Shown piece by piece: positions 1-64,000 of a stretch of DNA of 64,000 nucleotides. Numbering within the stretch: the stretch's first letter is position 1; every line of letters starts with the position of its first letter. A model generated the notes under the pieces. It did not search any database, was not told the DNA's origin, and saw nothing but the letters and a program-made list of their open reading frames with translations. Source of the stretch: a virus (taxonomy: Duplodnaviria; Caudoviricetes); the IMG/VR virus record IMGVR_UViG_3300036762_000065, positions 32,001-96,000 of that record; one strand, given 5' to 3'. A program made the translations under genes and the position numbers.

Positions 1-1
1 A

Positions 2-943
2 CATAGAAGTACACAGGTTTGTTTTGTAGAACCTTCTACAGAAGGCAGAGAGACAGATATCGTTGTTCTCGTAGGAAGAGACAGCACTATGCAAGTTAAC
101 CTGCCGTTTGCTTTTCATCCTACAATTCCTGAGATTCCTGCAAATCTTGCTACAAACTCTCCTGCAGTACCTAGTGTAGTGAAAGACAGTGTTAGATTTT
201 CTATGTATAGAAACAACACTGCCCTTTATGCTAATGAATATTTAGAGCATACCGACCCCTCCGTGTCGTTCAAAACCTCGGTCAATAAGACAACATTTAC
301 GTTACCTGCTACAGTAGGTCAAGCAAAACTTGAGCCGGTTTTACTTATTGTTGAACTTACACAGCCTGGCCAAACAATGCCGCAAAACTTTTCTTTCAAG
401 GTCTGGCCGATAACTCCGCAAATGTTGATTGCAGTTAGTCAGATAGAGGATTTTATAAACAAGGCTAGGCTAGAGAACGTAATTCCAGAACTTGAATACA
501 CACAAGCCGATATACTACAGTATTTAAAACGAGGGTTGGATTTATTTAATTCCTTACCTCCTCAATTGACTGCATTCACTGGCACTAATATGCAGGGAAA
601 CATAGCAGATAGCTGGTTAACTTGCGCATCTTACTATGCACTGGCATCACAGTTACAGGCAGAAGGCGCACTTGCGTTTGATTTTAGCGGCCAAACTGTA
701 AATCTTAACATAGATAGAACCCCTGCTATTGAAAGTGCTTTAGGACGTGTGGAAGCAGCTATTGATAACATTGTTAAACCTTTCAAGAAACTACTTGCCA
801 AAGCAGGGGTTCTTGGAGGCGACGGCTCTGTCGGCGGAGGTTTTATAAATGGAAGTACGGCACTTGGCACATTGAGTGTCATTAACGCACCTACTACAAG
901 ACTGCCTCACTCAAGAAGAGGTTCTTGGTTTAGACCTTATTGA
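2..943 (+). CDS. Virion structural protein, possible neck/head-tail adaptor (5'-truncated by window edge)
   Basis: The frame of ORF 89..943 is open back to position 2, so the true start is probably upstream of the window. The helical C-half (YTQADILQYLKRGLDLFN...AFDFSGQTVNLNIDR) resembles phage adaptor proteins (inference). Confidence 0.4.
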   Translation, partial: HRSTQVCFVEPSTEGRETDIVVLVGRDSTMQVNLPFAFHPTIPEIPANLATNSPAVPSVVKDSVRFSMYRNNTALYANEYLEHTDPSVSFKTSVNKTTFTLPATVGQAKLEPVLLIVELTQPGQTMPQNFSFKVWPITPQMLIAVSQIEDFINKARLENVIPELEYTQADILQYLKRGLDLFNSLPPQLTAFTGTNMQGNIADSWLTCASYYALASQLQAEGALAFDFSGQTVNLNIDRTPAIESALGRVEAAIDNIVKPFKKLLAKAGVLGGDGSVGGGFINGSTALGTLSVINAPTTRLPHSRRGSWFRPY

Positions 944-961
944 TAGTGCAAGGTGAATATC

Positions 962-1309
962 ATGTTGTCTGATTTTTACTTACTTACAGGAATGATAAAC
1001 GAGATCATAAGTATCTCCGTTTTACTCTATAGTGCTTACGCTATTTATAGGGTATTTACCTGCATACCTAACTCCAAACAGCGTAACTTAGCCGTACTTC
1101 CTTTAGTAGTTATATTTTTGCTATCTCTACACTATTCCTACGCGCAAATGCTTTGGGTACTAGAGTCTAAAGGCGCATCCGTAGGAGAATCAACAGAGTT
1201 GGAGTGGACAATACATGAGGCTATCAGTTTTGTGTTATATTTCCACTTCATTAAAGTATATACGGCTATTGCCGCACATAAAAAATTAAATTTAAGGAGA
1301 GGTATATGA
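962..1309 (+). CDS. Small membrane protein (~3 TM helices)
   Basis: Three hydrophobic segments and a basic C-tail. ATG 962 follows AAGGTG. A holin-like role is possible but unsupported. Confidence 0.5.
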   Translation: MLSDFYLLTGMINEIISISVLLYSAYAIYRVFTCIPNSKQRNLAVLPLVVIFLLSLHYSYAQMLWVLESKGASVGESTELEWTIHEAISFVLYFHFIKVYTAIAAHKKLNLRRGI

Positions 1310-2664
1310 GAGTGTTAGTATCGACAAGTGCAGCACTGAGTGCCGCTGCTAAAAACAAAATACAGAAAGCAGATTGGTTTGACTATAAAGGCAGAAAGGT
1401 ATTGTTTGATAATCACCACAAGTCTTATGATATAGACATAGCGAAAGGTGATAAAGTAGGGTTTATCCCTAATTCCAACGGCACTTACACTCTGTTGCAT
1501 TCAGACGATCCTGCAATCTATTTCAAAGTGTCTTCCGCAGAGCATGATGCGGTAGTGTTAAAATCTGTTCCTTACTACGGGCTAGTGCAAAAAGTACCGG
1601 TAATCTCTGATAAAAAACTTCTTACCTTAAGTTTTTCAGATAGGCATTCCGCAGTACTTTTAAATTCACTTACTGTAGCTAAATTGAAGCAGTTGTGTGA
1701 GTTGCGCGGTATTACAGGCATTTCTAAGAAACCGGAACTCGTTAGAGCCTTGGTCAAAGCAGACAAGACAGGCACTAAGAAAACTGCCGCAGCTCCTGCT
1801 AAAAAAGCCAACTCGACTCGAAGAGGAAACGGTAAAGTAGAGATAACTACACCGAAAGCACCTTTAACCAGACCCTCTAAACCTGTTCAACCTAAGACAG
1901 TTAAACCTAAGGTAAACCCTTCTGAACTCAAAGAAGGTGTTATTGTTAGTGTTAAGATAGAGGATGAAACTGTACAAGCAACCGTTGTAGAAGATGCTGT
2001 AGGAAGTAGAGTTCGTGTTGTTGCGAAAAAAGGTAGCACTAAGAATATGCCTATTTTTGTTGATATATCTAGTATCAATCGCATTGTTCCGCAAAAGGTT
2101 AAAGAACTAACACCGCTACAGAAAGAAAAAGCAGACTATGACACTATGCACGAATTAACAGGTGCCGGAACCGTTGTACGTCATAGAGGTGTGGAATATG
2201 TTGTTGTTTACAAACACAGTCGAAAGGCTACGAGTAAAACACCGTTCGACAATAAACTTGCCCTTGTTCCGATAGATGAAACTAAACCGTTGATAACATT
2301 GGACGTAAATAACTTAGAACACTTGCAAAGTATGTCTATTGATACTTTGAGTTTAGGTAAGTATAACGAGTACAAAGGAATTTTTGATAGGCGTAAATCT
2401 GAACTCGATGAAAAATCCAATGCCGCTGCCGCTATCAACAACGCACAGATTGCGAAGTTCGGTGTAAAAGAAGGAGATTCTACTTCATATCGCTTTCCAA
2501 ACGGTGCTGTGCAATTTGTTATTGTCCGAGCTATAAACTACGAAAAAGGTTTGATAGCAATAAGAGAAGGGTCTAAACTCAGATGGTTGCCAGGTAAGAA
2601 CATAGAGTATATTAAACGTACTGGTGACACTGAAATAAGCATGGATGGTAGCATGGGAAAGTAA
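1306..2664 (+). CDS. Multidomain basic protein with SAP/HeH-like DNA-binding motif and KOW/SH3-like domains; putative head-cargo protein; zero-frame product of a frameshift gene
   Basis: SD AAGGAG. LNSLTVAKLKQLCELRGITGISKKPELVRAL at 1660-1752. K/P/A-rich linker. Ends in G GGA AAG TAA. Confidence 0.65.
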   Translation: MRVLVSTSAALSAAAKNKIQKADWFDYKGRKVLFDNHHKSYDIDIAKGDKVGFIPNSNGTYTLLHSDDPAIYFKVSSAEHDAVVLKSVPYYGLVQKVPVISDKKLLTLSFSDRHSAVLLNSLTVAKLKQLCELRGITGISKKPELVRALVKADKTGTKKTAAAPAKKANSTRRGNGKVEITTPKAPLTRPSKPVQPKTVKPKVNPSELKEGVIVSVKIEDETVQATVVEDAVGSRVRVVAKKGSTKNMPIFVDISSINRIVPQKVKELTPLQKEKADYDTMHELTGAGTVVRHRGVEYVVVYKHSRKATSKTPFDNKLALVPIDETKPLITLDVNNLEHLQSMSIDTLSLGKYNEYKGIFDRRKSELDEKSNAAAAINNAQIAKFGVKEGDSTSYRFPNGAVQFVIVRAINYEKGLIAIREGSKLRWLPGKNIEYIKRTGDTEISMDGSMGK

Positions 2665-2703
2665 GTCCCGCCTCTGAAGAACTAAAGCGTACAGACGGCG
2701 GGA
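2655..2703 (+). promoter_or_regulatory. Programmed -1 ribosomal frameshift signal (slippery heptamer GGGAAAG + stimulatory hairpin)
   Basis: G_GGA_AAG at 2655-2661 is in the zero frame directly before TAA. Hairpin TCCCGCC-TCTG (2666-2676) pairs with CAGA-c-GGCGGGA (2692-2703). The -1 frame is open from 2652 to 4490. Confidence 0.8.
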
Positions 2704-4490
2704 AGGTAAAAGATATAGTCGGGTTATCTTGGGAAGTGCATAACTACATTACACCCGGCACTAAGGAAGTCAGTGTACGTAAAGTAGAAGGAGTGCGTCC
2801 TGATGGTAAGTATTACGTTTCAGAAACAGGCACTAACGTACAAGATATCCTAACGTATGATTATATACTGGATATTAAGAAGAAAGATGAAGCTAATAAT
2901 GAGTACCGTGCTAAACAAGATGTCAAGAATGTTGCTGAGACTAAGCGCCTAGAACAAGAGTCCGTTAAACATAACGACATAGATGGATTTAAGTCTAATG
3001 CAGGAAAGTTGGAGTTAGGTAAAGCGTTGAAGGTACTAAACTCATTACGTAGGTTCAATGGCCAACCTTTGACTATAAAAGAATTTATACGTAATCGTAT
3101 TAAGTCCGGTAGCTATGTAGAGACTGACAGTAAAGGTAATCGCGTATTGATGAATAAAGATGATACGTTTATGGACATTAAAGGTACCACTAAGATAGGT
3201 ATGGATTACGCTGAGTATCTGTACAGCAAGACCGGTAGAGGAAAACAAGCACCTGATTCAGGATCGTTGAAAGGTTTCCTTGAAAGTAAGAATCCATTAG
3301 CACAGGAATATGCATATAACCAACTTACTAAGTCTGGTAAATTCTTAGGTAGAGAATGGGATTTAGTAATTGACTATATAAACGAAGCTATGAATAATCG
3401 TTTAGGTAGAGTTGAAGGTGAAGGTAATTCTCGTAAGTTAATTGTAGCTAAACGTAAGGAGCCTATAACTGTTGCCGAACTTGGTAATATAGGTATGGAT
3501 TACGCTGAGTATCTATACAACCTTACTGACAGAGGTAAGCAAGCTGCTCGCCTAAAAGAGAATAAGGATGCAACAGTACCTCATGTTGATCCAGCTAAAT
3601 CTACTGGTGAGTATATGTACGGGTTGTCCTTAAGACCATTCGGAATAGCAACTCAGCCTGCAGGGCAGACTGGTTACATACCGCCAGAAGAGGTTCCGCG
3701 AGACATTAAAGATAAGTTCGATGCTCGTACCTATCGTCACGGTATCGTAATATATCCGCAAAAGCTATCCGAAAGAGATGCTGATCGTTTCGACTTGATT
3801 GATTTCTCTGTAACCCCTTCTGATGAAAAGTGGCTTGCATTTGTAGAACTTATTAAAGACCTTAAGGAGTATGATTATACCATTACACAGTTTATTGATG
3901 AATTCATTAAACCTAATGGTGAGAGCGTTTCCGAGAACCCTCTTTATAAGAACACTAAGCCTAGTGTTACTATCATTATGGATTATCTGTCTAAGAATGG
4001 TTATCCTGGAAACATGAATGGACTTATCTCTCTCTTTACAAAGACCGGCAAGCAGACACAAGAAATGTCTATAGACGACTTTACACAACAAGTAAAAGAT
4101 GCTTATTACAAACAGTTTCCTAGAGGATGGATAAAAGGAGGACTCGAAAAGAGTATAGGACAGTACGTTGCACTAACGTTTGGTATACAACCGAAAGAGA
4201 AGTGGTTTAACGGATATGAGTCGAACGACCCTGCTCACCAATCTATCATTATACATGAGGTTAAAGACAGTAAGTTCTTGCCTAAGATAGTTGCTGACAA
4301 CGGAAGTACAGGAAGTACAATGTTGATTAAGCCTAAAACTCCTAATCTAGCTTACAGTAGAATAAAGCTTGGATACAGGAAGAAAACAGGAACCCCGGAA
4401 CAAGTCCTAGATCACATAAAGAAATACTTTGTACAAATGCGTAAAATAGTCGATCTAAATCGAGACAAATTAGCCCACGATATAGATTAA
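2661..4490 (+). CDS. -1 frame extension of ORF 1306 (track ORF 2736..4490): polyvalent module with a duplicated ~98-aa domain and a DarA_C-like domain
   Basis: GTG 2736 has no clear SD and the frame is open back to the slippery site. IGMDYAEYLY occurs twice. YMYGLSLRPFGIATQPAG...RHGIVIYPQKLS...RFDL (3612-3803) resembles DarA C-terminal domains. Confidence 0.7.
   Translation, partial: VSPASEELKRTDGGKVKDIVGLSWEVHNYITPGTKEVSVRKVEGVRPDGKYYVSETGTNVQDILTYDYILDIKKKDEANNEYRAKQDVKNVAETKRLEQESVKHNDIDGFKSNAGKLELGKALKVLNSLRRFNGQPLTIKEFIRNRIKSGSYVETDSKGNRVLMNKDDTFMDIKGTTKIGMDYAEYLYSKTGRGKQAPDSGSLKGFLESKNPLAQEYAYNQLTKSGKFLGREWDLVIDYINEAMNNRLGRVEGEGNSRKLIVAKRKEPITVAELGNIGMDYAEYLYNLTDRGKQAARLKENKDATVPHVDPAKSTGEYMYGLSLRPFGIATQPAGQTGYIPPEEVPRDIKDKFDARTYRHGIVIYPQKLSERDADRFDLIDFSVTPSDEKWLAFVELIKDLKEYDYTITQFIDEFIKPNGESVSENPLYKNTKPSVTIIMDYLSKNGYPGNMNGLISLFTKTGKQTQEMSIDDFTQQVKDAYYKQFPRGWIKGGLEKSIGQYVALTFGIQPKEKWFNGYESNDPAHQSIIIHEVKDSKFLPKIVADNGSTGSTMLIKPKTPNLAYSRIKLGYRKKTGTPEQVLDHIKKYFVQMRKIVDLNRDKLAHDID
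3195..3514 (+). repeat. 26-nt exact direct repeat (3195-3220, 3489-3514) marking a 98-codon domain duplication
   Basis: ATAGGTATGGATTACGCTGAGTATCT occurs twice, 294 nt apart. Confidence 0.9.
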
Positions 4491-4560
4491 ACGTTTAACT
4501 GAAATTGTAATTTAACCATATGTCTATTTCGACACAAACAAAAGATTAGGAGATTAGTAA

Positions 4561-5442
4561 ATGGCTTCTTTAAAAAACGCCAGAAGTGCAGTGAATAATC
4601 TAGTAGCAGATTTAGGTAGAAGTAAGTCTGCCAACGTTATTGTTCAAAGTGCTGAAGAATTAAACGACGGGTTTGCTCGCGTCATTGCAACCGTAGCGCA
4701 TGTTAACGGGAGTCGCGGTACTAAGGCTTCTTTGATGGATGCACTACGAGCGAAGTTTGATAATAAACTTTTTCCTGTAGAGAACTCGTTTTCTGTATTG
4801 TCTTCCAACCCGGTTAGCGATACAGTTACAGGCATTCTTAGTGTTGCTCCGCAAGCAGTATCCTACACAGAAGACTTGCAAGGATTTAAAATACTTGCAG
4901 GTAATATGTTCATGGACGAAGAAGAAAACTTGTGGGCATTACGTAAGACAGAAGCCGGGGACATACTTGTTAAAAGCTTTGGTAAAGATGATGCAGAGGT
5001 AGTTAGCGGCCTTTTGAATTCCGTCTCTTCCTCTTACTCAGGAGCCTACGAGTCTGTAGCTAGTGTACAAAATACAAATAACATGTTAAATTCTATCTGT
5101 GGTGGTGATTACGTCACTTATGTAGAACCTCACAGTAGTAAGGTATCTTTCGGCGCTGTTGTTGCCTCTGTAGATAACGCAGACGGTACAGATAGCGGTA
5201 AGTTATATGTTGCTGATATAGATTGTGGACCAGCGCAATTTGTTGATAGGCGTATGGTACTTGCTTCATGGGACGGTGTTGAAGTAGAAGACGATGTTGA
5301 TGCCAATAGTGAAGTGGCCACTTCTTCTGCTAATGCGAAGAGTCCTGAGGAGATTGCTGCTTATTACCAGAAAGTTTTTCAGAGAAACGACGGTTATTTC
5401 CAGAAGTTTATGGAACGTTGGAAAAGTCACTCGTTCATGTAA
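4561..5442 (+). CDS. Hypothetical protein, probably virion/head-associated
   Basis: SD AGGAG; TAATTT motif upstream; terminator downstream; several S/A-x-S motifs. Confidence 0.55.
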   Translation: MASLKNARSAVNNLVADLGRSKSANVIVQSAEELNDGFARVIATVAHVNGSRGTKASLMDALRAKFDNKLFPVENSFSVLSSNPVSDTVTGILSVAPQAVSYTEDLQGFKILAGNMFMDEEENLWALRKTEAGDILVKSFGKDDAEVVSGLLNSVSSSYSGAYESVASVQNTNNMLNSICGGDYVTYVEPHSSKVSFGAVVASVDNADGTDSGKLYVADIDCGPAQFVDRRMVLASWDGVEVEDDVDANSEVATSSANAKSPEEIAAYYQKVFQRNDGYFQKFMERWKSHSFM

Positions 5443-5468
5443 ACAATCAACCCTGTTCGTGTTTATTT

Positions 5469-5492
5469 AACAGCCCACTACGGGCTGTTTTT
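5469..5492 (+). terminator. Rho-independent terminator
   Basis: AACAGCCC-actac-GGGCTGTT followed by TTT. Confidence 0.75.
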
Positions 5493-5507
5493 GTATCAAG
5501 GTGAATT

Positions 5508-6368
5508 ATGAGAAAACGTAGAGCTTCTGTAGGTAACGTCACTGTCTTTGATGTTAGCGGCGGTGCCGATGTTGATGATCGCGGTAGACTTGTGAATAGA
5601 GACATACCGGACGATGCTCGTAGGTCAGCAGGACACGCTAAATCTAAAGCACGTTCTCAAATGCGCAAGCAAAAGGAAGACGCCAAACAACTCATAGCTA
5701 AAGAAAAAGAATTGGAAGAAAAACCAAGAAGACGGAAACGTGTTGAAAAAGAACCTGAAAGCAAAGTAAGAACAAAACGAACAAGAAAGACAGTCGGCGA
5801 GTTAATTGCTTCCGATAAACCGAGAGACAAGAAACGCGCACAAAAAAGACTCACACGTTTAGGAAGTTCTGTATCCAACCTGGCTGCTGGACTTGATGAA
5901 GAAATCAATCTAAGTCCTGTATTTTTAGAACGTAGCGTTTCTGAGCAGGATTTCCAAACAGAGTATAACAAAATATTTAATACGTTAGGTTCATTGTGTA
6001 GAAAGCTAGAACTTAATATGAATGACCCCGATAGTAAAGTAGGCTCTAGGGATGTTTACGCATTAATGACAATGTATAGTCAAATGAGGGAGACTATCGC
6101 TGATCTACGTAGTATATCCGATGTTAATACCCAGTCCGAAATGTTAATTAATGAAGTATTTAATCCTTACCATAAAACTGTAGGTGAAATGCTGGTAAGT
6201 ATGCTTTATAAAATAATGACACATTTAAGACAATCTTTAAACGAGGCACAAGCTCACCACGTTGGTGAACGTTTAAAAGAAATCATTTCAGAAGAAGCTC
6301 AATCCTTACAGTCTCAATTTGAACATACTACGGAAAAAGTTGCTGTTGTTCTTAACGCGAGTAAATAA
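5508..6368 (+). CDS. Hypothetical protein with basic N-half and helical C-half
   Basis: SD AAGGTG; translationally coupled (TAATG) to the HNH gene. Confidence 0.55.
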   Translation: MRKRRASVGNVTVFDVSGGADVDDRGRLVNRDIPDDARRSAGHAKSKARSQMRKQKEDAKQLIAKEKELEEKPRRRKRVEKEPESKVRTKRTRKTVGELIASDKPRDKKRAQKRLTRLGSSVSNLAAGLDEEINLSPVFLERSVSEQDFQTEYNKIFNTLGSLCRKLELNMNDPDSKVGSRDVYALMTMYSQMRETIADLRSISDVNTQSEMLINEVFNPYHKTVGEMLVSMLYKIMTHLRQSLNEAQAHHVGERLKEIISEEAQSLQSQFEHTTEKVAVVLNASK

Positions 6369-6694
6369 TGAAACGAATAGGCCCGCCTAAAGTAGGCGTA
6401 AAGCGCCCAAAGACAGTTGCTAAGATACGCCGCACTAAAATACAGTCTTACGGCACGTTCACTAATTGGATGGCTGTTCGTGCTCGTATTATAAAGCGTG
6501 ATGGTAATAAGTGCAGACGTTGCGGTTCCGCTGAACACCTGCAAGTAGATCACATTATACCTATTGCTAAAGGCGGACAGACTGTAGACGCTAATCTTTG
6601 GACGCTGTGTGATATATGCCACAGCAATCGCCCTGGACACAAAACTGCCAAGAAATTAATAATGCACAGTAGAAACAAAAAGCTACACAACTAA
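6368..6694 (+). CDS. HNH endonuclease (small, Zn-binding)
   Basis: RDGNKCRRCG...LQVDHIIPIAKGG...NLWTLCDICH. Confidence 0.9.
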   Translation: MKRIGPPKVGVKRPKTVAKIRRTKIQSYGTFTNWMAVRARIIKRDGNKCRRCGSAEHLQVDHIIPIAKGGQTVDANLWTLCDICHSNRPGHKTAKKLIMHSRNKKLHN

Positions 6695-6709
6695 GCCGAT
6701 GATACCATT

Positions 6710-7480
6710 ATGAAAATAAGCGTTATAGATACGGTAAGAAGCCTCAATAAGGAATTAGGTGTAGACAACTCTGCCGGCTTCCCTAGTATAGTGGATTCTG
6801 ATTATAGGCAGGTCTTTGATAAGTTTATCGACACAACGGTAGTCAAAGATATAAAGAAAAAGTGGCCTGCTGACACTGCGTCTTTATATGTTGCCATGGC
6901 TTTCGTAAATTACATTAGAGGCGTTGATAGTAAATCCGCACCAAGTATAAACTTATTTCAATGTAGTTTAAATCTAATCACGTTACTGCCTAACTCTGAA
7001 AGCATGTATAACTATTTATATTTAAACCGTTTTATAAATCACATGCGACAGTATACGCACACAGCAAGTATAAAGCATTTCGAATACAATGATTTTTTAG
7101 AAGCCTATTTTAATGTTAGTGTAGAAGGTTATATTGCGTATAAAACTAAAGGCAGATACACATTAGACGGACTTATCAATTCTGAAATTAAACCTCTTGT
7201 TTTTCCTCGCATGTTGCCTGACCAACTAAAGACAACGTACCGTGATAAGCCGCGTAAACTACTCGATTTACACCAGTTAAAGAAACGCCCCAACGATTGG
7301 TACAAACTAATACACGATAAGAAACTGGATTTAGTTTTGTATGTATCGAGAGCCAAATTCGGCACACTTGTTTTTAAGTACGAGTTTAATATTCCTAACC
7401 TTATATTCGCTAATGGTTCGAGTAAGCAAACGGTATTCAATACTATACTTGCACGTTGGGATAAAATACGAAAACTGTAA
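6710..7480 (+). CDS. Hypothetical protein
   Basis: 256-aa ORF packed in line with its neighbours; no motif recognised. Confidence 0.55.
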   Translation: MKISVIDTVRSLNKELGVDNSAGFPSIVDSDYRQVFDKFIDTTVVKDIKKKWPADTASLYVAMAFVNYIRGVDSKSAPSINLFQCSLNLITLLPNSESMYNYLYLNRFINHMRQYTHTASIKHFEYNDFLEAYFNVSVEGYIAYKTKGRYTLDGLINSEIKPLVFPRMLPDQLKTTYRDKPRKLLDLHQLKKRPNDWYKLIHDKKLDLVLYVSRAKFGTLVFKYEFNIPNLIFANGSSKQTVFNTILARWDKIRKL

Positions 7481-7485
7481 ATATG
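7471..7485 (+). promoter_or_regulatory. Putative phage promoter motif A (CTGTAAATA)
   Basis: AAAACTGTAAATATG, identical to 16002-16016, just upstream of a gene start. Confidence 0.55.
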
Positions 7486-7509
7486 AGTAATAAATTAGGA
7501 GATTAAAGA

Positions 7510-8046
7510 ATGGCTATCAATTTAAAAGAAGCCTTGTTGTCTATGTCAGGCACTTCGAGGTTAGCTAGTACGCTCGTGGACCGTCTTAATGCACTAGATT
7601 ATAGTGAGTATCCTGTAATCGAGTCCACTTCATCTTCAGAGGAAGATGTTAATAATATGGTTGATACCATATTGAGTGAGTTGGAACGATCCGGTACAGA
7701 ATCTACTTACACTAGGATTTCAGAGGCTTTTGTTTATTTGCTGTCTGTGATTGATGATTTGCAGTCCGAGCTTACAGAGTTACGAAATTTATCCGAAACA
7801 AGTGCTATATATGAAGAAAGCACGGAAGAGCAGGTAAGCGACTTTAAATCAAATTTCTTGAAGTCCTTGCATCGCGGTCAAATAAGTTATTTAAAACAGT
7901 TCTATGATAGAAAACAATTCTTGGAAATGAAGCCGGCCACGAGAGCCGTTGTTGCAGACTGTTTATTGGAATACTGTAACGATTTAAATAAAAAACCCTC
8001 AGAACTCTGGGTATCACTCGCTGCGAATAACGGACATTTTAGTTAA
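7510..8046 (+). CDS. Hypothetical acidic protein
   Basis: SD AGGAG; contains IESTSS motif. Confidence 0.55.
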   Translation: MAINLKEALLSMSGTSRLASTLVDRLNALDYSEYPVIESTSSSEEDVNNMVDTILSELERSGTESTYTRISEAFVYLLSVIDDLQSELTELRNLSETSAIYEESTEEQVSDFKSNFLKSLHRGQISYLKQFYDRKQFLEMKPATRAVVADCLLEYCNDLNKKPSELWVSLAANNGHFS

Positions 8047-8057
8047 GAGGACATAAC

Positions 8058-14054
<5,997 letters not shown>

Positions 14055-14062
14055 GACATATT

Positions 14063-14707
14063 ATGAAAAACTTGCTGGTAATAACAGGAGCTTCCTGTAG
14101 TGGTAAGACAACTGTAGAATTAAAAATTCGAGAAGAGTTGGGTGTACGTCATTTAAGGACTACAACCACTAGACTGCCTAGAACGACAGATGCTAAAGGT
14201 TATTATCAGCATGTTAGTAAAAGCACGTTTCAAAAGCATTTAAAGTCTGGAGATTTTGCAGAGTATAATTGCTACGGAAGCTCCATGTACGGAGTTCTTA
14301 AGAGTTCATTGAATGATATACTTTCATCCGATGAAGATAACTGGTCAGTAGTACTAGATGTAAATGGAGCTAACGCAATATCAATGTACTGCAAACTACA
14401 TAACTTACCTATTAAATTATGTTGTATAGTTTTAGGAGTACCTACGCAAATTTTAATGCGTAGGTTATTTTCAAGAGTTCTTAGTGAGTACAAATCGGAC
14501 ATGTTAACACAGAGAGAAGCTGCGGATACATTAAATTTCAGGAATTCTGAGATAGTTGGATTTGACCATTTTCAATGTTATGAGACTTTGAATAGACGTA
14601 ATGAAGACGGCATTATTAAATACGCACAGATAAGCCTATTAGATAATGCTTCCGCTGAATCAATAGATAACATAATTTACATTGCAACTAAGTTTTTCGA
14701 GGAGTAA
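14063..14707 (+). CDS. Guanylate kinase-like nucleotide kinase
   Basis: ITGASCSGKTT; TTTRLPR; YYQHVSKSTF; FAEY...MYG; VVLDVNGA. Confidence 0.8.
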   Translation: MKNLLVITGASCSGKTTVELKIREELGVRHLRTTTTRLPRTTDAKGYYQHVSKSTFQKHLKSGDFAEYNCYGSSMYGVLKSSLNDILSSDEDNWSVVLDVNGANAISMYCKLHNLPIKLCCIVLGVPTQILMRRLFSRVLSEYKSDMLTQREAADTLNFRNSEIVGFDHFQCYETLNRRNEDGIIKYAQISLLDNASAESIDNIIYIATKFFEE

Positions 14708-14711
14708 CACA

Positions 14712-15224
14712 ATGCAACTTGGCAAAAAGCAACTACAGCGACAACAGGTTATCCTTGCACACTTGGGATTTTATAAACATAAATGTGACGGTATTTGGGG
14801 CCCGGACTCTATAGCTGCGAAGCGTAAGTTTGAGTCTAGTCCTTCTTTCATCCCTGCACTGCCTAATAACGGACTGCCCTTCGGAGAAAAAGAGAAGTAT
14901 CCTAAAGGTATTCGCATAGGAGCAGATCGTTTACTTACATACACTGACCCGAAAGGTAAAGTCGAAAATAACTTGACGCCTGAGCACATAAAGAAACTTG
15001 CAGGCGATTTGCTTATACTAGGTAAAGTAACGCAAGCAAATACACAAACACAGGCTCCTATTCTTATACCAAAACAAGAAGATGCTCCTGTTGTAACTAC
15101 AACTGAGGTTTTACCTCCTACTGCAACGTTAGAAAAAGCAGTTGAAGAAGTTAAGGCAGAGGAAAAGTCGAATCCTAACAACCAGAACAACCAGAACAAG
15201 CACAATCATAATCACAAAAAATAA
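14712..15224 (+). CDS. Peptidoglycan-binding domain protein
   Basis: QQVILAHLGFY...DGIWGPDSIAA fits the PG_binding_1 pattern. ATG 14712 follows GAGGAG. No catalytic domain seen. Confidence 0.65.
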   Translation: MQLGKKQLQRQQVILAHLGFYKHKCDGIWGPDSIAAKRKFESSPSFIPALPNNGLPFGEKEKYPKGIRIGADRLLTYTDPKGKVENNLTPEHIKKLAGDLLILGKVTQANTQTQAPILIPKQEDAPVVTTTEVLPPTATLEKAVEEVKAEEKSNPNNQNNQNKHNHNHKK

Positions 15225-15235
15225 GAGGTAGTATC

Positions 15236-15946
15236 ATGTATGACGTAAAGTTATCATACTCTTATTTTTTGAGAGGCGCGCACAAAGAACATCACATGTT
15301 CGCTTTTATGGATGGGCCTTTCACTATAGGAGAACACTCTTCTGACTTCTTAGGTTTCTTCGGGTTCGGAAGCTCTAACGTAGATGGGAATGCTGTAAGC
15401 CCTTTAATGAGAAAGACCGAGATGTTCTTTCCTATTAAAGTAAACCCTAATAAGACTTCAACAGAAAGACTAGCTGTTGTTGTTAAATTGCTAAATAAAA
15501 TATGCGATGTGTACGACGTAGGCGATCAAGAGCTTGAGACTGTTATCAGGTACTTCTTTATTGCAGAGGAAGATTACGAAGGTTATGTTATATCAGATAC
15601 GATGTTGTTGAAAGATATAGGCATAATTAATCCAACACATGCAGATAAGTACGTTAGACCTGTGCATCTTGGTGTGTGTTGTGGTGTAGATAGAAATGGT
15701 ATGAAGTTCTTTGGAATAGAAATACCTGACATCAATCTCATTTCTGGATATACAACGGAGTCTGTAGATAATTTCGATGAGTTCAATTGGGAGTTGTCTA
15801 CGCAAGTTAGTGTTTGGGATAACGTTAAAGGCATCCTTAATAAAATGATGAAACATAGATTCGGCTCAAAATCCTTAGAAGATCAAAATAATTACTTACG
15901 TACTCTTAAAGAAAAGATCAGCCACATATCAAACTATTCACAATAA
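15236..15946 (+). CDS. Hypothetical protein
   Basis: SD GAGGT; followed by a terminator. Confidence 0.55.
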   Translation: MYDVKLSYSYFLRGAHKEHHMFAFMDGPFTIGEHSSDFLGFFGFGSSNVDGNAVSPLMRKTEMFFPIKVNPNKTSTERLAVVVKLLNKICDVYDVGDQELETVIRYFFIAEEDYEGYVISDTMLLKDIGIINPTHADKYVRPVHLGVCCGVDRNGMKFFGIEIPDINLISGYTTESVDNFDEFNWELSTQVSVWDNVKGILNKMMKHRFGSKSLEDQNNYLRTLKEKISHISNYSQ

Positions 15947-15963
15947 AGTATAATACTACACTC

Positions 15964-15990
15964 AAAAGAGCGGCAATTGCCGCTCTTTTT
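15964..15990 (+). terminator. Rho-independent terminator (bidirectional type)
   Basis: AAAAGAGCGGC-aatt-GCCGCTCTTTTT. Confidence 0.9.
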
Positions 15991-16001
15991 GTTTCTATAG
16001 C

Positions 16002-16032
16002 AAAACTGTAAATATGTTATATGTTATATGTT
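16002..16032 (+). promoter_or_regulatory. Promoter motif A plus three tandem ATATGTT heptamers upstream of DNA polymerase
   Basis: AAAACTGTAAATATG, then ATATGTT x3 (16012-16032). Confidence 0.6.
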
Positions 16033-16056
16033 ATATATAGTTAAGGAAGCCTTATA

Positions 16057-19041
16057 ATGAAATTCACCAACGTTGAATTTTCGTATCCGCATTACAGCAA
16101 ACAGTTCGATGCTATTGATAAGTTTGATTACGTTCAATTAGCTAAACATAAAGGTAGTAATGGAAAAAAGATTTTACTTGTGTTGGACTATATGCCTCAG
16201 GAAGACCTTAATTCTTCGCGTTTGTTGAAAGGAGCTACCGGCACTCTGTTGAGTAGGTTGTTTGACTTAGCCTACACGTACTACGGCGCATCTAATACAA
16301 TAGATGAATACAGTTGGCTGGCCGTAACATATAACAGCTTTAAAACAGTACGTACAAGTGATGAGTTTAGATTGTCTGCGGATAAAGCGTTTCACAGTAG
16401 AATAGACCACATAATATGTGAATACGCCCCGGACTACGTTGTTACCTTTGGACCAGACCCGTTCAAAGCGTTAGGTTCTTCTGCGATAGATAAGTCTGAC
16501 GGTAAATACGGCAACTGGTACGGTGTACCTATAGAAACGTCCGCATCGTTTGAAGATAAAAGCCATTCTTTTACACTGTTCCCTACATTAAGTATAAACA
16601 CACTGGTAAATACAAACGCAAAAGGTGACGAAATATCATTAGCCGGGTATGTTGCTAGAAATCTCGTTAACGTATTAGAAGGGAAACTTAAATATAGTAT
16701 TCCAAAAGCACCCGAGTTTACTCCTGTGCTAATAGACAGTATACCAAAATTTAAAAAGATGCTTGTCCACATACGTAACAAAAAGCGTGTTGCTATTGAT
16801 ACAGAAACCGACAATCTAAACAGAATTAAAAACAGGGTACTTACAATACAGTTTGCGTCCTGTGTTAGCAGAGCATTCGTTGTTCCGATTTACCACAAAG
16901 ACAGTCCGTTTACTCCAAAAGAATTGAACTTTATTATACGAAATTTAAAGAACTTCTTTGAAGAAAAGAACAACAACGAGTACCATGTCTATACAAATGC
17001 AGTGTTCGACTTAAATGTTATGAGGCAGAACTTCGGCATTCGTTTTTATAAGAATAAAATATGGGATATGTTTGCAGGCGAGTTCGGCCACGATGAAAAT
17101 CTAAAGAACCTAAGCCCTATCACCGGACACTACTATTACAGTCTTTTAAACTTAAGTATGCAGTACGGCTCCACTTGCTACTACGATGCGGAGTTCGGTA
17201 AAAATAAACGTAAAACAATCGTTACGGCAGATTTGGATGAACAGCTTATTCACTATTGCTGTCTTGATGTTATAGTGCCTCTACTTATAATGACACAGCA
17301 AATAAAGCGAGGTCGTGACAGCAACTATGAGAAATATGAATCTATTGTAGGGGAGCAGATAAGCGATATGTTACAGATGTTCAGTACCCTTGAACACAAC
17401 GGTTGTCCGACAGACATTGACTACCTTTTCTTCCTTAAGTCCAAGCAAAGTCCTTTACGTATCAAACTCGAAACAATAATAGAGCAGATGAATAATACTA
17501 AAGGCGCCAAGACAGTCAATAAGATGTTGAATGCGCGTAGCGGTTGTCCTACTATAGGCTTGTTCGGCAAAACTAATGAACAGATGTTTAACCTACGTAA
17601 AGAAGAACATTTGCAAATGCTTTTCTTTGATGCCCTTAAACTAAAGCCTATATCTAATACAGTCAAAGGTGGTGGTAAGATAGATAAGAAATTCCAAGCA
17701 GAATATTCTGACGTACCTGAAGTTTCTTTATTTACAGACTTAGGCAAGCTTAAAAAGCTTATGAGTAGTTATGTACGCGCCTTTATAAAGCAGTGGGGTG
17801 CAGATGACGATATGCGTCACGATAGGCGTATACGGCCATACTTTCAGTTTTTGAAAGTAGTCACAGGACGAACGAGTGCGACAAAACCTTCTTTGCATCA
17901 AATTCCAAGTAGAGGCGAAGACGGTAAGCATATAAAACGTTTGTTTATTACAGAAGACGGCCGCATACTAATTAAAGTGGATTATTCAGCCCATGAGGTC
18001 CGTGGTTGGAGTCTAATAACAGGTGACACTAATATAGCGGCCGTGTTTGAAATAGGCAGAAGTTTACGAGAGAGATTTAAACTCGCGCCTAACGAACAAC
18101 TAGCAAAACGTATAGAGTATGAAGGTGACGTACATAAAATAAACGCAGCTTTTTTCTTTAGTATAGATATAACTAAAATAACCAAAGAGATACGAAACGC
18201 AGTAAAGCAAGTTGTTTTTGGATTGATCTACCAACAAGGAGACAGAGGTCTTTCGGAGTCTACCGGGCAAACTGTAGAAGCAATACGAAAATTGAAGAAG
18301 CAGTTTTTGGCACGCTTTCCCGTCGGCTCTAAGTGGTTTGATGAGATAAAGGCATTTGCACGTAAGCACTTATTTGTTGAAAGTCCTGTAGGAAGAAGAA
18401 GACACTTATGGCAATTCTTACTGCCGAAAAACGCAAAGAACGCTGATGCTGCACTAGCTAAAGCCGAACGGCTCGCTGTAAATAGTCCGGTGCAAGGACT
18501 AGGTTCAGACTATCTTGTACAAGGGTCAAGATGTATAGAGCAGTTGAAGTGGGACCACTTTAAAGCTACAGACCATTACCCTGATTTTTATCAAGCGAAC
18601 TCTGTACACGACTCGATATCTATATCATGTGCTTATGAAGATTTCTGGTTAGCTATACGAATAATAGAGCAGGGTTTAACTTCCGAAGTAGCTAAAGTGA
18701 ATGAAGAACGTCATGGAGTTAAATTCACTATACCTCTTGAGATTGATTTTGAGATAGGTTCTAACGAGCGCGATGCGAAATCCTGGGACTACTCTATAGA
18801 CCAGTTGTCCAATATCATAAAGCAAACAGTTAAGTTTCAGAAAGAGGAACTCGGACATAAGAAAGCTAATGTGTCTAAAGTCCACGATCAAATAATGAAC
18901 TGCCAATATGCTGACATGCCTCATTGGGCACAGAAGCAGTGTTGGAATCTAGGTCTTGAGTTGGAGGGAATGAAAGAAGACGTTAGACAACCTAATGAGA
19001 TACATGATATATCACAAAAACGCAGAGAGGAGGCAGCCTAG
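16057..19041 (+). CDS. polA: Family A DNA polymerase with N-terminal UDG-like domain and 3'-5' exonuclease
   Basis: ExoI AIDTETD; VTGRTSATKPSLHQIP; motif A VDYSAHEVR; motif B RNAVKQVVFGLIY; motif C VHDS. N-terminal LLVLDYMP...LLKGATGTLL...PDYVVTFG is family-4 UDG-like. Confidence 0.92.
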   Translation: MKFTNVEFSYPHYSKQFDAIDKFDYVQLAKHKGSNGKKILLVLDYMPQEDLNSSRLLKGATGTLLSRLFDLAYTYYGASNTIDEYSWLAVTYNSFKTVRTSDEFRLSADKAFHSRIDHIICEYAPDYVVTFGPDPFKALGSSAIDKSDGKYGNWYGVPIETSASFEDKSHSFTLFPTLSINTLVNTNAKGDEISLAGYVARNLVNVLEGKLKYSIPKAPEFTPVLIDSIPKFKKMLVHIRNKKRVAIDTETDNLNRIKNRVLTIQFASCVSRAFVVPIYHKDSPFTPKELNFIIRNLKNFFEEKNNNEYHVYTNAVFDLNVMRQNFGIRFYKNKIWDMFAGEFGHDENLKNLSPITGHYYYSLLNLSMQYGSTCYYDAEFGKNKRKTIVTADLDEQLIHYCCLDVIVPLLIMTQQIKRGRDSNYEKYESIVGEQISDMLQMFSTLEHNGCPTDIDYLFFLKSKQSPLRIKLETIIEQMNNTKGAKTVNKMLNARSGCPTIGLFGKTNEQMFNLRKEEHLQMLFFDALKLKPISNTVKGGGKIDKKFQAEYSDVPEVSLFTDLGKLKKLMSSYVRAFIKQWGADDDMRHDRRIRPYFQFLKVVTGRTSATKPSLHQIPSRGEDGKHIKRLFITEDGRILIKVDYSAHEVRGWSLITGDTNIAAVFEIGRSLRERFKLAPNEQLAKRIEYEGDVHKINAAFFFSIDITKITKEIRNAVKQVVFGLIYQQGDRGLSESTGQTVEAIRKLKKQFLARFPVGSKWFDEIKAFARKHLFVESPVGRRRHLWQFLLPKNAKNADAALAKAERLAVNSPVQGLGSDYLVQGSRCIEQLKWDHFKATDHYPDFYQANSVHDSISISCAYEDFWLAIRIIEQGLTSEVAKVNEERHGVKFTIPLEIDFEIGSNERDAKSWDYSIDQLSNIIKQTVKFQKEELGHKKANVSKVHDQIMNCQYADMPHWAQKQCWNLGLELEGMKEDVRQPNEIHDISQKRREEAA

Positions 19042-19373
19042 TGACATATTCTAGCGATAATACGCAACAGAAAAAAGACCTCATCCAGAGCGTTGTGGAT
19101 GAGCTAAATAGTGCTCTGGAGCTAGACAGAACGGCCCTGACCTGTTTGTTTAGTTCGTTAACAGCGTGTTCAATATCTCTAGGCAACTCAGATATTGAGA
19201 TAATACCCATATCAATATCTGATGGTACGTTTGCAGTAGGCACTCTTGGAATAATTAACGCTATAGTTAAAGCTTCAGGTAGTGAGCATAGAATAGCTTG
19301 TGTGTGCGGAGAGCACGGACTTATAGATAGATTTTTTATACATAAGTCCGTGCTCGTTGATACAAATGAATAA
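19041..19373 (+). CDS. Hypothetical protein
   Basis: GTG overlaps the polA stop; GGAGG upstream. Confidence 0.5.
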   Translation: MTYSSDNTQQKKDLIQSVVDELNSALELDRTALTCLFSSLTACSISLGNSDIEIIPISISDGTFAVGTLGIINAIVKASGSEHRIACVCGEHGLIDRFFIHKSVLVDTNE

Positions 19374-19815
19374 AGACAATCCGACGGCAGGTCTTTATTT
19401 GGAGATAGCCGATAGATTTAAAACTGAGGTTATCTCCAACGGTTTAGAGTATGAAAAATATAGACAACTAATTAAAGTTATGGCCAAGAGTTCTAATTCT
19501 GCTGTTACTGTATCAAAAGGTAAATTGGTCATAGATACATCTGTACTGAATACAATTATCAGTAACGGGTACTCTAGTATTTATTCCAATATAGCCCGAG
19601 ATAAAGGATTCAACTCCATTGAGTCTCTTATAGATACTGTCGGGATAGACGGCCTTATAAAAGTAGATTTATTCTTCTACTCTCTAGTAAAGGACGGCTG
19701 GTATAATATTTACTTAATAGCAGACATGTACCCAATTTCAATAGGATATGTACCTCTATTGCAGAAACGTAATAGTCTTAAGTTTGTAGATAAGCCTGTG
19801 CGTTACATAAATTAA
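19366..19815 (+). CDS. Hypothetical protein
   Basis: ATG 19366 overlaps the end of the upstream gene. Confidence 0.5.
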   Translation: MNKDNPTAGLYLEIADRFKTEVISNGLEYEKYRQLIKVMAKSSNSAVTVSKGKLVIDTSVLNTIISNGYSSIYSNIARDKGFNSIESLIDTVGIDGLIKVDLFFYSLVKDGWYNIYLIADMYPISIGYVPLLQKRNSLKFVDKPVRYIN

Positions 19816-19848
19816 GTGTAAAGATATAAAAACAATTTGGAGATTTTT

Positions 19849-21045
19849 ATGTTAAGGTGCAAGGTCACAGAATCAGGTCCTTCTTTTTCTTTTATTAGTG
19901 ACACTTCAAAAGTCACGAACGCAATAAACAAAGTTGTAAACGTTACTTCGTTTTCAAAATGTTCCGAAAATGAAAAGCAACATTTAATCGTAGCTTACAA
20001 TTCAGAGTTGTTTATCTTAGGATATTCTCCGGAAACTTTTGTAGTTGTGAGAGTGGAAGGAGTTGTTACAGACAAAGATGCGTCTTTTGGTTTTGTACCG
20101 AAGACAGTTTTAGGACTTATTAAAAATAGAAAGGAATTATCCTTTACTTATGACGGCAGTAGATTAACATTGAAAGCTATACAAGGGCAGTATAGTGCAG
20201 ACCTTACAACAACAGAAATAACATCCTCCCAGTTGCCTTTTATAAACGCTAAACTTAAACCTAAGAAGGAAGCTGAACAGTCGTTAGATGCCAACACTCT
20301 TGCTAAGATTCGCACAGGCGTAAATTATGCAGATATCACGAACGCTTACAACAAAGATGAAAAACCTTTATGCCACATAAAGTTAGAGAAGAAGGAACTT
20401 AAAATAGGCGCTTTCGACAACCACCATTTTGTGCAATATACAACTAAGGTAAATTCGACAGACAGCTTTAAAATTTCTATGTCTACCGAAGTATTTAAAC
20501 TTGTCGATAAATTTATTGCAGATGAAAAGGATACAGATTCCGATTTTTCTATACGTAGTAATTCTTTTGAAGTAAGAGGAACAAACTACACAATAAGTTT
20601 GCCTCCTATTCAGGTTGAAGACAGTGCTTTCAACACTATAGACATATATGTTAAAGGTCTTAAGGCACCTGTTGGTAAATTGAAGTTCAACTCTAGTGGT
20701 ATAGATACAGTAGACAATATGTTTACTTTAGCTAAAACTGATTCCAGACTGACGATGTGTGTATATGACAACAATAAGGTAAGTATATCGTTAAAGACAG
20801 AAGAAGGCAGTATTTCAGATGCCTTTAAATCTAGCCTAGTAGAATTAACAGGTATGGATAAATTTCAGTTTATGGTTAACCCTACTATATTCTCCGATCT
20901 ATTTAATAAGATCGACAAGAAGCAAGATTTACCTATTCAATTATACGCTAAATTAAATAACGGCACTTCTTCTTGTTTCATCATACGCAATAGGCCGGAC
21001 GAAGACAGTAAGTTGCTGTTATTAGGTACTTACTATGAGCAATAA
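19849..21045 (+). CDS. Probable DNA sliding clamp (beta-clamp-like)
   Basis: ~400 aa with alternating alpha/beta pattern; LKIGAFDNHHF resembles the clamp vatDghrl motif; replication context. ATG 19849 follows TTGGAG. Confidence 0.55.
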   Translation: MLRCKVTESGPSFSFISDTSKVTNAINKVVNVTSFSKCSENEKQHLIVAYNSELFILGYSPETFVVVRVEGVVTDKDASFGFVPKTVLGLIKNRKELSFTYDGSRLTLKAIQGQYSADLTTTEITSSQLPFINAKLKPKKEAEQSLDANTLAKIRTGVNYADITNAYNKDEKPLCHIKLEKKELKIGAFDNHHFVQYTTKVNSTDSFKISMSTEVFKLVDKFIADEKDTDSDFSIRSNSFEVRGTNYTISLPPIQVEDSAFNTIDIYVKGLKAPVGKLKFNSSGIDTVDNMFTLAKTDSRLTMCVYDNNKVSISLKTEEGSISDAFKSSLVELTGMDKFQFMVNPTIFSDLFNKIDKKQDLPIQLYAKLNNGTSSCFIIRNRPDEDSKLLLLGTYYEQ

Positions 21046-21484
21046 AACAAGTTTGATATTTTCACTGGCTGATTCTTTTGAGTATCAGCCTTCAGACTTA
21101 AATGTTTTTATTGAACTAGGGCATGCTGCGTTAGGAACTTACCATATTGCTATATTCAATAAAAATGTGGTAAGTTCAATATTGAATATAGAGTATGATA
21201 ATGTTGTTGAGTTAAACAAATTCTGTTCTGCTTACAATATCATAAACAAAAGAGGGTCAGTTTACGGAACGTTATTTTCTGTCGATATACGCAAAGTGAC
21301 ACTTAATACTAAGCACCTTATTATACATAATGTTGAAACCCCAGTACACGACTACAACGTTTATCCTTACGCTAATGAGAAGTCAAATCTTCTATTCTAC
21401 AAAGACAGCGTAGATACCGTACTTGTGATAACTTCGGTTCCGGAAGAAAATCCTTTCATTGTATTGGACGAAAAAAATGGCTAG
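21035..21484 (+). CDS. Hypothetical protein
   Basis: Overlaps both neighbours in an operon-like arrangement. Confidence 0.5.
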   Translation: MSNKTSLIFSLADSFEYQPSDLNVFIELGHAALGTYHIAIFNKNVVSSILNIEYDNVVELNKFCSAYNIINKRGSVYGTLFSVDIRKVTLNTKHLIIHNVETPVHDYNVYPYANEKSNLLFYKDSVDTVLVITSVPEENPFIVLDEKNG

Positions 21485-22016
21485 TAGAGAGCAGTTGCAG
21501 TTACTAAAAAGAACTCTGTATAAAGATGAGCGGTTATTGAGGCTCAAGGAAGCCTTCAATAATTTGCCTGAATATAGAATGGACTTCAAGGACTTGCACG
21601 ATGAAATAGATACTATGATGACTACAAGACCTTTGCGTTCTTTAAACAGGAAAGACAACTTCGTTGACAATCTTGTTGAGGCGATGATGGTAGATCAACA
21701 GTATAGAACCCGCGTTACTGAAATCCTTATGTCTTGTGTCAAAACTGAAAAACACTTATCTAGGTCTGTAGATCACCTTAGCGATTACTTAAAGACAGAA
21801 TACCACAGTAACATCTACAGTCTGTATAAAACAAAAGCAGACCGAGAGTCTTTTGTTGATTATGTACTTAGGAAGTTCATTGTTTATTTAGACAAGATAG
21901 ATGAATTAAAGCAAAGATGCGCTTTACTTACAGGAGATATTGATAAAGCGGGTTACATGTTTAAAGGACTCTTGGAAAGTGTCCAAATAAGCGCCCGTAA
22001 GACAGTGGAGTACTAA
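21477..22016 (+). CDS. Helical coiled-coil protein (possibly UvsY-like recombination mediator)
   Basis: All-helical; close to the UvsW-like helicase. Function is inference only. Confidence 0.35.
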   Translation: MASREQLQLLKRTLYKDERLLRLKEAFNNLPEYRMDFKDLHDEIDTMMTTRPLRSLNRKDNFVDNLVEAMMVDQQYRTRVTEILMSCVKTEKHLSRSVDHLSDYLKTEYHSNIYSLYKTKADRESFVDYVLRKFIVYLDKIDELKQRCALLTGDIDKAGYMFKGLLESVQISARKTVEY

Positions 22017-22017
22017 C

Positions 22018-22338
22018 ATGAGTAATGAAAATCGTGTTGATGTGCAGTATTTAAAAGAAACTACAATAATTGAGCCTTATCCTCAAACGCTACTACGTAC
22101 TGTTGATGGTATTATATGTGTAACCAACACCGAACATTCTGTCCGCATCTATATAAATACAAGCCAAAATATAAATGATGCGGAATTGCTTGTAGAGGTA
22201 TTACAGAATAGAGTAGTTGCAACTCGTATCAACGGATTTGTTTCAACCTGTACTATTTACGAACAAGGTACACATGTTTGTGTTGAGTATGGCGAGGAGC
22301 AAACTTGTATTTTAGTACCTACAAATTACTGGAAATAA
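22018..22338 (+). CDS. Hypothetical protein
   Basis: SD GGAG; coupled to the previous gene. Confidence 0.5.
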   Translation: MSNENRVDVQYLKETTIIEPYPQTLLRTVDGIICVTNTEHSVRIYINTSQNINDAELLVEVLQNRVVATRINGFVSTCTIYEQGTHVCVEYGEEQTCILVPTNYWK

Positions 22339-22342
22339 AACA

Positions 22343-23020
22343 ATGACTGTAAAAATTAAAAATAAAATTGTAAGTCAGAGAGTGGTGGTCGAGGAAGATC
22401 AAGCGCCGTCTAATGTTGTCGAATTTAATCCTATTGTCATGCACGAAGGAATAGTACGTCCTGATTTACTTCTCGGCACAACGTATAAGATTAAACCTCC
22501 TGAGCACATATCTCCTCATGCTATGTATGTTACAATAAATGATATGTTGTTGAATGAAGGTACGGATCACGAGAGGCTTGTTCCGTATGAGATTTTCATA
22601 AACAGTAAAGCCATGAATCACTTTCAATGGATTATAGCCCTCACTCGCGTTATAAGTTCCGTGTTTCGTAAAGGTGGTGACGTTACGTTCTTGATAGGTG
22701 AGCTAGGTTCTGTGTATGATCCTAATGGAGGGTATATGAAAAAAGGCGGTATCTTGATGCCTTCGCTCGTAGCAGAACTCGGAGGCGTTATTAAAAAGCA
22801 CATGAAACGTTTAGGGCTTGTCGAAGATGAGGAACTTAGCGAACACACTAAGAAAATTCTTGCTGAAAAGCGCGCCGCTTTCGATAAGCAAAATGCTAAC
22901 GCTACAGATAGTGATTATCCTGCCAACGCAACCGTGTGTAACAAGTGTAACGTTAAAGCAATGATACGCATGGACAATTGCGATACTTGCTTAGAGTGCG
23001 GAAACAGTAAGTGTGGCTAG
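22343..23020 (+). CDS. nrdJb: NrdJb-like C-terminal subunit of a class II (B12) ribonucleotide reductase (TSCPD domain + Zn ribbon)
   Basis: RPDLLLGTTYKIK...AMYVTIND...PYEIFINSK...ALTRVISSVFRKGG...SLVAELG; C-terminal CNKC...CDTCLECGNSKCG. Confidence 0.85.
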   Translation: MTVKIKNKIVSQRVVVEEDQAPSNVVEFNPIVMHEGIVRPDLLLGTTYKIKPPEHISPHAMYVTINDMLLNEGTDHERLVPYEIFINSKAMNHFQWIIALTRVISSVFRKGGDVTFLIGELGSVYDPNGGYMKKGGILMPSLVAELGGVIKKHMKRLGLVEDEELSEHTKKILAEKRAAFDKQNANATDSDYPANATVCNKCNVKAMIRMDNCDTCLECGNSKCG

Positions 23021-23056
23021 TAAACAAACATACCTTGTGCTTCCACGGAGCCTAGA

Positions 23057-24097
23057 ATGTACGACGACAGTACTATTATACTAAGGGATAAGATATATAT
23101 TCCTGCTCTTACACTGGACGAATCTCTGGTAGAGAAGAAATATATCCATTATATTTATGACCATAAGACTTGCGCCAGATGTGAGAACAAACCGGAGAGA
23201 CATAATTATATTTGCGATCAATGTCCAGCGTTTAAAGGACGTGTATCTACGTGCAATAGGGTCGTCAAAAACGATGTTGATTATGTGGGTGTGCCGATAG
23301 GTGATAGGCTTATTGTCGAAAAGAAACTCGGTATAGATTTAGATGACTATACTGTGGTTGATAAGAGGGTTAAGGCAAAGTTTAGATATCCTGTAAAGAT
23401 GGTTAAGTCGTTTAAGCTTAGAGACTATCAAGAGAAAGCTGTTAATGAGTGGTGGGAGTATAAACACGGTCTTATAGTAGCACCTCCTAGAAGCGGTAAG
23501 ACACCAACTATGCTTGCCATGGCAGTTGAATTAGGATATAGAACTATACTGCTTGCACACCAGCATGATTTCTTAACTCAATTCATAGATCACATAGAAC
23601 AGTATACGAACTTGCCTGCATTGTCTGAGAAAGCCGGTAAGAAGTTGTACGGCTTTCCTAAAAAACTAAGTGACTTCGATGATTTTGAAATATGCGTGTG
23701 TACGTACCAGCAATTCATTACAGAAAATACAGGAGTTAAGAGGTTTAAAGCAGCTAGTCCGAACTTCGGTACCCTTCTTGTTGATGAGTGTTTTGTTTAT
23801 GATACTTTGGTCGTTGTAGACTTTGAAGGTCGGACTGAAAAAATTGGAGATATTGTAGAGCATGGCGTTGCTAACGAGGTAGTTAGTTATAACCACGAAT
23901 CCGAGTCGTTTGAACTAAAGCCTATAGAAAGTTGTACGAAGAAAGAGGCTGAAGAATTATACGATGTTGAATATGAAGGCGGCTCTTTTCGATGTACTGG
24001 CAATCACGAGTTTTGGTGTGTTAATAGAAATTCGTATGTGGCTGTAAAAGACTTGTCTGAGGACGACGAGCTTTTATTAGGGCCGCGCGAGGAATAA
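23057..24097 (+). CDS. SF2 (UvsW/ResIII-like) helicase N-extein (aa 1-244) fused to split intein N-part (aa 245-346)
   Basis: LRDYQ; PPRSGKT; TYQQ; LLVDE|CFVYDTLV; block B FRCTGNHEFW; stop follows IntN. Confidence 0.92.
   Translation: MYDDSTIILRDKIYIPALTLDESLVEKKYIHYIYDHKTCARCENKPERHNYICDQCPAFKGRVSTCNRVVKNDVDYVGVPIGDRLIVEKKLGIDLDDYTVVDKRVKAKFRYPVKMVKSFKLRDYQEKAVNEWWEYKHGLIVAPPRSGKTPTMLAMAVELGYRTILLAHQHDFLTQFIDHIEQYTNLPALSEKAGKKLYGFPKKLSDFDDFEICVCTYQQFITENTGVKRFKAASPNFGTLLVDECFVYDTLVVVDFEGRTEKIGDIVEHGVANEVVSYNHESESFELKPIESCTKKEAEELYDVEYEGGSFRCTGNHEFWCVNRNSYVAVKDLSEDDELLLGPREE
23789..24094 (+). mobile_element. Split intein N-fragment (102 aa)
   Basis: Starts at Cys1 in CFVYDTLVVV; TGNH block B; ends VAVKDLSEDDELL; strongly acidic. 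Confidence 0.92.
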
Positions 24098-24103
24098 ATT
24101 AAA

Positions 24104-25699
24104 ATGCAAGCTCACGTTAAACATTTGGCTAATAACATTACACCTATTGTATTAGAACCGGGTCAAACATGGAAAAATAAATCTACTATATATTCATACA
24201 GATGTACAAAACATAATAGTGTCGGACTCGTTGCAGGTAGACGTGCGTTACGCACAGGGACGAAAGCATTTTGTGAAGACTGCGTATTTGAAGATCGTCC
24301 TAAACATACTAAGTGGTTGAATAGGTTGAGAGCAGGACTAGACACTAAAGGAAAAAAGTCTGGAAAATATATATGTACGGAACACCTTATTGAAAATGTA
24401 AAACCTGTTAAACATATTTATCAATACGGAACATTAACGTTCTGCCGCGAGTGTGAAGAAGAGAATATAGAGAATATTGTAAATCGTAAATTAGAAGCGC
24501 ACACTGATAGGGTACTTAATAAATACCCGCACATTAAAGTAAAACGTAACCAAAAGTTTGATGGCCGTAATAGCATTATATATAAATGCACCACTCATGG
24601 AATTGTAGGTTATGCTAAGCCTAATTACGCATTAACTCATGGTTCGTATTCGTTTTGTTCAGCATGTAAAGAAGAATACTCTAACAGACCTGATAAACCT
24701 ACTAGAAAGAAAAGAAAGAAAGTAAGCATACCGGACTTGCATAATGTTATTTTGAAAAGGGAAAAGTTGGATGAAACCGACTTAGAGCGCATTAGGTTAT
24801 GTGCCAACAAAAACTGTCTTTGTATTAGATACCAATTTCTAAACAATTTAGCAAGGCTTTCGAAGAAAACGACTAAACGTTTTATGTTGTTCGAAGCTAA
24901 ACATAATTACGGAATTAAAAAGACTATTGCATTAGCCTTAGGTGAGTTAGATTTTAAGTATTGCGAAGTATGTAAATCTGACATAACAAATAAAAAGAAG
25001 TCTTTGTTATTCTGTAGCCGTCATTGCGCACACAATTCAAAACAGATAAAAGATAAAAAGAAACAGACCACTTTTAGTAGATATGGTGTATTATGTCCTA
25101 CTAAAAACCCTGTTATATATAAAAAGATGATAGAAAATAATATTCGTAAATACGGAGTAGAGAATCCAGCACATTTAGACTCTGTTCGAGACAAGGCTAG
25201 GAAAACTAATATGGAACGTTATGGCGTTCCTAATCAGATGCAGAACGCAAATGTGTTTGAAAAAATGCAGAGAACTAGCTACGCTAGAAAACGCATTACT
25301 ATTAAAGGCATTGATTTTGACGTACAAGGTTACGAAGGATTTGCTATAAAAGGTATTGTATGTGCTGGCGTTGATCCAAAAGATATTTTATGCGGTGTAA
25401 GTGACGTGCCTCATATACAATACAAACGTAAAGGTATATATAGAGTGTATTTTCCGGATCTTTTTTTACCAAAAACTAATCATTTGGTTGAAGTAAAATC
25501 AACACATACGTTCGGACTATCAGAGTCATCTTACGCAAAAAATTGGTTTGTTACAACAAAACAAAAAGCAAAAGCTGCAATATCGTGTGGATACAAGTTT
25601 TCACTTGTACTTTTACGTGCTGATGGTACTAGAATAAAGTTACCTAAAGATTGGTATAAAATGAAACATGCTCGTATTATTTCTCTAGGACTATCTTAA
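24104..25699 (+). CDS. Free-standing putative homing endonuclease (Zn-binding repeats + C-terminal PD-(D/E)xK nuclease)
   Basis: Three YxCxxH...FCxxC repeats; CEVC...FCSRHC; (R/K)YGV...P repeats; YEGFAI...YFPDLF...LVEVKS. Lies between the intein halves. Confidence 0.8.
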   Translation: MQAHVKHLANNITPIVLEPGQTWKNKSTIYSYRCTKHNSVGLVAGRRALRTGTKAFCEDCVFEDRPKHTKWLNRLRAGLDTKGKKSGKYICTEHLIENVKPVKHIYQYGTLTFCRECEEENIENIVNRKLEAHTDRVLNKYPHIKVKRNQKFDGRNSIIYKCTTHGIVGYAKPNYALTHGSYSFCSACKEEYSNRPDKPTRKKRKKVSIPDLHNVILKREKLDETDLERIRLCANKNCLCIRYQFLNNLARLSKKTTKRFMLFEAKHNYGIKKTIALALGELDFKYCEVCKSDITNKKKSLLFCSRHCAHNSKQIKDKKKQTTFSRYGVLCPTKNPVIYKKMIENNIRKYGVENPAHLDSVRDKARKTNMERYGVPNQMQNANVFEKMQRTSYARKRITIKGIDFDVQGYEGFAIKGIVCAGVDPKDILCGVSDVPHIQYKRKGIYRVYFPDLFLPKTNHLVEVKSTHTFGLSESSYAKNWFVTTKQKAKAAISCGYKFSLVLLRADGTRIKLPKDWYKMKHARIISLGLS

Positions 25700-25700
25700 T

Positions 25701-25835
25701 ATGAATACAGTCAAAGTAAAATCAATAAAACGGGTGCAACTTGAGCAAGGGCATCCTGTATACGATATAGGCGTATCAGACAATCATAACTATCTAGTTT
25801 CATCCGATGGTGAGTGTTCCGTACTAACACATAAT
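25701..25835 (+). mobile_element. Split intein C-fragment (45 aa)
   Basis: Block F VYDIGV; terminal His-Asn at 25830-25835; Cys+1 at 25836. Confidence 0.92.
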
Positions 25836-26831
25836 TGCCATAAAGCGAATAGTAATACTTTCGCACAAGTTGTTTCTAAGTGGCCTTCTCGTATTAAGCT
25901 AGGCGTTACTGCCACAGAAAAAAGAAAAGATCAACGCGAGTTCTTGATAAAAGAGTTGGTCGGACCTGTTGTGTCTAGGGTTGAAATACCACAGTTGCAG
26001 GCTAGAGTCATATTACATGATATGGATTATGTTAAACCAAAATCTGCTTATAAAGGACCTGCTGGTTTTGTCTATGCTACTAAGTTTTTGTCTAAGCACG
26101 AAAAACGCAATAACACCATCTTAGAGTATGTGCTTAAAGATATTGCCAAAGGTCATTGTATTATAATACCTACACACTTTAGGGAGCATGTATCGTTTCT
26201 TGTTGCTGCAATAAACGAATTAGCAGGACATAAAATAGCAGAAGAATTTGTAGGCGGTTCTGGTAAGAAGAATAAAGAGCATAGAGAAGGCGTTTTAGAA
26301 CGTGCTAAATCAAGGAAGACTCGTGTTGTTGTAGGAATAAGAAGCTTGTTGCAGCTAGGACTAAACGTCCCTGCATGGAGTGCATTGTATTATATAATGC
26401 CGATGTCAAACGAGCCCAACTGGAAGCAAGAGTCTAGTCGTATACTAACACCTGACGACAGCGGCCTAAAGCGAACTCCTATAATTAGGATGTTTGTCGA
26501 TAAGCACATGGGGCTTTCGTTAGGGTGCTGGTCTAACACATACAAACAAAGCTTGAAGTTTAAACATGTGCCTACAGAAGGTGCTCGCAAACTAGCTCAC
26601 GACTTCTTTGAAATACAAGGAAGCAATACTAGAGGTAGCTACAACGAAAGCGATCCTTACGCAGAGTCTTCTAGTCCTGTACGTGCTAAAAAAGCAAAAC
26701 ATAATGCAGACGATCCTTATTCAGGAGAAGCCGTAGCTACAATGAAACACGGTAAGACACCTCGTGAACGTCACAAGTCTTTAAAAGACAGAGCGAGTAA
26801 AAATGCACCTTCCGGTTTATTTAATAGGTGA
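25701..26831 (+). CDS. Split intein C-part (aa 1-45) fused to helicase C-extein (aa 46-376)
   Basis: VKVKSIKR...VYDIGVSDNHNY...LTHN|CHKA; motif III GVTAT; LGLNVP; QESSRILT. Confidence 0.92.
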   Translation: MNTVKVKSIKRVQLEQGHPVYDIGVSDNHNYLVSSDGECSVLTHNCHKANSNTFAQVVSKWPSRIKLGVTATEKRKDQREFLIKELVGPVVSRVEIPQLQARVILHDMDYVKPKSAYKGPAGFVYATKFLSKHEKRNNTILEYVLKDIAKGHCIIIPTHFREHVSFLVAAINELAGHKIAEEFVGGSGKKNKEHREGVLERAKSRKTRVVVGIRSLLQLGLNVPAWSALYYIMPMSNEPNWKQESSRILTPDDSGLKRTPIIRMFVDKHMGLSLGCWSNTYKQSLKFKHVPTEGARKLAHDFFEIQGSNTRGSYNESDPYAESSSPVRAKKAKHNADDPYSGEAVATMKHGKTPRERHKSLKDRASKNAPSGLFNR

Positions 26832-26848
26832 ACTCTAGGAGAGTATAC

Positions 26849-27445
26849 ATGTCCAGTTACATATTAAACATAATAGGTTCTGATGACGATCTTCAATTGT
26901 CTGTACCTATAAAAACACCTTCTAATGTCGCAGAGTGGTTGTACACTATAAAGCAAGATATGGAAGTTGATGTACATCTTTCTGTGACAAAGAACAACGT
27001 TAAGGGTATATCGTTTAGTGAACTTATATCTTTCTTTGTGTCTTGGAGTGACTCCTACGTAAAACATTCAGAAACAAATAAAAAGTTTGAAATTCAAATA
27101 GTCAACTCCGATACGAACCAAGTACGTATGATTGCGGAATCAATGTGTGTGTCTTTTGACAAGTCAGAGAAGCTTGTATCCTTGTATTTAACTAGCTGTA
27201 AGTTGGGCGCAAATGCTAATGTCGTATACCTCGACGGAAGCGAGTATTTATCTGTACCTACTTTGCTAGAAGAGGCTTCAGAGGCAACGGCAGTCATTAT
27301 AATAATGCAAGAACGTAGCGGTCGAATCACCCATTCTGTTTCTGAAGGTTGGAAAAAAGAAACATTGACATATGCGTTTAGGAAGACTAACCGGCATATT
27401 GAAGATACTTTGTTTGACAATGACCTGTACGATTTTGAGGATTAA
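26849..27445 (+). CDS. Hypothetical protein
   Basis: ATG 26849 follows AGGAG. Confidence 0.5.
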   Translation: MSSYILNIIGSDDDLQLSVPIKTPSNVAEWLYTIKQDMEVDVHLSVTKNNVKGISFSELISFFVSWSDSYVKHSETNKKFEIQIVNSDTNQVRMIAESMCVSFDKSEKLVSLYLTSCKLGANANVVYLDGSEYLSVPTLLEEASEATAVIIIMQERSGRITHSVSEGWKKETLTYAFRKTNRHIEDTLFDNDLYDFED

Positions 27446-27447
27446 GC

Positions 27448-27912
27448 GTGAAGTACTTACATGTGACACTCGGCTTAGAAGATTCGGAAAAGATAGACTA
27501 CGATGCTGCTTTAAAGTTTTTCGTAGATCAAGGCCTTACTGTAACATCAAAAAGAAACTCTATAACGTGTTGCTTGGTGTTTATCATAGAGTTACAGGAT
27601 AAGAAAATACAAAAATTATTCACTAATGTCGATCTAATGTTGGTAGACAGTGAAACACAAAGCATGGTGTCCTATAAATTAGACCCTGCTGTAGAACTGC
27701 ATGACTTGCCTACGAAATTTCCAAAACAGAAATCTTTATCTAATTTCTGTAAGAATGATGAATACGGTACCCACTCTAATTTTGAATATAATTCAGGAAT
27801 AGACGCTACGGTAACTTTAAACTTACCGGACGGTCCTTTAGACGTACCTTTAAACGACTTCGTTATACTAATTGCAAGTAAGATTAGAGACTTAGAAAAC
27901 GGTATAGTGTAA
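27448..27912 (+). CDS. Hypothetical protein
   Basis: GTG follows GAGG. Confidence 0.5.
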   Translation: MKYLHVTLGLEDSEKIDYDAALKFFVDQGLTVTSKRNSITCCLVFIIELQDKKIQKLFTNVDLMLVDSETQSMVSYKLDPAVELHDLPTKFPKQKSLSNFCKNDEYGTHSNFEYNSGIDATVTLNLPDGPLDVPLNDFVILIASKIRDLENGIV

Positions 27913-27946
27913 ATATATAATAACATTAAGAATAAGGTTTACTACA

Positions 27947-28603
27947 ATGACCGACTCAAAAATTAGATTGGATTTTCAGTTCGACACAAAGCGCCAAGCT
28001 ATATTAAAATCCAGAGGTGTTGACGGTAATTTGTTTGCTAATACCAGAAATAAGTTTGAGTTTGAAGAAGCTGTTTGTAGAATGAAGCCTGAGATTCGCA
28101 ATGTAATGAACAGAGGCATACCTGTTAAACGTCAAATACGACAGTTGAATAGTATGTTGGAACATCCTCTTAGAAGTAATGTTGTTGTCGGTATTGGAAG
28201 TTTCCCCAGTGACAACAGGGCTAAGATAATAGCTTTAAATATAATGAATCGTGCAGTAGACATGCAAATTGCTAACACTAAATCTAGCAGAAAAAACAAA
28301 CGTCTAGCAGGCAAGAACTATCCTTTGTGGCATAAGGTGTTTGGCGGATTCGGAGATGAATTGCGAGACAACGGTAAGTTCGACAATCCTAGTATGTTGA
28401 TCATATCAAACATAGGTATAGATTCCACACCTATGAAAGTGGAAAAAGTTAGGGATATATTAGAAAAGTACACCGCAGTGCCAAGAATAGTAATCGTAAA
28501 TGGATGTTGTCCGATGAAATTTTTTGCAACTAAATTATTTTTACCCATGAACTATGGGTTTTATGTAGGGTCAGACAATAAAACAACCGTTTTAGAGTTC
28601 TGA
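27947..28603 (+). CDS. Degenerate P-loop-like protein, possibly DnaC/IstB-like helicase loader
   Basis: PSMLIISNIG...KVRDILEK...PRIVIVNG resembles the DnaC-like Walker B/sensor region; no intact Walker A. TGTAAATA motif at 27908. Confidence 0.35.
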   Translation: MTDSKIRLDFQFDTKRQAILKSRGVDGNLFANTRNKFEFEEAVCRMKPEIRNVMNRGIPVKRQIRQLNSMLEHPLRSNVVVGIGSFPSDNRAKIIALNIMNRAVDMQIANTKSSRKNKRLAGKNYPLWHKVFGGFGDELRDNGKFDNPSMLIISNIGIDSTPMKVEKVRDILEKYTAVPRIVIVNGCCPMKFFATKLFLPMNYGFYVGSDNKTTVLEF

Positions 28604-28618
28604 TCTACGGAGGTTATC

Positions 28619-29146
28619 GTGATTTATGAAACAATATCTTATTTCTTATTTACTGATGTTATAAATTCAAACTACAAAGAAGAGCCTGCAAGATTAAACA
28701 ATGATATTTATTGCAGTATCTTCCAACCGATGTTTTCTACTATTGTTCGTAAATATTTAGACGATAAAATTTGTTACATACCCACGTACAACCAATATCA
28801 AACAGATAAGATTTTAAAGGCATTAAAGCGAGGCGTAGGTTACTCAGGGTTTTCTACAAAACATATTGTTACTATAGACGAACACTATAGAAAGACAGGA
28901 GGCCCTTTGATAATAGTAGGAGAGGCGTCAAGGACAAAAGAATTAACACTCAAGGTAGACTGGAGTTTTTTGTATCCAATGCTATCCCATCCTGAACTAC
29001 AAACACTGTTACATATTTCAAACAGTGTTTGTTTTCCTGTACCTTGTAATACTATACCTTGGTACAACACATACATGAATTGGTTTTTAGCAGAACTTGA
29101 TAGGAGCACACAACATGATTATTTTAAAACAATCTCGCAGTATTAA
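28619..29146 (+). CDS. Hypothetical protein
   Basis: GTG follows GGAGGT. Confidence 0.55.
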   Translation: MIYETISYFLFTDVINSNYKEEPARLNNDIYCSIFQPMFSTIVRKYLDDKICYIPTYNQYQTDKILKALKRGVGYSGFSTKHIVTIDEHYRKTGGPLIIVGEASRTKELTLKVDWSFLYPMLSHPELQTLLHISNSVCFPVPCNTIPWYNTYMNWFLAELDRSTQHDYFKTISQY

Positions 29147-29363
29147 CGAGTGGCATAAGGTCTTTGCTTGGAAGCCTGTACGTATATCGAGAGTCGAACT
29201 TGTGGACGGAACTAAGGTCGAGTCCTCGGAGTTTGTTTTTCTATGCAATGTTGAACGTAGAACCACCTACACATCTGGTGTACGTCAAGGTGTTGAGTAC
29301 AGGCATTGCGTTAAACTTAAACAAGAGCTTGGTAATGTTGTGTCTAGTAAGGTACCAGAATGA
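29115..29363 (+). CDS. Small hypothetical protein
   Basis: ATG 29115 follows AGGAG; WHKVFAWKPV motif common in small phage proteins. Confidence 0.5.
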   Translation: MIILKQSRSINEWHKVFAWKPVRISRVELVDGTKVESSEFVFLCNVERRTTYTSGVRQGVEYRHCVKLKQELGNVVSSKVPE

Positions 29364-29647
29364 GTATTATGAACAACACTATGGATATGTTTGATTCTAT
29401 GTTTGCACAAAAGCGTATCTATACTGAAGTCTTTTTCTTAAACAAGCGAATAGAAGGTAATAATTACGTATTAACCTTACCTTCTATTTTAAACAAAAGC
29501 ATAACTGTGTCTGTTTCTATTTCTATGTGCTGTGAAACCCGTGTTAAGGAAGGCTTTGTAGAAATAGAGCAATGTCACTATGTTGAGGCATTACAGTTGA
29601 CTAAACTTAAAGGATATCTCGATGAACCAGTTGTGTCTGATTGTTGA
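29360..29647 (+). CDS. Hypothetical protein
   Basis: ATGA overlap with the upstream stop. Confidence 0.45.
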   Translation: MSIMNNTMDMFDSMFAQKRIYTEVFFLNKRIEGNNYVLTLPSILNKSITVSVSISMCCETRVKEGFVEIEQCHYVEALQLTKLKGYLDEPVVSDC

Positions 29648-30383
29648 AGAGCCTTCGTTAGTAGATAGTTCGGTATTGCTCAAGATAGAAGAATACCGAA
29701 CTATGTTGGTACAAATGAATTCACTCTTAGATCATTTAACGGAATCTTTAGCTACAGTAGATTCCCTATATAGACTAAAGCATACTAAACTTATTTCAAC
29801 CATGTCGGAGTTGATAGCGCAATTAAATTTAATTGACTACGCCAACGCAGTGACTCCAGAACATGCCGAGCCTGAAAGAAAGTTAACAGAGGAAGAAGTT
29901 AATTCCGGTATAAGCCTACTTAAAAAACGTCTAAAGAAACAAGCTGTTAAAACTTACAGGCGCATATGCAACCTAACACACCCGGATAAGACAAAGCGAA
30001 AGTCCTTTTCTCAAGAGGACTTTAATGTACTTACAGGATTGTATCACGAGGCACAAAAAGCGTATGCGTCTCTGGATTTAATTACACTTAGGTTTATATT
30101 AGGCAAAGTTGCGGAAACCTACGGAACCTGCGTCACTAAGCTTGTGGAAGCTTACGACAGTGTAGAGGATTCCCTTGATTTAGAAACAGAACTTAACTTA
30201 ATACAAGATAAAGTTAAGGAAACGGATTCTAAAATACGAGACTGTTATGGCAGTGGATTATATACTGTCTTGCGTATGCATGTTTCCAATAACTCTTTAG
30301 GCGCATCTTCCGTTTATAGAACAATGCTAGAAAGTAAGATTGCCCAATTAAAGCAACAAATAAAATTATCCCTTTCTAAATAA
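29622..30383 (+). CDS. J-domain (DnaJ-like) co-chaperone protein
   Basis: AVKTYRRICNLTHPDK...YHEAQKAY; flanking coiled coils. Confidence 0.75.
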   Translation: MNQLCLIVEEPSLVDSSVLLKIEEYRTMLVQMNSLLDHLTESLATVDSLYRLKHTKLISTMSELIAQLNLIDYANAVTPEHAEPERKLTEEEVNSGISLLKKRLKKQAVKTYRRICNLTHPDKTKRKSFSQEDFNVLTGLYHEAQKAYASLDLITLRFILGKVAETYGTCVTKLVEAYDSVEDSLDLETELNLIQDKVKETDSKIRDCYGSGLYTVLRMHVSNNSLGASSVYRTMLESKIAQLKQQIKLSLSK

Positions 30384-30396
30384 GCGCGAGCATAAC

Positions 30397-30408
30397 TTAA
30401 TAATTTAA
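30397..30408 (+). promoter_or_regulatory. Putative late promoter motif B (TAATTT core)
   Basis: TTAATAATTTAA, identical at 59759-59770; precedes the sheath gene. Confidence 0.45.
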
Positions 30409-30469
30409 GAGTGGAAGTAGTTGTTTCGATAACTACTAAATAAGAAACTCTTTCTTTCGAGGTTAAGTT

Positions 30470-32107
30470 ATGCCTGCTACATCTGTACATCCTAGTGCTG
30501 GCGTATACACCAATGAAATCGACTTATCGCAGCGTGTTCGTGCTGCAAGTACTTCCATTGGTGCTATAATTGGTGCCGCTCCAAAAGGTCCTGTAGGTGA
30601 ACGAACTTTAGTTACTGATAAAGAAGAACTAAGGTTGAATTTCGGCTATGGCGATGCAAAAAAATACGGGTATATGTTATTCTGCGCTGAGCCTTTTCTA
30701 GCTCAAAGTAGTCAACTGTATGTGACTCGCCTAGTTAACGGTGCGTTAACTGCCGGAGCCTACTTAACTGTTGATAACCCTGCTGCCGCAGTTCCCCAAT
30801 TATCTTTGACAAACTTTGATGATGGTTCCAACAATCCGCTCGGTATTGTTGATCCTATGAACAATCTTGCGTTTGATCCTAGCGACCCTTCTATTACAAA
30901 CACATTAATGTTCTTCGCTGCCGCTAATCCTGGTGAGTGGAATAATAAAATTGCAGTTAAATTGCGCCCCTCTAACCCTAAAGGGTTGCCTGTAGGGCAG
31001 GGTCATGATGTTAACCATTTTTATATTGATGTGTTTTACGACTACACAGGTCCAAATAACATGCCTGTGGAAAGCTTCCTTGTAAGTAGAACCCATGAGC
31101 TTGACGGTGGCGGTCGCCAGATGTTTGTTGAAGATGCAATTAATGGTTCTTCTAATTACATAAGGGTTAAAAACAATCCACTATGTCCTATTGTAGGCGT
31201 ACTATCCGAGGTGTTTGAGTTTCTTGACGGAGGAACTGACGGAGATGCAGTTACAGCCGATCAAGTTGCCGTTGCTTGGGATTTATATGACGATCCTGAA
31301 ACACTAGACGTTAATCTACTTATCTCTAGCGGATATGATGTTCCTGTAGTACATAGAAAGATGGATCAAGTAGCCCGTCTACGTGGCGATGCCATTGCTA
31401 TACTGAACGTTCCAGATTCTGAGTTTGAAGTGTCTAGTGCTGTAAACTACAAGCGAAACACGTTGAACTTAAATAGTAGTTATAGCGCACTGTATGGACC
31501 TTTCATACAAATCAGAGATACTGCTAATAATAGGCTTATCTATATTCCGCCTTCTGGACATATTGCGGCAGCGTATGCATTTACAGACACAAATAGAGCG
31601 GTTTGGTTTGCACCCGCCGGTTTGTCTCGTGGACAGGTTCGAGTTCTCGGTGTGCGTAAGAAGTACAACCAAGGAATGAGAGATGCACTTGATAAAGCAC
31701 AAGTTAACGTAATTCGTTTCTTTCCGGGAAGAGGTTATGTTATTTGGGGGCAAGAAACTTGCCAATCTCATGCTAGTGCCTTCTCTAACGTTAACGTTAG
31801 ACGTTTGATAAACTTTATGAAAAAGTCTATTGCTACAGCCGCACTTGTTGGAGTGTTTGATCCGAATGATGCGTTTTTACGATTACAGTTAAAAAGGCTG
31901 GCAGAAGATTTCCTCAAGCCTATAAAACGAGGTCGTGGTTTGTACGATTTTGATGTTATTTGCGATGAGCGTAATAACAAGAATGACACTATTGCAAACG
32001 GTGATATAATTCTTGATGTGTACGCCGATCCGGTTATACCAGCAAAACGTATACACTTGACTGCTTTTGTCAATCCAACAGGTTCGCGCTTTACCGAAGG
32101 TTCATAA
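30470..32107 (+). CDS. Contractile tail sheath protein
   Basis: GVYTNEIDLS; KGPVG; PPSGHIAAAYA; WFAPAG; IWGQET; NVRRL; FDPND; ICDERNN. Confidence 0.95.
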   Translation: MPATSVHPSAGVYTNEIDLSQRVRAASTSIGAIIGAAPKGPVGERTLVTDKEELRLNFGYGDAKKYGYMLFCAEPFLAQSSQLYVTRLVNGALTAGAYLTVDNPAAAVPQLSLTNFDDGSNNPLGIVDPMNNLAFDPSDPSITNTLMFFAAANPGEWNNKIAVKLRPSNPKGLPVGQGHDVNHFYIDVFYDYTGPNNMPVESFLVSRTHELDGGGRQMFVEDAINGSSNYIRVKNNPLCPIVGVLSEVFEFLDGGTDGDAVTADQVAVAWDLYDDPETLDVNLLISSGYDVPVVHRKMDQVARLRGDAIAILNVPDSEFEVSSAVNYKRNTLNLNSSYSALYGPFIQIRDTANNRLIYIPPSGHIAAAYAFTDTNRAVWFAPAGLSRGQVRVLGVRKKYNQGMRDALDKAQVNVIRFFPGRGYVIWGQETCQSHASAFSNVNVRRLINFMKKSIATAALVGVFDPNDAFLRLQLKRLAEDFLKPIKRGRGLYDFDVICDERNNKNDTIANGDIILDVYADPVIPAKRIHLTAFVNPTGSRFTEGS

Positions 32108-32122
32108 TAGGAGCTATACGAA

Positions 32123-32770
32123 ATGGCAGAATTACGTCTTGAACAATTAATTGAGGATTGCGAGCGAATTTCCAACGTTCGCAATTTAGATACAAATAAT
32201 CCTATAGTGTTACGTTTAAGCCACCCTACAAATGCAACTGTGCATGTGTTGGTGTGTGCTTTGCGCGAACCTTCTGATCTTGTATTACCTATTAACGTAA
32301 CTTGGTTTAACCTAAATCCTCAGTCTGTGGATTATAGACAGGCTATGCGTAGAGTTAGTAAAGATCCTGATGTATCGGCGAATATGGACCACACTTGGGA
32401 GAAGGTTTATCAGTACGATGATGTGTTTGGACTTCAAGAATACGATGCGACAGATACATTACTACTTACAGACAACACAGCTATACCTCCAGCACAACCG
32501 ACAGTTTTAGGTACTGCTAGATTGTCTGTTCCTGCTGCTGTATCGTCTAACCCGATAGTAGTCGGTGACAACGATCCTAGACTGTCTGATGCTCGTATTC
32601 CTACCGCTCATAATCACGTACAAGAACCGGCACAACAGTTAAAGACTTCTGTAGGTACTGTTACTATAAGCGGTTCGGCAGCTCCTGTTGCCGGTATGTC
32701 CTTGATTGCTATTAGTGCTAATCAAGCCGAGTGGAGACGACTACGTACTTCTGATATTGACAATTCCTAA
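32123..32770 (+). CDS. Tail-associated fibre anchor protein, paralogous to the N-terminus of the next gene
   Basis: Shares LPxNVTW, DY...RRVS and NPxVVGDNDPRxxDARxP with the next ORF. Confidence 0.6.
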   Translation: MAELRLEQLIEDCERISNVRNLDTNNPIVLRLSHPTNATVHVLVCALREPSDLVLPINVTWFNLNPQSVDYRQAMRRVSKDPDVSANMDHTWEKVYQYDDVFGLQEYDATDTLLLTDNTAIPPAQPTVLGTARLSVPAAVSSNPIVVGDNDPRLSDARIPTAHNHVQEPAQQLKTSVGTVTISGSAAPVAGMSLIAISANQAEWRRLRTSDIDNS

Positions 32771-32791
32771 TCGGGTTATTTGGAGATCAAC

Positions 32792-35700
32792 ATGCCTCAA
32801 GCATTAGCTACTTTTATCAACAATGCTATTAGTATTGCCGATAAAAGAAATCTTGCAAAAGAAAACCCCATTGTTGTTACTATTCCGCAAACAAATGCTG
32901 AAGAGATAATTACTGTAGTATCTTTCATGGAACCTAATCACGTTACATTACCATTTAACGTGACTTGGATTGTGGCAGACCCTGCATCAAGTGATTACAA
33001 ACGTGCTCTTAGGCGCGTTTCTGCATTACCGTTTGGCGGAAGAAGAAACACATGGGCCACATTAACCGTTTATCAAGACATTCTTGATGAGCCTCAATTC
33101 TATGATCGTACTGCAACCTTCAGTTTAGGTGAAGTAGAAACAACAGGTGTTTTACCAGCTACAGCTATAGCTAGAGGTGTGTTTAAACTTCTTCAAGCCG
33201 ACACAAACGATGCTCAAAATCCTGTGGTTGTTGGAGACAATGACCCTAGAATGACCGATGCTCGTATGCCGGTGCCACACGGACATCCTCTGTTGCCCGC
33301 TATTGCTCTTGAAGGGTCTAGCGGCATCAATGATTTCTACGTGACAATATCTGACAGTGCTCCGCCTACTCCTGGCCAAGCACTTATGATAACCGGAACA
33401 GGTACTCAACCTAATGAGTATAAAGGTATTTGGCGAACTGTAGTAGCTGCCGATATTGAGTATGACGGTCCGACTTTTGATAGCTTGACCATCAACGGAC
33501 CTTTAGTTCCTGTAGAAGAGTTACAGCCTGTTGTGTTTAGCGCAGACGCACACTTCTCCGACAGTACAATGCAGTTGAATGTGCCTTGTACTTGGAGTAT
33601 CATTGCCAATGGCAGTGCTGCTACAATTAGTGCAACAACAGGTACGTTGAATAGTGCTGATATTGTAGGTGATCAGGTTGTACGTGTGCAAGCTCGTTAT
33701 TTGCATCCTGAAAGCGGGCAGGTTAGAATACAGACATTTGATCTTACAATATTGGATGTAACTGTTGCTAAGACACTCGTTTCTATTGCAATACAGGGAC
33801 CTGCTGATGTTAATGAGAACTCACAAGCTTCCTATACTGTAATTGCAACGTATGATGACAATTCAACAGCAGGCGTATCACCTGATACATTTACAAGTAG
33901 TAACTCCGGTGTAGGTTCTTTTGCGTCAGGTACCGGCGTTCTTACTGTACCTGAGCTACTTGCTAACCAAAGTACAACTTTAAGTGCTGCTTACACAGAA
34001 AACGGGGTTGCGCGTTCTGCAACAAAGACAGTTACAGCACACGATTTGACTGTATATCCTCAATCTGCTGTTATCAACGGACCTACAAACGTACCTGAAA
34101 ACTCCACAGCAACCTATACTATGACAGTTACGTTTACTGATCTTAGTAGTCAAGTTGTTGCAATTTCTAACTGGGCTTCAAGTAATTTGAATGCAGGTAC
34201 TATAAATGCAGTAAGTGGCGTATTGACAACTCCTGTAGAAATGGGAGCAGATGAGGCATCGACAATATCTGCAAGCTATACTAACGCAGGACGAACTGTT
34301 AGTGCTACGCTCAATATAACTTCTTTGGATACTACAAATTATCCTGAAAGTGCTACAATTATAGGCGCTACTTCAATTGATGAAGGCAGTAATACAACTA
34401 CCTATCAACTGGAAGTTACGTTTACAGATAACACTACTGCAATTGTTCCTGTTGCTAATTGGACGTCTACCGATACCGCATTAGCAACGATAGACAGCGT
34501 TAGCGGTGTGCTTACAAGTGCTGCCAACATTAAACCTAGCGGAACAACCACAATATCTGCATCTTATACTGCCGAAGGGCGTACTGTAAGTGCAACCGAA
34601 GATGTTATTGTTAACGATACTACAAACTATCCTGTCAGTGCGCAGATCGTAGGTAGTGGAAGTATGAATGAAGGTACTGTGCAGAACTTGATTTTGCGCG
34701 TTACGTATCTTGATAGTAGTGTTGCTGATGTTGTTACCAATAACTGGAATTCAAGCAATCCTGCTGTAGCAACAGTAGATTCAGCCACTGGCATACTTAC
34801 AAGTGCTGCCAACGTTATAGGTAATCAAAATACTCAAATTACATGTAGTTATATCGAGCACGGGGAGCAGGTCACTCCGACAGCCTTGAGTGTTAACATT
34901 ATTGATATTACAGCATATCCTGTAAGTGCAGTTATTGAAGGTCTAAGTACCGTATCGGAAAGCACGACAACTACATACCAGTTGCGAGTTACTTTCGACA
35001 ACAGTACAAACAGTATTCAACCTGTATCAAACTGGGCTATCGACAACGGAGCTGCGGGAACAATTAACGCTTCTACAGGTGTGTTTAATGCAGCACCTGG
35101 TCTGCTGTCTAATGAACTTGCTAATATCACAGCTAGTTATACATTAGATGGTAATACAGTAAACGCAACGAAAGCTATAACAGTAACCGATGATACGGTT
35201 TATCCTGCGTCTGCGGTTATTTTGGGCGCTAATACAGTAGACGAAACAACAACTTCTGTATATCAAATGTCTGTTACGTTTACAGATGCTACCGTACAGA
35301 CAGTATCAATCTCTAACTGGGCAGTGGACAACACAGGCGCTGCTGGTATTAATGCTAACACCGGCTTACTGTCTGCATTGGATGTTGTCGGAGATAAAGC
35401 AGTAAACATTACAGGCAGCTACACTGCACAGGGCGTTACTGTCAATGCTACCAAGCTTATTACAGTCCGTGACTTGACAGTGTATCCTGTAAGTGCTGCT
35501 ATTATAGGTAATGCTACGGTAGCAGAAGGCTCTAGTGCAACATACCAGATGCAGGTTACTTATGATGATGCCTCTACTGCTATTGTAGGTATTACAAATT
35601 GGGTGTCTGATAATCTGTCACTTGCTACAATTAACGCAACGACAGGAGTTCTTCAAGCTACTGCAAACGTTGTCGGCAACCAAGTTGTTAATATAAGTGC

Positions 35701-38700
35701 TAGTTACACACAGAACGGAGTGACCGTAAATGGCACTACTGCAATTACTGTCTCGGATACCACGGCGTATCCTGTAAGTGCTGTGATTGTAGGGAACGCT
35801 TCCGTTGCAGAAAGTACAAGCACAAGTTATACCTTGTCTGTCACATTCTCGGATATGTCTGTTTCTACAGTGACAGTATCAAACTGGGCTATCGACAACG
35901 GAGCAGCAGGAACAATTAACGCTTCGACCGGTGTGTTTGTTGCGGCAGCAAATAATACGAAAGTAGATATTGTTGGGAACGTCTCCTGTAGTTATACACT
36001 AGATGGAACTACAGTTACACCAACTCCGTTGGCAGTGTCGGTTATTGACACTACGGCGTATCCTGTATCAGCACGTATAGTAGGACCTGCGGCAGTTGCA
36101 GAAGGTAGCGCATTAGAAACGTACTTGTTTGAAGTTACCTTTAGCGATGCAAGCGTAGTTAATCGTAACATAACCGACTGGGCTTCAAGTAATCCTACTG
36201 CCGGTACAATAGTATCAACAACAGGAGCATTCACTGCTGCAACCGATAATCCTTATGATGAAGTTACTCAGTTAAGCGGTAGCTTTACAGAGAACGGAGA
36301 CACTGTTACGGCTACTTTAGATGTTACGGTTACTGATGTTACAGTATATCCTGCTTCATTAGCTATCATAGGCTCTACTGTTGTTAACGAAAGTGACGGT
36401 ACTGTGGCATATACTGCACAGGTAACGTACATTAATAGTTCAACTGCTATTGTTAGTGTAACAGACTGGGCTATGACCGGCTCTGCGGCTAACGTAGGAA
36501 CAATTAACGCAACTACTGGTGTGTTGACACTACCTACTGATGTTGTAGGCGATCAAAGTTCAACCTTAACTTGTAGTTACACAGAGTTTGGCATTACTGT
36601 CAACGCCTCTCAAGTTATTAATATTGTCGATGATGTGTTGAAACCTGTATCTGCTGCTATTACAGGACCTGCTACAGTTGATGAGAATGATGTAGGTTCA
36701 TATGTATTGACAGTTACCTACGATGATAGCTCCACTGCCGTTGTAAGTGCTACAGACTGGGCCTCAAGTAATGGAGTTGCAGGAGCAATCGTTGCAACAA
36801 CAGGAGCCTTCACAGCTAATACCGATGTGCCTAGTAATCAAGTTACTAACTTGACTGCAAGTTACACTGAAAACGGAGTTACTGTCAACGCTACATTGCC
36901 TATTACTGTAATTGATACCACAGTCTATGTTGTTAGTGCCCAGATACTAGGTACTGCTTCTATGGACGAAGGGGATTCGGCAACGTACCAGTTGCAGGTA
37001 ACTTATCAAGATACATCCACAGCTATTGTTAGTGTAACAGACTGGGCTTCGAGTAATCCTACAGCAGGAGCAATTAACGCGACAAGTGGTGTGTTTATTG
37101 CAACTGCGGATGTTACAGGCAATCAGAGTACAACACTGACAGCTAGTTATACAGAAAATTCTGTTACTGTAACAGGCACTCGTGTTATAAACGTACTTGA
37201 TACAACCAACTTGCCTGTGTCTGTTGCTATTACAGGACCTGCTACTATTAACGAAAATGAAGTTGCCAGTTATGTTGCTACTGTAACGTATCAAGATGCC
37301 TCAACTGTTGTGCAAACAACTAGCGTGTTGGGTAACTGGACAAGAACAAACGCGCTATCAGGTAACATCGGTAGTAACACAGGTCAGTTTGGCGCAATCG
37401 AAGTTGCAGGTAATCAAGCTACTGATATAACATTTACTTTTACTCAGTACGGGCAGACAGTCAATGACACTATTTCTATTACTGTTGTGGACGTTGTGCC
37501 AGTGTCTCTGGTTATATCAGGCCCAACGACAGCACTTGAAAACGGACCTAATGTCAATCTCGTTGCTACTGTTACTTATAGCGATTCCTCTACTGCTGTT
37601 GTTACCAACGCAGCAACTTGGGGAAGTTCTAATGTATCTGTTGCCTCAGTAGGAACTTCTACTGGGGTTGTTGTACCGTCGTCTAATGTTGTCGGAGACC
37701 AGCCTGTTGTTATAAGTGCTTCGTTTGTATCAGATGCTACAACAGTAAACGCTACGTATAACATGACGGTAGTAGAATCAGTTAAACGTCCTGCGTCTAT
37801 TGAAATTACTGGACCTGCTACGGTTAACGAAGGCTCAAATACAATTAACCTTGTAGCTACCGTAACCTATGATGATGCTACTACAGCAATTGTAACATCA
37901 TCATCCTCGTGGGTAAGTGCGAACAACGGTGTTGCAACTGTCGGTGCTGCTACAGGCGTTGTAACTTCAACAGATAATGTTGTTGGCGACACTCCTGTGA
38001 ATGTCTCCGTTAGTTACACTGAAAACGGTGTTACTGTTAATGATACGTATGCTGTTACTGTAGCGGAAGCTATACTGAGGCCGGTTAGTGTTGTTGTGTC
38101 TGGACCTACTACTGTCAACGAAGGTTCAAATACAATTAACCTTGTAGCTACCGTTACATACGATGATACTTCTAGCGTTATCACAACTGCTAGTGTTAAC
38201 GGTACGTGGACATCAGATGCCCCTGCAATTGCCACAGTCGGTGCTGCTACAGGCGTTGTTACAAGTGCGTCAAACATTGTCGGCAACCAAGTAGCCAACG
38301 TAACTTATAGCTACACTGAAAACGGTGTTACTGTTAATGATGTATACGCAATAACTGTAGCGGAAGCTATACTAAGACCTGTTAGTGTTGTTGTGTCTGG
38401 ACCTACTGTTGTTGCAGAAGGATCAAACACGATCAATCTTGCAGCTACCGTAACGTATGAGGATGCGTCAAGTGCTGTTACTACAGCCAGTGTTAATGGT
38501 GTGTGGGGAAGTTCTAATAACAGTATAGCTACCGTTGATTCTAACGGACTTGTAACAAGTGCTTCTGATATTGTCGGCAACCAAGCTGTTAACATAACTT
38601 ACAGTTACACTGAAAATGGAGATACTGTTAACGACACTTACTCCATTACAGTTACCGAGGCAATCAAGCGCCCTGCTTCTATTGCAATAACCGGTCCTGT

Positions 38701-41431
38701 TACAGTGTCGGAAGGCTCGAACACAATTAACCTAGTAGCTACCGTAACATATGATGATGCAACAACATTAGACGTTACTACTGCAAGCACATGGTCATCT
38801 TCAGACAATGCAGTGGCTACAATCGGAGCAGCGACCGGCGTTGTTACAAGTGCTAACAGTGTTATAGGTAATCAGCCTGTTGACATATCCATTAGTTATA
38901 CAGAGAGCGGCGTTACTGTCACTGATACTTACTCAATAACAGTAACCGAAGGAGCATTAACTCCAGTTAGTGTTGCTATTACTGGACCTATTACTGTATC
39001 GGAAGGCTCGAACACAATTAACCTTGTAGCTACCGTAACCTATGATGACACTTCAACTGCTGTTGTTACTACAACAGGAGCATGGACAAGTACAAACAGT
39101 GCAGTCGCTACAATAGGAGCGTCTACTGGTGTTGTTACATCGGCATCTAATATCGTAGGAGATCAAGCAGTATCTTTCGACTTTAGTTACACGGAGAACT
39201 CTGTTACTGTTAACGCAGTACAGCATAACGTTACTGTAGTGGAATCTATACTGAGGCCCGTTAGTGTTGTAATTACAGGACCTGCTAGTGCAGACGAAGG
39301 TAGTGTAGCAGGTAATTTTGCTGCTACAGTTACTTACGATGATACTTCGACCGCTGTTGTTACTACAACAGGAACTTGGTCATCAGACAACGTTGCTTTA
39401 GTTGTAGTTCCATCTACAGGTGCTTATACTACTGCCCAAAACGTTGTAGGTAATCAGTCGGTTACAGTGACATTTACCTACACTGAAAACGGAGCTACTG
39501 TTAATGATACTCATGCGTTTACGGTTAACGAAGTTGCCAAGACACCTGTTAGTATTGCAATAACAGGGTCGGCTACTGTGAGTGAAGGGGCAAACACAAG
39601 TCCTTTAACTGCTACTGTAACCTATGACGATGCAACAACATTAGACGTTACTACAACAAGTACATGGTCGTCAGGTACGCCGGCTGTTGCTACAATCGGT
39701 GCATCTACTGGACTTGTAACAAGCGCATTGGACATTGTAGGTAATCAACCTGTAGTTCTTAGCGTTAGTTATACTGAGAACGGTCAAACTGTAAACAACA
39801 CGCACAACATGACTGTTGTTGAGGCAATTAAACGTCCGACAGCTATCACTATTACTGGACCTACTACTATTGCAGAAGGCTCGAATACAGCCAACTTAAC
39901 CGCTACTGTAACTTATGATGACGCAACAACAGCAAACGTTACAGTATCTAGTGCGTGGACATCGGATGTTCCTGCAATTGCAGCGGTAGGGGCAGCGACC
40001 GGTGTTGTTACAAGTGCTTCGGATATCATAGGCAATCAGGCGGCAGTAATCTCTGTTAGTTATACAGAAAACTCTGTCACAGTTACCGATACACATAACA
40101 TGACTGTTACTGAGGCGATTAAACGTCCAGTTAGTGTTGCTATTACAGGACCTATTACTGTTAACGAAGGCTCAAATACAATTAACCTTGTATCAACTGT
40201 AACGTATGATGATGCGACAACCTCTGTTACTACATCAAGTGTTAATGGTACTTGGGGAAGTTCTAATAACGGTATTGCAACTGTAGGAACTACAACAGGT
40301 GTTGTTACAAGTGCTAACAGTGTTGTCGGAAACCAAGCTGTTACTATCAACTACAGTTATACGGAGAACGGACAGACAGTTAATAGCAGTCATAACATGA
40401 CCGTTGTTGAGGCAATTAAACGTCCGTCATCTATAGTGATTACTGGACCTACTTCAGTCAATGAAGGCTCAAATACAATTAACCTTGTAGCTACCGTTAC
40501 TTATGACGATAGTACTACTGCTGTTGTAACCTCCTCATCTACATGGACTTCATCAAGTCCTGTAGTTGCTACAGTCGGAGCCGCGACAGGTGTTGTTACA
40601 TCTGCATCTAACGTGCTAGGTAATCAGGTAACTACTATAACTGTTAGTTATACAGAGAGCGGTCAGACGGTTAACGATACTCATGTTGTAACTGTAGTAG
40701 AGTCGATCAAACGTCCTGCTAGTGTGGTAATTACAGGGCCTACTGCTGTTGACGAAGGTTCAAATACTATCAACCTAGTAGCTACCGTTACTTATGACGA
40801 TAGTACTACTGCTGTTCGTACAACAACAGGAACATGGTCCTCTAGTAACAATACCGTTGCAACTGTAGGAGCTTCTACAGGAGTACTTACAAGTGCTGCT
40901 GATGTGGCGTCCAACACTAACGTCACTATCACATTTAGTTATACGGAGAACTCTGTGACTGTTAACGATACTCATGTTGTTACTGTTAATAATGTTACTG
41001 TCACTATACCTAAAGCTAGATTCGGCTATGGTATATTTGCAGGCCCTAACTTAGATCAGAACGGGTTTACAGGCCCTCAGAGCATTATGGATACAGTCCT
41101 GACAAGTCAAGTAACAGACAACGTTGACATGGTCACTTTCTTAGGAGCAGGTGGTGATGGTTCTACTACATACGGCTACTTTGCATATCCTGTAGAACTT
41201 GGATTGTTAGCACAAAGTGAGTTCCAAGATACTTCAAATTTGTTTACCGGAGGATGGGAAGGTATTGACGGTCCGTTTGATGCTGCGGTGCCTTATGTTA
41301 ACTGGACGCCGGACGGACCTAATATAGTTAGTATGAGTGACGGCAGTGGCGTAAGAAATTGGTACATCTATCGTACTGATTTCCCAATTCAAAATCTCAC
41401 GTTCCGTGTTATTAATTGGCCAAACGTTTAA
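32792..41431 (+). CDS. Giant fibre/whisker protein with 26 tandem Ig-like (Big_2-like) repeats
   Basis: ATG 32792 follows TTGGAG. 26 units of ~95-100 aa (PxSxxIxGP...VTYDD...W.SS...GVVT...SYTENG); distinct C-terminal tip domain. Confidence 0.85.
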   Translation: MPQALATFINNAISIADKRNLAKENPIVVTIPQTNAEEIITVVSFMEPNHVTLPFNVTWIVADPASSDYKRALRRVSALPFGGRRNTWATLTVYQDILDEPQFYDRTATFSLGEVETTGVLPATAIARGVFKLLQADTNDAQNPVVVGDNDPRMTDARMPVPHGHPLLPAIALEGSSGINDFYVTISDSAPPTPGQALMITGTGTQPNEYKGIWRTVVAADIEYDGPTFDSLTINGPLVPVEELQPVVFSADAHFSDSTMQLNVPCTWSIIANGSAATISATTGTLNSADIVGDQVVRVQARYLHPESGQVRIQTFDLTILDVTVAKTLVSIAIQGPADVNENSQASYTVIATYDDNSTAGVSPDTFTSSNSGVGSFASGTGVLTVPELLANQSTTLSAAYTENGVARSATKTVTAHDLTVYPQSAVINGPTNVPENSTATYTMTVTFTDLSSQVVAISNWASSNLNAGTINAVSGVLTTPVEMGADEASTISASYTNAGRTVSATLNITSLDTTNYPESATIIGATSIDEGSNTTTYQLEVTFTDNTTAIVPVANWTSTDTALATIDSVSGVLTSAANIKPSGTTTISASYTAEGRTVSATEDVIVNDTTNYPVSAQIVGSGSMNEGTVQNLILRVTYLDSSVADVVTNNWNSSNPAVATVDSATGILTSAANVIGNQNTQITCSYIEHGEQVTPTALSVNIIDITAYPVSAVIEGLSTVSESTTTTYQLRVTFDNSTNSIQPVSNWAIDNGAAGTINASTGVFNAAPGLLSNELANITASYTLDGNTVNATKAITVTDDTVYPASAVILGANTVDETTTSVYQMSVTFTDATVQTVSISNWAVDNTGAAGINANTGLLSALDVVGDKAVNITGSYTAQGVTVNATKLITVRDLTVYPVSAAIIGNATVAEGSSATYQMQVTYDDASTAIVGITNWVSDNLSLATINATTGVLQATANVVGNQVVNISASYTQNGVTVNGTTAITVSDTTAYPVSAVIVGNASVAESTSTSYTLSVTFSDMSVSTVTVSNWAIDNGAAGTINASTGVFVAAANNTKVDIVGNVSCSYTLDGTTVTPTPLAVSVIDTTAYPVSARIVGPAAVAEGSALETYLFEVTFSDASVVNRNITDWASSNPTAGTIVSTTGAFTAATDNPYDEVTQLSGSFTENGDTVTATLDVTVTDVTVYPASLAIIGSTVVNESDGTVAYTAQVTYINSSTAIVSVTDWAMTGSAANVGTINATTGVLTLPTDVVGDQSSTLTCSYTEFGITVNASQVINIVDDVLKPVSAAITGPATVDENDVGSYVLTVTYDDSSTAVVSATDWASSNGVAGAIVATTGAFTANTDVPSNQVTNLTASYTENGVTVNATLPITVIDTTVYVVSAQILGTASMDEGDSATYQLQVTYQDTSTAIVSVTDWASSNPTAGAINATSGVFIATADVTGNQSTTLTASYTENSVTVTGTRVINVLDTTNLPVSVAITGPATINENEVASYVATVTYQDASTVVQTTSVLGNWTRTNALSGNIGSNTGQFGAIEVAGNQATDITFTFTQYGQTVNDTISITVVDVVPVSLVISGPTTALENGPNVNLVATVTYSDSSTAVVTNAATWGSSNVSVASVGTSTGVVVPSSNVVGDQPVVISASFVSDATTVNATYNMTVVESVKRPASIEITGPATVNEGSNTINLVATVTYDDATTAIVTSSSSWVSANNGVATVGAATGVVTSTDNVVGDTPVNVSVSYTENGVTVNDTYAVTVAEAILRPVSVVVSGPTTVNEGSNTINLVATVTYDDTSSVITTASVNGTWTSDAPAIATVGAATGVVTSASNIVGNQVANVTYSYTENGVTVNDVYAITVAEAILRPVSVVVSGPTVVAEGSNTINLAATVTYEDASSAVTTASVNGVWGSSNNSIATVDSNGLVTSASDIVGNQAVNITYSYTENGDTVNDTYSITVTEAIKRPASIAITGPVTVSEGSNTINLVATVTYDDATTLDVTTASTWSSSDNAVATIGAATGVVTSANSVIGNQPVDISISYTESGVTVTDTYSITVTEGALTPVSVAITGPITVSEGSNTINLVATVTYDDTSTAVVTTTGAWTSTNSAVATIGASTGVVTSASNIVGDQAVSFDFSYTENSVTVNAVQHNVTVVESILRPVSVVITGPASADEGSVAGNFAATVTYDDTSTAVVTTTGTWSSDNVALVVVPSTGAYTTAQNVVGNQSVTVTFTYTENGATVNDTHAFTVNEVAKTPVSIAITGSATVSEGANTSPLTATVTYDDATTLDVTTTSTWSSGTPAVATIGASTGLVTSALDIVGNQPVVLSVSYTENGQTVNNTHNMTVVEAIKRPTAITITGPTTIAEGSNTANLTATVTYDDATTANVTVSSAWTSDVPAIAAVGAATGVVTSASDIIGNQAAVISVSYTENSVTVTDTHNMTVTEAIKRPVSVAITGPITVNEGSNTINLVSTVTYDDATTSVTTSSVNGTWGSSNNGIATVGTTTGVVTSANSVVGNQAVTINYSYTENGQTVNSSHNMTVVEAIKRPSSIVITGPTSVNEGSNTINLVATVTYDDSTTAVVTSSSTWTSSSPVVATVGAATGVVTSASNVLGNQVTTITVSYTESGQTVNDTHVVTVVESIKRPASVVITGPTAVDEGSNTINLVATVTYDDSTTAVRTTTGTWSSSNNTVATVGASTGVLTSAADVASNTNVTITFSYTENSVTVNDTHVVTVNNVTVTIPKARFGYGIFAGPNLDQNGFTGPQSIMDTVLTSQVTDNVDMVTFLGAGGDGSTTYGYFAYPVELGLLAQSEFQDTSNLFTGGWEGIDGPFDAAVPYVNWTPDGPNIVSMSDGSGVRNWYIYRTDFPIQNLTFRVINWPNV

Positions 41432-41441
41432 CTTAACTCTA

Positions 41442-41470
41442 TAGAGGCTTGAAATATAGCCTCTAGTTTA
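41442..41470 (+). terminator. Hairpin, probable weak terminator
   Basis: TAGAGGCT-tgaaatat-AGCCTCTA then GTTTA. Confidence 0.5.
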
Positions 41471-41489
41471 ATTATTTGGAGATTTACCA

Positions 41490-42245
41490 ATGCCTATTAC
41501 ACTTAGTTCTTTTTTACTACCTGCGGCTTCCGTACCGTTTTTGTCAGAAGATATACATTTACGTGGTGGTTTTATGACAGTTGCGGATGCGGCTGCTCGG
41601 GATGCATTACACTTAGCTAAACGCAAGAAAGGTATGATAGTTGTCACACAAGATACAGGAGAGTGGTGGACAATCGGCGACAGTATTAATACGTGGGAGC
41701 CTGCGGATCTTTCTAGTAAGCTGAGTCTCGGTGATGGATTTTCTGTAGATGGTTCAGGCAACATAGTCTTTGACGGTGCTGATGTTGCTACAGAAGGACA
41801 AGTATTTACCAAAGTAGGAGGCTCTTTAGTCTGGGCAGATGCTTCCGGAGGTGGCGGCGGGTTTACACCTACACGTACAACTATTATTGAAGCTACAGGT
41901 TCTTTGTCTCAAGATCAATCTGAAAATATTGATTTTGCAGGAGCTGGTAACGTTGCTATGATTATCTCGCTCACAGTAAATCAACCTGATATATTGGTTG
42001 AGTGTTTTTCTAATAGTGCGCGAACTTCATCAAACCCTTATAGTTTTCTATCGAGAACCGGGCATTTGACGGACGATGGTACGAGTCTGCTCGAAGACTT
42101 AAGTACTCAGTATAATAGGCGTTATGCATTTGTTGTTAATGATGAGTTAGGTAACGGGCCTAAGTATTACTTTAAAGTAACGAATAAAGGCGCAACCCCT
42201 GTTAGCACATCTGTTAGTATAAACTTTTTAATTTTGCAGCCTTAA
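41490..42245 (+). CDS. Tail fibre-associated structural protein
   Basis: RGGFMTVADAAARDAL...GMIVVT and GQVFTK...W..ASGGGG are typical fibre segments. Confidence 0.6.
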   Translation: MPITLSSFLLPAASVPFLSEDIHLRGGFMTVADAAARDALHLAKRKKGMIVVTQDTGEWWTIGDSINTWEPADLSSKLSLGDGFSVDGSGNIVFDGADVATEGQVFTKVGGSLVWADASGGGGGFTPTRTTIIEATGSLSQDQSENIDFAGAGNVAMIISLTVNQPDILVECFSNSARTSSNPYSFLSRTGHLTDDGTSLLEDLSTQYNRRYAFVVNDELGNGPKYYFKVTNKGATPVSTSVSINFLILQP

Positions 42246-42259
42246 TGTAGGAGTTTGTA

Positions 42260-44950
42260 ATGGATACACTAAAGTTCAATCCTATTACAGAAGTACCTAC
42301 GTCTGACATTGTTATTTCTGAAACTATTATTGTTTCTGGTCTACCTGGTCCGACAACTGTAACAGCTTTTGATGTTAATGTAGGCTTAGCTGACGGGGCT
42401 TCAAACACTTCCACAACTACTATAGCTGCCGCCACTTCAGATACAGTACCTTACACTATAACTGCAAACGGTAATGAAGTCGGGTATGAGGCATACAAAG
42501 CACTAGACGGAGACGAATCAACAACTTCTTGGTCTTGGTTAGGTGCTGCAGGTGATGTAAATGCATCGGCATATCTGCATATTGATTTAGGTAGACCTAG
42601 ACTTATAAATAAATACAGACTAAAAGGTGCAGGTTCTCCTGAAATATCAGGTCCGCAAAACTGGACTCTGTACGGTAGTAATAACAACAGTACGTGGGTA
42701 GAATTGCATGTCCGTGCTAATGGCAGTCCTTTGGCAAATACGTTTACACCTTATTTTACTTATGCGACTCCTATAGTTGGCTATCAATTTTTAAAACTAG
42801 AGATAACCAAACATGGTACTGCGGGCGTTACTATACATGAATTGCAGCTTATTGAGGACACTGCTGCGATACTTGCTGCTGCCGGGGAAGGCATTATCAT
42901 AGGACCTTATGGAATTCATAACACTTCCGTTACTCCTATAGCTCCAGCAACTTCAAATACAGTTCCTTATACTATAACAGGCGATGAGATAAATGCTCTA
43001 AATCCTAAGTGGAAAGTGTTTGACGGCAATAGTGGACAGGATATGTGGGCAGCATATCCGGCTGATCCTGTTTTGAGAGAGCCTATAGATTTAACTATTG
43101 ATTTAATAACTCCTCGTGTTATTAATAAATACAGGGTTAGAGGATATCCCGTACTTCAACCTGCCTACCCAGTATACGAGTGGTCTCTATTCGGCAGTGT
43201 CGATGGCATTACGTGGATACAGGTTCACACTCATAGAAAAGAGTCTTATTATTACCATGAGTGGAGCCCTTATTTTACTTTTGCTGCACCGGAAGCAGGC
43301 TTTAGATATTTTAAAATATCATGCTTGGACTACGGTATTGAAGGAGCTTCTTTCAACGAGATAGAATTGATTGAACATACTTCTTTCACTGCGGAAGATT
43401 ACAGCCCTCAAATTCTTATTGTAAATGGATTAGAGGCCGGGGCAAACGCTGTTGTAAATAACGGGGATACGTTGGCAATAAGAACAACCGCGTCCTCTAT
43501 TCCTCATACCTCTGTATTTACAGCGATTGATTTTTTAAACTATAAGAAAACTATTCTTGCTGTACAAACAGATAGTGTCGATCAATTAGGTACGGATCCT
43601 GCATTACTATACAGCTTACCGTTTGAATTCACTTATGCTAATGTAGCGCCAGCTAATCAACTACTTGTAATAGACAATCCGTTAACTCAAAACAACGTAG
43701 GATCGGCGTTCTCGATAGTAGATAATTATAGTCCTGGCGGAGGCACATTTAATAACAGTCAACCTTACGTGTTTGTAGCTGATTACTTCGGCAATAAAAT
43801 ACACAGGATTGACGTTGTTACAAACCTTGTTGTACAGACTATAAACGTAACTTCTCCTTACGCGATTAGCAGTACACCAATTTCCGCACCAACAGCTACA
43901 GAAATTACACACACTGTTGTTGCTTGTCCTGATACGAATAGAGTTAACATTTACACAGGTGAAACCCATGTACTTATGCACTCAGTTGTTGTTGGGAATA
44001 AACCTGTCGCAGTATTAGGAGCTCCTACAACAACCGTAGGAGATTTTAGTTTCTATGTTGCCTGTTTCGATGACGATACTGTTGAGTTTTGGACAAGTGT
44101 ACAAGGAGCTATGCCTACAAAGACAAAGACCTACACATTTGCAGTTAATTCAGGACCTGCGTTCTTAACATTGACAGATACTCTTGTTTGGGTATCATTA
44201 GTGAAAAGCAGTGAGGTATGTAGTTGTGTGGTTGCATCCGCTACTGTAAATACACCTATAGCCATGGCTGCTGTGCCTTGGAGCATAGTGTGTAGTGAAA
44301 CTCACAGTTACGTTGCGCTGCCTTCTGCAAGTAAAGTAGCGGCTATCCAAATAGATAATAGTGCTGTTGTAAATATTAATGTAGCGGATGAACCTTCATT
44401 CTTATTGCTATTAGATGCGTCTTTGTTTGTATTGGCTTTCAGTAGCGGTGAAATCAATAGGTATGATATAACTACACCTACAACACTAACGTATAGTGCT
44501 ACTTGGACAGGTCGAAGATTAGGAATGTCGTTTACTGCAAACAGTGATAACACCAAACTGTACGTAGCAAATCTATATGAAGATAGTCCTAACAGATGGA
44601 TAACATTCGACAAAGACCCTGATAATTTTGATTTAACTGACCTTACGAATCAAATTGCAGACACGGAAGTTATTTCAAACACTGTTGTTATAAGTGGTAT
44701 AACCGATACAGCACCTATGGCAATACCTGATATATTCGGACTACGGATAATTAAGAACGGTCTTGGTGTAGGTACAGAAACAACAATAGTTAACGGTGAT
44801 ACTATACGTATAGCTGTTACTACTCCACTAGCTAACGGACCTATAAGTGTTCCAATTATGTTTGATACATTTTGGGAAATCTGGGAAGTTGGTATAGACG
44901 GAGCTTTGTTGTCGAGAACTAGAGTTAGCGGCTATTTAGGCGGTGGTTAA
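42260..44950 (+). CDS. Receptor-binding/fibre protein with two discoidin (F5/8 type C)-like domains and a YVTN-like beta-propeller
   Basis: AYKALDG...W...IDLG...INKYR...WTLYGSNN..W...ELQL occurs twice; propeller repeats (VVVGNKPVAV, INVADEPS). Confidence 0.7.
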   Translation: MDTLKFNPITEVPTSDIVISETIIVSGLPGPTTVTAFDVNVGLADGASNTSTTTIAAATSDTVPYTITANGNEVGYEAYKALDGDESTTSWSWLGAAGDVNASAYLHIDLGRPRLINKYRLKGAGSPEISGPQNWTLYGSNNNSTWVELHVRANGSPLANTFTPYFTYATPIVGYQFLKLEITKHGTAGVTIHELQLIEDTAAILAAAGEGIIIGPYGIHNTSVTPIAPATSNTVPYTITGDEINALNPKWKVFDGNSGQDMWAAYPADPVLREPIDLTIDLITPRVINKYRVRGYPVLQPAYPVYEWSLFGSVDGITWIQVHTHRKESYYYHEWSPYFTFAAPEAGFRYFKISCLDYGIEGASFNEIELIEHTSFTAEDYSPQILIVNGLEAGANAVVNNGDTLAIRTTASSIPHTSVFTAIDFLNYKKTILAVQTDSVDQLGTDPALLYSLPFEFTYANVAPANQLLVIDNPLTQNNVGSAFSIVDNYSPGGGTFNNSQPYVFVADYFGNKIHRIDVVTNLVVQTINVTSPYAISSTPISAPTATEITHTVVACPDTNRVNIYTGETHVLMHSVVVGNKPVAVLGAPTTTVGDFSFYVACFDDDTVEFWTSVQGAMPTKTKTYTFAVNSGPAFLTLTDTLVWVSLVKSSEVCSCVVASATVNTPIAMAAVPWSIVCSETHSYVALPSASKVAAIQIDNSAVVNINVADEPSFLLLLDASLFVLAFSSGEINRYDITTPTTLTYSATWTGRRLGMSFTANSDNTKLYVANLYEDSPNRWITFDKDPDNFDLTDLTNQIADTEVISNTVVISGITDTAPMAIPDIFGLRIIKNGLGVGTETTIVNGDTIRIAVTTPLANGPISVPIMFDTFWEIWEVGIDGALLSRTRVSGYLGGG

Positions 44951-44976
44951 ATAATTGATTTCATTTGGAGTTTTAC

Positions 44977-46395
44977 ATGTCCAATAAATTTATAGTAGAA
45001 GCTGCTGTAGAGTTCGATCCTGCTGATTATATTTGGCGCAGATACAAAGGAACTCGGCGTAAGACCTACAAGAAAAAACACCACATACACGACGTTGTGT
45101 TAGAGGATGGTGATATTTACGGAATAAGGCAGACTAGAAGTAGAACTCCTAGTTATCAAATGCGATTATTGAAAGAGCAAAACATACCTTACAGGAATTT
45201 CACTCAAAAAGAAATTGAAGCACTAGATAAAGTCAGTAGGGCGTATACCGGCAAGATTATTGTTGAAGGTGTACAAGAAGGCAGACAAAGAAGAAACCGT
45301 AAATTAACACCTGAGTCTATTACAGAACCTAACCGACTCAAAGATGTTATGTTTACTCCTAGAAAGGTGCCAAAAGAGACACTTGTAGTAGACAAGTCTT
45401 ACTACCAATGGCGTAAGATGTCGTCTGGAAGTACCCCTATCAAAATAACAGCAAAGAAGAGCGGTAAAGTAATATGTGTTATCAGTGCAGGTGATATAGT
45501 CGGGTTACGTTTTGTCAAACCTTCCTTTGGCGGCTATATAATACTACCGGACGGGCAGAGAAGGCAGATTCATTCTGATACGTATGCTGCGATTATAGAA
45601 GCAGCTAAGATCCTTCCTACAAGATACCAAAGAACTGGTTTAATTGATGTTAAAGAAGTCAAACAGGTTGTCAAGAAAGAAGACAAGGTTAAGCCTGTTA
45701 AGATAAATATTGTTACCAAACCTGTTTTGAAAGTGCCTGTAGAAGAAGCACCTATAAAACGTAAGTACGATATAGATGAGGATGAGATTGACATACTCGA
45801 ACAGGTTAAAAAGACACACCGTGCTGTTCGTAGTGTACGTAGACAAATTGCCAAAGAAGCTCCTGAAATTTTCGATGCACCTGATGAGTTTGAAGAAGAA
45901 GATGAGGATTCGGTTGCACCGGTAGCAGAGGACAATGAGTTTGACGACAACTGGTTAGACGGTGACGACGATGATGATTTTGAAGAAGAAGAGCCTTCTA
46001 CTGATGAACCTGATGACGATGAACCTGACAGTGAAGAAGGTGCTCCAGGTGAAGATGAGCCTGAGGATGACGATGATTTAGAGGCATTAGTTGATTCTAT
46101 AGCACAAGGTGATGTTGTTAGATTTAAACAAGCTCCTGCCAAAGAGTTTATTTTCTTGCATGAAGAACCGTTAGAACGTAATCCAAATATTGTTGAATTA
46201 TTTTTCCACGAGCGTACAAAGAACGATGATGATACTATGTACAGAGTTCGTGTAAACACAAAATACACTATGAGAGATTTCAAACAAGACGGCGCGGAAA
46301 TAATAGAAACAATTGACGATGATGAGGAGCTGAAGGAATTGCAAAATGCAGTTGACTTGGCTGATATTAAACCAATGTCTTTCTTTAAAGGGTAA
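44977..46395 (+). CDS. Hypothetical virion protein with two W..Y.G/GD..G domains and an acidic tract
   Basis: ATG 44977 follows TTGGAG; basic N-half, D/E-rich linker. Confidence 0.55.
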   Translation: MSNKFIVEAAVEFDPADYIWRRYKGTRRKTYKKKHHIHDVVLEDGDIYGIRQTRSRTPSYQMRLLKEQNIPYRNFTQKEIEALDKVSRAYTGKIIVEGVQEGRQRRNRKLTPESITEPNRLKDVMFTPRKVPKETLVVDKSYYQWRKMSSGSTPIKITAKKSGKVICVISAGDIVGLRFVKPSFGGYIILPDGQRRQIHSDTYAAIIEAAKILPTRYQRTGLIDVKEVKQVVKKEDKVKPVKINIVTKPVLKVPVEEAPIKRKYDIDEDEIDILEQVKKTHRAVRSVRRQIAKEAPEIFDAPDEFEEEDEDSVAPVAEDNEFDDNWLDGDDDDDFEEEEPSTDEPDDDEPDSEEGAPGEDEPEDDDDLEALVDSIAQGDVVRFKQAPAKEFIFLHEEPLERNPNIVELFFHERTKNDDDTMYRVRVNTKYTMRDFKQDGAEIIETIDDDEELKELQNAVDLADIKPMSFFKG

Positions 46396-46421
46396 TATTA
46401 TCATGGACATCATTTAAGTTA

Positions 46422-46430
46422 CTGTAAATA
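46422..46430 (+). promoter_or_regulatory. Promoter motif A (CTGTAAATA)
   Basis: Intergenic, ~30 nt upstream of the ligase start. Confidence 0.55.
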
Positions 46431-46458
46431 CGTATAAACACAACATCGGTCCAATAAA

Positions 46459-48450
46459 ATGTCTAAACCTACACTACCAACAAACGTTTCTTTACGTAAA
46501 CTTAAACTTAATGACTCCAACGAGATTAACGACTACCTTGAAACTTTAAATCGTATACAGGTAATAGGGTTAGCAGAATACCTCGACTATAACTACCACA
46601 CTCTTAATAAGAGTCTTGTAAGTGATGAAGCATATGATATAGTACGCGATCATATTACTGCTAAATGGCCTAAGTCCCTCTATCTAAAGAGGGTAGGACA
46701 CGCTGTTGTAAAGCGTAAAGGAGTTGTTGAAGTACAGTTACCTGTTCCTATGCCTAGTATGGACAAGATAAAATCTGGCAACGGAAGCGTTGCCAAGTTT
46801 ACTAACAATGCTAGAGGCACGTATGTAGTAAGTGACAAACTAGACGGTATAAGTTTAGAGCTTATGTACACAAACGGGGTGTTGACAAATGCGTATACTA
46901 GAGGTAACGGCATCAAAGGTCAGGACGTTAGCGGAGTTATAGCTGCGTTAGACTGCCCTAAGAAAATAGCTATTCGTAGTACGTTTATTGTACGCTTGGA
47001 GTTTCTTGTGCCGACAAAACACTTCAATGAGAACTACAGTAAGCACGAAGGTAAAGGAGACTTCGCTACAGGCAGAAACATGGGAGGAGGTCTACTATTA
47101 CGTAATGAACCTAGCGCAAGAGTAAAATCTTTCCACTGCGTAGCTTATGGTATAGTAGGAGGTAAAGGCTCTAGTGATCCTATATCTAAGCAATTAGCTA
47201 CATTAAAGCAGTTGAAGTTTCGTGTAGTCGCGTTTAAGAGAATAAGCGGTATATTGGACGATGCTAGGCTCACTAAGATTCACGACCTACGAAAGAAAAA
47301 GTCTATATACGATATAGATGGTATAATCGTTGCCAAGGACATAGCCGCTGCTCCTACTAGATCGAATCCTAAACACGCTAAAGCATTCAAAATAAACAGT
47401 ATAGCCAATTCTAAAGTTGTTTCTATTACTAAAATCGAATGGCGTAAAAGTAGGCACGGTAAATGGATTCCTCGCATACACATTGACCCTATAATTCTCG
47501 GAGGTGTTGAAGTACAGCACTTAACAGGACATAATGCTTACTATATAACTCACGGATTTAAGTATCAAGACAGAGCTAAAGGATTACCAGTTCGTCCTAT
47601 GAATGTAGGTACACAGATTCGCGTTATACGATCTGGTGATGTTATTCCTTATATTATGGAAGTAGTCAAACCTTCTCGAACAGCATCCGTTCCAAGTTCT
47701 CCTTATACACAAGACCCAAATGGCGTACACTATCTGACAGGTAACTTAGAAAACGATGAAGACGTAGTGTTAAAGAACATCATTCACTTCTTTAATGCTA
47801 TGGAAATAGAAGGAGTTAAAACAGGGGTTGTCAGTAAGTTAAGGGCCGCAGGATACCGCACTATAAAGAGTATTATAAACGCTAGTGCTTCTGACTTCAT
47901 GGAGATTGAAGGCTTCCAACAACGTAGTGCAGTAAACCTTGAGAAGAGTATACAAAAAGGACTTAAAGAAGCAAACTTTGTACGTACAGCAAGTGCTAGT
48001 TGTGTCTTCGGAGATAAGATAGGAACTAGAAAGTTACAAGAGCTTATAGATCACTACCCTAACATAATGGACATGGCGAAACTGCCTAAAGAAGAGTTAG
48101 CTACAAGAATAAGGGAAGTCCGTATGTTTGCCAACCTGTCTGATAAAATAGCAGAAGGACTTCCGAAGCTTGTTAAGTTTGTTGCTGCGCACGGTATAGT
48201 TATAAAGAGAGATAAAGGACCAGAATCTACTAAATTAGCCTCTCTGAGTGTGTTGTTCACTTCTGTACGAGATGCTGATCTTGCAAAACATATAAAAAAC
48301 AATGGAGGAAAATTAGCAGGTACAGTAAAACAAGCTAATTTACTCATAACAAAAGAAGGAGCTTCTAACAATAAAACCGAACAAGCTGCTGAATTAGGAA
48401 TACCTGTAATGACCGTAGACCAGTTTAAACGTAAGTATAAAATAAGGTAA
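46459..48450 (+). CDS. ligA: NAD-dependent DNA ligase
   Basis: YNYH...SDEAYD (domain Ia); KLDG; TRGNG; DIDGIIV; AFK; RSGDVIP; HhH repeats; C-terminal BRCT. Confidence 0.93.
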   Translation: MSKPTLPTNVSLRKLKLNDSNEINDYLETLNRIQVIGLAEYLDYNYHTLNKSLVSDEAYDIVRDHITAKWPKSLYLKRVGHAVVKRKGVVEVQLPVPMPSMDKIKSGNGSVAKFTNNARGTYVVSDKLDGISLELMYTNGVLTNAYTRGNGIKGQDVSGVIAALDCPKKIAIRSTFIVRLEFLVPTKHFNENYSKHEGKGDFATGRNMGGGLLLRNEPSARVKSFHCVAYGIVGGKGSSDPISKQLATLKQLKFRVVAFKRISGILDDARLTKIHDLRKKKSIYDIDGIIVAKDIAAAPTRSNPKHAKAFKINSIANSKVVSITKIEWRKSRHGKWIPRIHIDPIILGGVEVQHLTGHNAYYITHGFKYQDRAKGLPVRPMNVGTQIRVIRSGDVIPYIMEVVKPSRTASVPSSPYTQDPNGVHYLTGNLENDEDVVLKNIIHFFNAMEIEGVKTGVVSKLRAAGYRTIKSIINASASDFMEIEGFQQRSAVNLEKSIQKGLKEANFVRTASASCVFGDKIGTRKLQELIDHYPNIMDMAKLPKEELATRIREVRMFANLSDKIAEGLPKLVKFVAAHGIVIKRDKGPESTKLASLSVLFTSVRDADLAKHIKNNGGKLAGTVKQANLLITKEGASNNKTEQAAELGIPVMTVDQFKRKYKIR

Positions 48451-48454
48451 GACT

Positions 48455-49345
48455 ATGATACTGCAAAAAAATGTAACCGATATAAACAACGCTATTCGGA
48501 ATCTAACTAAGCTGCATATCCAAGAACGGTTGCAAGATACGTTGGACATACCACCGCTTTCTGAGACTGCAAAGCAGATTATCAGTTTACGCACAAGCCC
48601 AAGTGCTTCTGTAGAGAAGCTTAGTGCCATTGTTGAGATGGACCCGAGTTTAAGCGCACAAATAATAGGATGGGCTTCCAGTGCATACTATGCTGCTCCT
48701 GGAAAGATAAATTCTGTACACGATGCTATTGTTCGTGTTCTAGGTTACGACTTTGTATTGAACATTGCAAGCGGTATTGCTATAGGAGGTTCTTTACGTG
48801 TAGCAAACCAAAAAGAATATTGGTTGAAAGCTGTGTGGACAGCTACACTGGCCGATAAACTAGGTACTATTATTTGTCGTACGGACAAGGATTTCGATAA
48901 GAGTGTGTGTTATTTGGCGGGACTGTTGCACAACTTCGGATACCTTATTGTTTGTCATGTGTTTACAGCATACGCAAACTCCATTCAAGACAGAATGAGT
49001 CTAAGTGGAGAGGATAGGGAAACTATTGAGCAAGATATTCTTGGCGTAACAGGCAACCAACTAAGTAGTTCTTTATTGCACGAGTGGGGATTGCCTGAAG
49101 TAGTAACTTTAAGCATAGCTCACCAGAACGATCCGCTATATGTTAACGGGTATAGTACTATAAGCAGGTTATTGAATGTCAGTGTGCAAATACTGAAAGA
49201 ACGTGGACTATACGAAGGAGAGTCCTGTGATTACTCCGAACTACTGGAACAATTAAATATAGATAGAGAAAGTGTAGATAAGATAATGGAATCTCTGCTT
49301 GAAAAGGCCGAAGGTATTAATAAAATCGCAAACGATATGATATAG
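48455..49345 (+). CDS. HDOD domain protein (host-like)
   Basis: IPPLSETA...VEMDPSLSAQII.WASS.YY...SVHDAIVRVLG...YLAGLLHNFGYL...WGLP...IAHQN. Confidence 0.88.
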   Translation: MILQKNVTDINNAIRNLTKLHIQERLQDTLDIPPLSETAKQIISLRTSPSASVEKLSAIVEMDPSLSAQIIGWASSAYYAAPGKINSVHDAIVRVLGYDFVLNIASGIAIGGSLRVANQKEYWLKAVWTATLADKLGTIICRTDKDFDKSVCYLAGLLHNFGYLIVCHVFTAYANSIQDRMSLSGEDRETIEQDILGVTGNQLSSSLLHEWGLPEVVTLSIAHQNDPLYVNGYSTISRLLNVSVQILKERGLYEGESCDYSELLEQLNIDRESVDKIMESLLEKAEGINKIANDMI

Positions 49346-49356
49346 AGGAATTAAAA

Positions 49357-49569
49357 ATGAAAGTACCAGTAAGACCGAGAAACTCAATCGAAAGCACATC
49401 GAGCGCATTACAAGACCACTATCAGAAATTCTTTATGCAGAAGTTATCTAAGTACGGCGCAGACTCGCCTGCATCCTTAGACAAGGACAAGTTGTCCGAC
49501 TTGTTTGAGGAGATTAAAAAAGAATGGCCGGCAGAAAGAGCATCGTTTGAGAAAAACCAATCTGTATAA
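49357..49569 (+). CDS. Small hypothetical protein
   Basis: SD GAGG; IESTSSA near the N-terminus; YQKFF..KL.KYG..SP. Confidence 0.55.
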   Translation: MKVPVRPRNSIESTSSALQDHYQKFFMQKLSKYGADSPASLDKDKLSDLFEEIKKEWPAERASFEKNQSV

Positions 49570-49584
49570 TTAGCGGAATAAATT

Positions 49585-50715
49585 ATGAGTAAGGTAGCAA
49601 TATACACAATTGCAAAAAACGAATCCAAACATGTTGATCGCTGGTATGAAAGTGCTAAAAGTGCTGACGGTATTTTTGTACTTGATACAGGAAGCACTGA
49701 TAATACTTTGGAGTGTTTGGCAAAACATAAGGATATAACTGTATTCACTGCTGAATTCACACAGTTTCGTTTTGATCTTGCTCGTAATTTTATTCTTAAT
49801 CAAATACCGGAAGACTATGACTGGTGTGTATTTTTAGACATGGATGAAGTGTTTGAAGAAAATTGGCGCGAGTTATTGGAAGAAGAGATTACAACAAATA
49901 CCACAGCTACCTGTTTCAACGTGTTTTTTGTTTATTCACGTACACCTGATGGGTCTCCTGACACAACTTATATGCGAACAATGGTACACAAGAACGCATT
50001 ATATGATTGGTACTATCCTGTACACGAACTTCTTAAGTGTAAAGGAAGATCGGTCGAAATAGATACAAGTATAAAGGCATTCCATTTACCAGATGTTTCT
50101 AAGGAACGTACTCAGTATTTACCGTTGTTGGAACTCTCTGTACAAGAGAATCCAAACTCTTCAAGGGCATGTCAATACCTCGCAAGAGAGTATATGTACG
50201 ATAAACAATACCAACGTGCCCTTATGTTTTTCCAGAAACATATTAATATTGAAGACTCTCCTGTATTACGAAGTGAGTCACTTAGGTACATGGCAGAGTG
50301 CAATGTTAGTTTAAATCAAAACAAACTTGCAGAATGTTGTTATTTACGTGCTATAGCAGAAGCTCCTAGCCATAGAGAACCTTGGGGAGATTGTGCTGAT
50401 TTTTACCACAGAGTCAAAGACTACGAGTCGTGTTTAGGAATGGTTAGTGGCATGTTACGCATACATGATATGCCACTAGATTCTGTTATACGTAAAGATG
50501 CATACTATAGTTCTTGGCCTTACCATATGGGTGCTGTGTGTTACCATAACTTAAAAGCCACAGAACTAGCGGTTGAGTATATTAAAGAAGCTCACAACTT
50601 AAGTCCTAATAACCCTTATGTGCTGTCTGACTATGTTACAATAACTAAGACTTTGCCTAGTAATATCAAAATTCAAGGTGTCCGACATGAAGAAAATACA
50701 GATACAGTTGCATGA
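49585..50715 (+). CDS. Glycosyltransferase family 2 with C-terminal TPR repeats
   Basis: IAKNE; VLDTGSTD; RFDLARN; FLDMDE; VHE; TPR-like helices. Confidence 0.9.
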   Translation: MSKVAIYTIAKNESKHVDRWYESAKSADGIFVLDTGSTDNTLECLAKHKDITVFTAEFTQFRFDLARNFILNQIPEDYDWCVFLDMDEVFEENWRELLEEEITTNTTATCFNVFFVYSRTPDGSPDTTYMRTMVHKNALYDWYYPVHELLKCKGRSVEIDTSIKAFHLPDVSKERTQYLPLLELSVQENPNSSRACQYLAREYMYDKQYQRALMFFQKHINIEDSPVLRSESLRYMAECNVSLNQNKLAECCYLRAIAEAPSHREPWGDCADFYHRVKDYESCLGMVSGMLRIHDMPLDSVIRKDAYYSSWPYHMGAVCYHNLKATELAVEYIKEAHNLSPNNPYVLSDYVTITKTLPSNIKIQGVRHEENTDTVA

Positions 50716-52162
50716 GAGTACATCAAAAGGCGCACCTAGTTCCCGATATAAGCCGGCTAAGTATAAACCTACAGACGGCTCAAAAAACCTAGAACGTAAG
50801 CTGGGAGAGAAAGAATTTTTAAAGCTCGCACAGGCGCAGAAGCTTAGGTATTTAAAAGCTTTCCCTAATTCTAGTCACCGCTTTTTGATGAAAGATGCTC
50901 CTGAAAAGAACAAGCACTTTGCAATAAAGAAAAAGGCTTTCAATAAACCGAAGCAAGATATTGTTGTACATGACAATAAGTTACCTGCAACAATAAAGAT
51001 AAAGCAGCAAGAGCGAGATAGAGACCAAGCCGCTACTGAGGAACAAGAGTATAAAAAGGACTTCAAGAATTTCATTAACAGAGAGTCTGTAGGAGCTATC
51101 CAAAAATTAAATCCTAAAGATTTAATGGTTGCAGGTAACACAATACGAAATAACGTTCCTCAGATATCTACTGCGGTCTACGATGCGTTTGAAAATAAGA
51201 GCGGTATCTTTGAAGCAGGATTGAGTTCTGTGCAAAAGATATTCAACGGTGAAAAGATTGATCCTAAAGAACGCAAATCAGCTACTCAAGTTATGGCTAC
51301 AGTAGCCAAGTATGCAATGCTTGCTGCCGGTATTGCTATTCTTGCTACCGCTGCCGCTCCTGCTGCTTTCATTGTTGCTCGCATGATGCACGAAAGCTGG
51401 GGTTCTTTGGACGAAGCTAGTGGCGACAAAGCTATTAGAGACAAGAAGAGAGCGGACAAGAAAGCCGCTAAAGAAGAGATAAGACGTTTAGAGGAAGAAG
51501 CAAGAACGCCGGAAGAACGATATGAAGAAGAGAAAGCTAGAATAGCAAAACTTTTAAATAGCGGTAAATTGAGCCAAAGAGCTTTTGAAAAAGCTATGGA
51601 GAAAGTTGAAGACGATTTCGCCGCAGATAAAGAAGACTATGAAGACAACAAGCGAATGCGGGAGCGTGGAGAAATCCCTAAACGTAAACGTAAAAAGAAA
51701 GTTGAGGATTATGTAGAAGCCGCTACTTTATACGAAGCTATAGACGACCCTGTTTCCGTGACATTGAACAATTTAATTGTAGGTGTCGGAGATTTCATAA
51801 CACACATGGATTTAGATGAGTTGAAAGAAAGGGCTGGTGGCACATTTAAAGGCATGGCCTCAAACAACAGTTATATGTCTGCAATTGTACGTAATGTGTG
51901 TATACAGCATGATTGTTATTTGCCTATTCAAGATATAGGTATAGGACTGCACGGAACTTGTCACTCTAATGATATAAATAAATGGTTGTCTGATCTAAGG
52001 GATGTATTTAACGCACACGGCTATACATTTATAGAACCTGATGCTACAACTTGTACTATAAATAAAGGTAGTTTGTATAAATCGTATAGGTCGGAACTAA
52101 ACGAGACAGTTTCATTCACTTTCAATAGACAATCTCGACTGTTTGCCATAACCTATAACTAG
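50687..52162 (+). CDS. Hypothetical protein with hydrophobic Ala-rich helix; putative head/ejected protein
   Basis: Starts MKKIQIQLHESTS after AAGGTG; AMLAAGIAILATAAAPAAFIVA segment. Confidence 0.55.
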   Translation: MKKIQIQLHESTSKGAPSSRYKPAKYKPTDGSKNLERKLGEKEFLKLAQAQKLRYLKAFPNSSHRFLMKDAPEKNKHFAIKKKAFNKPKQDIVVHDNKLPATIKIKQQERDRDQAATEEQEYKKDFKNFINRESVGAIQKLNPKDLMVAGNTIRNNVPQISTAVYDAFENKSGIFEAGLSSVQKIFNGEKIDPKERKSATQVMATVAKYAMLAAGIAILATAAAPAAFIVARMMHESWGSLDEASGDKAIRDKKRADKKAAKEEIRRLEEEARTPEERYEEEKARIAKLLNSGKLSQRAFEKAMEKVEDDFAADKEDYEDNKRMRERGEIPKRKRKKKVEDYVEAATLYEAIDDPVSVTLNNLIVGVGDFITHMDLDELKERAGGTFKGMASNNSYMSAIVRNVCIQHDCYLPIQDIGIGLHGTCHSNDINKWLSDLRDVFNAHGYTFIEPDATTCTINKGSLYKSYRSELNETVSFTFNRQSRLFAITYN

Positions 52163-52170
52163 GAGACTGT

Positions 52171-52530
52171 ATGCCAAGAATTTCATATCGTTGTTTACCT
52201 AACCAACGCCATAAACCTATCGCAGAACGAACGCACTGGGACGTAATGTACGGTAAAATTAAAATAGGTTCAATATCAACAGACGGCAAAGATATATCAG
52301 AAGACAGGTCACACTCTTTACGTATATGGAAAGCTAAACTTATCACCGGATTTAATGCATTCGAGTTTCCACATGCAGATAACGATGACATTAAGGACGA
52401 GCCTTACTTTGTCACGAACGATAACGAGTTTGATGAGCACAACCTGGAACTTTTAAACCCTTTGTATATGACTATGGCTGAAGCTAGAAAGTTTATTGTA
52501 GGGGTTTTTAAAGATAAAAACATGAAGTAG
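52171..52530 (+). CDS. Hypothetical protein
   Basis: SD AGGAG. Confidence 0.55.
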   Translation: MPRISYRCLPNQRHKPIAERTHWDVMYGKIKIGSISTDGKDISEDRSHSLRIWKAKLITGFNAFEFPHADNDDIKDEPYFVTNDNEFDEHNLELLNPLYMTMAEARKFIVGVFKDKNMK

Positions 52531-52962
52531 TTGTGGTATATTACGCTGTATAGCAATGATGTGCAATGGAATATAATTACTGACTTATGTAAATATAAAA
52601 TAGGCGTTGCTTCTGGATATTCTTACGGTAATGAATTCGACAATACCGACTGCTTAAAATCCACTGTCGAGGCAGTTACTTTGGAAGAGCAGAATTTAAA
52701 GAAGTTGTTGGCCAAAACTATAGACATTACGTTTATGGACGACACTGCCGCAACATACTTGATTAGAAAAAATCTAAACTCAAGCAGTAAGTTAATTAAA
52801 TTAGGAACTAGACAACCTTTAACATCGTTGAGTGTACATCTCGTTTGCTCTAAGAATAACACCTCATGTTATAATGTTATCCGTAAGTTTAATGAAGGAC
52901 TGCGTATACTTAACGCTGACGGCACTATAGATTCCATAGTACGCAAATCGTTAGTATATTGA
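52531..52962 (+). pseudogene. Truncated periplasmic substrate-binding protein (family 3-like), C-terminal portion
   Basis: DLCKYKIGVASGYSYGNEFD...QNLKKLL...ID...HLVCSK...FNEGLRIL..DGTID.I. No signal peptide or N-lobe; TTG directly after the upstream TAG, with no SD. Confidence 0.6.
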
Positions 52963-53009
52963 AAAATACTAATTTTATTGTAACACAAACCAACGCCAGG
53001 AAATTACAA

Positions 53010-53534
53010 ATGAAAATATCTTTAGATTTAAACGGCTATGAGTCTGATTCTGCCGAAGCTTTAACTAGAGACGAAAAATCTCTACAAACTGCAATTACAA
53101 GGCTCGCCCGCTACAAAGAAAAAATAGCTGCTACTGTTACTAGAATACGTACACTAAAGTCAAAAGTAAAAGCTGCCGGACGTAGCGGCAGAGTAGCTGC
53201 TAAACCAAAAGCCGGTAAAGCTCCTGCTGCTAAACCAAAAGCCGGTAAAGCTCCTGCTGCTAAACCTCTCAGCAAACGAGGAGCAGCTCAAAGAGAAGCC
53301 GTTAAAGCTCCTGCTAAAGCTCCTGCTAAACCTGCTGCTGATGCTAAGTCACCTGCTCAGGTACACAGAGAACTTGTCCAGAAGTATGCTGCGTTGAATA
53401 AACGTGTGGAAGCAGCATACAAACGAAAGGATTACATTAAAGCTAAAAAGTTAAATGCTCAACTTGTTGAGTTGAATAAAAAGGTTAAGGCTGCGATGAA
53501 GGCAGATATGGAATCTCGTGTAAGCAAAAAATAA
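53010..53534 (+). CDS. Histone H1/AlgP-like Lys-Ala-Pro-rich DNA-binding protein
   Basis: ATG 53010 follows AGGA; AAKPKAGKAP repeats encoded by a 30-nt tandem repeat (53196-53266). Confidence 0.65.
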   Translation: MKISLDLNGYESDSAEALTRDEKSLQTAITRLARYKEKIAATVTRIRTLKSKVKAAGRSGRVAAKPKAGKAPAAKPKAGKAPAAKPLSKRGAAQREAVKAPAKAPAKPAADAKSPAQVHRELVQKYAALNKRVEAAYKRKDYIKAKKLNAQLVELNKKVKAAMKADMESRVSKK

Positions 53535-53561
53535 ATAAACCGAAACATTTAAGGTAACACT

Positions 53562-54311
53562 ATGAGCCACATGCAATCTATAAGTTTTTCTTTAGGTCAA
53601 AAACCAACAGAGCTTCGCGGAATCAGCGGCAAATCTAACTCTATTAATCTAAACAAAGAAGTTACAGGAGCCTCTGAAGGTCGAACTATAGATGCTAATA
53701 TGTGGCTTCCTCGTGCAGCCGAAGTATACCAGATAAGTCCTAAGCTTTCTGATTATATACTTGTTCCTGTACCTAGTCTTATAAGTGATATAAGTAATAC
53801 AAACGGCGACTCTGTTTCTAAAGCAGAGTTGCTTCGCTTTCATCCTGATCAAGGCTGTCTTGCATATCAAACGTGGAAAGGGAAGCCTACCCATGTAGAA
53901 CACGCCAATAAGGATATAACTAAAGCTAAAGGAATTATCCTTGACGTTTTCTTACGTCCTATGGCTAGATATCACGGAAACCATGTTAAAGTTATAAAGC
54001 TCCTTGCATTTGATAGAACTAAAGATGAGACTCTTTGCAATAACATACTTGAGCGTAAGGTAAATACATACAGTTTAGGTATGTGGTTCAAGAGTTACAC
54101 CTGCACAATATGTAACAATCAAGTAGGTCAAAACTTCGGGCGTATGTGTGTACATACAAAACCTAGAAAACCTATCTATCAGCAACCGGATGGTAAATTG
54201 GCTTACAGACAGTGTGAGAATATCATAGGTTTCGAGACCTCTGTAGTATTGGACCCTGCATACGTAGTAGCCTTGTCCGATCATTTGATTGATGTTAGTA
54301 AATTTGCTTGA
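53562..54311 (+). CDS. Prohead (capsid maturation) protease with Zn-finger insertion
   Basis: NGD; GKPTHVEH; YSLG; CTIC...CVH; FETSVVLDPAY (HK97-type ExSxVxxPA); upstream of scaffold and capsid. Confidence 0.75.
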   Translation: MSHMQSISFSLGQKPTELRGISGKSNSINLNKEVTGASEGRTIDANMWLPRAAEVYQISPKLSDYILVPVPSLISDISNTNGDSVSKAELLRFHPDQGCLAYQTWKGKPTHVEHANKDITKAKGIILDVFLRPMARYHGNHVKVIKLLAFDRTKDETLCNNILERKVNTYSLGMWFKSYTCTICNNQVGQNFGRMCVHTKPRKPIYQQPDGKLAYRQCENIIGFETSVVLDPAYVVALSDHLIDVSKFA

Positions 54312-54318
54312 TACTCCT

Positions 54319-54756
54319 ATGATACAGATTCAGATATCTTTGTCTGCTAATGAATTGAAGGTTGAATCCGTTGTTGAGAATATGTACAAGGAGCTCCGCA
54401 GTACAAGAACAGGTAAAAGCTCTTGTCACACGCGAACTATAGCCTACATAAAAGAAAAACCTTGTATAGATTGTCAAATAGTTATCACATACGCACCTGA
54501 TGTTAGGAATGAAGGTAACGAATTTGCTGTACATTCATTTGTAAAAGAAAATGCAACAGATACTATTGAGTTCGACAGTCAGCACGGAACTATTAGAAAT
54601 AACATTTATTACAATACAGAAGTAATAAAATCAAAAGGTAAGGAGTATAAAATACCCAGACAGCATTTAATGAAGCACTCCTATAACCTAGATATTTCTG
54701 CGTTTAAGGCAGCTAAAAGTGCTGCCGAAGCTGTATCATTATTAAGAAAGACTTAA
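54319..54756 (+). CDS. Hypothetical protein with MIQIQISLS leader and possible Cys-His-Asp triad
   Basis: SSCH...AVHSFV...EFDS. Confidence 0.45.
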   Translation: MIQIQISLSANELKVESVVENMYKELRSTRTGKSSCHTRTIAYIKEKPCIDCQIVITYAPDVRNEGNEFAVHSFVKENATDTIEFDSQHGTIRNNIYYNTEVIKSKGKEYKIPRQHLMKHSYNLDISAFKAAKSAAEAVSLLRKT

Positions 54757-54836
54757 CATCCGCTCCGAATTAATACTCCGAGGTCACCGCTCGTTACTTC
54801 CCTTATGCGGTTTTTCTAAAGCACCCTGTAGTATTG

Positions 54837-54923
54837 CGCTTATTTTACGGGACAGACTATGCCGTCCCAGCAATATAGTTTTTGTACAACTACACGCACC
54901 GTACAATTACCGTAAAATAAGCG
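54837..54923. repeat. Perfect 14-bp inverted repeat enclosing smaller stems
   Basis: CGCTTATTTTACGG (54837-54850) / CCGTAAAATAAGCG (54910-54923). Confidence 0.85.
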
Positions 54924-55089
54924 TCCCTCTCTATTTTAAACTGCATAAAAAATCCTTCTTATTTTTTCTTATTTTTCCTGTTTTTCTTAATTTATACTTG
55001 AATTTGATAAAATGTTTTTTATATTCGTTTTGTCTATTTGCGACCTTACTCGGTCGTCATTTAACCTAACTCCATCCTAGGAGATTGAA

Positions 55090-57483
55090 ATGTCTAAGAC
55101 CCGAACAAACGACACCAAAACAGTACTTAGAGGTATCGTAGTTGCCGGGAACTCACGACAAGATGTTGAGGAGAACTATCGTTCAGTAGTAACTGGAGTG
55201 TCTGTAAAAGCACTACAGCCTGAAGATAATTCTTTCACTATTTTAAGCAACGCCGATGCCGACATTAGTTTATTTAATCCACTTACAGGTATGTTGGATT
55301 TAGTAACCGCAAGTGACGATTTAATTGGTCGTATGGAATTCCTAGCTTCTGATAGTGAACAAAAAGTTACTGCCTTCTACTCGCTATGTAGCGACAGTGA
55401 AGGTAACGGCTGCAACTCTCATCTTATCGCTGATGACCCTGAGCTACTGAAACATTGCCCAGTATGTGCATCAACATTAAAAATGTTGGATGAAGATGAT
55501 ATCAATGAACTACTTAGTAGTTCAAGTGACGATGAAGACGATGATTGTCCTGATTGCTCCGAAGATAGTATTATTTCGGTTGCCAATTCGTATGAGGAAG
55601 CCCAAGAAGCCTACTACGAACTTGTATCAGGTACGGCAGAACCGTTTGGAATTCGTTGCGAATACGCCACAATCCTGTCAAATGTAGACTCTTCTGAGTT
55701 TTCACACAGTCCATTTACATCAAAAGCTAGTGCAGATGTTGATTTGGATGATTTTGACACAGAAGCTATTGCTAGTGCTGGAGCTGGAGAACAAACTGCC
55801 AACTACTATGTATGTGCAAACACAGAAGGTTGTGGTAAACATATTATTTCCAGTTCAGATAATCCTGTATTCTGTCCTTCCTGTTCTTCCGGTCTCATTG
55901 AGCCTGAAGATGATCCTGAGGCGATTGCTTCTGATAAGGAAACTGAGTTGGGTAAGGAGGATGCTATTAATACTCTGTTAGGCGAGAAAGGCAACATAGT
56001 TGCAGTTGCCGCTACTGCAAAAGAAGCAAAAGCTCAATTTATCAGTCTATCAAGATTAGAAAACGATGATGTTCATACATATGATTGCGAAGGTACTGTA
56101 GTCGCATCTAATATTGATAACTCGGAGTTTTCCTTCAGTCCTTTTGACGGTGAATCCGTTTCAGAGGTTGATGTTTCTGATGACTTTGAAATTGAAATCA
56201 TTGCATCCGGTTCCAAGCAAAATATCGAAGCGCATCATTACGTATGTTCCGCAGATGATGAATGCGGTATGCATATAGTTGCTTCTGTAGAAGTAGAAAG
56301 CTGCCCTTCATGTTCTTCCGGCCTTATTGAGCCTGAATCAACTTCTTCCGACGATGAAGAGGACGATTACGATGAAGAGGATGAAGAGGAAGACTTTGAA
56401 GACGATGACGAAGATGATGACGATGACGACTTCGACTCTGAGTCTGCTGCCGAAGAAGAGGAATATATAAACTCTTTATCTTCCGAAGACCTCGATGATT
56501 ATTTAGACTCTTTATCTTCGGATGACGAGGATGATTCTGACGATGACGAGGATGATTCTGACGATGACGAGGATGATTCTGACGATGACGAGGATGATGA
56601 TGATGGTGATGATGACTCGGACAATACCTTATCAGTCTCTTCTGTAAAATTCAAGTCTTCTAAGAGAAAGCCGGAAGACTCTACCGTTGCTGTTAGCTTG
56701 TTGTCTATCGCATCTTCCTATGAAGAATACGATGCAGCTAAACTTGAAGTATCTTGTGCAGGTACAATCCAAAACGAAACAACTTGGATTGCATTTTATG
56801 ACGGAATGCCTGTAGCAAAAGCCACAGCGTCTAATGCACTTAAGCATTCTGATATCTTCAATAAGCCTCTGTTCGGTAACGCCTTCTTAGCTACCGCTAA
56901 AGAAAATTCCGTGCAAGAAGCTTTAAGTGCTTTCGGCTTTAAAGAGTTTTGTCCTGAGTTTAACGTGGAATCACACGTTGAAAACGAGATAGCTACTCAG
57001 GTAGAAGCCAAAGTTAAAGATGTTGAAGATAAGCATCAAACAGAATCTAATGATTACAATGAACGTATGCAATCGGCGCTTGCTACTGCTGCTCAAGGTA
57101 TCAATAGAAACTTCTTCAAAGGTATCGTTAACCCTAACCCTATTAAGACAGCACTTGCTTCAAGTTTGGCAGCCGCTGGTTTACGGGAGCCGGAAGCTAT
57201 TATAGCTAAAGCCTTTGCAGATCATTCGGACGCATATCATAAGAATTTGATTAATAAAGCTTCGGAAATTGTAGCTAAGTCTATTGAAATTCAAAATGAA
57301 CTTGCGGAAGCCGTTGCCGGTAGTAACCCAAGCACAAATACTGATACTGTTGTCCCTATAGGCACCCCTGCTAAATTACCTACGCAGAAACCTATGGAAT
57401 CAACATCGTCTGTATCTTCTGGGGAAAAACCTGCATTCTCTCGTATGGATGCAATCCTGGCTGGCTTAGGTCAGCGGAAATAA
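55090..57483 (+). CDS. Probable capsid scaffold/core protein with three Zn-ribbon repeats and an acidic tract
   Basis: Between protease and capsid genes; three C..C...CPxC repeats; D/E tract; C-terminal coiled coil. Confidence 0.65.
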   Translation: MSKTRTNDTKTVLRGIVVAGNSRQDVEENYRSVVTGVSVKALQPEDNSFTILSNADADISLFNPLTGMLDLVTASDDLIGRMEFLASDSEQKVTAFYSLCSDSEGNGCNSHLIADDPELLKHCPVCASTLKMLDEDDINELLSSSSDDEDDDCPDCSEDSIISVANSYEEAQEAYYELVSGTAEPFGIRCEYATILSNVDSSEFSHSPFTSKASADVDLDDFDTEAIASAGAGEQTANYYVCANTEGCGKHIISSSDNPVFCPSCSSGLIEPEDDPEAIASDKETELGKEDAINTLLGEKGNIVAVAATAKEAKAQFISLSRLENDDVHTYDCEGTVVASNIDNSEFSFSPFDGESVSEVDVSDDFEIEIIASGSKQNIEAHHYVCSADDECGMHIVASVEVESCPSCSSGLIEPESTSSDDEEDDYDEEDEEEDFEDDDEDDDDDDFDSESAAEEEEYINSLSSEDLDDYLDSLSSDDEDDSDDDEDDSDDDEDDSDDDEDDDDGDDDSDNTLSVSSVKFKSSKRKPEDSTVAVSLLSIASSYEEYDAAKLEVSCAGTIQNETTWIAFYDGMPVAKATASNALKHSDIFNKPLFGNAFLATAKENSVQEALSAFGFKEFCPEFNVESHVENEIATQVEAKVKDVEDKHQTESNDYNERMQSALATAAQGINRNFFKGIVNPNPIKTALASSLAAAGLREPEAIIAKAFADHSDAYHKNLINKASEIVAKSIEIQNELAEAVAGSNPSTNTDTVVPIGTPAKLPTQKPMESTSSVSSGEKPAFSRMDAILAGLGQRK
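56521..56598 (+). repeat. 21-nt tandem repeat (DDEDDSD x3 plus partial)
   Basis: GATGACGAGGATGATTCTGAC repeated. Confidence 0.9.
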
Positions 57484-57531
57484 CCCCATTTTTTAGATAA
57501 AAATCTTAATATGCCCCAGGAGGGATTGTAC

Positions 57532-58215
57532 ATGATTAATCAAAAATATACTCGTATCTTTGATACCGAGCACCACAACGTAGAAACTGCTGCAAGTATT
57601 CCTGATGAAGGTATTGCGTTAGTTTTCGTTAAAGAGAATGACCTTACTGTTGTTACTCAAAGTAAGGGTGTTGCAGGTGAAGTTTTTGCAGGAGTTTCTC
57701 TTGCTCGTAACACACCTCCGTTGTTCGTACCATTCGTGTATGAAGGTGTTGTGGACTCAGCCTCAGGTCTTGAGTTGCCGCGCACTCCAATTACAGGTCA
57801 GATCCTTGTTAGGGTTGACGGCGCTGCTGCTACTATAGTTGCAACAGTACCTGCTTCTGCAAGCGAAGTTCAATTAGTAGATAAAAACCTAACATTCCAC
57901 GCTGCTGCTAACGGTAAAACTTTGGCTGTACAGTTCATGTATGAGCCTACTGTAACAGAAGCTCGTCAGTATAAAGGTGATGTTGCTGTTGGCGGACTGT
58001 CTGCTACTGCACAAGGCGTTATCGGCGTTATCACACGAGGTACTGTGTCTACTACTTACTTTAATGCTGCTGATGATTGGACAGGTGCTCTTTCTGTTAA
58101 GCTCGGTGCTGACGGTATGTTCACTGTAAGCGGCCCCGGTGAAGTAGTTCCTAACTGTACAGTTATGTCTTCGCCTAGTGCAGGTAACCCAACCTTAGGT
58201 TTACGAATTGGTTAA
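57532..58215 (+). CDS. Capsid decoration/cement protein
   Basis: ATG 57532 follows AGGAGG; immediately before the capsid gene; beta-rich (EVFAGVS, IGVITRG). Confidence 0.6.
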   Translation: MINQKYTRIFDTEHHNVETAASIPDEGIALVFVKENDLTVVTQSKGVAGEVFAGVSLARNTPPLFVPFVYEGVVDSASGLELPRTPITGQILVRVDGAAATIVATVPASASEVQLVDKNLTFHAAANGKTLAVQFMYEPTVTEARQYKGDVAVGGLSATAQGVIGVITRGTVSTTYFNAADDWTGALSVKLGADGMFTVSGPGEVVPNCTVMSSPSAGNPTLGLRIG

Positions 58216-58268
58216 TAAGCCATTTTTGTCTACGCTATAAATTTAATTGAATTTTCGGAGAAACATAT

Positions 58269-59360
58269 ATGAAATCCAATACACAAGGCGCCAGAATGGT
58301 TCTTGCTAACGGCGACCCAATTACCGAACTGCGTTTGGGCAAATCGCACTCTAGCGCACTCGACCAAAAAACTGGCGAGTTTAACGCACACAATACAAAA
58401 GAACTTTTGCAACAGATCAGTGGATTGATGCAAGCGGTTGCTAACGGTCAGGTTGTTGAAGACACTATGCAGTCTGTTAGTTCTTCTGATGAGCGCCGTG
58501 AACTTCTTGCGAGTGCCATGAACGATGAAACAGGACAACAGTGGGCAGCACTTGGTGCAGGTCTTGCTAGACAGATCAACGAGCAAACTGACCGTGAAGG
58601 TTTCTTGCGCCGTATCTGTAGCGGTAATACGTTACGTCAAGGCGAAATTGCACGTATTCCAATGCCACAGCATGATACGTTTGCTGTAGTAGCAACCACA
58701 GCATCTAACATGGGCTACCAGACTATCCGTCAGCGTCTTTTTACTCCTGATGAGTTTGAGATTCAAGCTAACGTTCGCGTTGAAGCTTTGGACATCGAAC
58801 AAGTTAACGGTGATCTTTTGGAAAACGCTTACAACGACGGTCTGCAAGCTATTATGGTTGCAGAAGATCGTCTATGGAGACAAGCTGCGGATATGACTGT
58901 CGGTATCACTAACGATCTGGAATTGATCGCAGGCGAACTTACAACTAAGTCATTAGGTAACTTACGTCAAGCTGTAAGCCGTTGGAATTTACCTGCAACT
59001 ACTGCACTGATTTCAAATGATTTCTGGTCAGACATTATTGGAAGTAACGACTTCGCTACATTCCTTGATCCTATTACAAAATATGATCTTGCTATGAACG
59101 GTCAGTTGGGTACTCTAGTAGGTCTGAGTTTGATCACGGATGCTTTCCGTCAGCCAAACCAGAAAGTACTTGCTCCTGGTGAAATTTACATTCTTGCAAG
59201 TCCTGAAAATCATGCATCGTATACTACCCGTGGCGGTATCCGGTCTACTCCTACTACTGGAGCTAACCAAGGTAACAGCACACGCGGTTGGTTTATGTCA
59301 GAACCGTTTAGCTTTGTACTCGCTAACAATCGTTCTGTAGCAAAAGGAAAACGTATCTAA
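58269..59360 (+). CDS. Major capsid protein (HK97 fold)
   Basis: Protease-scaffold-decoration-capsid order; IMVAEDRLW and GQLGTLVGLSLITDA motifs; strong codon bias; terminator follows. Confidence 0.85.
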   Translation: MKSNTQGARMVLANGDPITELRLGKSHSSALDQKTGEFNAHNTKELLQQISGLMQAVANGQVVEDTMQSVSSSDERRELLASAMNDETGQQWAALGAGLARQINEQTDREGFLRRICSGNTLRQGEIARIPMPQHDTFAVVATTASNMGYQTIRQRLFTPDEFEIQANVRVEALDIEQVNGDLLENAYNDGLQAIMVAEDRLWRQAADMTVGITNDLELIAGELTTKSLGNLRQAVSRWNLPATTALISNDFWSDIIGSNDFATFLDPITKYDLAMNGQLGTLVGLSLITDAFRQPNQKVLAPGEIYILASPENHASYTTRGGIRSTPTTGANQGNSTRGWFMSEPFSFVLANNRSVAKGKRI

Positions 59361-59387
59361 CAAATACGTTTTTTAAAGAACAAAATG

Positions 59388-59423
59388 AAAGCAGGGTAGA
59401 TCAGCGTCCTCCCTGCTTTTTTT
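59388..59423 (+). terminator. Rho-independent terminator after the capsid gene
   Basis: AAAGCAGGG...CCCTGCTTT then a T run. Confidence 0.8.
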
Positions 59424-59447
59424 ACGTCTAGTTAATGCAGGAATTGT

Positions 59448-59741
59448 ATGAAAATACAAATATCATTATGCGGCAAGGTAGTCAATAATAAGAAACATAG
59501 GTATAATCTTCCTGTCTCTAAAAAACACAGCCCGGAAATAAAAGAACTTCTTGCACAACTAAAGGACGTTCGCGCATCTATAAAAGCTATAGGTAGACAC
59601 ATAGCAAAAGGTAATGAATTTATACATATACGCATAGGCTATAAAAAAGACACACCTATAAAAACATTGCAAAAACAAGAACAAAAGATCATTTCTAAAC
59701 TTCACGCTTTAGGTTTGGATGTAAACCTTTTCAAGGGATAA
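59448..59741 (+). CDS. Small basic protein with MKIQISLC leader
   Basis: SD AGGA; Lys-rich. Confidence 0.55.
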   Translation: MKIQISLCGKVVNNKKHRYNLPVSKKHSPEIKELLAQLKDVRASIKAIGRHIAKGNEFIHIRIGYKKDTPIKTLQKQEQKIISKLHALGLDVNLFKG

Positions 59742-59796
59742 GTTAAACACAACAGAATTTAATAATTTAATGTATAATCAACCAGTTAGGTGTCCC

Positions 59797-60369
59797 ATGA
59801 GCGAACTCAAAGATATGTTAGCACTGTCTTTTCTTGCGTTTAAGCAAGGTAAGTTTGATGAGGCGTCTAAGTTTTTTGTGTCTGCAATGGGCATGGAAGG
59901 CTTGGATACTTTCATAAGTGAAATAACAAATAATCCCCCTGTTGCAAAAAATGTTGTAAATGTACCAAACACCGAAAATACGTTTGCCCCTTCATTATCA
60001 GGTACAGACGATATTGATACTATAGTGTCTAGGGTGTCTTCTATATTTGAAGCTAATGCTAGTTCTTTGTACGACTTAGGCGATTACGAGGAAGAAGCTA
60101 GAAGTTCGTTTGAAGATGACGAAGACGGTACTGTACTTTCTTCGGAGGAGTGTTGTGGCAATGCTCCGTGTAAGCGCACAGCAAGCGGTACTTGCCCTGT
60201 ATATAACCCAGAACCTGAAGAGTACGAGAACAAAGAAGAAGAACCTGAGAGCGATGAAGATTTTGTTCCTGTAACTATACAGTTAGATGAACTAGATGAC
60301 AATAGTGTGGTTGTTGCAACAGGATATATCAAGTTGAAACCTATAGGTCATGTAAAACTTAAATTGTAG
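59797..60369 (+). CDS. Acidic hypothetical head-region protein
   Basis: ATG 59797 follows AGGTG; TAATTT motif upstream. Confidence 0.55.
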   Translation: MSELKDMLALSFLAFKQGKFDEASKFFVSAMGMEGLDTFISEITNNPPVAKNVVNVPNTENTFAPSLSGTDDIDTIVSRVSSIFEANASSLYDLGDYEEEARSSFEDDEDGTVLSSEECCGNAPCKRTASGTCPVYNPEPEEYENKEEEPESDEDFVPVTIQLDELDDNSVVVATGYIKLKPIGHVKLKL

Positions 60370-60376
60370 GTGATTT

Positions 60377-61045
60377 ATGGACAATGAATTAAATTTCAAT
60401 CTATTGTCAGGAACCCAGTACGCTAACACGCCACTCTATGCTAGTTTTCTTGGCCTAAGACAGACGTTTGCAAAGCATTTGGGTATTAGTTCAAATATAC
60501 CTATAATTACACACAACAACCAAAAAGCTATATTACGCAAAGAGCGTAATTCAAGCTATCCTTATGCGTACATTCTATTGAGTGGTCTTAAAGTTGTTAG
60601 AGACCAAGAGCCTAATAAAAGTATTGCACGTAGAGGTAGCCATATATCTACACAATCCGCTACTAATGCAACAGTAGCCAAAGGGTATTTGTTTAAAGCG
60701 GAAATAAACTTTGAACTACACTGGCTGCACAATCAGATAACCGATGTAATTATGTTTATAGAAAAAATGTCTATACTAGGTGCAATAGACGCATTTACAT
60801 TCAATGTCACTGTGCCTAATGTGCCTGAGTGGGTAGCAACTGTAGAACTTCCTGACGGAGAGATAGCAATACCTCGTGCAGAACTCGATGACCCCGCTGA
60901 ACCGGGTGCAATGGACATTGCAATTCAGATGGTTCTAAAGACTAGAATAGGTATTGTTAAAGATGTTCCAAAAGTAAACAATCAAGGTCTAGTTACACAA
61001 ACTGTCGGTGTAGGTAACTCCTCTACAGGGGAAATTGAATCGTGA
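60377..61045 (+). CDS. Virion structural protein, possibly tail-completion/terminator-like
   Basis: SYPYAYI motif and beta-rich pattern; late-gene context (inference). Confidence 0.4.
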   Translation: MDNELNFNLLSGTQYANTPLYASFLGLRQTFAKHLGISSNIPIITHNNQKAILRKERNSSYPYAYILLSGLKVVRDQEPNKSIARRGSHISTQSATNATVAKGYLFKAEINFELHWLHNQITDVIMFIEKMSILGAIDAFTFNVTVPNVPEWVATVELPDGEIAIPRAELDDPAEPGAMDIAIQMVLKTRIGIVKDVPKVNNQGLVTQTVGVGNSSTGEIES

Positions 61046-61302
61046 AAATCCAGATAAGTTTATCCAATCAAGCAGCTAAGAACAATATAAAAACACAACG
61101 TATGCAAATAAAAAGTCTGAGGGACAGACTGTCTCGGGTACGTGATGTTATGAAGCGGTTGCGAGAAAGGAAAAAAAGATTTGAACAACAGTATGAACAA
61201 CAGTCAGAAGCAATAAACGTTAAAATACAAAACATAGAACAAGCCATAGAACGTAATCAAAGTAGAATAGCTAAAAACAAACAAGAGGTGGATACCAAAT
61301 GA
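61042..61302 (+). CDS. Small coiled-coil protein with MKIQISLS leader
   Basis: GTGA overlap with the upstream stop; heptad pattern. Confidence 0.55.
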   Translation: MKIQISLSNQAAKNNIKTQRMQIKSLRDRLSRVRDVMKRLRERKKRFEQQYEQQSEAINVKIQNIEQAIERNQSRIAKNKQEVDTK

Positions 61303-62771
61303 AATTTAGACCTCTTTCAAAAACAGTAGTTACTGAAATACGAAGTTTTGTTGTAGACTCTGTTTCTAAAATAGGTCTGTATAGACAAACTGTATCTGCT
61401 CCTATAGATTTAGCAAAACCGCTAGACGACAAAGATTTCAATATAAGTGCAACGGAGTTTCTTGATATTCAAGATGCCAGTGTACTACTAGCAATAAGTT
61501 GTCCGGAACCTATCCGTGCTATATTTACCGGCTCAGGTCCTGTTGTAATAACACCTCCTGTAGTTACCCCTATACAATACCACACAGCTACACTCACTAC
61601 AGAAAGTTTTGTTGAAGCAGGTAACCCTATTTCTGTAACAATATCTGATGTGGACCTAGAGCAAGTTGTCTCTTCTATCGGTGCTGTTGTTTATAACACA
61701 GATTCAGGCGAAACTGAGCATGTGGAGTGCTTTAGGCAAATAGACGGCACTTACACAGGCACACTAGACACAGTTAACAGTAGTGTTGTCGGCACAAACT
61801 TCGATAATTCTATGAGTTGTGTTTTAGGCCAAACGTTACATGTTATATATAGCGACCCGAAGAGTAGTGCAGGCGTAAGAGAGAACGTAACTAATATTGT
61901 TACTGTTCTAAGCCCTACAGAAACCGCAGTAATAGAAACAAGGGATTTCGTATCTATATCAAAACCTGTGCCTATCACTATACACGATAAAGACGCAACA
62001 TCACCGACTATACCTATATCTGTTCGCAATCTTATTACAGGTGAGCAAGAGATTTTGAACGCTTCGCTTATGGAAGCAGGAAAGTATACCGTAAGTTGTG
62101 CTACAAAAGTGTATAACGGAATATCGTTCGACAGTGTTGACGGTGCTCTTGGTGTTCTAATAGGTCATCAGATACAAATAGATTATACTGACACTAGAGA
62201 CATAAACAACTCTACTTCGGTTGTAAGTAAAATAGTTGATATTGTTGGAACTGTTACAGAGGTAGGTTCAATTGATGTGGCAACCACAGTAACCATTGAT
62301 ACTGCTCTTATGTTGACTATAAACGACTACGATCTTGTAGGACAACAGTTGAGCGTTACTGTAAGTAATATAGCCAGCGGCGAGTACGAGATAGTTACAC
62401 TTAATGAGACTGTATTCGGTAGTGGTGTGTTTAAAGGTAACTTGCCTGTAACAACACAAACTTCAGGAGCTAACTCAGACGGTGCTTTACTGGCAGCGGT
62501 AGGCAATAGACTACGTGTTGTGTACGTGGATGTCGGAGGTTCACTAACGACTGTGGAGAAGTTTGTAGACGTTGTTGATGTGGTTATTCCTGATGATCCT
62601 ACCCCGACTCCTGATCCTACCCCGACTCCTGAGCCGGAAACCGTAGAAGCTACAGGCACTATTGAGTTTTTAATAAACGGCTCGTTCTTCTTGAACGGCA
62701 CGTTCAACGGTACTATCCGCCTAGTAGGTTTAAATCAAGAACCAACACGTTGTAAGGTGATCTTGTCATAG
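61299..62771 (+). CDS. Virion surface protein with three inserted beta-sandwich repeats and Pro/Thr linkers
   Basis: Three (I/V)TIxDxD...GExE...G.Y/F...D..L/M...G..L/I.V/I.Y.D repeats; linkers PVVITPPVVTP and PDPTPTP. Confidence 0.65.
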   Translation: MKFRPLSKTVVTEIRSFVVDSVSKIGLYRQTVSAPIDLAKPLDDKDFNISATEFLDIQDASVLLAISCPEPIRAIFTGSGPVVITPPVVTPIQYHTATLTTESFVEAGNPISVTISDVDLEQVVSSIGAVVYNTDSGETEHVECFRQIDGTYTGTLDTVNSSVVGTNFDNSMSCVLGQTLHVIYSDPKSSAGVRENVTNIVTVLSPTETAVIETRDFVSISKPVPITIHDKDATSPTIPISVRNLITGEQEILNASLMEAGKYTVSCATKVYNGISFDSVDGALGVLIGHQIQIDYTDTRDINNSTSVVSKIVDIVGTVTEVGSIDVATTVTIDTALMLTINDYDLVGQQLSVTVSNIASGEYEIVTLNETVFGSGVFKGNLPVTTQTSGANSDGALLAAVGNRLRVVYVDVGGSLTTVEKFVDVVDVVIPDDPTPTPDPTPTPEPETVEATGTIEFLINGSFFLNGTFNGTIRLVGLNQEPTRCKVILS

Positions 62772-62780
62772 GATAATGTT

Positions 62781-64000
62781 ATGATTAAAATATGGATTTC
62801 TCTGTCAAAAAACATCTACAACCAAGATGAGATAGGCCAACAAATAACTGACTTACAAGCAAGGACTACCAACCAACGTGTTAAAACATGGTTGAAGAGC
62901 AATCTTCGCAAGTATCTTTTAAATGAGTACGAACACACAAAACCTGTCCGTCGTGGAAAAGCAAACGATCCTGAATGGGTAAATAGTGCTATCCAAAAGA
63001 AAGACCTGTTTAAGATTGACTTTAAGTCGCGTCAATGGTCTGCCTTCCGTATGGACCTAGAGCACGCCATTTCTTATCTTGAAACAGTACGTGACCCATC
63101 ACGAGTATCAGTACCTCTTGCTATCAAAGGAGGCGTTGACTTACTCGAACAGGAAAATAAAAAAGCCTCTTCCGATGAAGACCTAGAAGGAATAGAAGTA
63201 CTCCATAAGTTTCCTGATGGTTATACCTTTGTTAATGTTGTTTCCAAACAAGCACTACAGCGAGAAGGAAAGTTGATGCAACATTGTGTAGGCCAAGAAC
63301 AACAAGCATACATAAGAAATGTAGCCAAAGGAACATTACAAATATGGAGTTTAAGAGACAAGAGTAATAATCCGCACTGTACTATAGAATACATACCTAA
63401 GACAAAGAAAATAAATCAGATTAAAGGGAAGCAGAATAACGGCGTAGTTAGCAAGTACGTTCCTTACGTTAAAAAAGTCTTGGAAATAGCTAAGAAAAAG
63501 AAGATGGTAACTGAAATAGAAGACCTTATTAATATAGGTATGGTTGAAGTTGAAGGCAATTGGTATGATATACATAACCTACCTCCTGGTTTAAAAGTAG
63601 AAGGTGATTTAGATTTAGAAGACTTACAAATTAAAGTATTACCGGAAGACTTGGAAGTAGGTGGTAGTTTAAATTTAGCAGGTACACAAATTACATCCTT
63701 ACCTGAAGACTTAAAAGTAGAAGGTGATTTAGATTTATCAGATTCAAAAATTACAGTCTTACCGGAAGACTTGGAAGTAGGTGGTAGTTTAGTCTTAAGA
63801 AATACACAAATTACATCCTTACCTAAAGGTTTAAAAGTAGGTGGTAATTTAGTCTTAAGAAATACACAAATTACATCCTTACCTGAAGGTTTAAATGTAG
63901 GTGGTAATTTAGATTTATCAGATTCAAAAATTACAGTCTTACCTAAAGGCTTAAATGTAGGTGGTAATTTAGATTTATCAGATTCAAGTATTACATCCTT
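62781..64000 (+). CDS. PcfJ-like domain protein with 20-aa leucine-rich repeats (3'-truncated; absent from the ORF track)
   Basis: Translated by hand: MIKIWISLS...ALQREGKLMQHCVG...WSLRDKSNNPHCTIEY...QIKGKQN, then LPEDLEVGGSLNLAGTQITS-type repeats; no stop before the window end. Confidence 0.85.
   Translation, partial: MIKIWISLSKNIYNQDEIGQQITDLQARTTNQRVKTWLKSNLRKYLLNEYEHTKPVRRGKANDPEWVNSAIQKKDLFKIDFKSRQWSAFRMDLEHAISYLETVRDPSRVSVPLAIKGGVDLLEQENKKASSDEDLEGIEVLHKFPDGYTFVNVVSKQALQREGKLMQHCVGQEQQAYIRNVAKGTLQIWSLRDKSNNPHCTIEYIPKTKKINQIKGKQNNGVVSKYVPYVKKVLEIAKKKKMVTEIEDLINIGMVEVEGNWYDIHNLPPGLKVEGDLDLEDLQIKVLPEDLEVGGSLNLAGTQITSLPEDLKVEGDLDLSDSKITVLPEDLEVGGSLVLRNTQITSLPKGLKVGGNLVLRNTQITSLPEGLNVGGNLDLSDSKITVLPKGLNVGGNLDLSDSSITS
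63579..64000 (+). repeat. 60-nt tandem repeats (~7 copies) encoding LRR-like units
   Basis: TTACC(T/G)...AAGTAG(G/A)(T/A)GGT...TTTAG recurs every 60 nt. Confidence 0.9.

Follow-up and report, generated by a model that had tools for sequence, protein, structure and literature searches.

Two long open reading frames lie end to end on the + strand of a jumbo phage genome, the second in the -1 frame relative to the first and open across its stop codon. How is the second frame translated, and does its product stay joined to that of the first? The locus was analysed in the window, a stretch of 64,000 nucleotides (positions 32,001 to 96,000 of IMG/VR record IMGVR_UViG_3300036762_000065); all features described here are on its + strand. 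The source is an uncultured wastewater jumbo phage with a PaBG/Lu11-like genome of 241.7 kb. The two frames, ORF1 and ORF2, are flanked by the head-tail connector region on one side and by a conserved 293-aa gene on the other. Their neighbours are core genes of the clade, and ORF1 may occupy a variable slot in the late-gene cluster.

ORF1 (1306-2664) follows a strong Shine-Dalgarno (SD) sequence (1294-1302; duplex -9.2 kcal/mol) and encodes a protein of 452 aa (50 kDa, pI 9.7) with orthologues at the same locus. A short leader (1306-1335) is followed by a KMPT-N domain (PF20294; aa 23-86, nt 1372-1563), a weak SAP-like helix-loop-helix (aa 119-153, nt 1660-1764), a basic linker and SH3/KOW/Tudor-like barrels. 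The KMPT-N match is clear (E=1.8e-14; 54.1 bits against a Pfam cut-off of 28.9). ORF1 had been taken for a SAP-motif DNA-binding carrier, a description that was not clearly supported: the SAP match (PF02037) stays below the gathering score (E=8.8e-4; 19.3 bits against 23.9), the structure model shows two helices there, and the orthologue P0010 lacks SAP. The ORF1 model matched Tudor/KOW/SH3 repeats only locally, so that no function follows for the protein. ORF1 is better described as mainly a KMPT-N plus SH3-like protein with an N-terminal leader. Other proteins with an N-terminal KMPT-N and variable C-terminal parts occur in PaBG/Lu11/Alexandra/NCTB-like jumbo phages at 2-6 copies per genome; among approximately 30 such genes examined, none has at its 3' end, as ORF1 does, a slippery site with a stem and a long -1 frame. 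A literature search found no paper that names KMPT.

The 3' end of ORF1 reads ATG GGA AAG TAA. As originally predicted, the heptamer G_GGA_AAG (2655-2661) lies in the X_XXY_YYZ register immediately 5' of the stop codon TAA (2662-2664), which is identical in two strains and four sequencing runs. The same heptamer is the frameshift site of lambda G/GT (PMC3296357), in agreement with the original prediction, and is listed among the highly shift-prone heptamers in E. coli (PMC5009743). A GC-rich stem-loop of 11-12 bp (2666-2703; -16.8 kcal/mol) begins 4-5 nt past the heptamer, at the short edge of the usual spacing of 5-9 nt, and is a candidate 3' stimulator. The predicted absence of a U-tract on the + strand was also borne out, and no intrinsic terminator was called there. 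A short T-rich stretch after the stem would suit a terminator on the minus strand, yet no minus-strand gene needs one. Transcriptional slippage was rejected in the absence of a long A/T run at the junction. Of an upstream internal SD, an optional stimulator located about 10 nt 5' of such sites, there is only a weak candidate, a run of purines at 2643-2649. No tRNA-Lys that reads AAG directly is encoded by the phage, and a search for RNA families at the junction gave no credible match.

The stem is more stable than synonymous recoding would produce (p=0.0004 with genome codon usage, 0.011 with uniform usage). It uses rare codons, and its -1-frame translation is a linker predicted to be disordered. 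Equally stable folding is seen in only 4 of 2952 coding 48-mers. Among the 345 in-register slippery heptamers of the genome, this one ranks second in the stability of its 3' structure and is the sole one to combine a stable structure with a long -1 frame. Across a wider window of 86 nt, folding was not unusual against dinucleotide shuffles (z=-1.0), so the signal resides in the local stem. Genome-wide, in-register GGGAAA is depleted (3 observed, 13 expected) and is not depleted in the other registers (11 against 9.8; 15 against 7.8); GGGTTT is also depleted, and a G|GG junction bias may contribute to the GGGAAA depletion. X_XXA_AAG occurs at 4 in 10,000 codons. The junction is also the only ORF pair in the genome at which the downstream frame spans the stop of the upstream ORF without interruption and has no ATG, GTG or TTG for at least 60 nt. 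Several features of a bacterial -1 frameshift are present here: an in-register shift-prone heptamer, a long -1 frame that is under selection and begins to be read at this point, and a 3' structure.

The -1 frame is open from 2652 (the preceding stop, TAG, is at 2649) to 4490, about 611-612 codons. A shift at the heptamer would add 609 aa to ORF1 and yield a fusion of 1061 aa and 119 kDa with the junction ...GSMGK-VSPASEE; the coordinates and the product sizes of 452 and about 1061 aa predicted earlier were confirmed from the sequence. Between the two strains ORF2 differs by 11 synonymous and 2 non-synonymous changes, and part of it is under purifying selection. Its first domain is headed by an h-G-x-x-W motif (VGLSW, 2718-2732), which was found in 10 homologues (PSSM p=0.0055). 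The motif opens an unnamed polyvalent-protein module (2718-3233; model pLDDT 77) made of a small beta domain, a long helix and an alpha/beta domain ending in DYAEYL. This module is internal in every homologue carrying it, among them DarA_N/InPase/ART-type proteins of up to 2700 aa. Sequence comparison identified a second, degenerate copy of the DYAEYL domain (3264-3515). A DarA_C domain (PF18789; nt 3609-3800) with a helical part extends to 4040 and is 36% identical to BN7874_225 of phage NCTB, a stand-alone gene with its own leader. The C-terminal domain (4050-4463) has relatives among small proteins encoded on their own in GAP32 (gp011), CBB and XaC1 (phrog_21515).

ORF2 thus combines three modules of separate origin, the shuffled-domain arrangement of polyvalent proteins (Iyer 2017), and by sequence it reads as a mosaic of such modules with DarA_C and without DarA_N. 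The DarA_C match covers 64 aa (36.7 bits against a cut-off of 27), the similarity to P1 DarA (377-469) is weak, and the domain occurs in one of seven related genomes. DarA_N (PF18788) was matched in neither ORF1 nor ORF2, though the profile detects it in P0004, and the hdf/ddrA/ddrB (dar) operon context was not found around the locus. No catalytic (effector or peptidase) domain was found in ORF2. Fold searches gave no clear match, with a best Z of 5.1 and nothing above background for the first 200 aa, and the ESM Atlas returned no usable match for either end. The DarA-like polyvalent module first proposed is borne out by DarA_C and the polyvalent modules; its description as a putative anti-defence payload was not supported. 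P1 DarA and the polyvalent proteins (PMC12810830, PMC9024508, PMC5512222) share DarA_C with ORF2, whose N-terminal module occurs in polyvalent proteins of the DarA_N/InPase/ART type. P1 DarA has in addition DarA_N, which binds the inner surface of the capsid (PMC12810830, PMC9024508) and is absent here. In P1 DarA and the polyvalent proteins the modules lie in one ORF, whereas here they would be joined by recoding, without an hdf/ddr operon or an identified catalytic domain.

Comparison with orthologues indicates which part is the newcomer. Three orthologues stop where ORF1 stops, so ORF1 is complete and ORF2 an add-on. Four orthologues either lack ORF2 or carry a different in-frame extension; in P0009 another module, of 130 aa, is attached in frame at the end point of ORF1, and Gly-Lys is read there as well. 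A 7-nt direct repeat, AGCATGG (2638-2644 and 2650-2656), flanks a short tail by which ORF1 extends past the end of the orthologues, and is possibly a scar of ORF2 insertion. Conservation of the heptamer and hairpin in homologues, a check suggested with the original prediction, was not found beyond a second strain of 98.8% identity. The signal is absent from every diverged orthologue, and no diverged locus with both ORFs was present in the searchable viral_contigs, metagenome_contigs or phage records, which may not include near relatives. One cluster member, P0006, proved to be an unrelated locus.

Could the offset between the frames be an accident? That a sequencing or assembly indel splits one continuous gene is excluded: beyond the one-base offset itself nothing speaks for it, and the same ungapped junction is present in independent assemblies of the two strains from 2018 and 2020 runs, four in all. 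A natural loss of one base, fixed in this lineage where ORF1 and ORF2 were once fused in frame or where a gene began at ATG 2653, is improbable. ORF2 would then be silent or rescued by incidental slippage, with nothing selected as a signal. The in-frame extension of P0009 at this very point, again with Gly-Lys, is consistent with such a history, insertion of a single base into the run of G or of A would join the two frames, and the SD of ATG 2653 is of moderate strength (-4.9). Over most of the 5' part of ORF2 (2709-4183) the strains do not differ, and their agreement therefore says little on selection at the junction. However, the stability of the stem greatly exceeds what the encoded peptide requires, ORF2 is free of lesions over 612 codons with its 11:2 synonymous excess, and the stop falls where three orthologues stop. 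Slippage that rescued a fusion broken in this way would merge this explanation with that of a programmed frameshift.

The other alternatives give ORF2 a start of its own. The annotated GTG at 2736 was said to lack a clear SD, and indeed its duplex is weak (-3.2 against a genome median of -5.1) and lies in a partly paired region. A product of 584 aa from this codon or from one downstream, with the stem as an mRNA stability or processing element between genes, is very unlikely. GTG 2736 is the choice of gene callers, weak SDs are found at no less than a tenth of the starts in this genome, and profile HMMs lose nothing when ORF2 is cut there. An 8-residue insertion deprived these profiles of any gain from the codons upstream of the GTG (85.3 vs 85.3; 23.0 vs 25.4), and 3 of 7 further pairwise tests likewise showed none. 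Against this start, the conserved h-G-x-x-W motif lies upstream of the GTG, which is thus probably too late, and the beginning of a predicted strand (pLDDT ~85) would also be removed. Pairwise alignments with homologues reach codons upstream even of the ATA at 2715. The -1 frame before the GTG therefore looks coding, as judged from alignments and model, and independent initiation at 2736, named at the outset as a refutation, is disfavoured.

Initiation at ATA 2715 had not been considered in the original prediction. An SD-like AGGT just 3' of the stem precedes this in-frame codon (2704-2717). Under translational coupling, ribosomes stopping at 2662-2664 would melt the 5' arm of the stem and expose the SD-like stretch (about 2700-2707), which is partly buried in the 3' arm; ORF2 would be a separate protein and the heptamer incidental or a minor leak. 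The SD duplex (-7.3, with 7-nt spacing) equals that of the gene at 4561, and the codon just precedes the motif heading the first domain, so that the whole domain would be kept; the residues before the ATA are predicted to be disordered. ATA is nevertheless a very poor start codon, and chance alone is expected to place an ATH or CTG with such an SD in about 5% of stretches of 28 codons. A start here would leave unexplained both why a lambda-type heptamer coincides precisely with the final two codons of ORF1 and why alignments extend before the ATA. Like the GTG product, the ATA product would lack a leader. Separate initiation at ATA 2715, the main rival, is thus unlikely, and a programmed -1 shift is the best-supported explanation.

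The leader bears on what such a shift would achieve. Its clade-wide pattern, M-h-x-h-S-h-S/A, is present at 10 of 402 ORF starts and at 0 of 1097 internal Met residues; about 2 of the 10 look like signal-peptide false positives. It is a short N-terminal peptide common to unrelated proteins, as expected of a capsid-targeting signal such as those of P1 DarB and the T4 internal proteins, which are likewise short and N-terminal. The leader is present on ORF1 and on the NCTB homologue of the DarA_C part, and ORF2 lacks it at every candidate start. The leader is a candidate capsid-targeting tag and ORF1 may be a leader-tagged head or cargo protein; no KMPT-N protein was among 14 PaBG virion bands.

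Taken together, a young programmed -1 shift probably yields a minority product of 1061 aa in which a newly captured module is furnished with a leader. The stem-loop would slow ribosomes finishing ORF1 while tRNA-Gly and tRNA-Lys occupy G_GGA_AAG. A minority would re-pair on GGG AAA, bypass UAA and make the fusion beside the main 452-aa product; the rate at the lambda site is about 4% and would probably be higher with the stem. ORF2 may derive from an internal segment of polyvalent (DarA-operon-type) proteins and have landed out of frame behind ORF1. Without a leader or a good start, it could acquire a leader through the shift, so that a few copies would be packaged and not every carrier would be lengthened. 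A role after injection, against host defences or in taking over the host, is guessed from the domains that accompany its modules elsewhere.

In lambda gpG/gpGT (PMC3296357, PMC5009743) the same heptamer near the end of the first ORF yields a short major and a minor C-terminally extended product. ORF1, however, is not a tail chaperone and does not lie between the major tail and tape-measure genes, the 3' stem is strong here, and G/GT shifts are conserved across many phages whereas the present signal is lineage-specific. E. coli dnaX and IS3-family elements (IS911) share the A_AAG ending read by tRNA-Lys(UUU) and, 3' of it, a simple stem-loop (about 11 bp) closed at its foot by an A:U pair; here the P-site codon is Gly, the spacer is 4-5 nt, the upstream SD-like stretch is weak, and the shift extends rather than truncates. 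Expression of out-of-frame domains by frameshifting has precedent (PMC5009743). T3/T7 gene 10A/10B and the Ig-like domains of Lactobacillus A2 and Listeria A118/A500/PSA are cases in which a mobile domain follows a virion protein gene out of frame and is expressed on part of the copies; their relatives carry the extension in frame or not at all, as here (PMC5009743). In those cases capsid or tail subunits gain surface domains, whereas here the carrier is a KMPT-N protein, a putative internal cargo, and the extension is 609 aa of polyvalent modules.

If the shift is real, annotation can miss the true product: gene callers give an ORF2 of 584 or 565 aa with its first domain clipped. An 85-nt cassette would be cheap to assay in E. 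coli, and the system gives indirect access to the question of whether the clade-wide leader acts as a packaging tag. Most known phage -1 shifts produce tail chaperones or add surface-exposed extensions to the subunits of capsid and tail, and a literature search of limited coverage found none on an internal head or polyvalent protein. A broader and more doubtful proposal is that the phage uses programmed -1 shifts to adopt captured effector modules, parking them out of frame behind a head-cargo gene, where they borrow a capsid-targeting leader on a few copies and the shift sets the dose of an injected DarA-type anti-defence protein. If true, the frameshift would act on an internal, injected protein, not on a tail chaperone or surface subunit, and would have been caught soon after its birth. 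A real shift at this locus would be a third use for phage -1 shifts, with a recoding signal born in one lineage whose orthologues are unextended or extended in frame.

The 3′ end of ORF1 (1306-2664, plus strand; 452 aa) reads ATG GGA AAG TAA, which places the slippery heptamer G_GGA_AAG in register at 2655-2661. It is followed by a stem-loop at 2666-2703 (-16.8 kcal/mol), and the -1 frame (ORF2) is without a stop over 2652-4490; in-register heptamer, downstream hairpin and open frame, as first noted, are all borne out by sequence and fold. The same heptamer serves as the lambda G/GT frameshift site (PMC3296357) and is among those rated highly shift-prone in E. coli (PMC5009743). Across the genome, no other gene pair shares the geometry of this junction. 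Of the 345 slippery heptamers that are in register, that of ORF1 ranks second by stability of the downstream fold; in the top-ranked case, also at the end of a gene, the -1 frame is only six codons long. The stem is built from rare codons and is more stable than its synonymous recodings (p=0.0004, or 0.011 if codons are used uniformly); of 2952 coding windows, 4 fold as stably. Multiplied together over ~320 gene ends, the rates of X_XXA_AAG per codon (4e-4) and of the stem (1.4e-3) give a rough, post hoc chance estimate of ~2e-4. Elsewhere in the genome in-register GGGAAA is scarce (3 seen vs 13 expected), but this was given little weight because GGGTTT is likewise under-represented. The slip signal at the ORF1 end is real. 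Another heptamer, A_AAT_TTA (1288-1294), lies in register four codons from the end of a small membrane-protein ORF (953-1309) whose -1 frame is ORF1; it is probably incidental, since ORF1 comes with an ATG and a strong SD of its own.

A sequencing indel or assembly artefact at the junction was excluded. A second strain (98.8% identical, assembled from separate runs) has the identical stop, heptamer and stem, and no gap at the junction was found in four runs. The sole strain difference there, at 2708, lies outside the stem and is silent in the -1 frame. ORF1 differs between the strains by 26 synonymous and 4 non-synonymous changes, and ORF2 by 11 and 2, the latter all except one beyond 4183; 2709-4183 (1475 nt) shows no difference, vs 30 across the 1359 nt of ORF1. 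This identity suggests that most of ORF2 was recently exchanged or swept. The second frame is real and selected, a conclusion to which the 5′ two-thirds of ORF2, being identical and therefore uninformative on selection, cannot contribute.

The annotated start of ORF2, GTG 2736, had been described as lacking a clear SD, and a weak one was found. The -1 frame 5′ of it contains no ATG, GTG or TTG. This frame encodes VGLSW at 2718-2732, and the beta domain opens with h-G-x-x-W in ten homologues, six of them retrieved by a DNA pattern in which that motif had no part; an ungapped profile for the region gave p=0.0055. Upstream codons improve pairwise alignments to four homologue carriers, P0004, L094, L090 and L104 (shuffle p 0.0025-0.08), which extend to codons 5′ of ATA 2715. 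In the predicted model the first strand begins 5′ of the GTG at good confidence and the stem-encoded residues are disordered. Profile HMMs showed no gain from these codons because of an 8-residue insertion. Independent initiation at 2736 is thus disfavoured by motif, alignments and model, with the profile HMMs speaking against this reading; the GTG is probably too late, and frameshift or ATA 2715 therefore remain. ORF2 could be initiated at ATA 2715 through coupling, with a fair SD partly inside the stem. However, ATA and SD pair by chance in ~5% of stretches of equal length, ATA is a poor initiation codon, and such a start leaves the heptamer without explanation. Frameshifting as a selected mechanism appears fairly probable, and some degree of shifting at the ORF1 end likelier still.

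ORF1 consists of a leader, a KMPT-N domain (E=1.8e-14), a SAP-like helix pair, a basic linker and several small beta barrels with likeness to SH3/KOW/Tudor folds. Of the proposed SAP-motif DNA-binding carrier, the SAP-like helices exist but are sub-threshold, and the clear domain is KMPT-N; DNA binding by ORF1 (pI 9.7) is plausible. Four orthologues were found. Three of them (P0002, P0010 and the L016 gene) stop no more than a few residues from the ORF1 end, with no ORF2 3′ of them, and P0009 has an unrelated 130-aa module joined in frame at that position. On this comparative evidence ORF1 is a complete protein and ORF2 an add-on. A shared heptamer and hairpin were seen only in the 98.8%-identical strain: no diverged homologue carries both ORFs, the orthologues have not kept the signal, and a comparable one is absent from the ends of all ~30 other KMPT-N genes examined here and in related phages, which makes it young and local. 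Three further KMPT-N genes of the genome (G000:C1 77028, 188902-189096 and 201551-201742) carry, one each, a SprT-like HExxH motif, a KTSC-like tail and a long acidic tract.

The window covers nt 32001-96000 of a virus record that is complete at 241,706 bp and bears direct terminal repeats; it was detected in metagenomes of wastewater and activated sludge. Flanking genes match, in synteny, those of Pseudomonas phages PaBG, Lu11 and HRDY3, Erwinia phage Alexandra and phage NCTB, and the major capsid protein shares 65% identity with its PaBG counterpart. The ORF1 slot, bounded by the head-tail connector on one side and by a conserved 293-aa gene on the other, varies among relatives: HRDY3 and Alexandra have nothing in it, PaBG has a peptidase, and nearer relatives have 1-2 KMPT-N genes. 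In one related phage (G001) two tandem KMPT-N-like genes occupy it (L016 4920-7898). Locus L011 has an additional KMPT-N-like gene inserted 5′ of the HNH gene, and between its 286-aa and HNH genes the second strain carries an additional 235-aa gene (L012 10065-10772) that is missing from the window strain. In 4/4 loci TAATTTA, then ATGTC 2-5 nt on, is present 5′ of the 293-aa gene (window 4510-4530; L011 9895-9920; L018 1768-1785; L019 after 6533), and TGTAAATA is found 3′ of several KMPT-N genes; both motifs are candidate late promoters of the clade. The only tRNA call in the genome is tRNA-Ile(GAT) (95 nt; G000:C1 176958-177052, minus strand).

By its domain matches ORF2 is a mosaic of modules. 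Codons 23-194 encode an unnamed module made up of a small beta domain, a long helix and an alpha/beta domain that closes on DYAEYL; a degenerate repeat comes after it. A DarA_C region (codons 320-463) is 36% identical to NCTB BN7874_225, and the C-terminal domain (codons 467-604) is like small proteins of GAP32, CBB and XaC1. The unnamed module is internal to proteins up to 2700 aa, and several module-bearing proteins carry DarA_N, DarA_C, InPase or PF18760, or sit in operons with these. DarA_N was absent from ORF2 in the domain search. P1 DarA attaches to the inside of the capsid by its N-terminal part, with residues 383-639 unresolved (PMC12810830). As this capsid-binding part is missing and only DarA_C is present, ORF2 is not a DarA; the predicted DarA-like character applies to one small domain and fails for the protein as a whole. 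The h-G-x-x-W / DYAEYL module recurs in large phage and plasmid polyvalent proteins (L020 2862-10448; L104 1-6531; L094), has no Pfam model and merits description as a family.

An S-x-S-A motif was seen at the N-termini of KMPT-N proteins. The leader pattern (M-h-x-h-S-h-S/A), a candidate capsid-targeting tag, occurs at 10 of 402 ORF starts vs 0 of 1097 internal methionines in this genome. ORF1 carries it, and it is absent at every candidate ORF2 start. The NCTB homologue of the DarA_C part is a stand-alone gene with the leader at its start. The adjoining NCTB genes BN7874_225, 224 and 223 (L005 7971-11413) all start with the leader; the C-terminal barrel of BN7874_224 is similar by eye to the last domain of ORF1, with BLAST not significant. 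T4 internal proteins and P1 DarB are known to carry short N-terminal capsid-targeting signals (PMC9024508). Because ORF2 is without the leader and its NCTB homologue has one, we infer that modules of this kind depend on a leader in the clade; ORF2 modules would obtain that of ORF1 through the -1 shift. No KMPT-N protein is among the 14 identified virion bands of PaBG, a low-sensitivity list; gp83, among these bands, has a leader-like N-terminus. For packaging through the leader the chances appear evenly balanced, and an anti-defence role of ORF2 is doubtful.

The recoding would work as in lambda G/GT and T7 10A/10B, but ORF1 and ORF2 belong to neither gene family. Ig-like domains have been modelled as landing out of frame and becoming expressed via frameshifting (PMC5009743), and the proposal for ORF2 runs parallel. 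The putative frameshift is easy to test, and the ORF1/ORF2 junction would put a known mechanism to an apparently undescribed use.

Follow-up and report, generated by a model that had tools for sequence, protein, structure and literature searches.

A recurrent N-terminal leader on unrelated late proteins of a jumbo phage, likely T4-CTS-like in kind

Introduction

The internal proteins of phage T4 are diverse and defense-related, and the only part that they have in common is the capsid-targeting sequence (CTS) (PMC3012670; PMC5694885). According to the account of Mullaney and Black (1996) given in PMC5694885, and to PMC3012670, the CTS is carried by IPI, IPII, IPIII and Alt and is removed by the prohead protease gp21. 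All gp21-family proteases characterized so far cut after Glu (PMC5694885). The giant phages phiKZ, 201phi2-1 and SPN3US have long N-terminal propeptides on head and ejection proteins (PMC5694885; PMC7411985). In phage P1, DarA, Hdf, DarB and others are loaded in the head for anti-restriction (PMC9024508; PMC12810830). What we predict here from the genes resembles P1 in that counter-defense proteins would enter the capsid and travel with the DNA into the cell. Loading in P1 is hierarchical, depending on DarA, Hdf and a longer N-terminal region of DarB, and no short peptide is known to be common to all of its cargo. The maturation sites of herpesvirus assemblin have the form (V/L/I)-x-A↓S.

Here we describe a leader in a 242-kb phage, in which late proteins with unrelated bodies have their first 8–9 residues in common. 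This phage, of the Lu11/PaBG/NCTB jumbo lineage, has an HK97-type major capsid protein (MCP) that is only distantly related to that of T4. As with the T4 CTS, an N-terminal peptide of about ten residues is the sole common part of diverse, fast-evolving and often counter-defense proteins, the tagged genes are late, and a protease of predicted gp21 fold is encoded; in sequence, the leader core also looks like motifs of the scaffold and of the likely MCP propeptide boundary. However, the leaders have no similarity to MKTYQEFIAE, forming instead a strand with hydrophobic and small residues in alternation, they end without Glu, whereas T4 is cut after L/I-x-E, and the roughly 16 cargo genes are spread over head, tail and fiber modules, unlike those of the T4 CTS. 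With neither Glu nor resemblance to the T4 CTS, the leader would therefore belong to the T4 type by its likely mode of action only, not by sequence. The phiKZ group likewise comprises jumbo phages with a gp21-type protease and with many proteins inside the head, which are presumed to reach the prohead by way of their N-termini. Its propeptides, however, in most cases span 20 to more than 100 residues, are common to paralogues only and end in S/A/G-x-E or A-x-E, whereas the present leader has 8–9 residues, sits on unrelated proteins and lacks Glu. The phage protease shares its superfold with assemblin, and the candidate sites, [S/A]-V/T/L/I-[S/A] with a small residue next (V-A-T-A↓S-S in Lu11), are similar to assemblin sites, but the enzyme is far nearer to T4 gp21, whose cuts follow Glu.

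The leader and its carriers

The leader follows the consensus M-x(1-2)-I-Q-I-[S/A]-[L/I/V]-[S/A], which has the shape of a short strand in which hydrophobic and small residues alternate. We count 14 strong members, five in the window (the whole 64,000-nt stretch of DNA that was analyzed) and nine elsewhere in the genome, and about four weak ones (Table 1; genes are named here by their start positions). No alignment between the proteins extends past residue 9, leaving the leader as their sole common feature, and the residue directly after it varies in this phage (K, N, R, also small residues). All eight N-termini quoted in an earlier note on this DNA were found at the coordinates given there, and five of them are strong members (50687, 54319, 59448, 61042 and 62781). 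Those of 1306 and 53010 are weaker but probable, whereas the protease N-terminus (53562, MSHMQSISFS) is removed from the list, being the S-x-S-F-S-I-G start that is conserved in the protease family and disordered in the model. The 53010 gene, with an AGGA Shine-Dalgarno site 9 nt upstream, probably belongs to the leader set, though not certainly; the label “histone-like” that it had been given comes from Lys/Ala/Pro repeats only, and its product has no family match in Pfam or PHROG. In the 1306 product the leader lies outside the KMPT-N domain (E 1.8e-14, residues 23–86), because the domain begins at residue 23.

Table 1. Positions of leader-bearing genes and of head genes with related motifs (window positions unless marked as genome).
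Feature	Position	Strand	Leader or motif	Family
Weak-leader gene, 452 aa, then KMPT-N + SAP domains	1306..2664	+	MRVLVSTS (1306-1329)	PF20294, phrog_36535
Leader gene, 491 aa; hydrophobic segment, coiled coil; conserved cargo	50687..52162	+	MKKIQIQLH (50687-50713)	
Weak-leader gene, 174 aa; Lys/Ala/Pro-rich repeats	53010..53534	+	MKISLDLN (53010-53033)	
Head maturation protease	53562..54311	+	no tag	phrog_18299, E 1e-98
Leader orphan gene, 145 aa; variable slot, protease-scaffold interval	54319..54756	+	MIQIQISLS (54319-54345)	
Scaffold-like acidic protein, 797 aa, two zinc ribbons	55090..57483	+		phrog_20988, E 8.5e-148
Leader-core copy inside scaffold	55573-55584		ISVA	
Leader-core copy inside scaffold	55999-56010		VAVA	
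Leader-core copy inside scaffold	56041-56052		ISLS	
Leader-core copy inside scaffold	56632-56643		SVSS	
Leader-core copy inside scaffold	56701-56712		LSIA	
Leader-core copy inside scaffold	57409-57420		SVSS	
Major capsid protein	58269..59360	+	SVSS, residues 69-72 (58473-58484)	phrog_2522, E 2.4e-105
Leader gene, 97 aa, basic	59448..59741	+	MKIQISLC (59448-59471)	
Leader gene, 86 aa, basic coiled coil, GTG start	61042..61302	+	MKIQISLS (61042-61065)	
Leader PcfJ + leucine-rich-repeat (LRR) protein	62781..64000	+	MIKIWISLS (62781-62807)	PF14284
Acb1-like 2H phosphoesterase cargo	genome 154245-154778, outside window	minus	MIPIQIAIA	PF23474
Strong members outside window	genome starts 129439, 146919, 146677, 148352, 149404, 154778, 178335, 181317, 183925	minus	N-terminal leader	

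Chance is excluded as the source of this recurrence. Translated in all six frames, the 241,706-bp genome contains the string IQISL six times, and five of the six copies sit two to three codons past the start codon of a real ORF. Similarly, 14 of the 18 top matches of a PSSM scan over six frames were N-terminal, a permissive leader pattern was found at 19 of 303 predicted genes vs. 7 of 1105 internal-Met windows, and unsupervised clustering of N-termini gave a single cluster of 12, compared with at most 5 for internal windows. Conservation acts on the leader peptide, not on the DNA: TCN and AGY codons are both in use at the Ser positions, and synonymous codon identity among leaders reaches 40.0% where codon usage would predict 36.1%. 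The synonymous sites are randomized, and recent DNA copying is therefore absent.

A function away from the virion is another possibility, with the leader as the opening strand of a common small fold or of a binding motif, such as a ribbon-helix-helix domain or the sliding-clamp peptide QLxLxL. By eye, the strand-then-helix of 54319 and 62781 looks ribbon-helix-helix-like, and Q-I-S-L is similar to the clamp motif Q-L-S-L. We find this explanation barely credible, since most bodies show no helix behind the leader or pass directly into Acb1, KMPT-N or a 60-aa acidic protein. No member has a Pfam ribbon-helix-helix match at E 0.01, and several are disordered, acidic or enter other domains. In clamp-binding motifs (QL[SD]LF or QLxLxL) Gln is the most conserved residue; a beta-clamp motif would need it to be invariant, but it is replaced by W, L, L and H in four strong members of the leader set.

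Genomic setting

All 14 strong copies fall in three co-oriented blocks that hold head, tail, baseplate and fiber genes and comprise 93 of the 303 genes (p 4e-8). The earlier note had held that a motif equally common on replication proteins would speak against its reading; none of the replication genes in the window carries the leader. Its claim of a portable head-loading tag is partly supported, among other things by a portable peptide under peptide-level selection, on unrelated bodies and confined to late structural blocks, and by a head protease of gp21 fold encoded nearby.

Nine of the strong copies have a tail, baseplate or fiber gene, not a head gene, as their immediate upstream neighbor, mostly at a distance of 9 nt. 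This arrangement favors a role in fastening proteins to the tail, baseplate or fibers, like the short conserved N-terminal peptides by which some phages anchor additional receptor-binding proteins, and the leader-bearing PaBG protein gp83 is placed at the whole-virion level only. Nevertheless, we consider such an anchor quite improbable: among the cargo are an Acb1-type phosphodiesterase and small, strongly basic proteins, for which a tail role is not obvious, the motif is also found in the head scaffold and at the MCP boundary, the tagged genes of many relatives surround the head protease gene, and the fiber proteins have a separate common N-terminus, M-x-LTKTPL.

Most leader copies start 3–9 nt past the upstream stop codon or overlap it (by 4 nt in the case of 61042), and at most copies the upstream stop codon overlaps a TAAGGA-type ribosome site. 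Such starts, and the insertion of 59448, 61042 and 62781 relative to PaBG and Lu11 (59448 was not found at the matching position in either), would suit a common start that arises from expression or gene capture, i.e., a translation-start or nascent-chain sequence, or a remnant of recombination behind an existing start. We regard this as very improbable given the randomized synonymous sites, the lack of the leader on MCP, sheath and tube, which are the most highly expressed late genes, the repetition of the residue pattern within the scaffold, and the dialects, which vary across phages yet are constant inside each.

Cargo and relatives

The bodies behind the leader are unrelated and quick to turn over. 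Among them are an anti-CBASS enzyme of the Acb1 type, the PcfJ+LRR protein, KMPT-N proteins, small basic to very basic proteins and a 60-aa acidic protein, and the leader precedes the known domains, which begin near residue 16–24 (Acb1), at 13 or 23 (KMPT-N) and at 138 (PcfJ). The Acb1-like product scores 64.9 bits against its Pfam family (cut-off 27), has both H-x-T motifs and aligns to the solved Acb1 9q2g_A (E 2.4e-07) with LHCTL and PHITL conserved; on these features it is a predicted Acb1 anti-CBASS 2H phosphoesterase. The 62781 gene extends to window position 64340 (519 aa in full, read from the genome), and its product matches PcfJ at residues 138–225 (E 1.1e-13). Both the Acb1-like and the PcfJ+LRR cargo are plausible counter-defense proteins. 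In addition, one tagged protein has a weak Hdf-like match (E 0.008), and a neighboring gene hits a PHROG annotated as “released from the phage upon host infection”.

The 50687 product has no family in Pfam or PHROG, and its orthologues start in a leader-like manner (MFISIAWAFKD in Lu11, MTEIVISGFES and MLVSLSLATPQ in the relatives G001 and G002). The 54319 product, the “possible Cys enzyme” of the earlier note, matched only itself when searched among 5.8 billion proteins. Its slot between the protease and scaffold genes is filled by an Acb1-like gene in G001, by that for the virion protein gp83 in PaBG, and by genes with MKIISISA or MKIVSISA in NCTB.

Around the protease gene of 39 related IMG/VR loci, the pattern starts 64 of 905 ORFs vs. 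5 of 3613 internal-Met windows, and in many relatives tagged genes gather there. The leader occurs in dialects, such as MKIQLAVA in Lu11 and IKINL..EAVAA in PaBG. For example, one orthologous cargo pair (E 6e-22) begins with MKIQISISG in the present phage and with MKIQLAVAG in Lu11, and Acb1-like proteins begin with MIPIQIAIA here, MVSLSS in G001, MMIKLSM..EEATAA in G002 and MQIKVAM..SAEAA in PaBG. Judged by these aligned starts, orthologous cargo wears the dialect of its own phage, uniform within a phage and different between phages, although the Ser/Ala dialect could track genome G+C content rather than co-evolution.

Encoded immediately ahead of the PaBG scaffold gene, leader-bearing gp83 (MLIKINLLEAVAAK, pI 10.3) is among the virion proteins seen by Coomassie staining (PMC7412058 Table 1). 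It is the one leader-bearing protein among the 14 PaBG virion proteins detected, an outcome with a chance probability of about 27%. PaBG gp191, a basic protein, is packaged without the leader, and the leader is therefore dispensable for packaging.

Protease, scaffold and capsid protein

The AF2 model of the protease has a pLDDT of 84.7, with residues 1–10 and 233–249 disordered. VIA-align superposed it on T4 gp21 (5jbl_C) with Z 10.0 and rmsd 3.0 Å over 141 residues, the next unrelated structure reaching Z 4.9 and the HSV-2 protease Z 4.7. On this model, the protease has the T4 gp21 fold.

The pattern [IVL][SA][IVL][SA] occurs six times in the scaffold compared with 1.18 in shuffles (p 0.002). 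In the AF2 model of the scaffold, strands 12–20 and 160–165 begin two folded domains, and the tail (748–785) is disordered. Two of the motif copies are modeled as core strands of folded domains (pLDDT about 85–90), and such folded copies fit docking better than cutting. The MCP is 66% identical to those of Lu11 and PaBG, and its SVSS, which aligns with QVATASS of Lu11, likely marks the propeptide boundary; maturation costs the PaBG MCP about 20% of its mass (PMC7412058). Three of the five SVSS in the whole proteome are in MCP and scaffold, a count that has to be read with the knowledge that SVSS was picked after the Lu11 alignment had been viewed and that the scaffold is Ser-rich. In the present genome, exact 5-mers common to leaders and scaffold/MCP were not above controls, and a longest-common-substring test between them was not significant. 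In Lu11, the 7-mer QVATASS is found in MCP and scaffold alike, and the scaffold has 13 sites vs. 2.9 in shuffles, while in PaBG the occurrences of EA[VT]A[AS] are confined to two leaders, the scaffold, the MCP boundary and a single protein of the head module. The link between leader and candidate cleavage site is clear in Lu11 and PaBG and weaker in the present phage. No Glu occurs within the leaders, and a Glu within the 10 residues after the leader, found in 8–9 members, is near the chance expectation of ~52% (hand count).

The similarity of the leader core to candidate protease sites, like the packaging of PaBG gp191, would also be expected if the leader were a processing or control element only, e.g., an inactivating propeptide or a turnover mark for a phage or host protease, with any packaging achieved via other parts. 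We judge this as improbable as a tail anchor: eight residues are too short to mask diverse folds, nothing but the leader is common to these proteins, and the equivalent peptide of T4 is address and cut site together.

Proposed mechanism and implications

Taken together, we lean, by a little, towards the leader being a head-loading tag for late accessory proteins that is analogous to the T4 CTS. In this model, a portable leader marks fast-changing late accessory proteins for entry into the assembling prohead. The cargo would be docked onto the scaffold/protease core via the leader, the gp21-type head protease would probably cut the leader at or near [S/A]-hydrophobic-[S/A], and the cargo would be retained in the head and exit with the DNA. 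Docking, clipping, head residence and injection are all steps that we infer from the comparisons above.

Alternative to a leader that is mainly a cut site, it might act as a donor strand that copies the first beta-strand of the scaffold, an unlikely but not negligible possibility. The templates would be GIVVAG (residues 12–20) and SIISVA (160–165) of the repeated beta-alpha domains, and cargo would enter the scaffold lattice by strand insertion or strand exchange. If true, a jumbo-phage clade as a whole would possess a simple, lineage-tunable eight-residue “plug” for arbitrary capsid cargo, with a mechanism unlike that of T4.

Returning to the T4-like head-loading tag, the leader system is likely T4-CTS-like in kind, with a sequence and dialects of its own. 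If the leader does load proteins into heads, gp21-family proteases, or their scaffolds, would have departed from the rule of cutting after Glu that holds for all characterized cases. An eight-residue handle would also be available to pack foreign proteins in large capsids, with Lu11 (of Pseudomonas putida) and PaBG as cultured relatives. Further, head loading would account for counter-defense-like genes within structural operons. If the leader loads heads, the proteins that a large jumbo clade, for the most part uncultured, injects could be listed by sequence alone; among them would be an Acb1-type enzyme, made late and carried to the next cell, ready ahead of the host CBASS alarm.

Occurrence of the Leader and the Head-Assembly Module

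The window (bases 32001-96000) is part of a single contig of 241,706 bp from a jumbo phage, whose major capsid protein (MCP) shares 63-67% identity with its counterparts in Pseudomonas phages Lu11, PaBG and HRDY3 and 53% with the MCP of phage NCTB; megablast of 50000-64000 against phage records returned no DNA-level match. The interval in which the earlier note had placed a portable N-terminal tag on unrelated proteins spans the head-assembly module, and all the N-termini that it quoted were found in the sequence. This leader takes the form M-x(1-2)-I-Q-I-[S/A]-[L/I/V]-[S/A]. Translated in six frames, the genome as a whole contains the string IQISL six times, and in five cases it stands two or three codons past the start of a real ORF; 14 of the 18 best six-frame hits of a position matrix derived from the leader copies are N-terminal. 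A permissive pattern matches 19 of 303 predicted genes vs. 7 of 1105 internal-Met windows, and unsupervised clustering of all N-termini yielded one cluster of 12, compared with at most 5 for internal windows.

The original list of members stands for five strong and two weaker leaders (see the table), but not for the protease start at 53562, since MSHMQSISFS is the conserved family N-terminus of the protease and was rejected as a portable tag.

Features of the head-assembly module and leader-bearing genes (window positions; leader genes by start)
Feature	Position	Remarks
Head maturation protease	53562-54311	phrog_18299, E 1e-98
Scaffold-like protein	55090-57483	phrog_20988; acidic, zinc-ribbon-bearing
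Virion protein	57511-58215	head-assembly module
MCP	58269-59360	head-assembly module
Strong leader genes, in window	50687, 54319, 59448, 61042, 62781	
Strong leader genes, outside window		n = 9; minus strand
Weak leader gene	1306	MRVLVSTS; leader 22 residues before KMPT-N domain
Weak leader gene	53010	MKISLDLN

The scaffold-like protein has two CxxC...CxxC zinc ribbons, invariant in 22 homologues, together with some 120 consecutive residues that are nearly all Asp or Glu; PHROGs labels its family "ATPase", for which our observations gave no support. Directly 3' of the capsid gene, and 24 nt upstream of tagged gene 59448, a strong hairpin that leads into a T-run (AAAGCAGGG...CCCTGCTTTTTTT, 59385-59424) is likely an attenuating terminator behind the most abundant transcript, passed over by a simple terminator scan because of its long loop.

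Selection on the Peptide

A DNA repeat or promoter as the cause of the shared start was rejected. The DNA upstream of the leader genes has only a ribosome-binding site in common, often overlapping the stop codon of the preceding gene; TCN and AGY codons are mixed at both Ser positions, third codon positions vary freely, and same-residue codon pairs among leader copies are identical in 40.0% of cases vs. 36.1% expected from the codon usage of the genome. This neutral level of codon variation implies that the copies are old and kept by selection on the peptide, without recent spread as DNA, and it is against these data that an origin of the leader in a translation effect or in gene capture has to be weighed. 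The earlier idea is supported in part: the tag and its portability were borne out, and packaging and co-injection of the tagged proteins are candidate functions.

The bodies behind it are unrelated, as had been claimed: no relatedness was found among leader-bearing proteins past residue 9, and the leader lies outside the domain in every recognizable case. A less likely alternative is that it is part of a common small fold; readings as a ribbon-helix-helix and as a clamp-binding motif were rejected.

Location and Content of the Tagged Genes

All 14 strong copies fall in three co-oriented blocks of head, tail, baseplate and fiber genes that comprise 93 of the 303 genes (p 4e-8, with the blocks drawn after the annotations had been seen), and none of the replication genes of the window, a comparison group named in the earlier note, carries the motif. 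Genes 59448, 61042, and 62781 are missing from the otherwise collinear modules of PaBG and Lu11. The last of these encodes a PcfJ plus LRR protein, a body recognized before and again here. Gene 54319 has no homolog among 5.8 billion proteins and no PDB match, and a 287-aa leader-bearing protein found nothing usable in PDB sequences or the protein atlas. Cargo (i.e., leader-bearing proteins) outside the window includes a predicted Acb1-type 2H phosphoesterase with both H-x-T motifs; two cargo proteins have KMPT-N domains, one of them together with a SprT-like peptidase, and the remainder are mostly small, Lys-rich or coiled-coil.

Several neighboring features were recorded. The minus strand has a tandem pair of tagged genes at genome position 146677 (position 6677 of L006, a stretch of this genome), MIPIQISLS (80 aa) and then GTG-KILISLS (87 aa), with one base common to the stop and the next start (TAGTG); the second has a weak Hdf-like match (phrog_1620, E 0.008). 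Three fiber-like proteins on the same strand (genome 142254-143063, 146929-147432, and 148435-149151; L006:2254-3063, 6929-7432, and 8435-9151) share a different N-terminus, M-x-LTKTPL-x-MLDA, whose counterpart in PaBG and the related genome G002 is MxGLTR[IV]P, and which is probably a common anchor docking alternative fibers to the baseplate. The 1998-aa helicase at 8058-14054 (phrog_21391) has as its PaBG orthologue gp202, a protein detected in purified virions of that phage. The genes that separate this helicase from the connector (89-943) include two with weak-leader starts (6710, MKISVIDT; 7510, MAINLKEA) and one for an SVSS-bearing protein (4561-5442), and together they may encode a set of packaged proteins.

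Links to the Protease, Scaffold, and MCP

The protease model (pLDDT 84.7) matches the T4 prohead protease gp21 with Z 10.0 and rmsd 3.0 Å over 141 residues, the next unrelated match having Z 4.9. Its last 17 residues (233-249, nt 54258-54308) are predicted to be disordered, directly after V-A-L-S (54267-54278); they could be a C-terminal self-cleavage tail of the kind described in the proteases of phiKZ and SPN3US.

The match between leader ends and putative protease sites is strong in Lu11 and PaBG, with weaker support in this genome. In Lu11, the 7-mer QVATASS of the MCP boundary recurs in the scaffold tail, the scaffold holds 13 sites vs. 2.9 in shuffles, and exact 5-mers common to N-termini and the phage's own scaffold or MCP clearly exceed the internal count (13 vs. 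2); here, the last comparison gave 5 vs. 2, with a cross-genome mean of 2.5, and is not significant. For the longest common substring of MCP boundary and scaffold, Lu11 alone stands out, this genome again not being significant. In PaBG, over the 125 kb covered, EA[VT]A[AS] is confined to two leaders, one MCP position, three places in the scaffold and one head-module protein, and the MCP site fits the published mass loss of about 20%.

In this genome, the scaffold is enriched in [IVL][SA][IVL][SA] (6 vs. 1.18, p 0.002), and of the five SVSS occurrences in the proteome, three belong to the MCP boundary and the scaffold. Copies of the motif at scaffold residues 12-20 and 160-165 form, in the model, the first strands of folded domains after disordered acidic linkers; the model has no meaningful match in the PDB. 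Enrichment in the 2883-aa protein at 32780-41431 was set aside, being explained by the tandem Ig-like repeats of this tail protein (phrog_14098), which hold VS[VI]A-ITGP, a mimic of the leader core that inflates motif counts.

All characterized gp21-family proteases cut after Glu (PMC5694885). The leaders of this genome are devoid of Glu, and a T4-like Glu site right behind the leader was rejected, as Glu is not enriched there. The motif common to leaders, scaffold, and MCP is real as a class, and it may be where the protease cuts, a strand for docking, or both; a less likely rival explanation is that the leader serves processing only.

Proposed Head Loading and Related Phages

Taken together, our analysis tips modestly toward the leader being a head-loading tag that would act in the manner of T4's capsid targeting sequence (PMC3012670), from which it differs in sequence and phage lineage and probably also in its cut or docking rule. 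PaBG gp83, a protein with a pI of 10.3 that starts MLIKINLLEAVAAK and whose gene directly precedes that of the scaffold, is among the 14 proteins identified in purified PaBG virions (PMC7412058, Table 1); gp191, gp261, and gp263, the remaining virion proteins of unknown function, lack a leader. The chance of one such match among about seven leader-bearing PaBG genes is about 1 in 4, and the finding is supportive of head loading, not decisive; a less likely rival is attachment of tagged proteins elsewhere on the virion.

Each relative has its own version, or dialect, of the leader: MKIQLAVA followed by a small residue in a cluster of 12 Lu11 genes, x-I-K-I-N-L, often followed by E-A-V-A-A, in PaBG, and MKI[IV]SISA in NCTB. 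Orthologous cargo follows the local dialect, as in the 287-aa protein (MKIQISISG vs. MKIQLAVAG in Lu11, E 6e-22), the Acb1-like protein in each of four genomes, and the 491-aa product of gene 50687 in three. Uniformity within a genome combined with difference between genomes argues for a single phage-encoded partner. The Ser/Ala difference between dialects was not counted as strong evidence of co-evolution, since G+C content may suffice to explain it.

Across 39 non-redundant IMG/VR loci centered on protease homologs, the pattern starts 64 of 905 ORFs vs. 5 of 3613 internal-Met windows, and the protease is flanked by arrays of leader-bearing genes. Around more distant homologs (L139, L141, L146, L147, L159, L163, and L164), the arrays share quite different leaders, such as MKALDRLEVVAG, MNYIRYIETA, and MKNELKALYKK. 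It may therefore be general for arrays of leader-tagged genes to lie beside the head protease, with peptides specific to each lineage.
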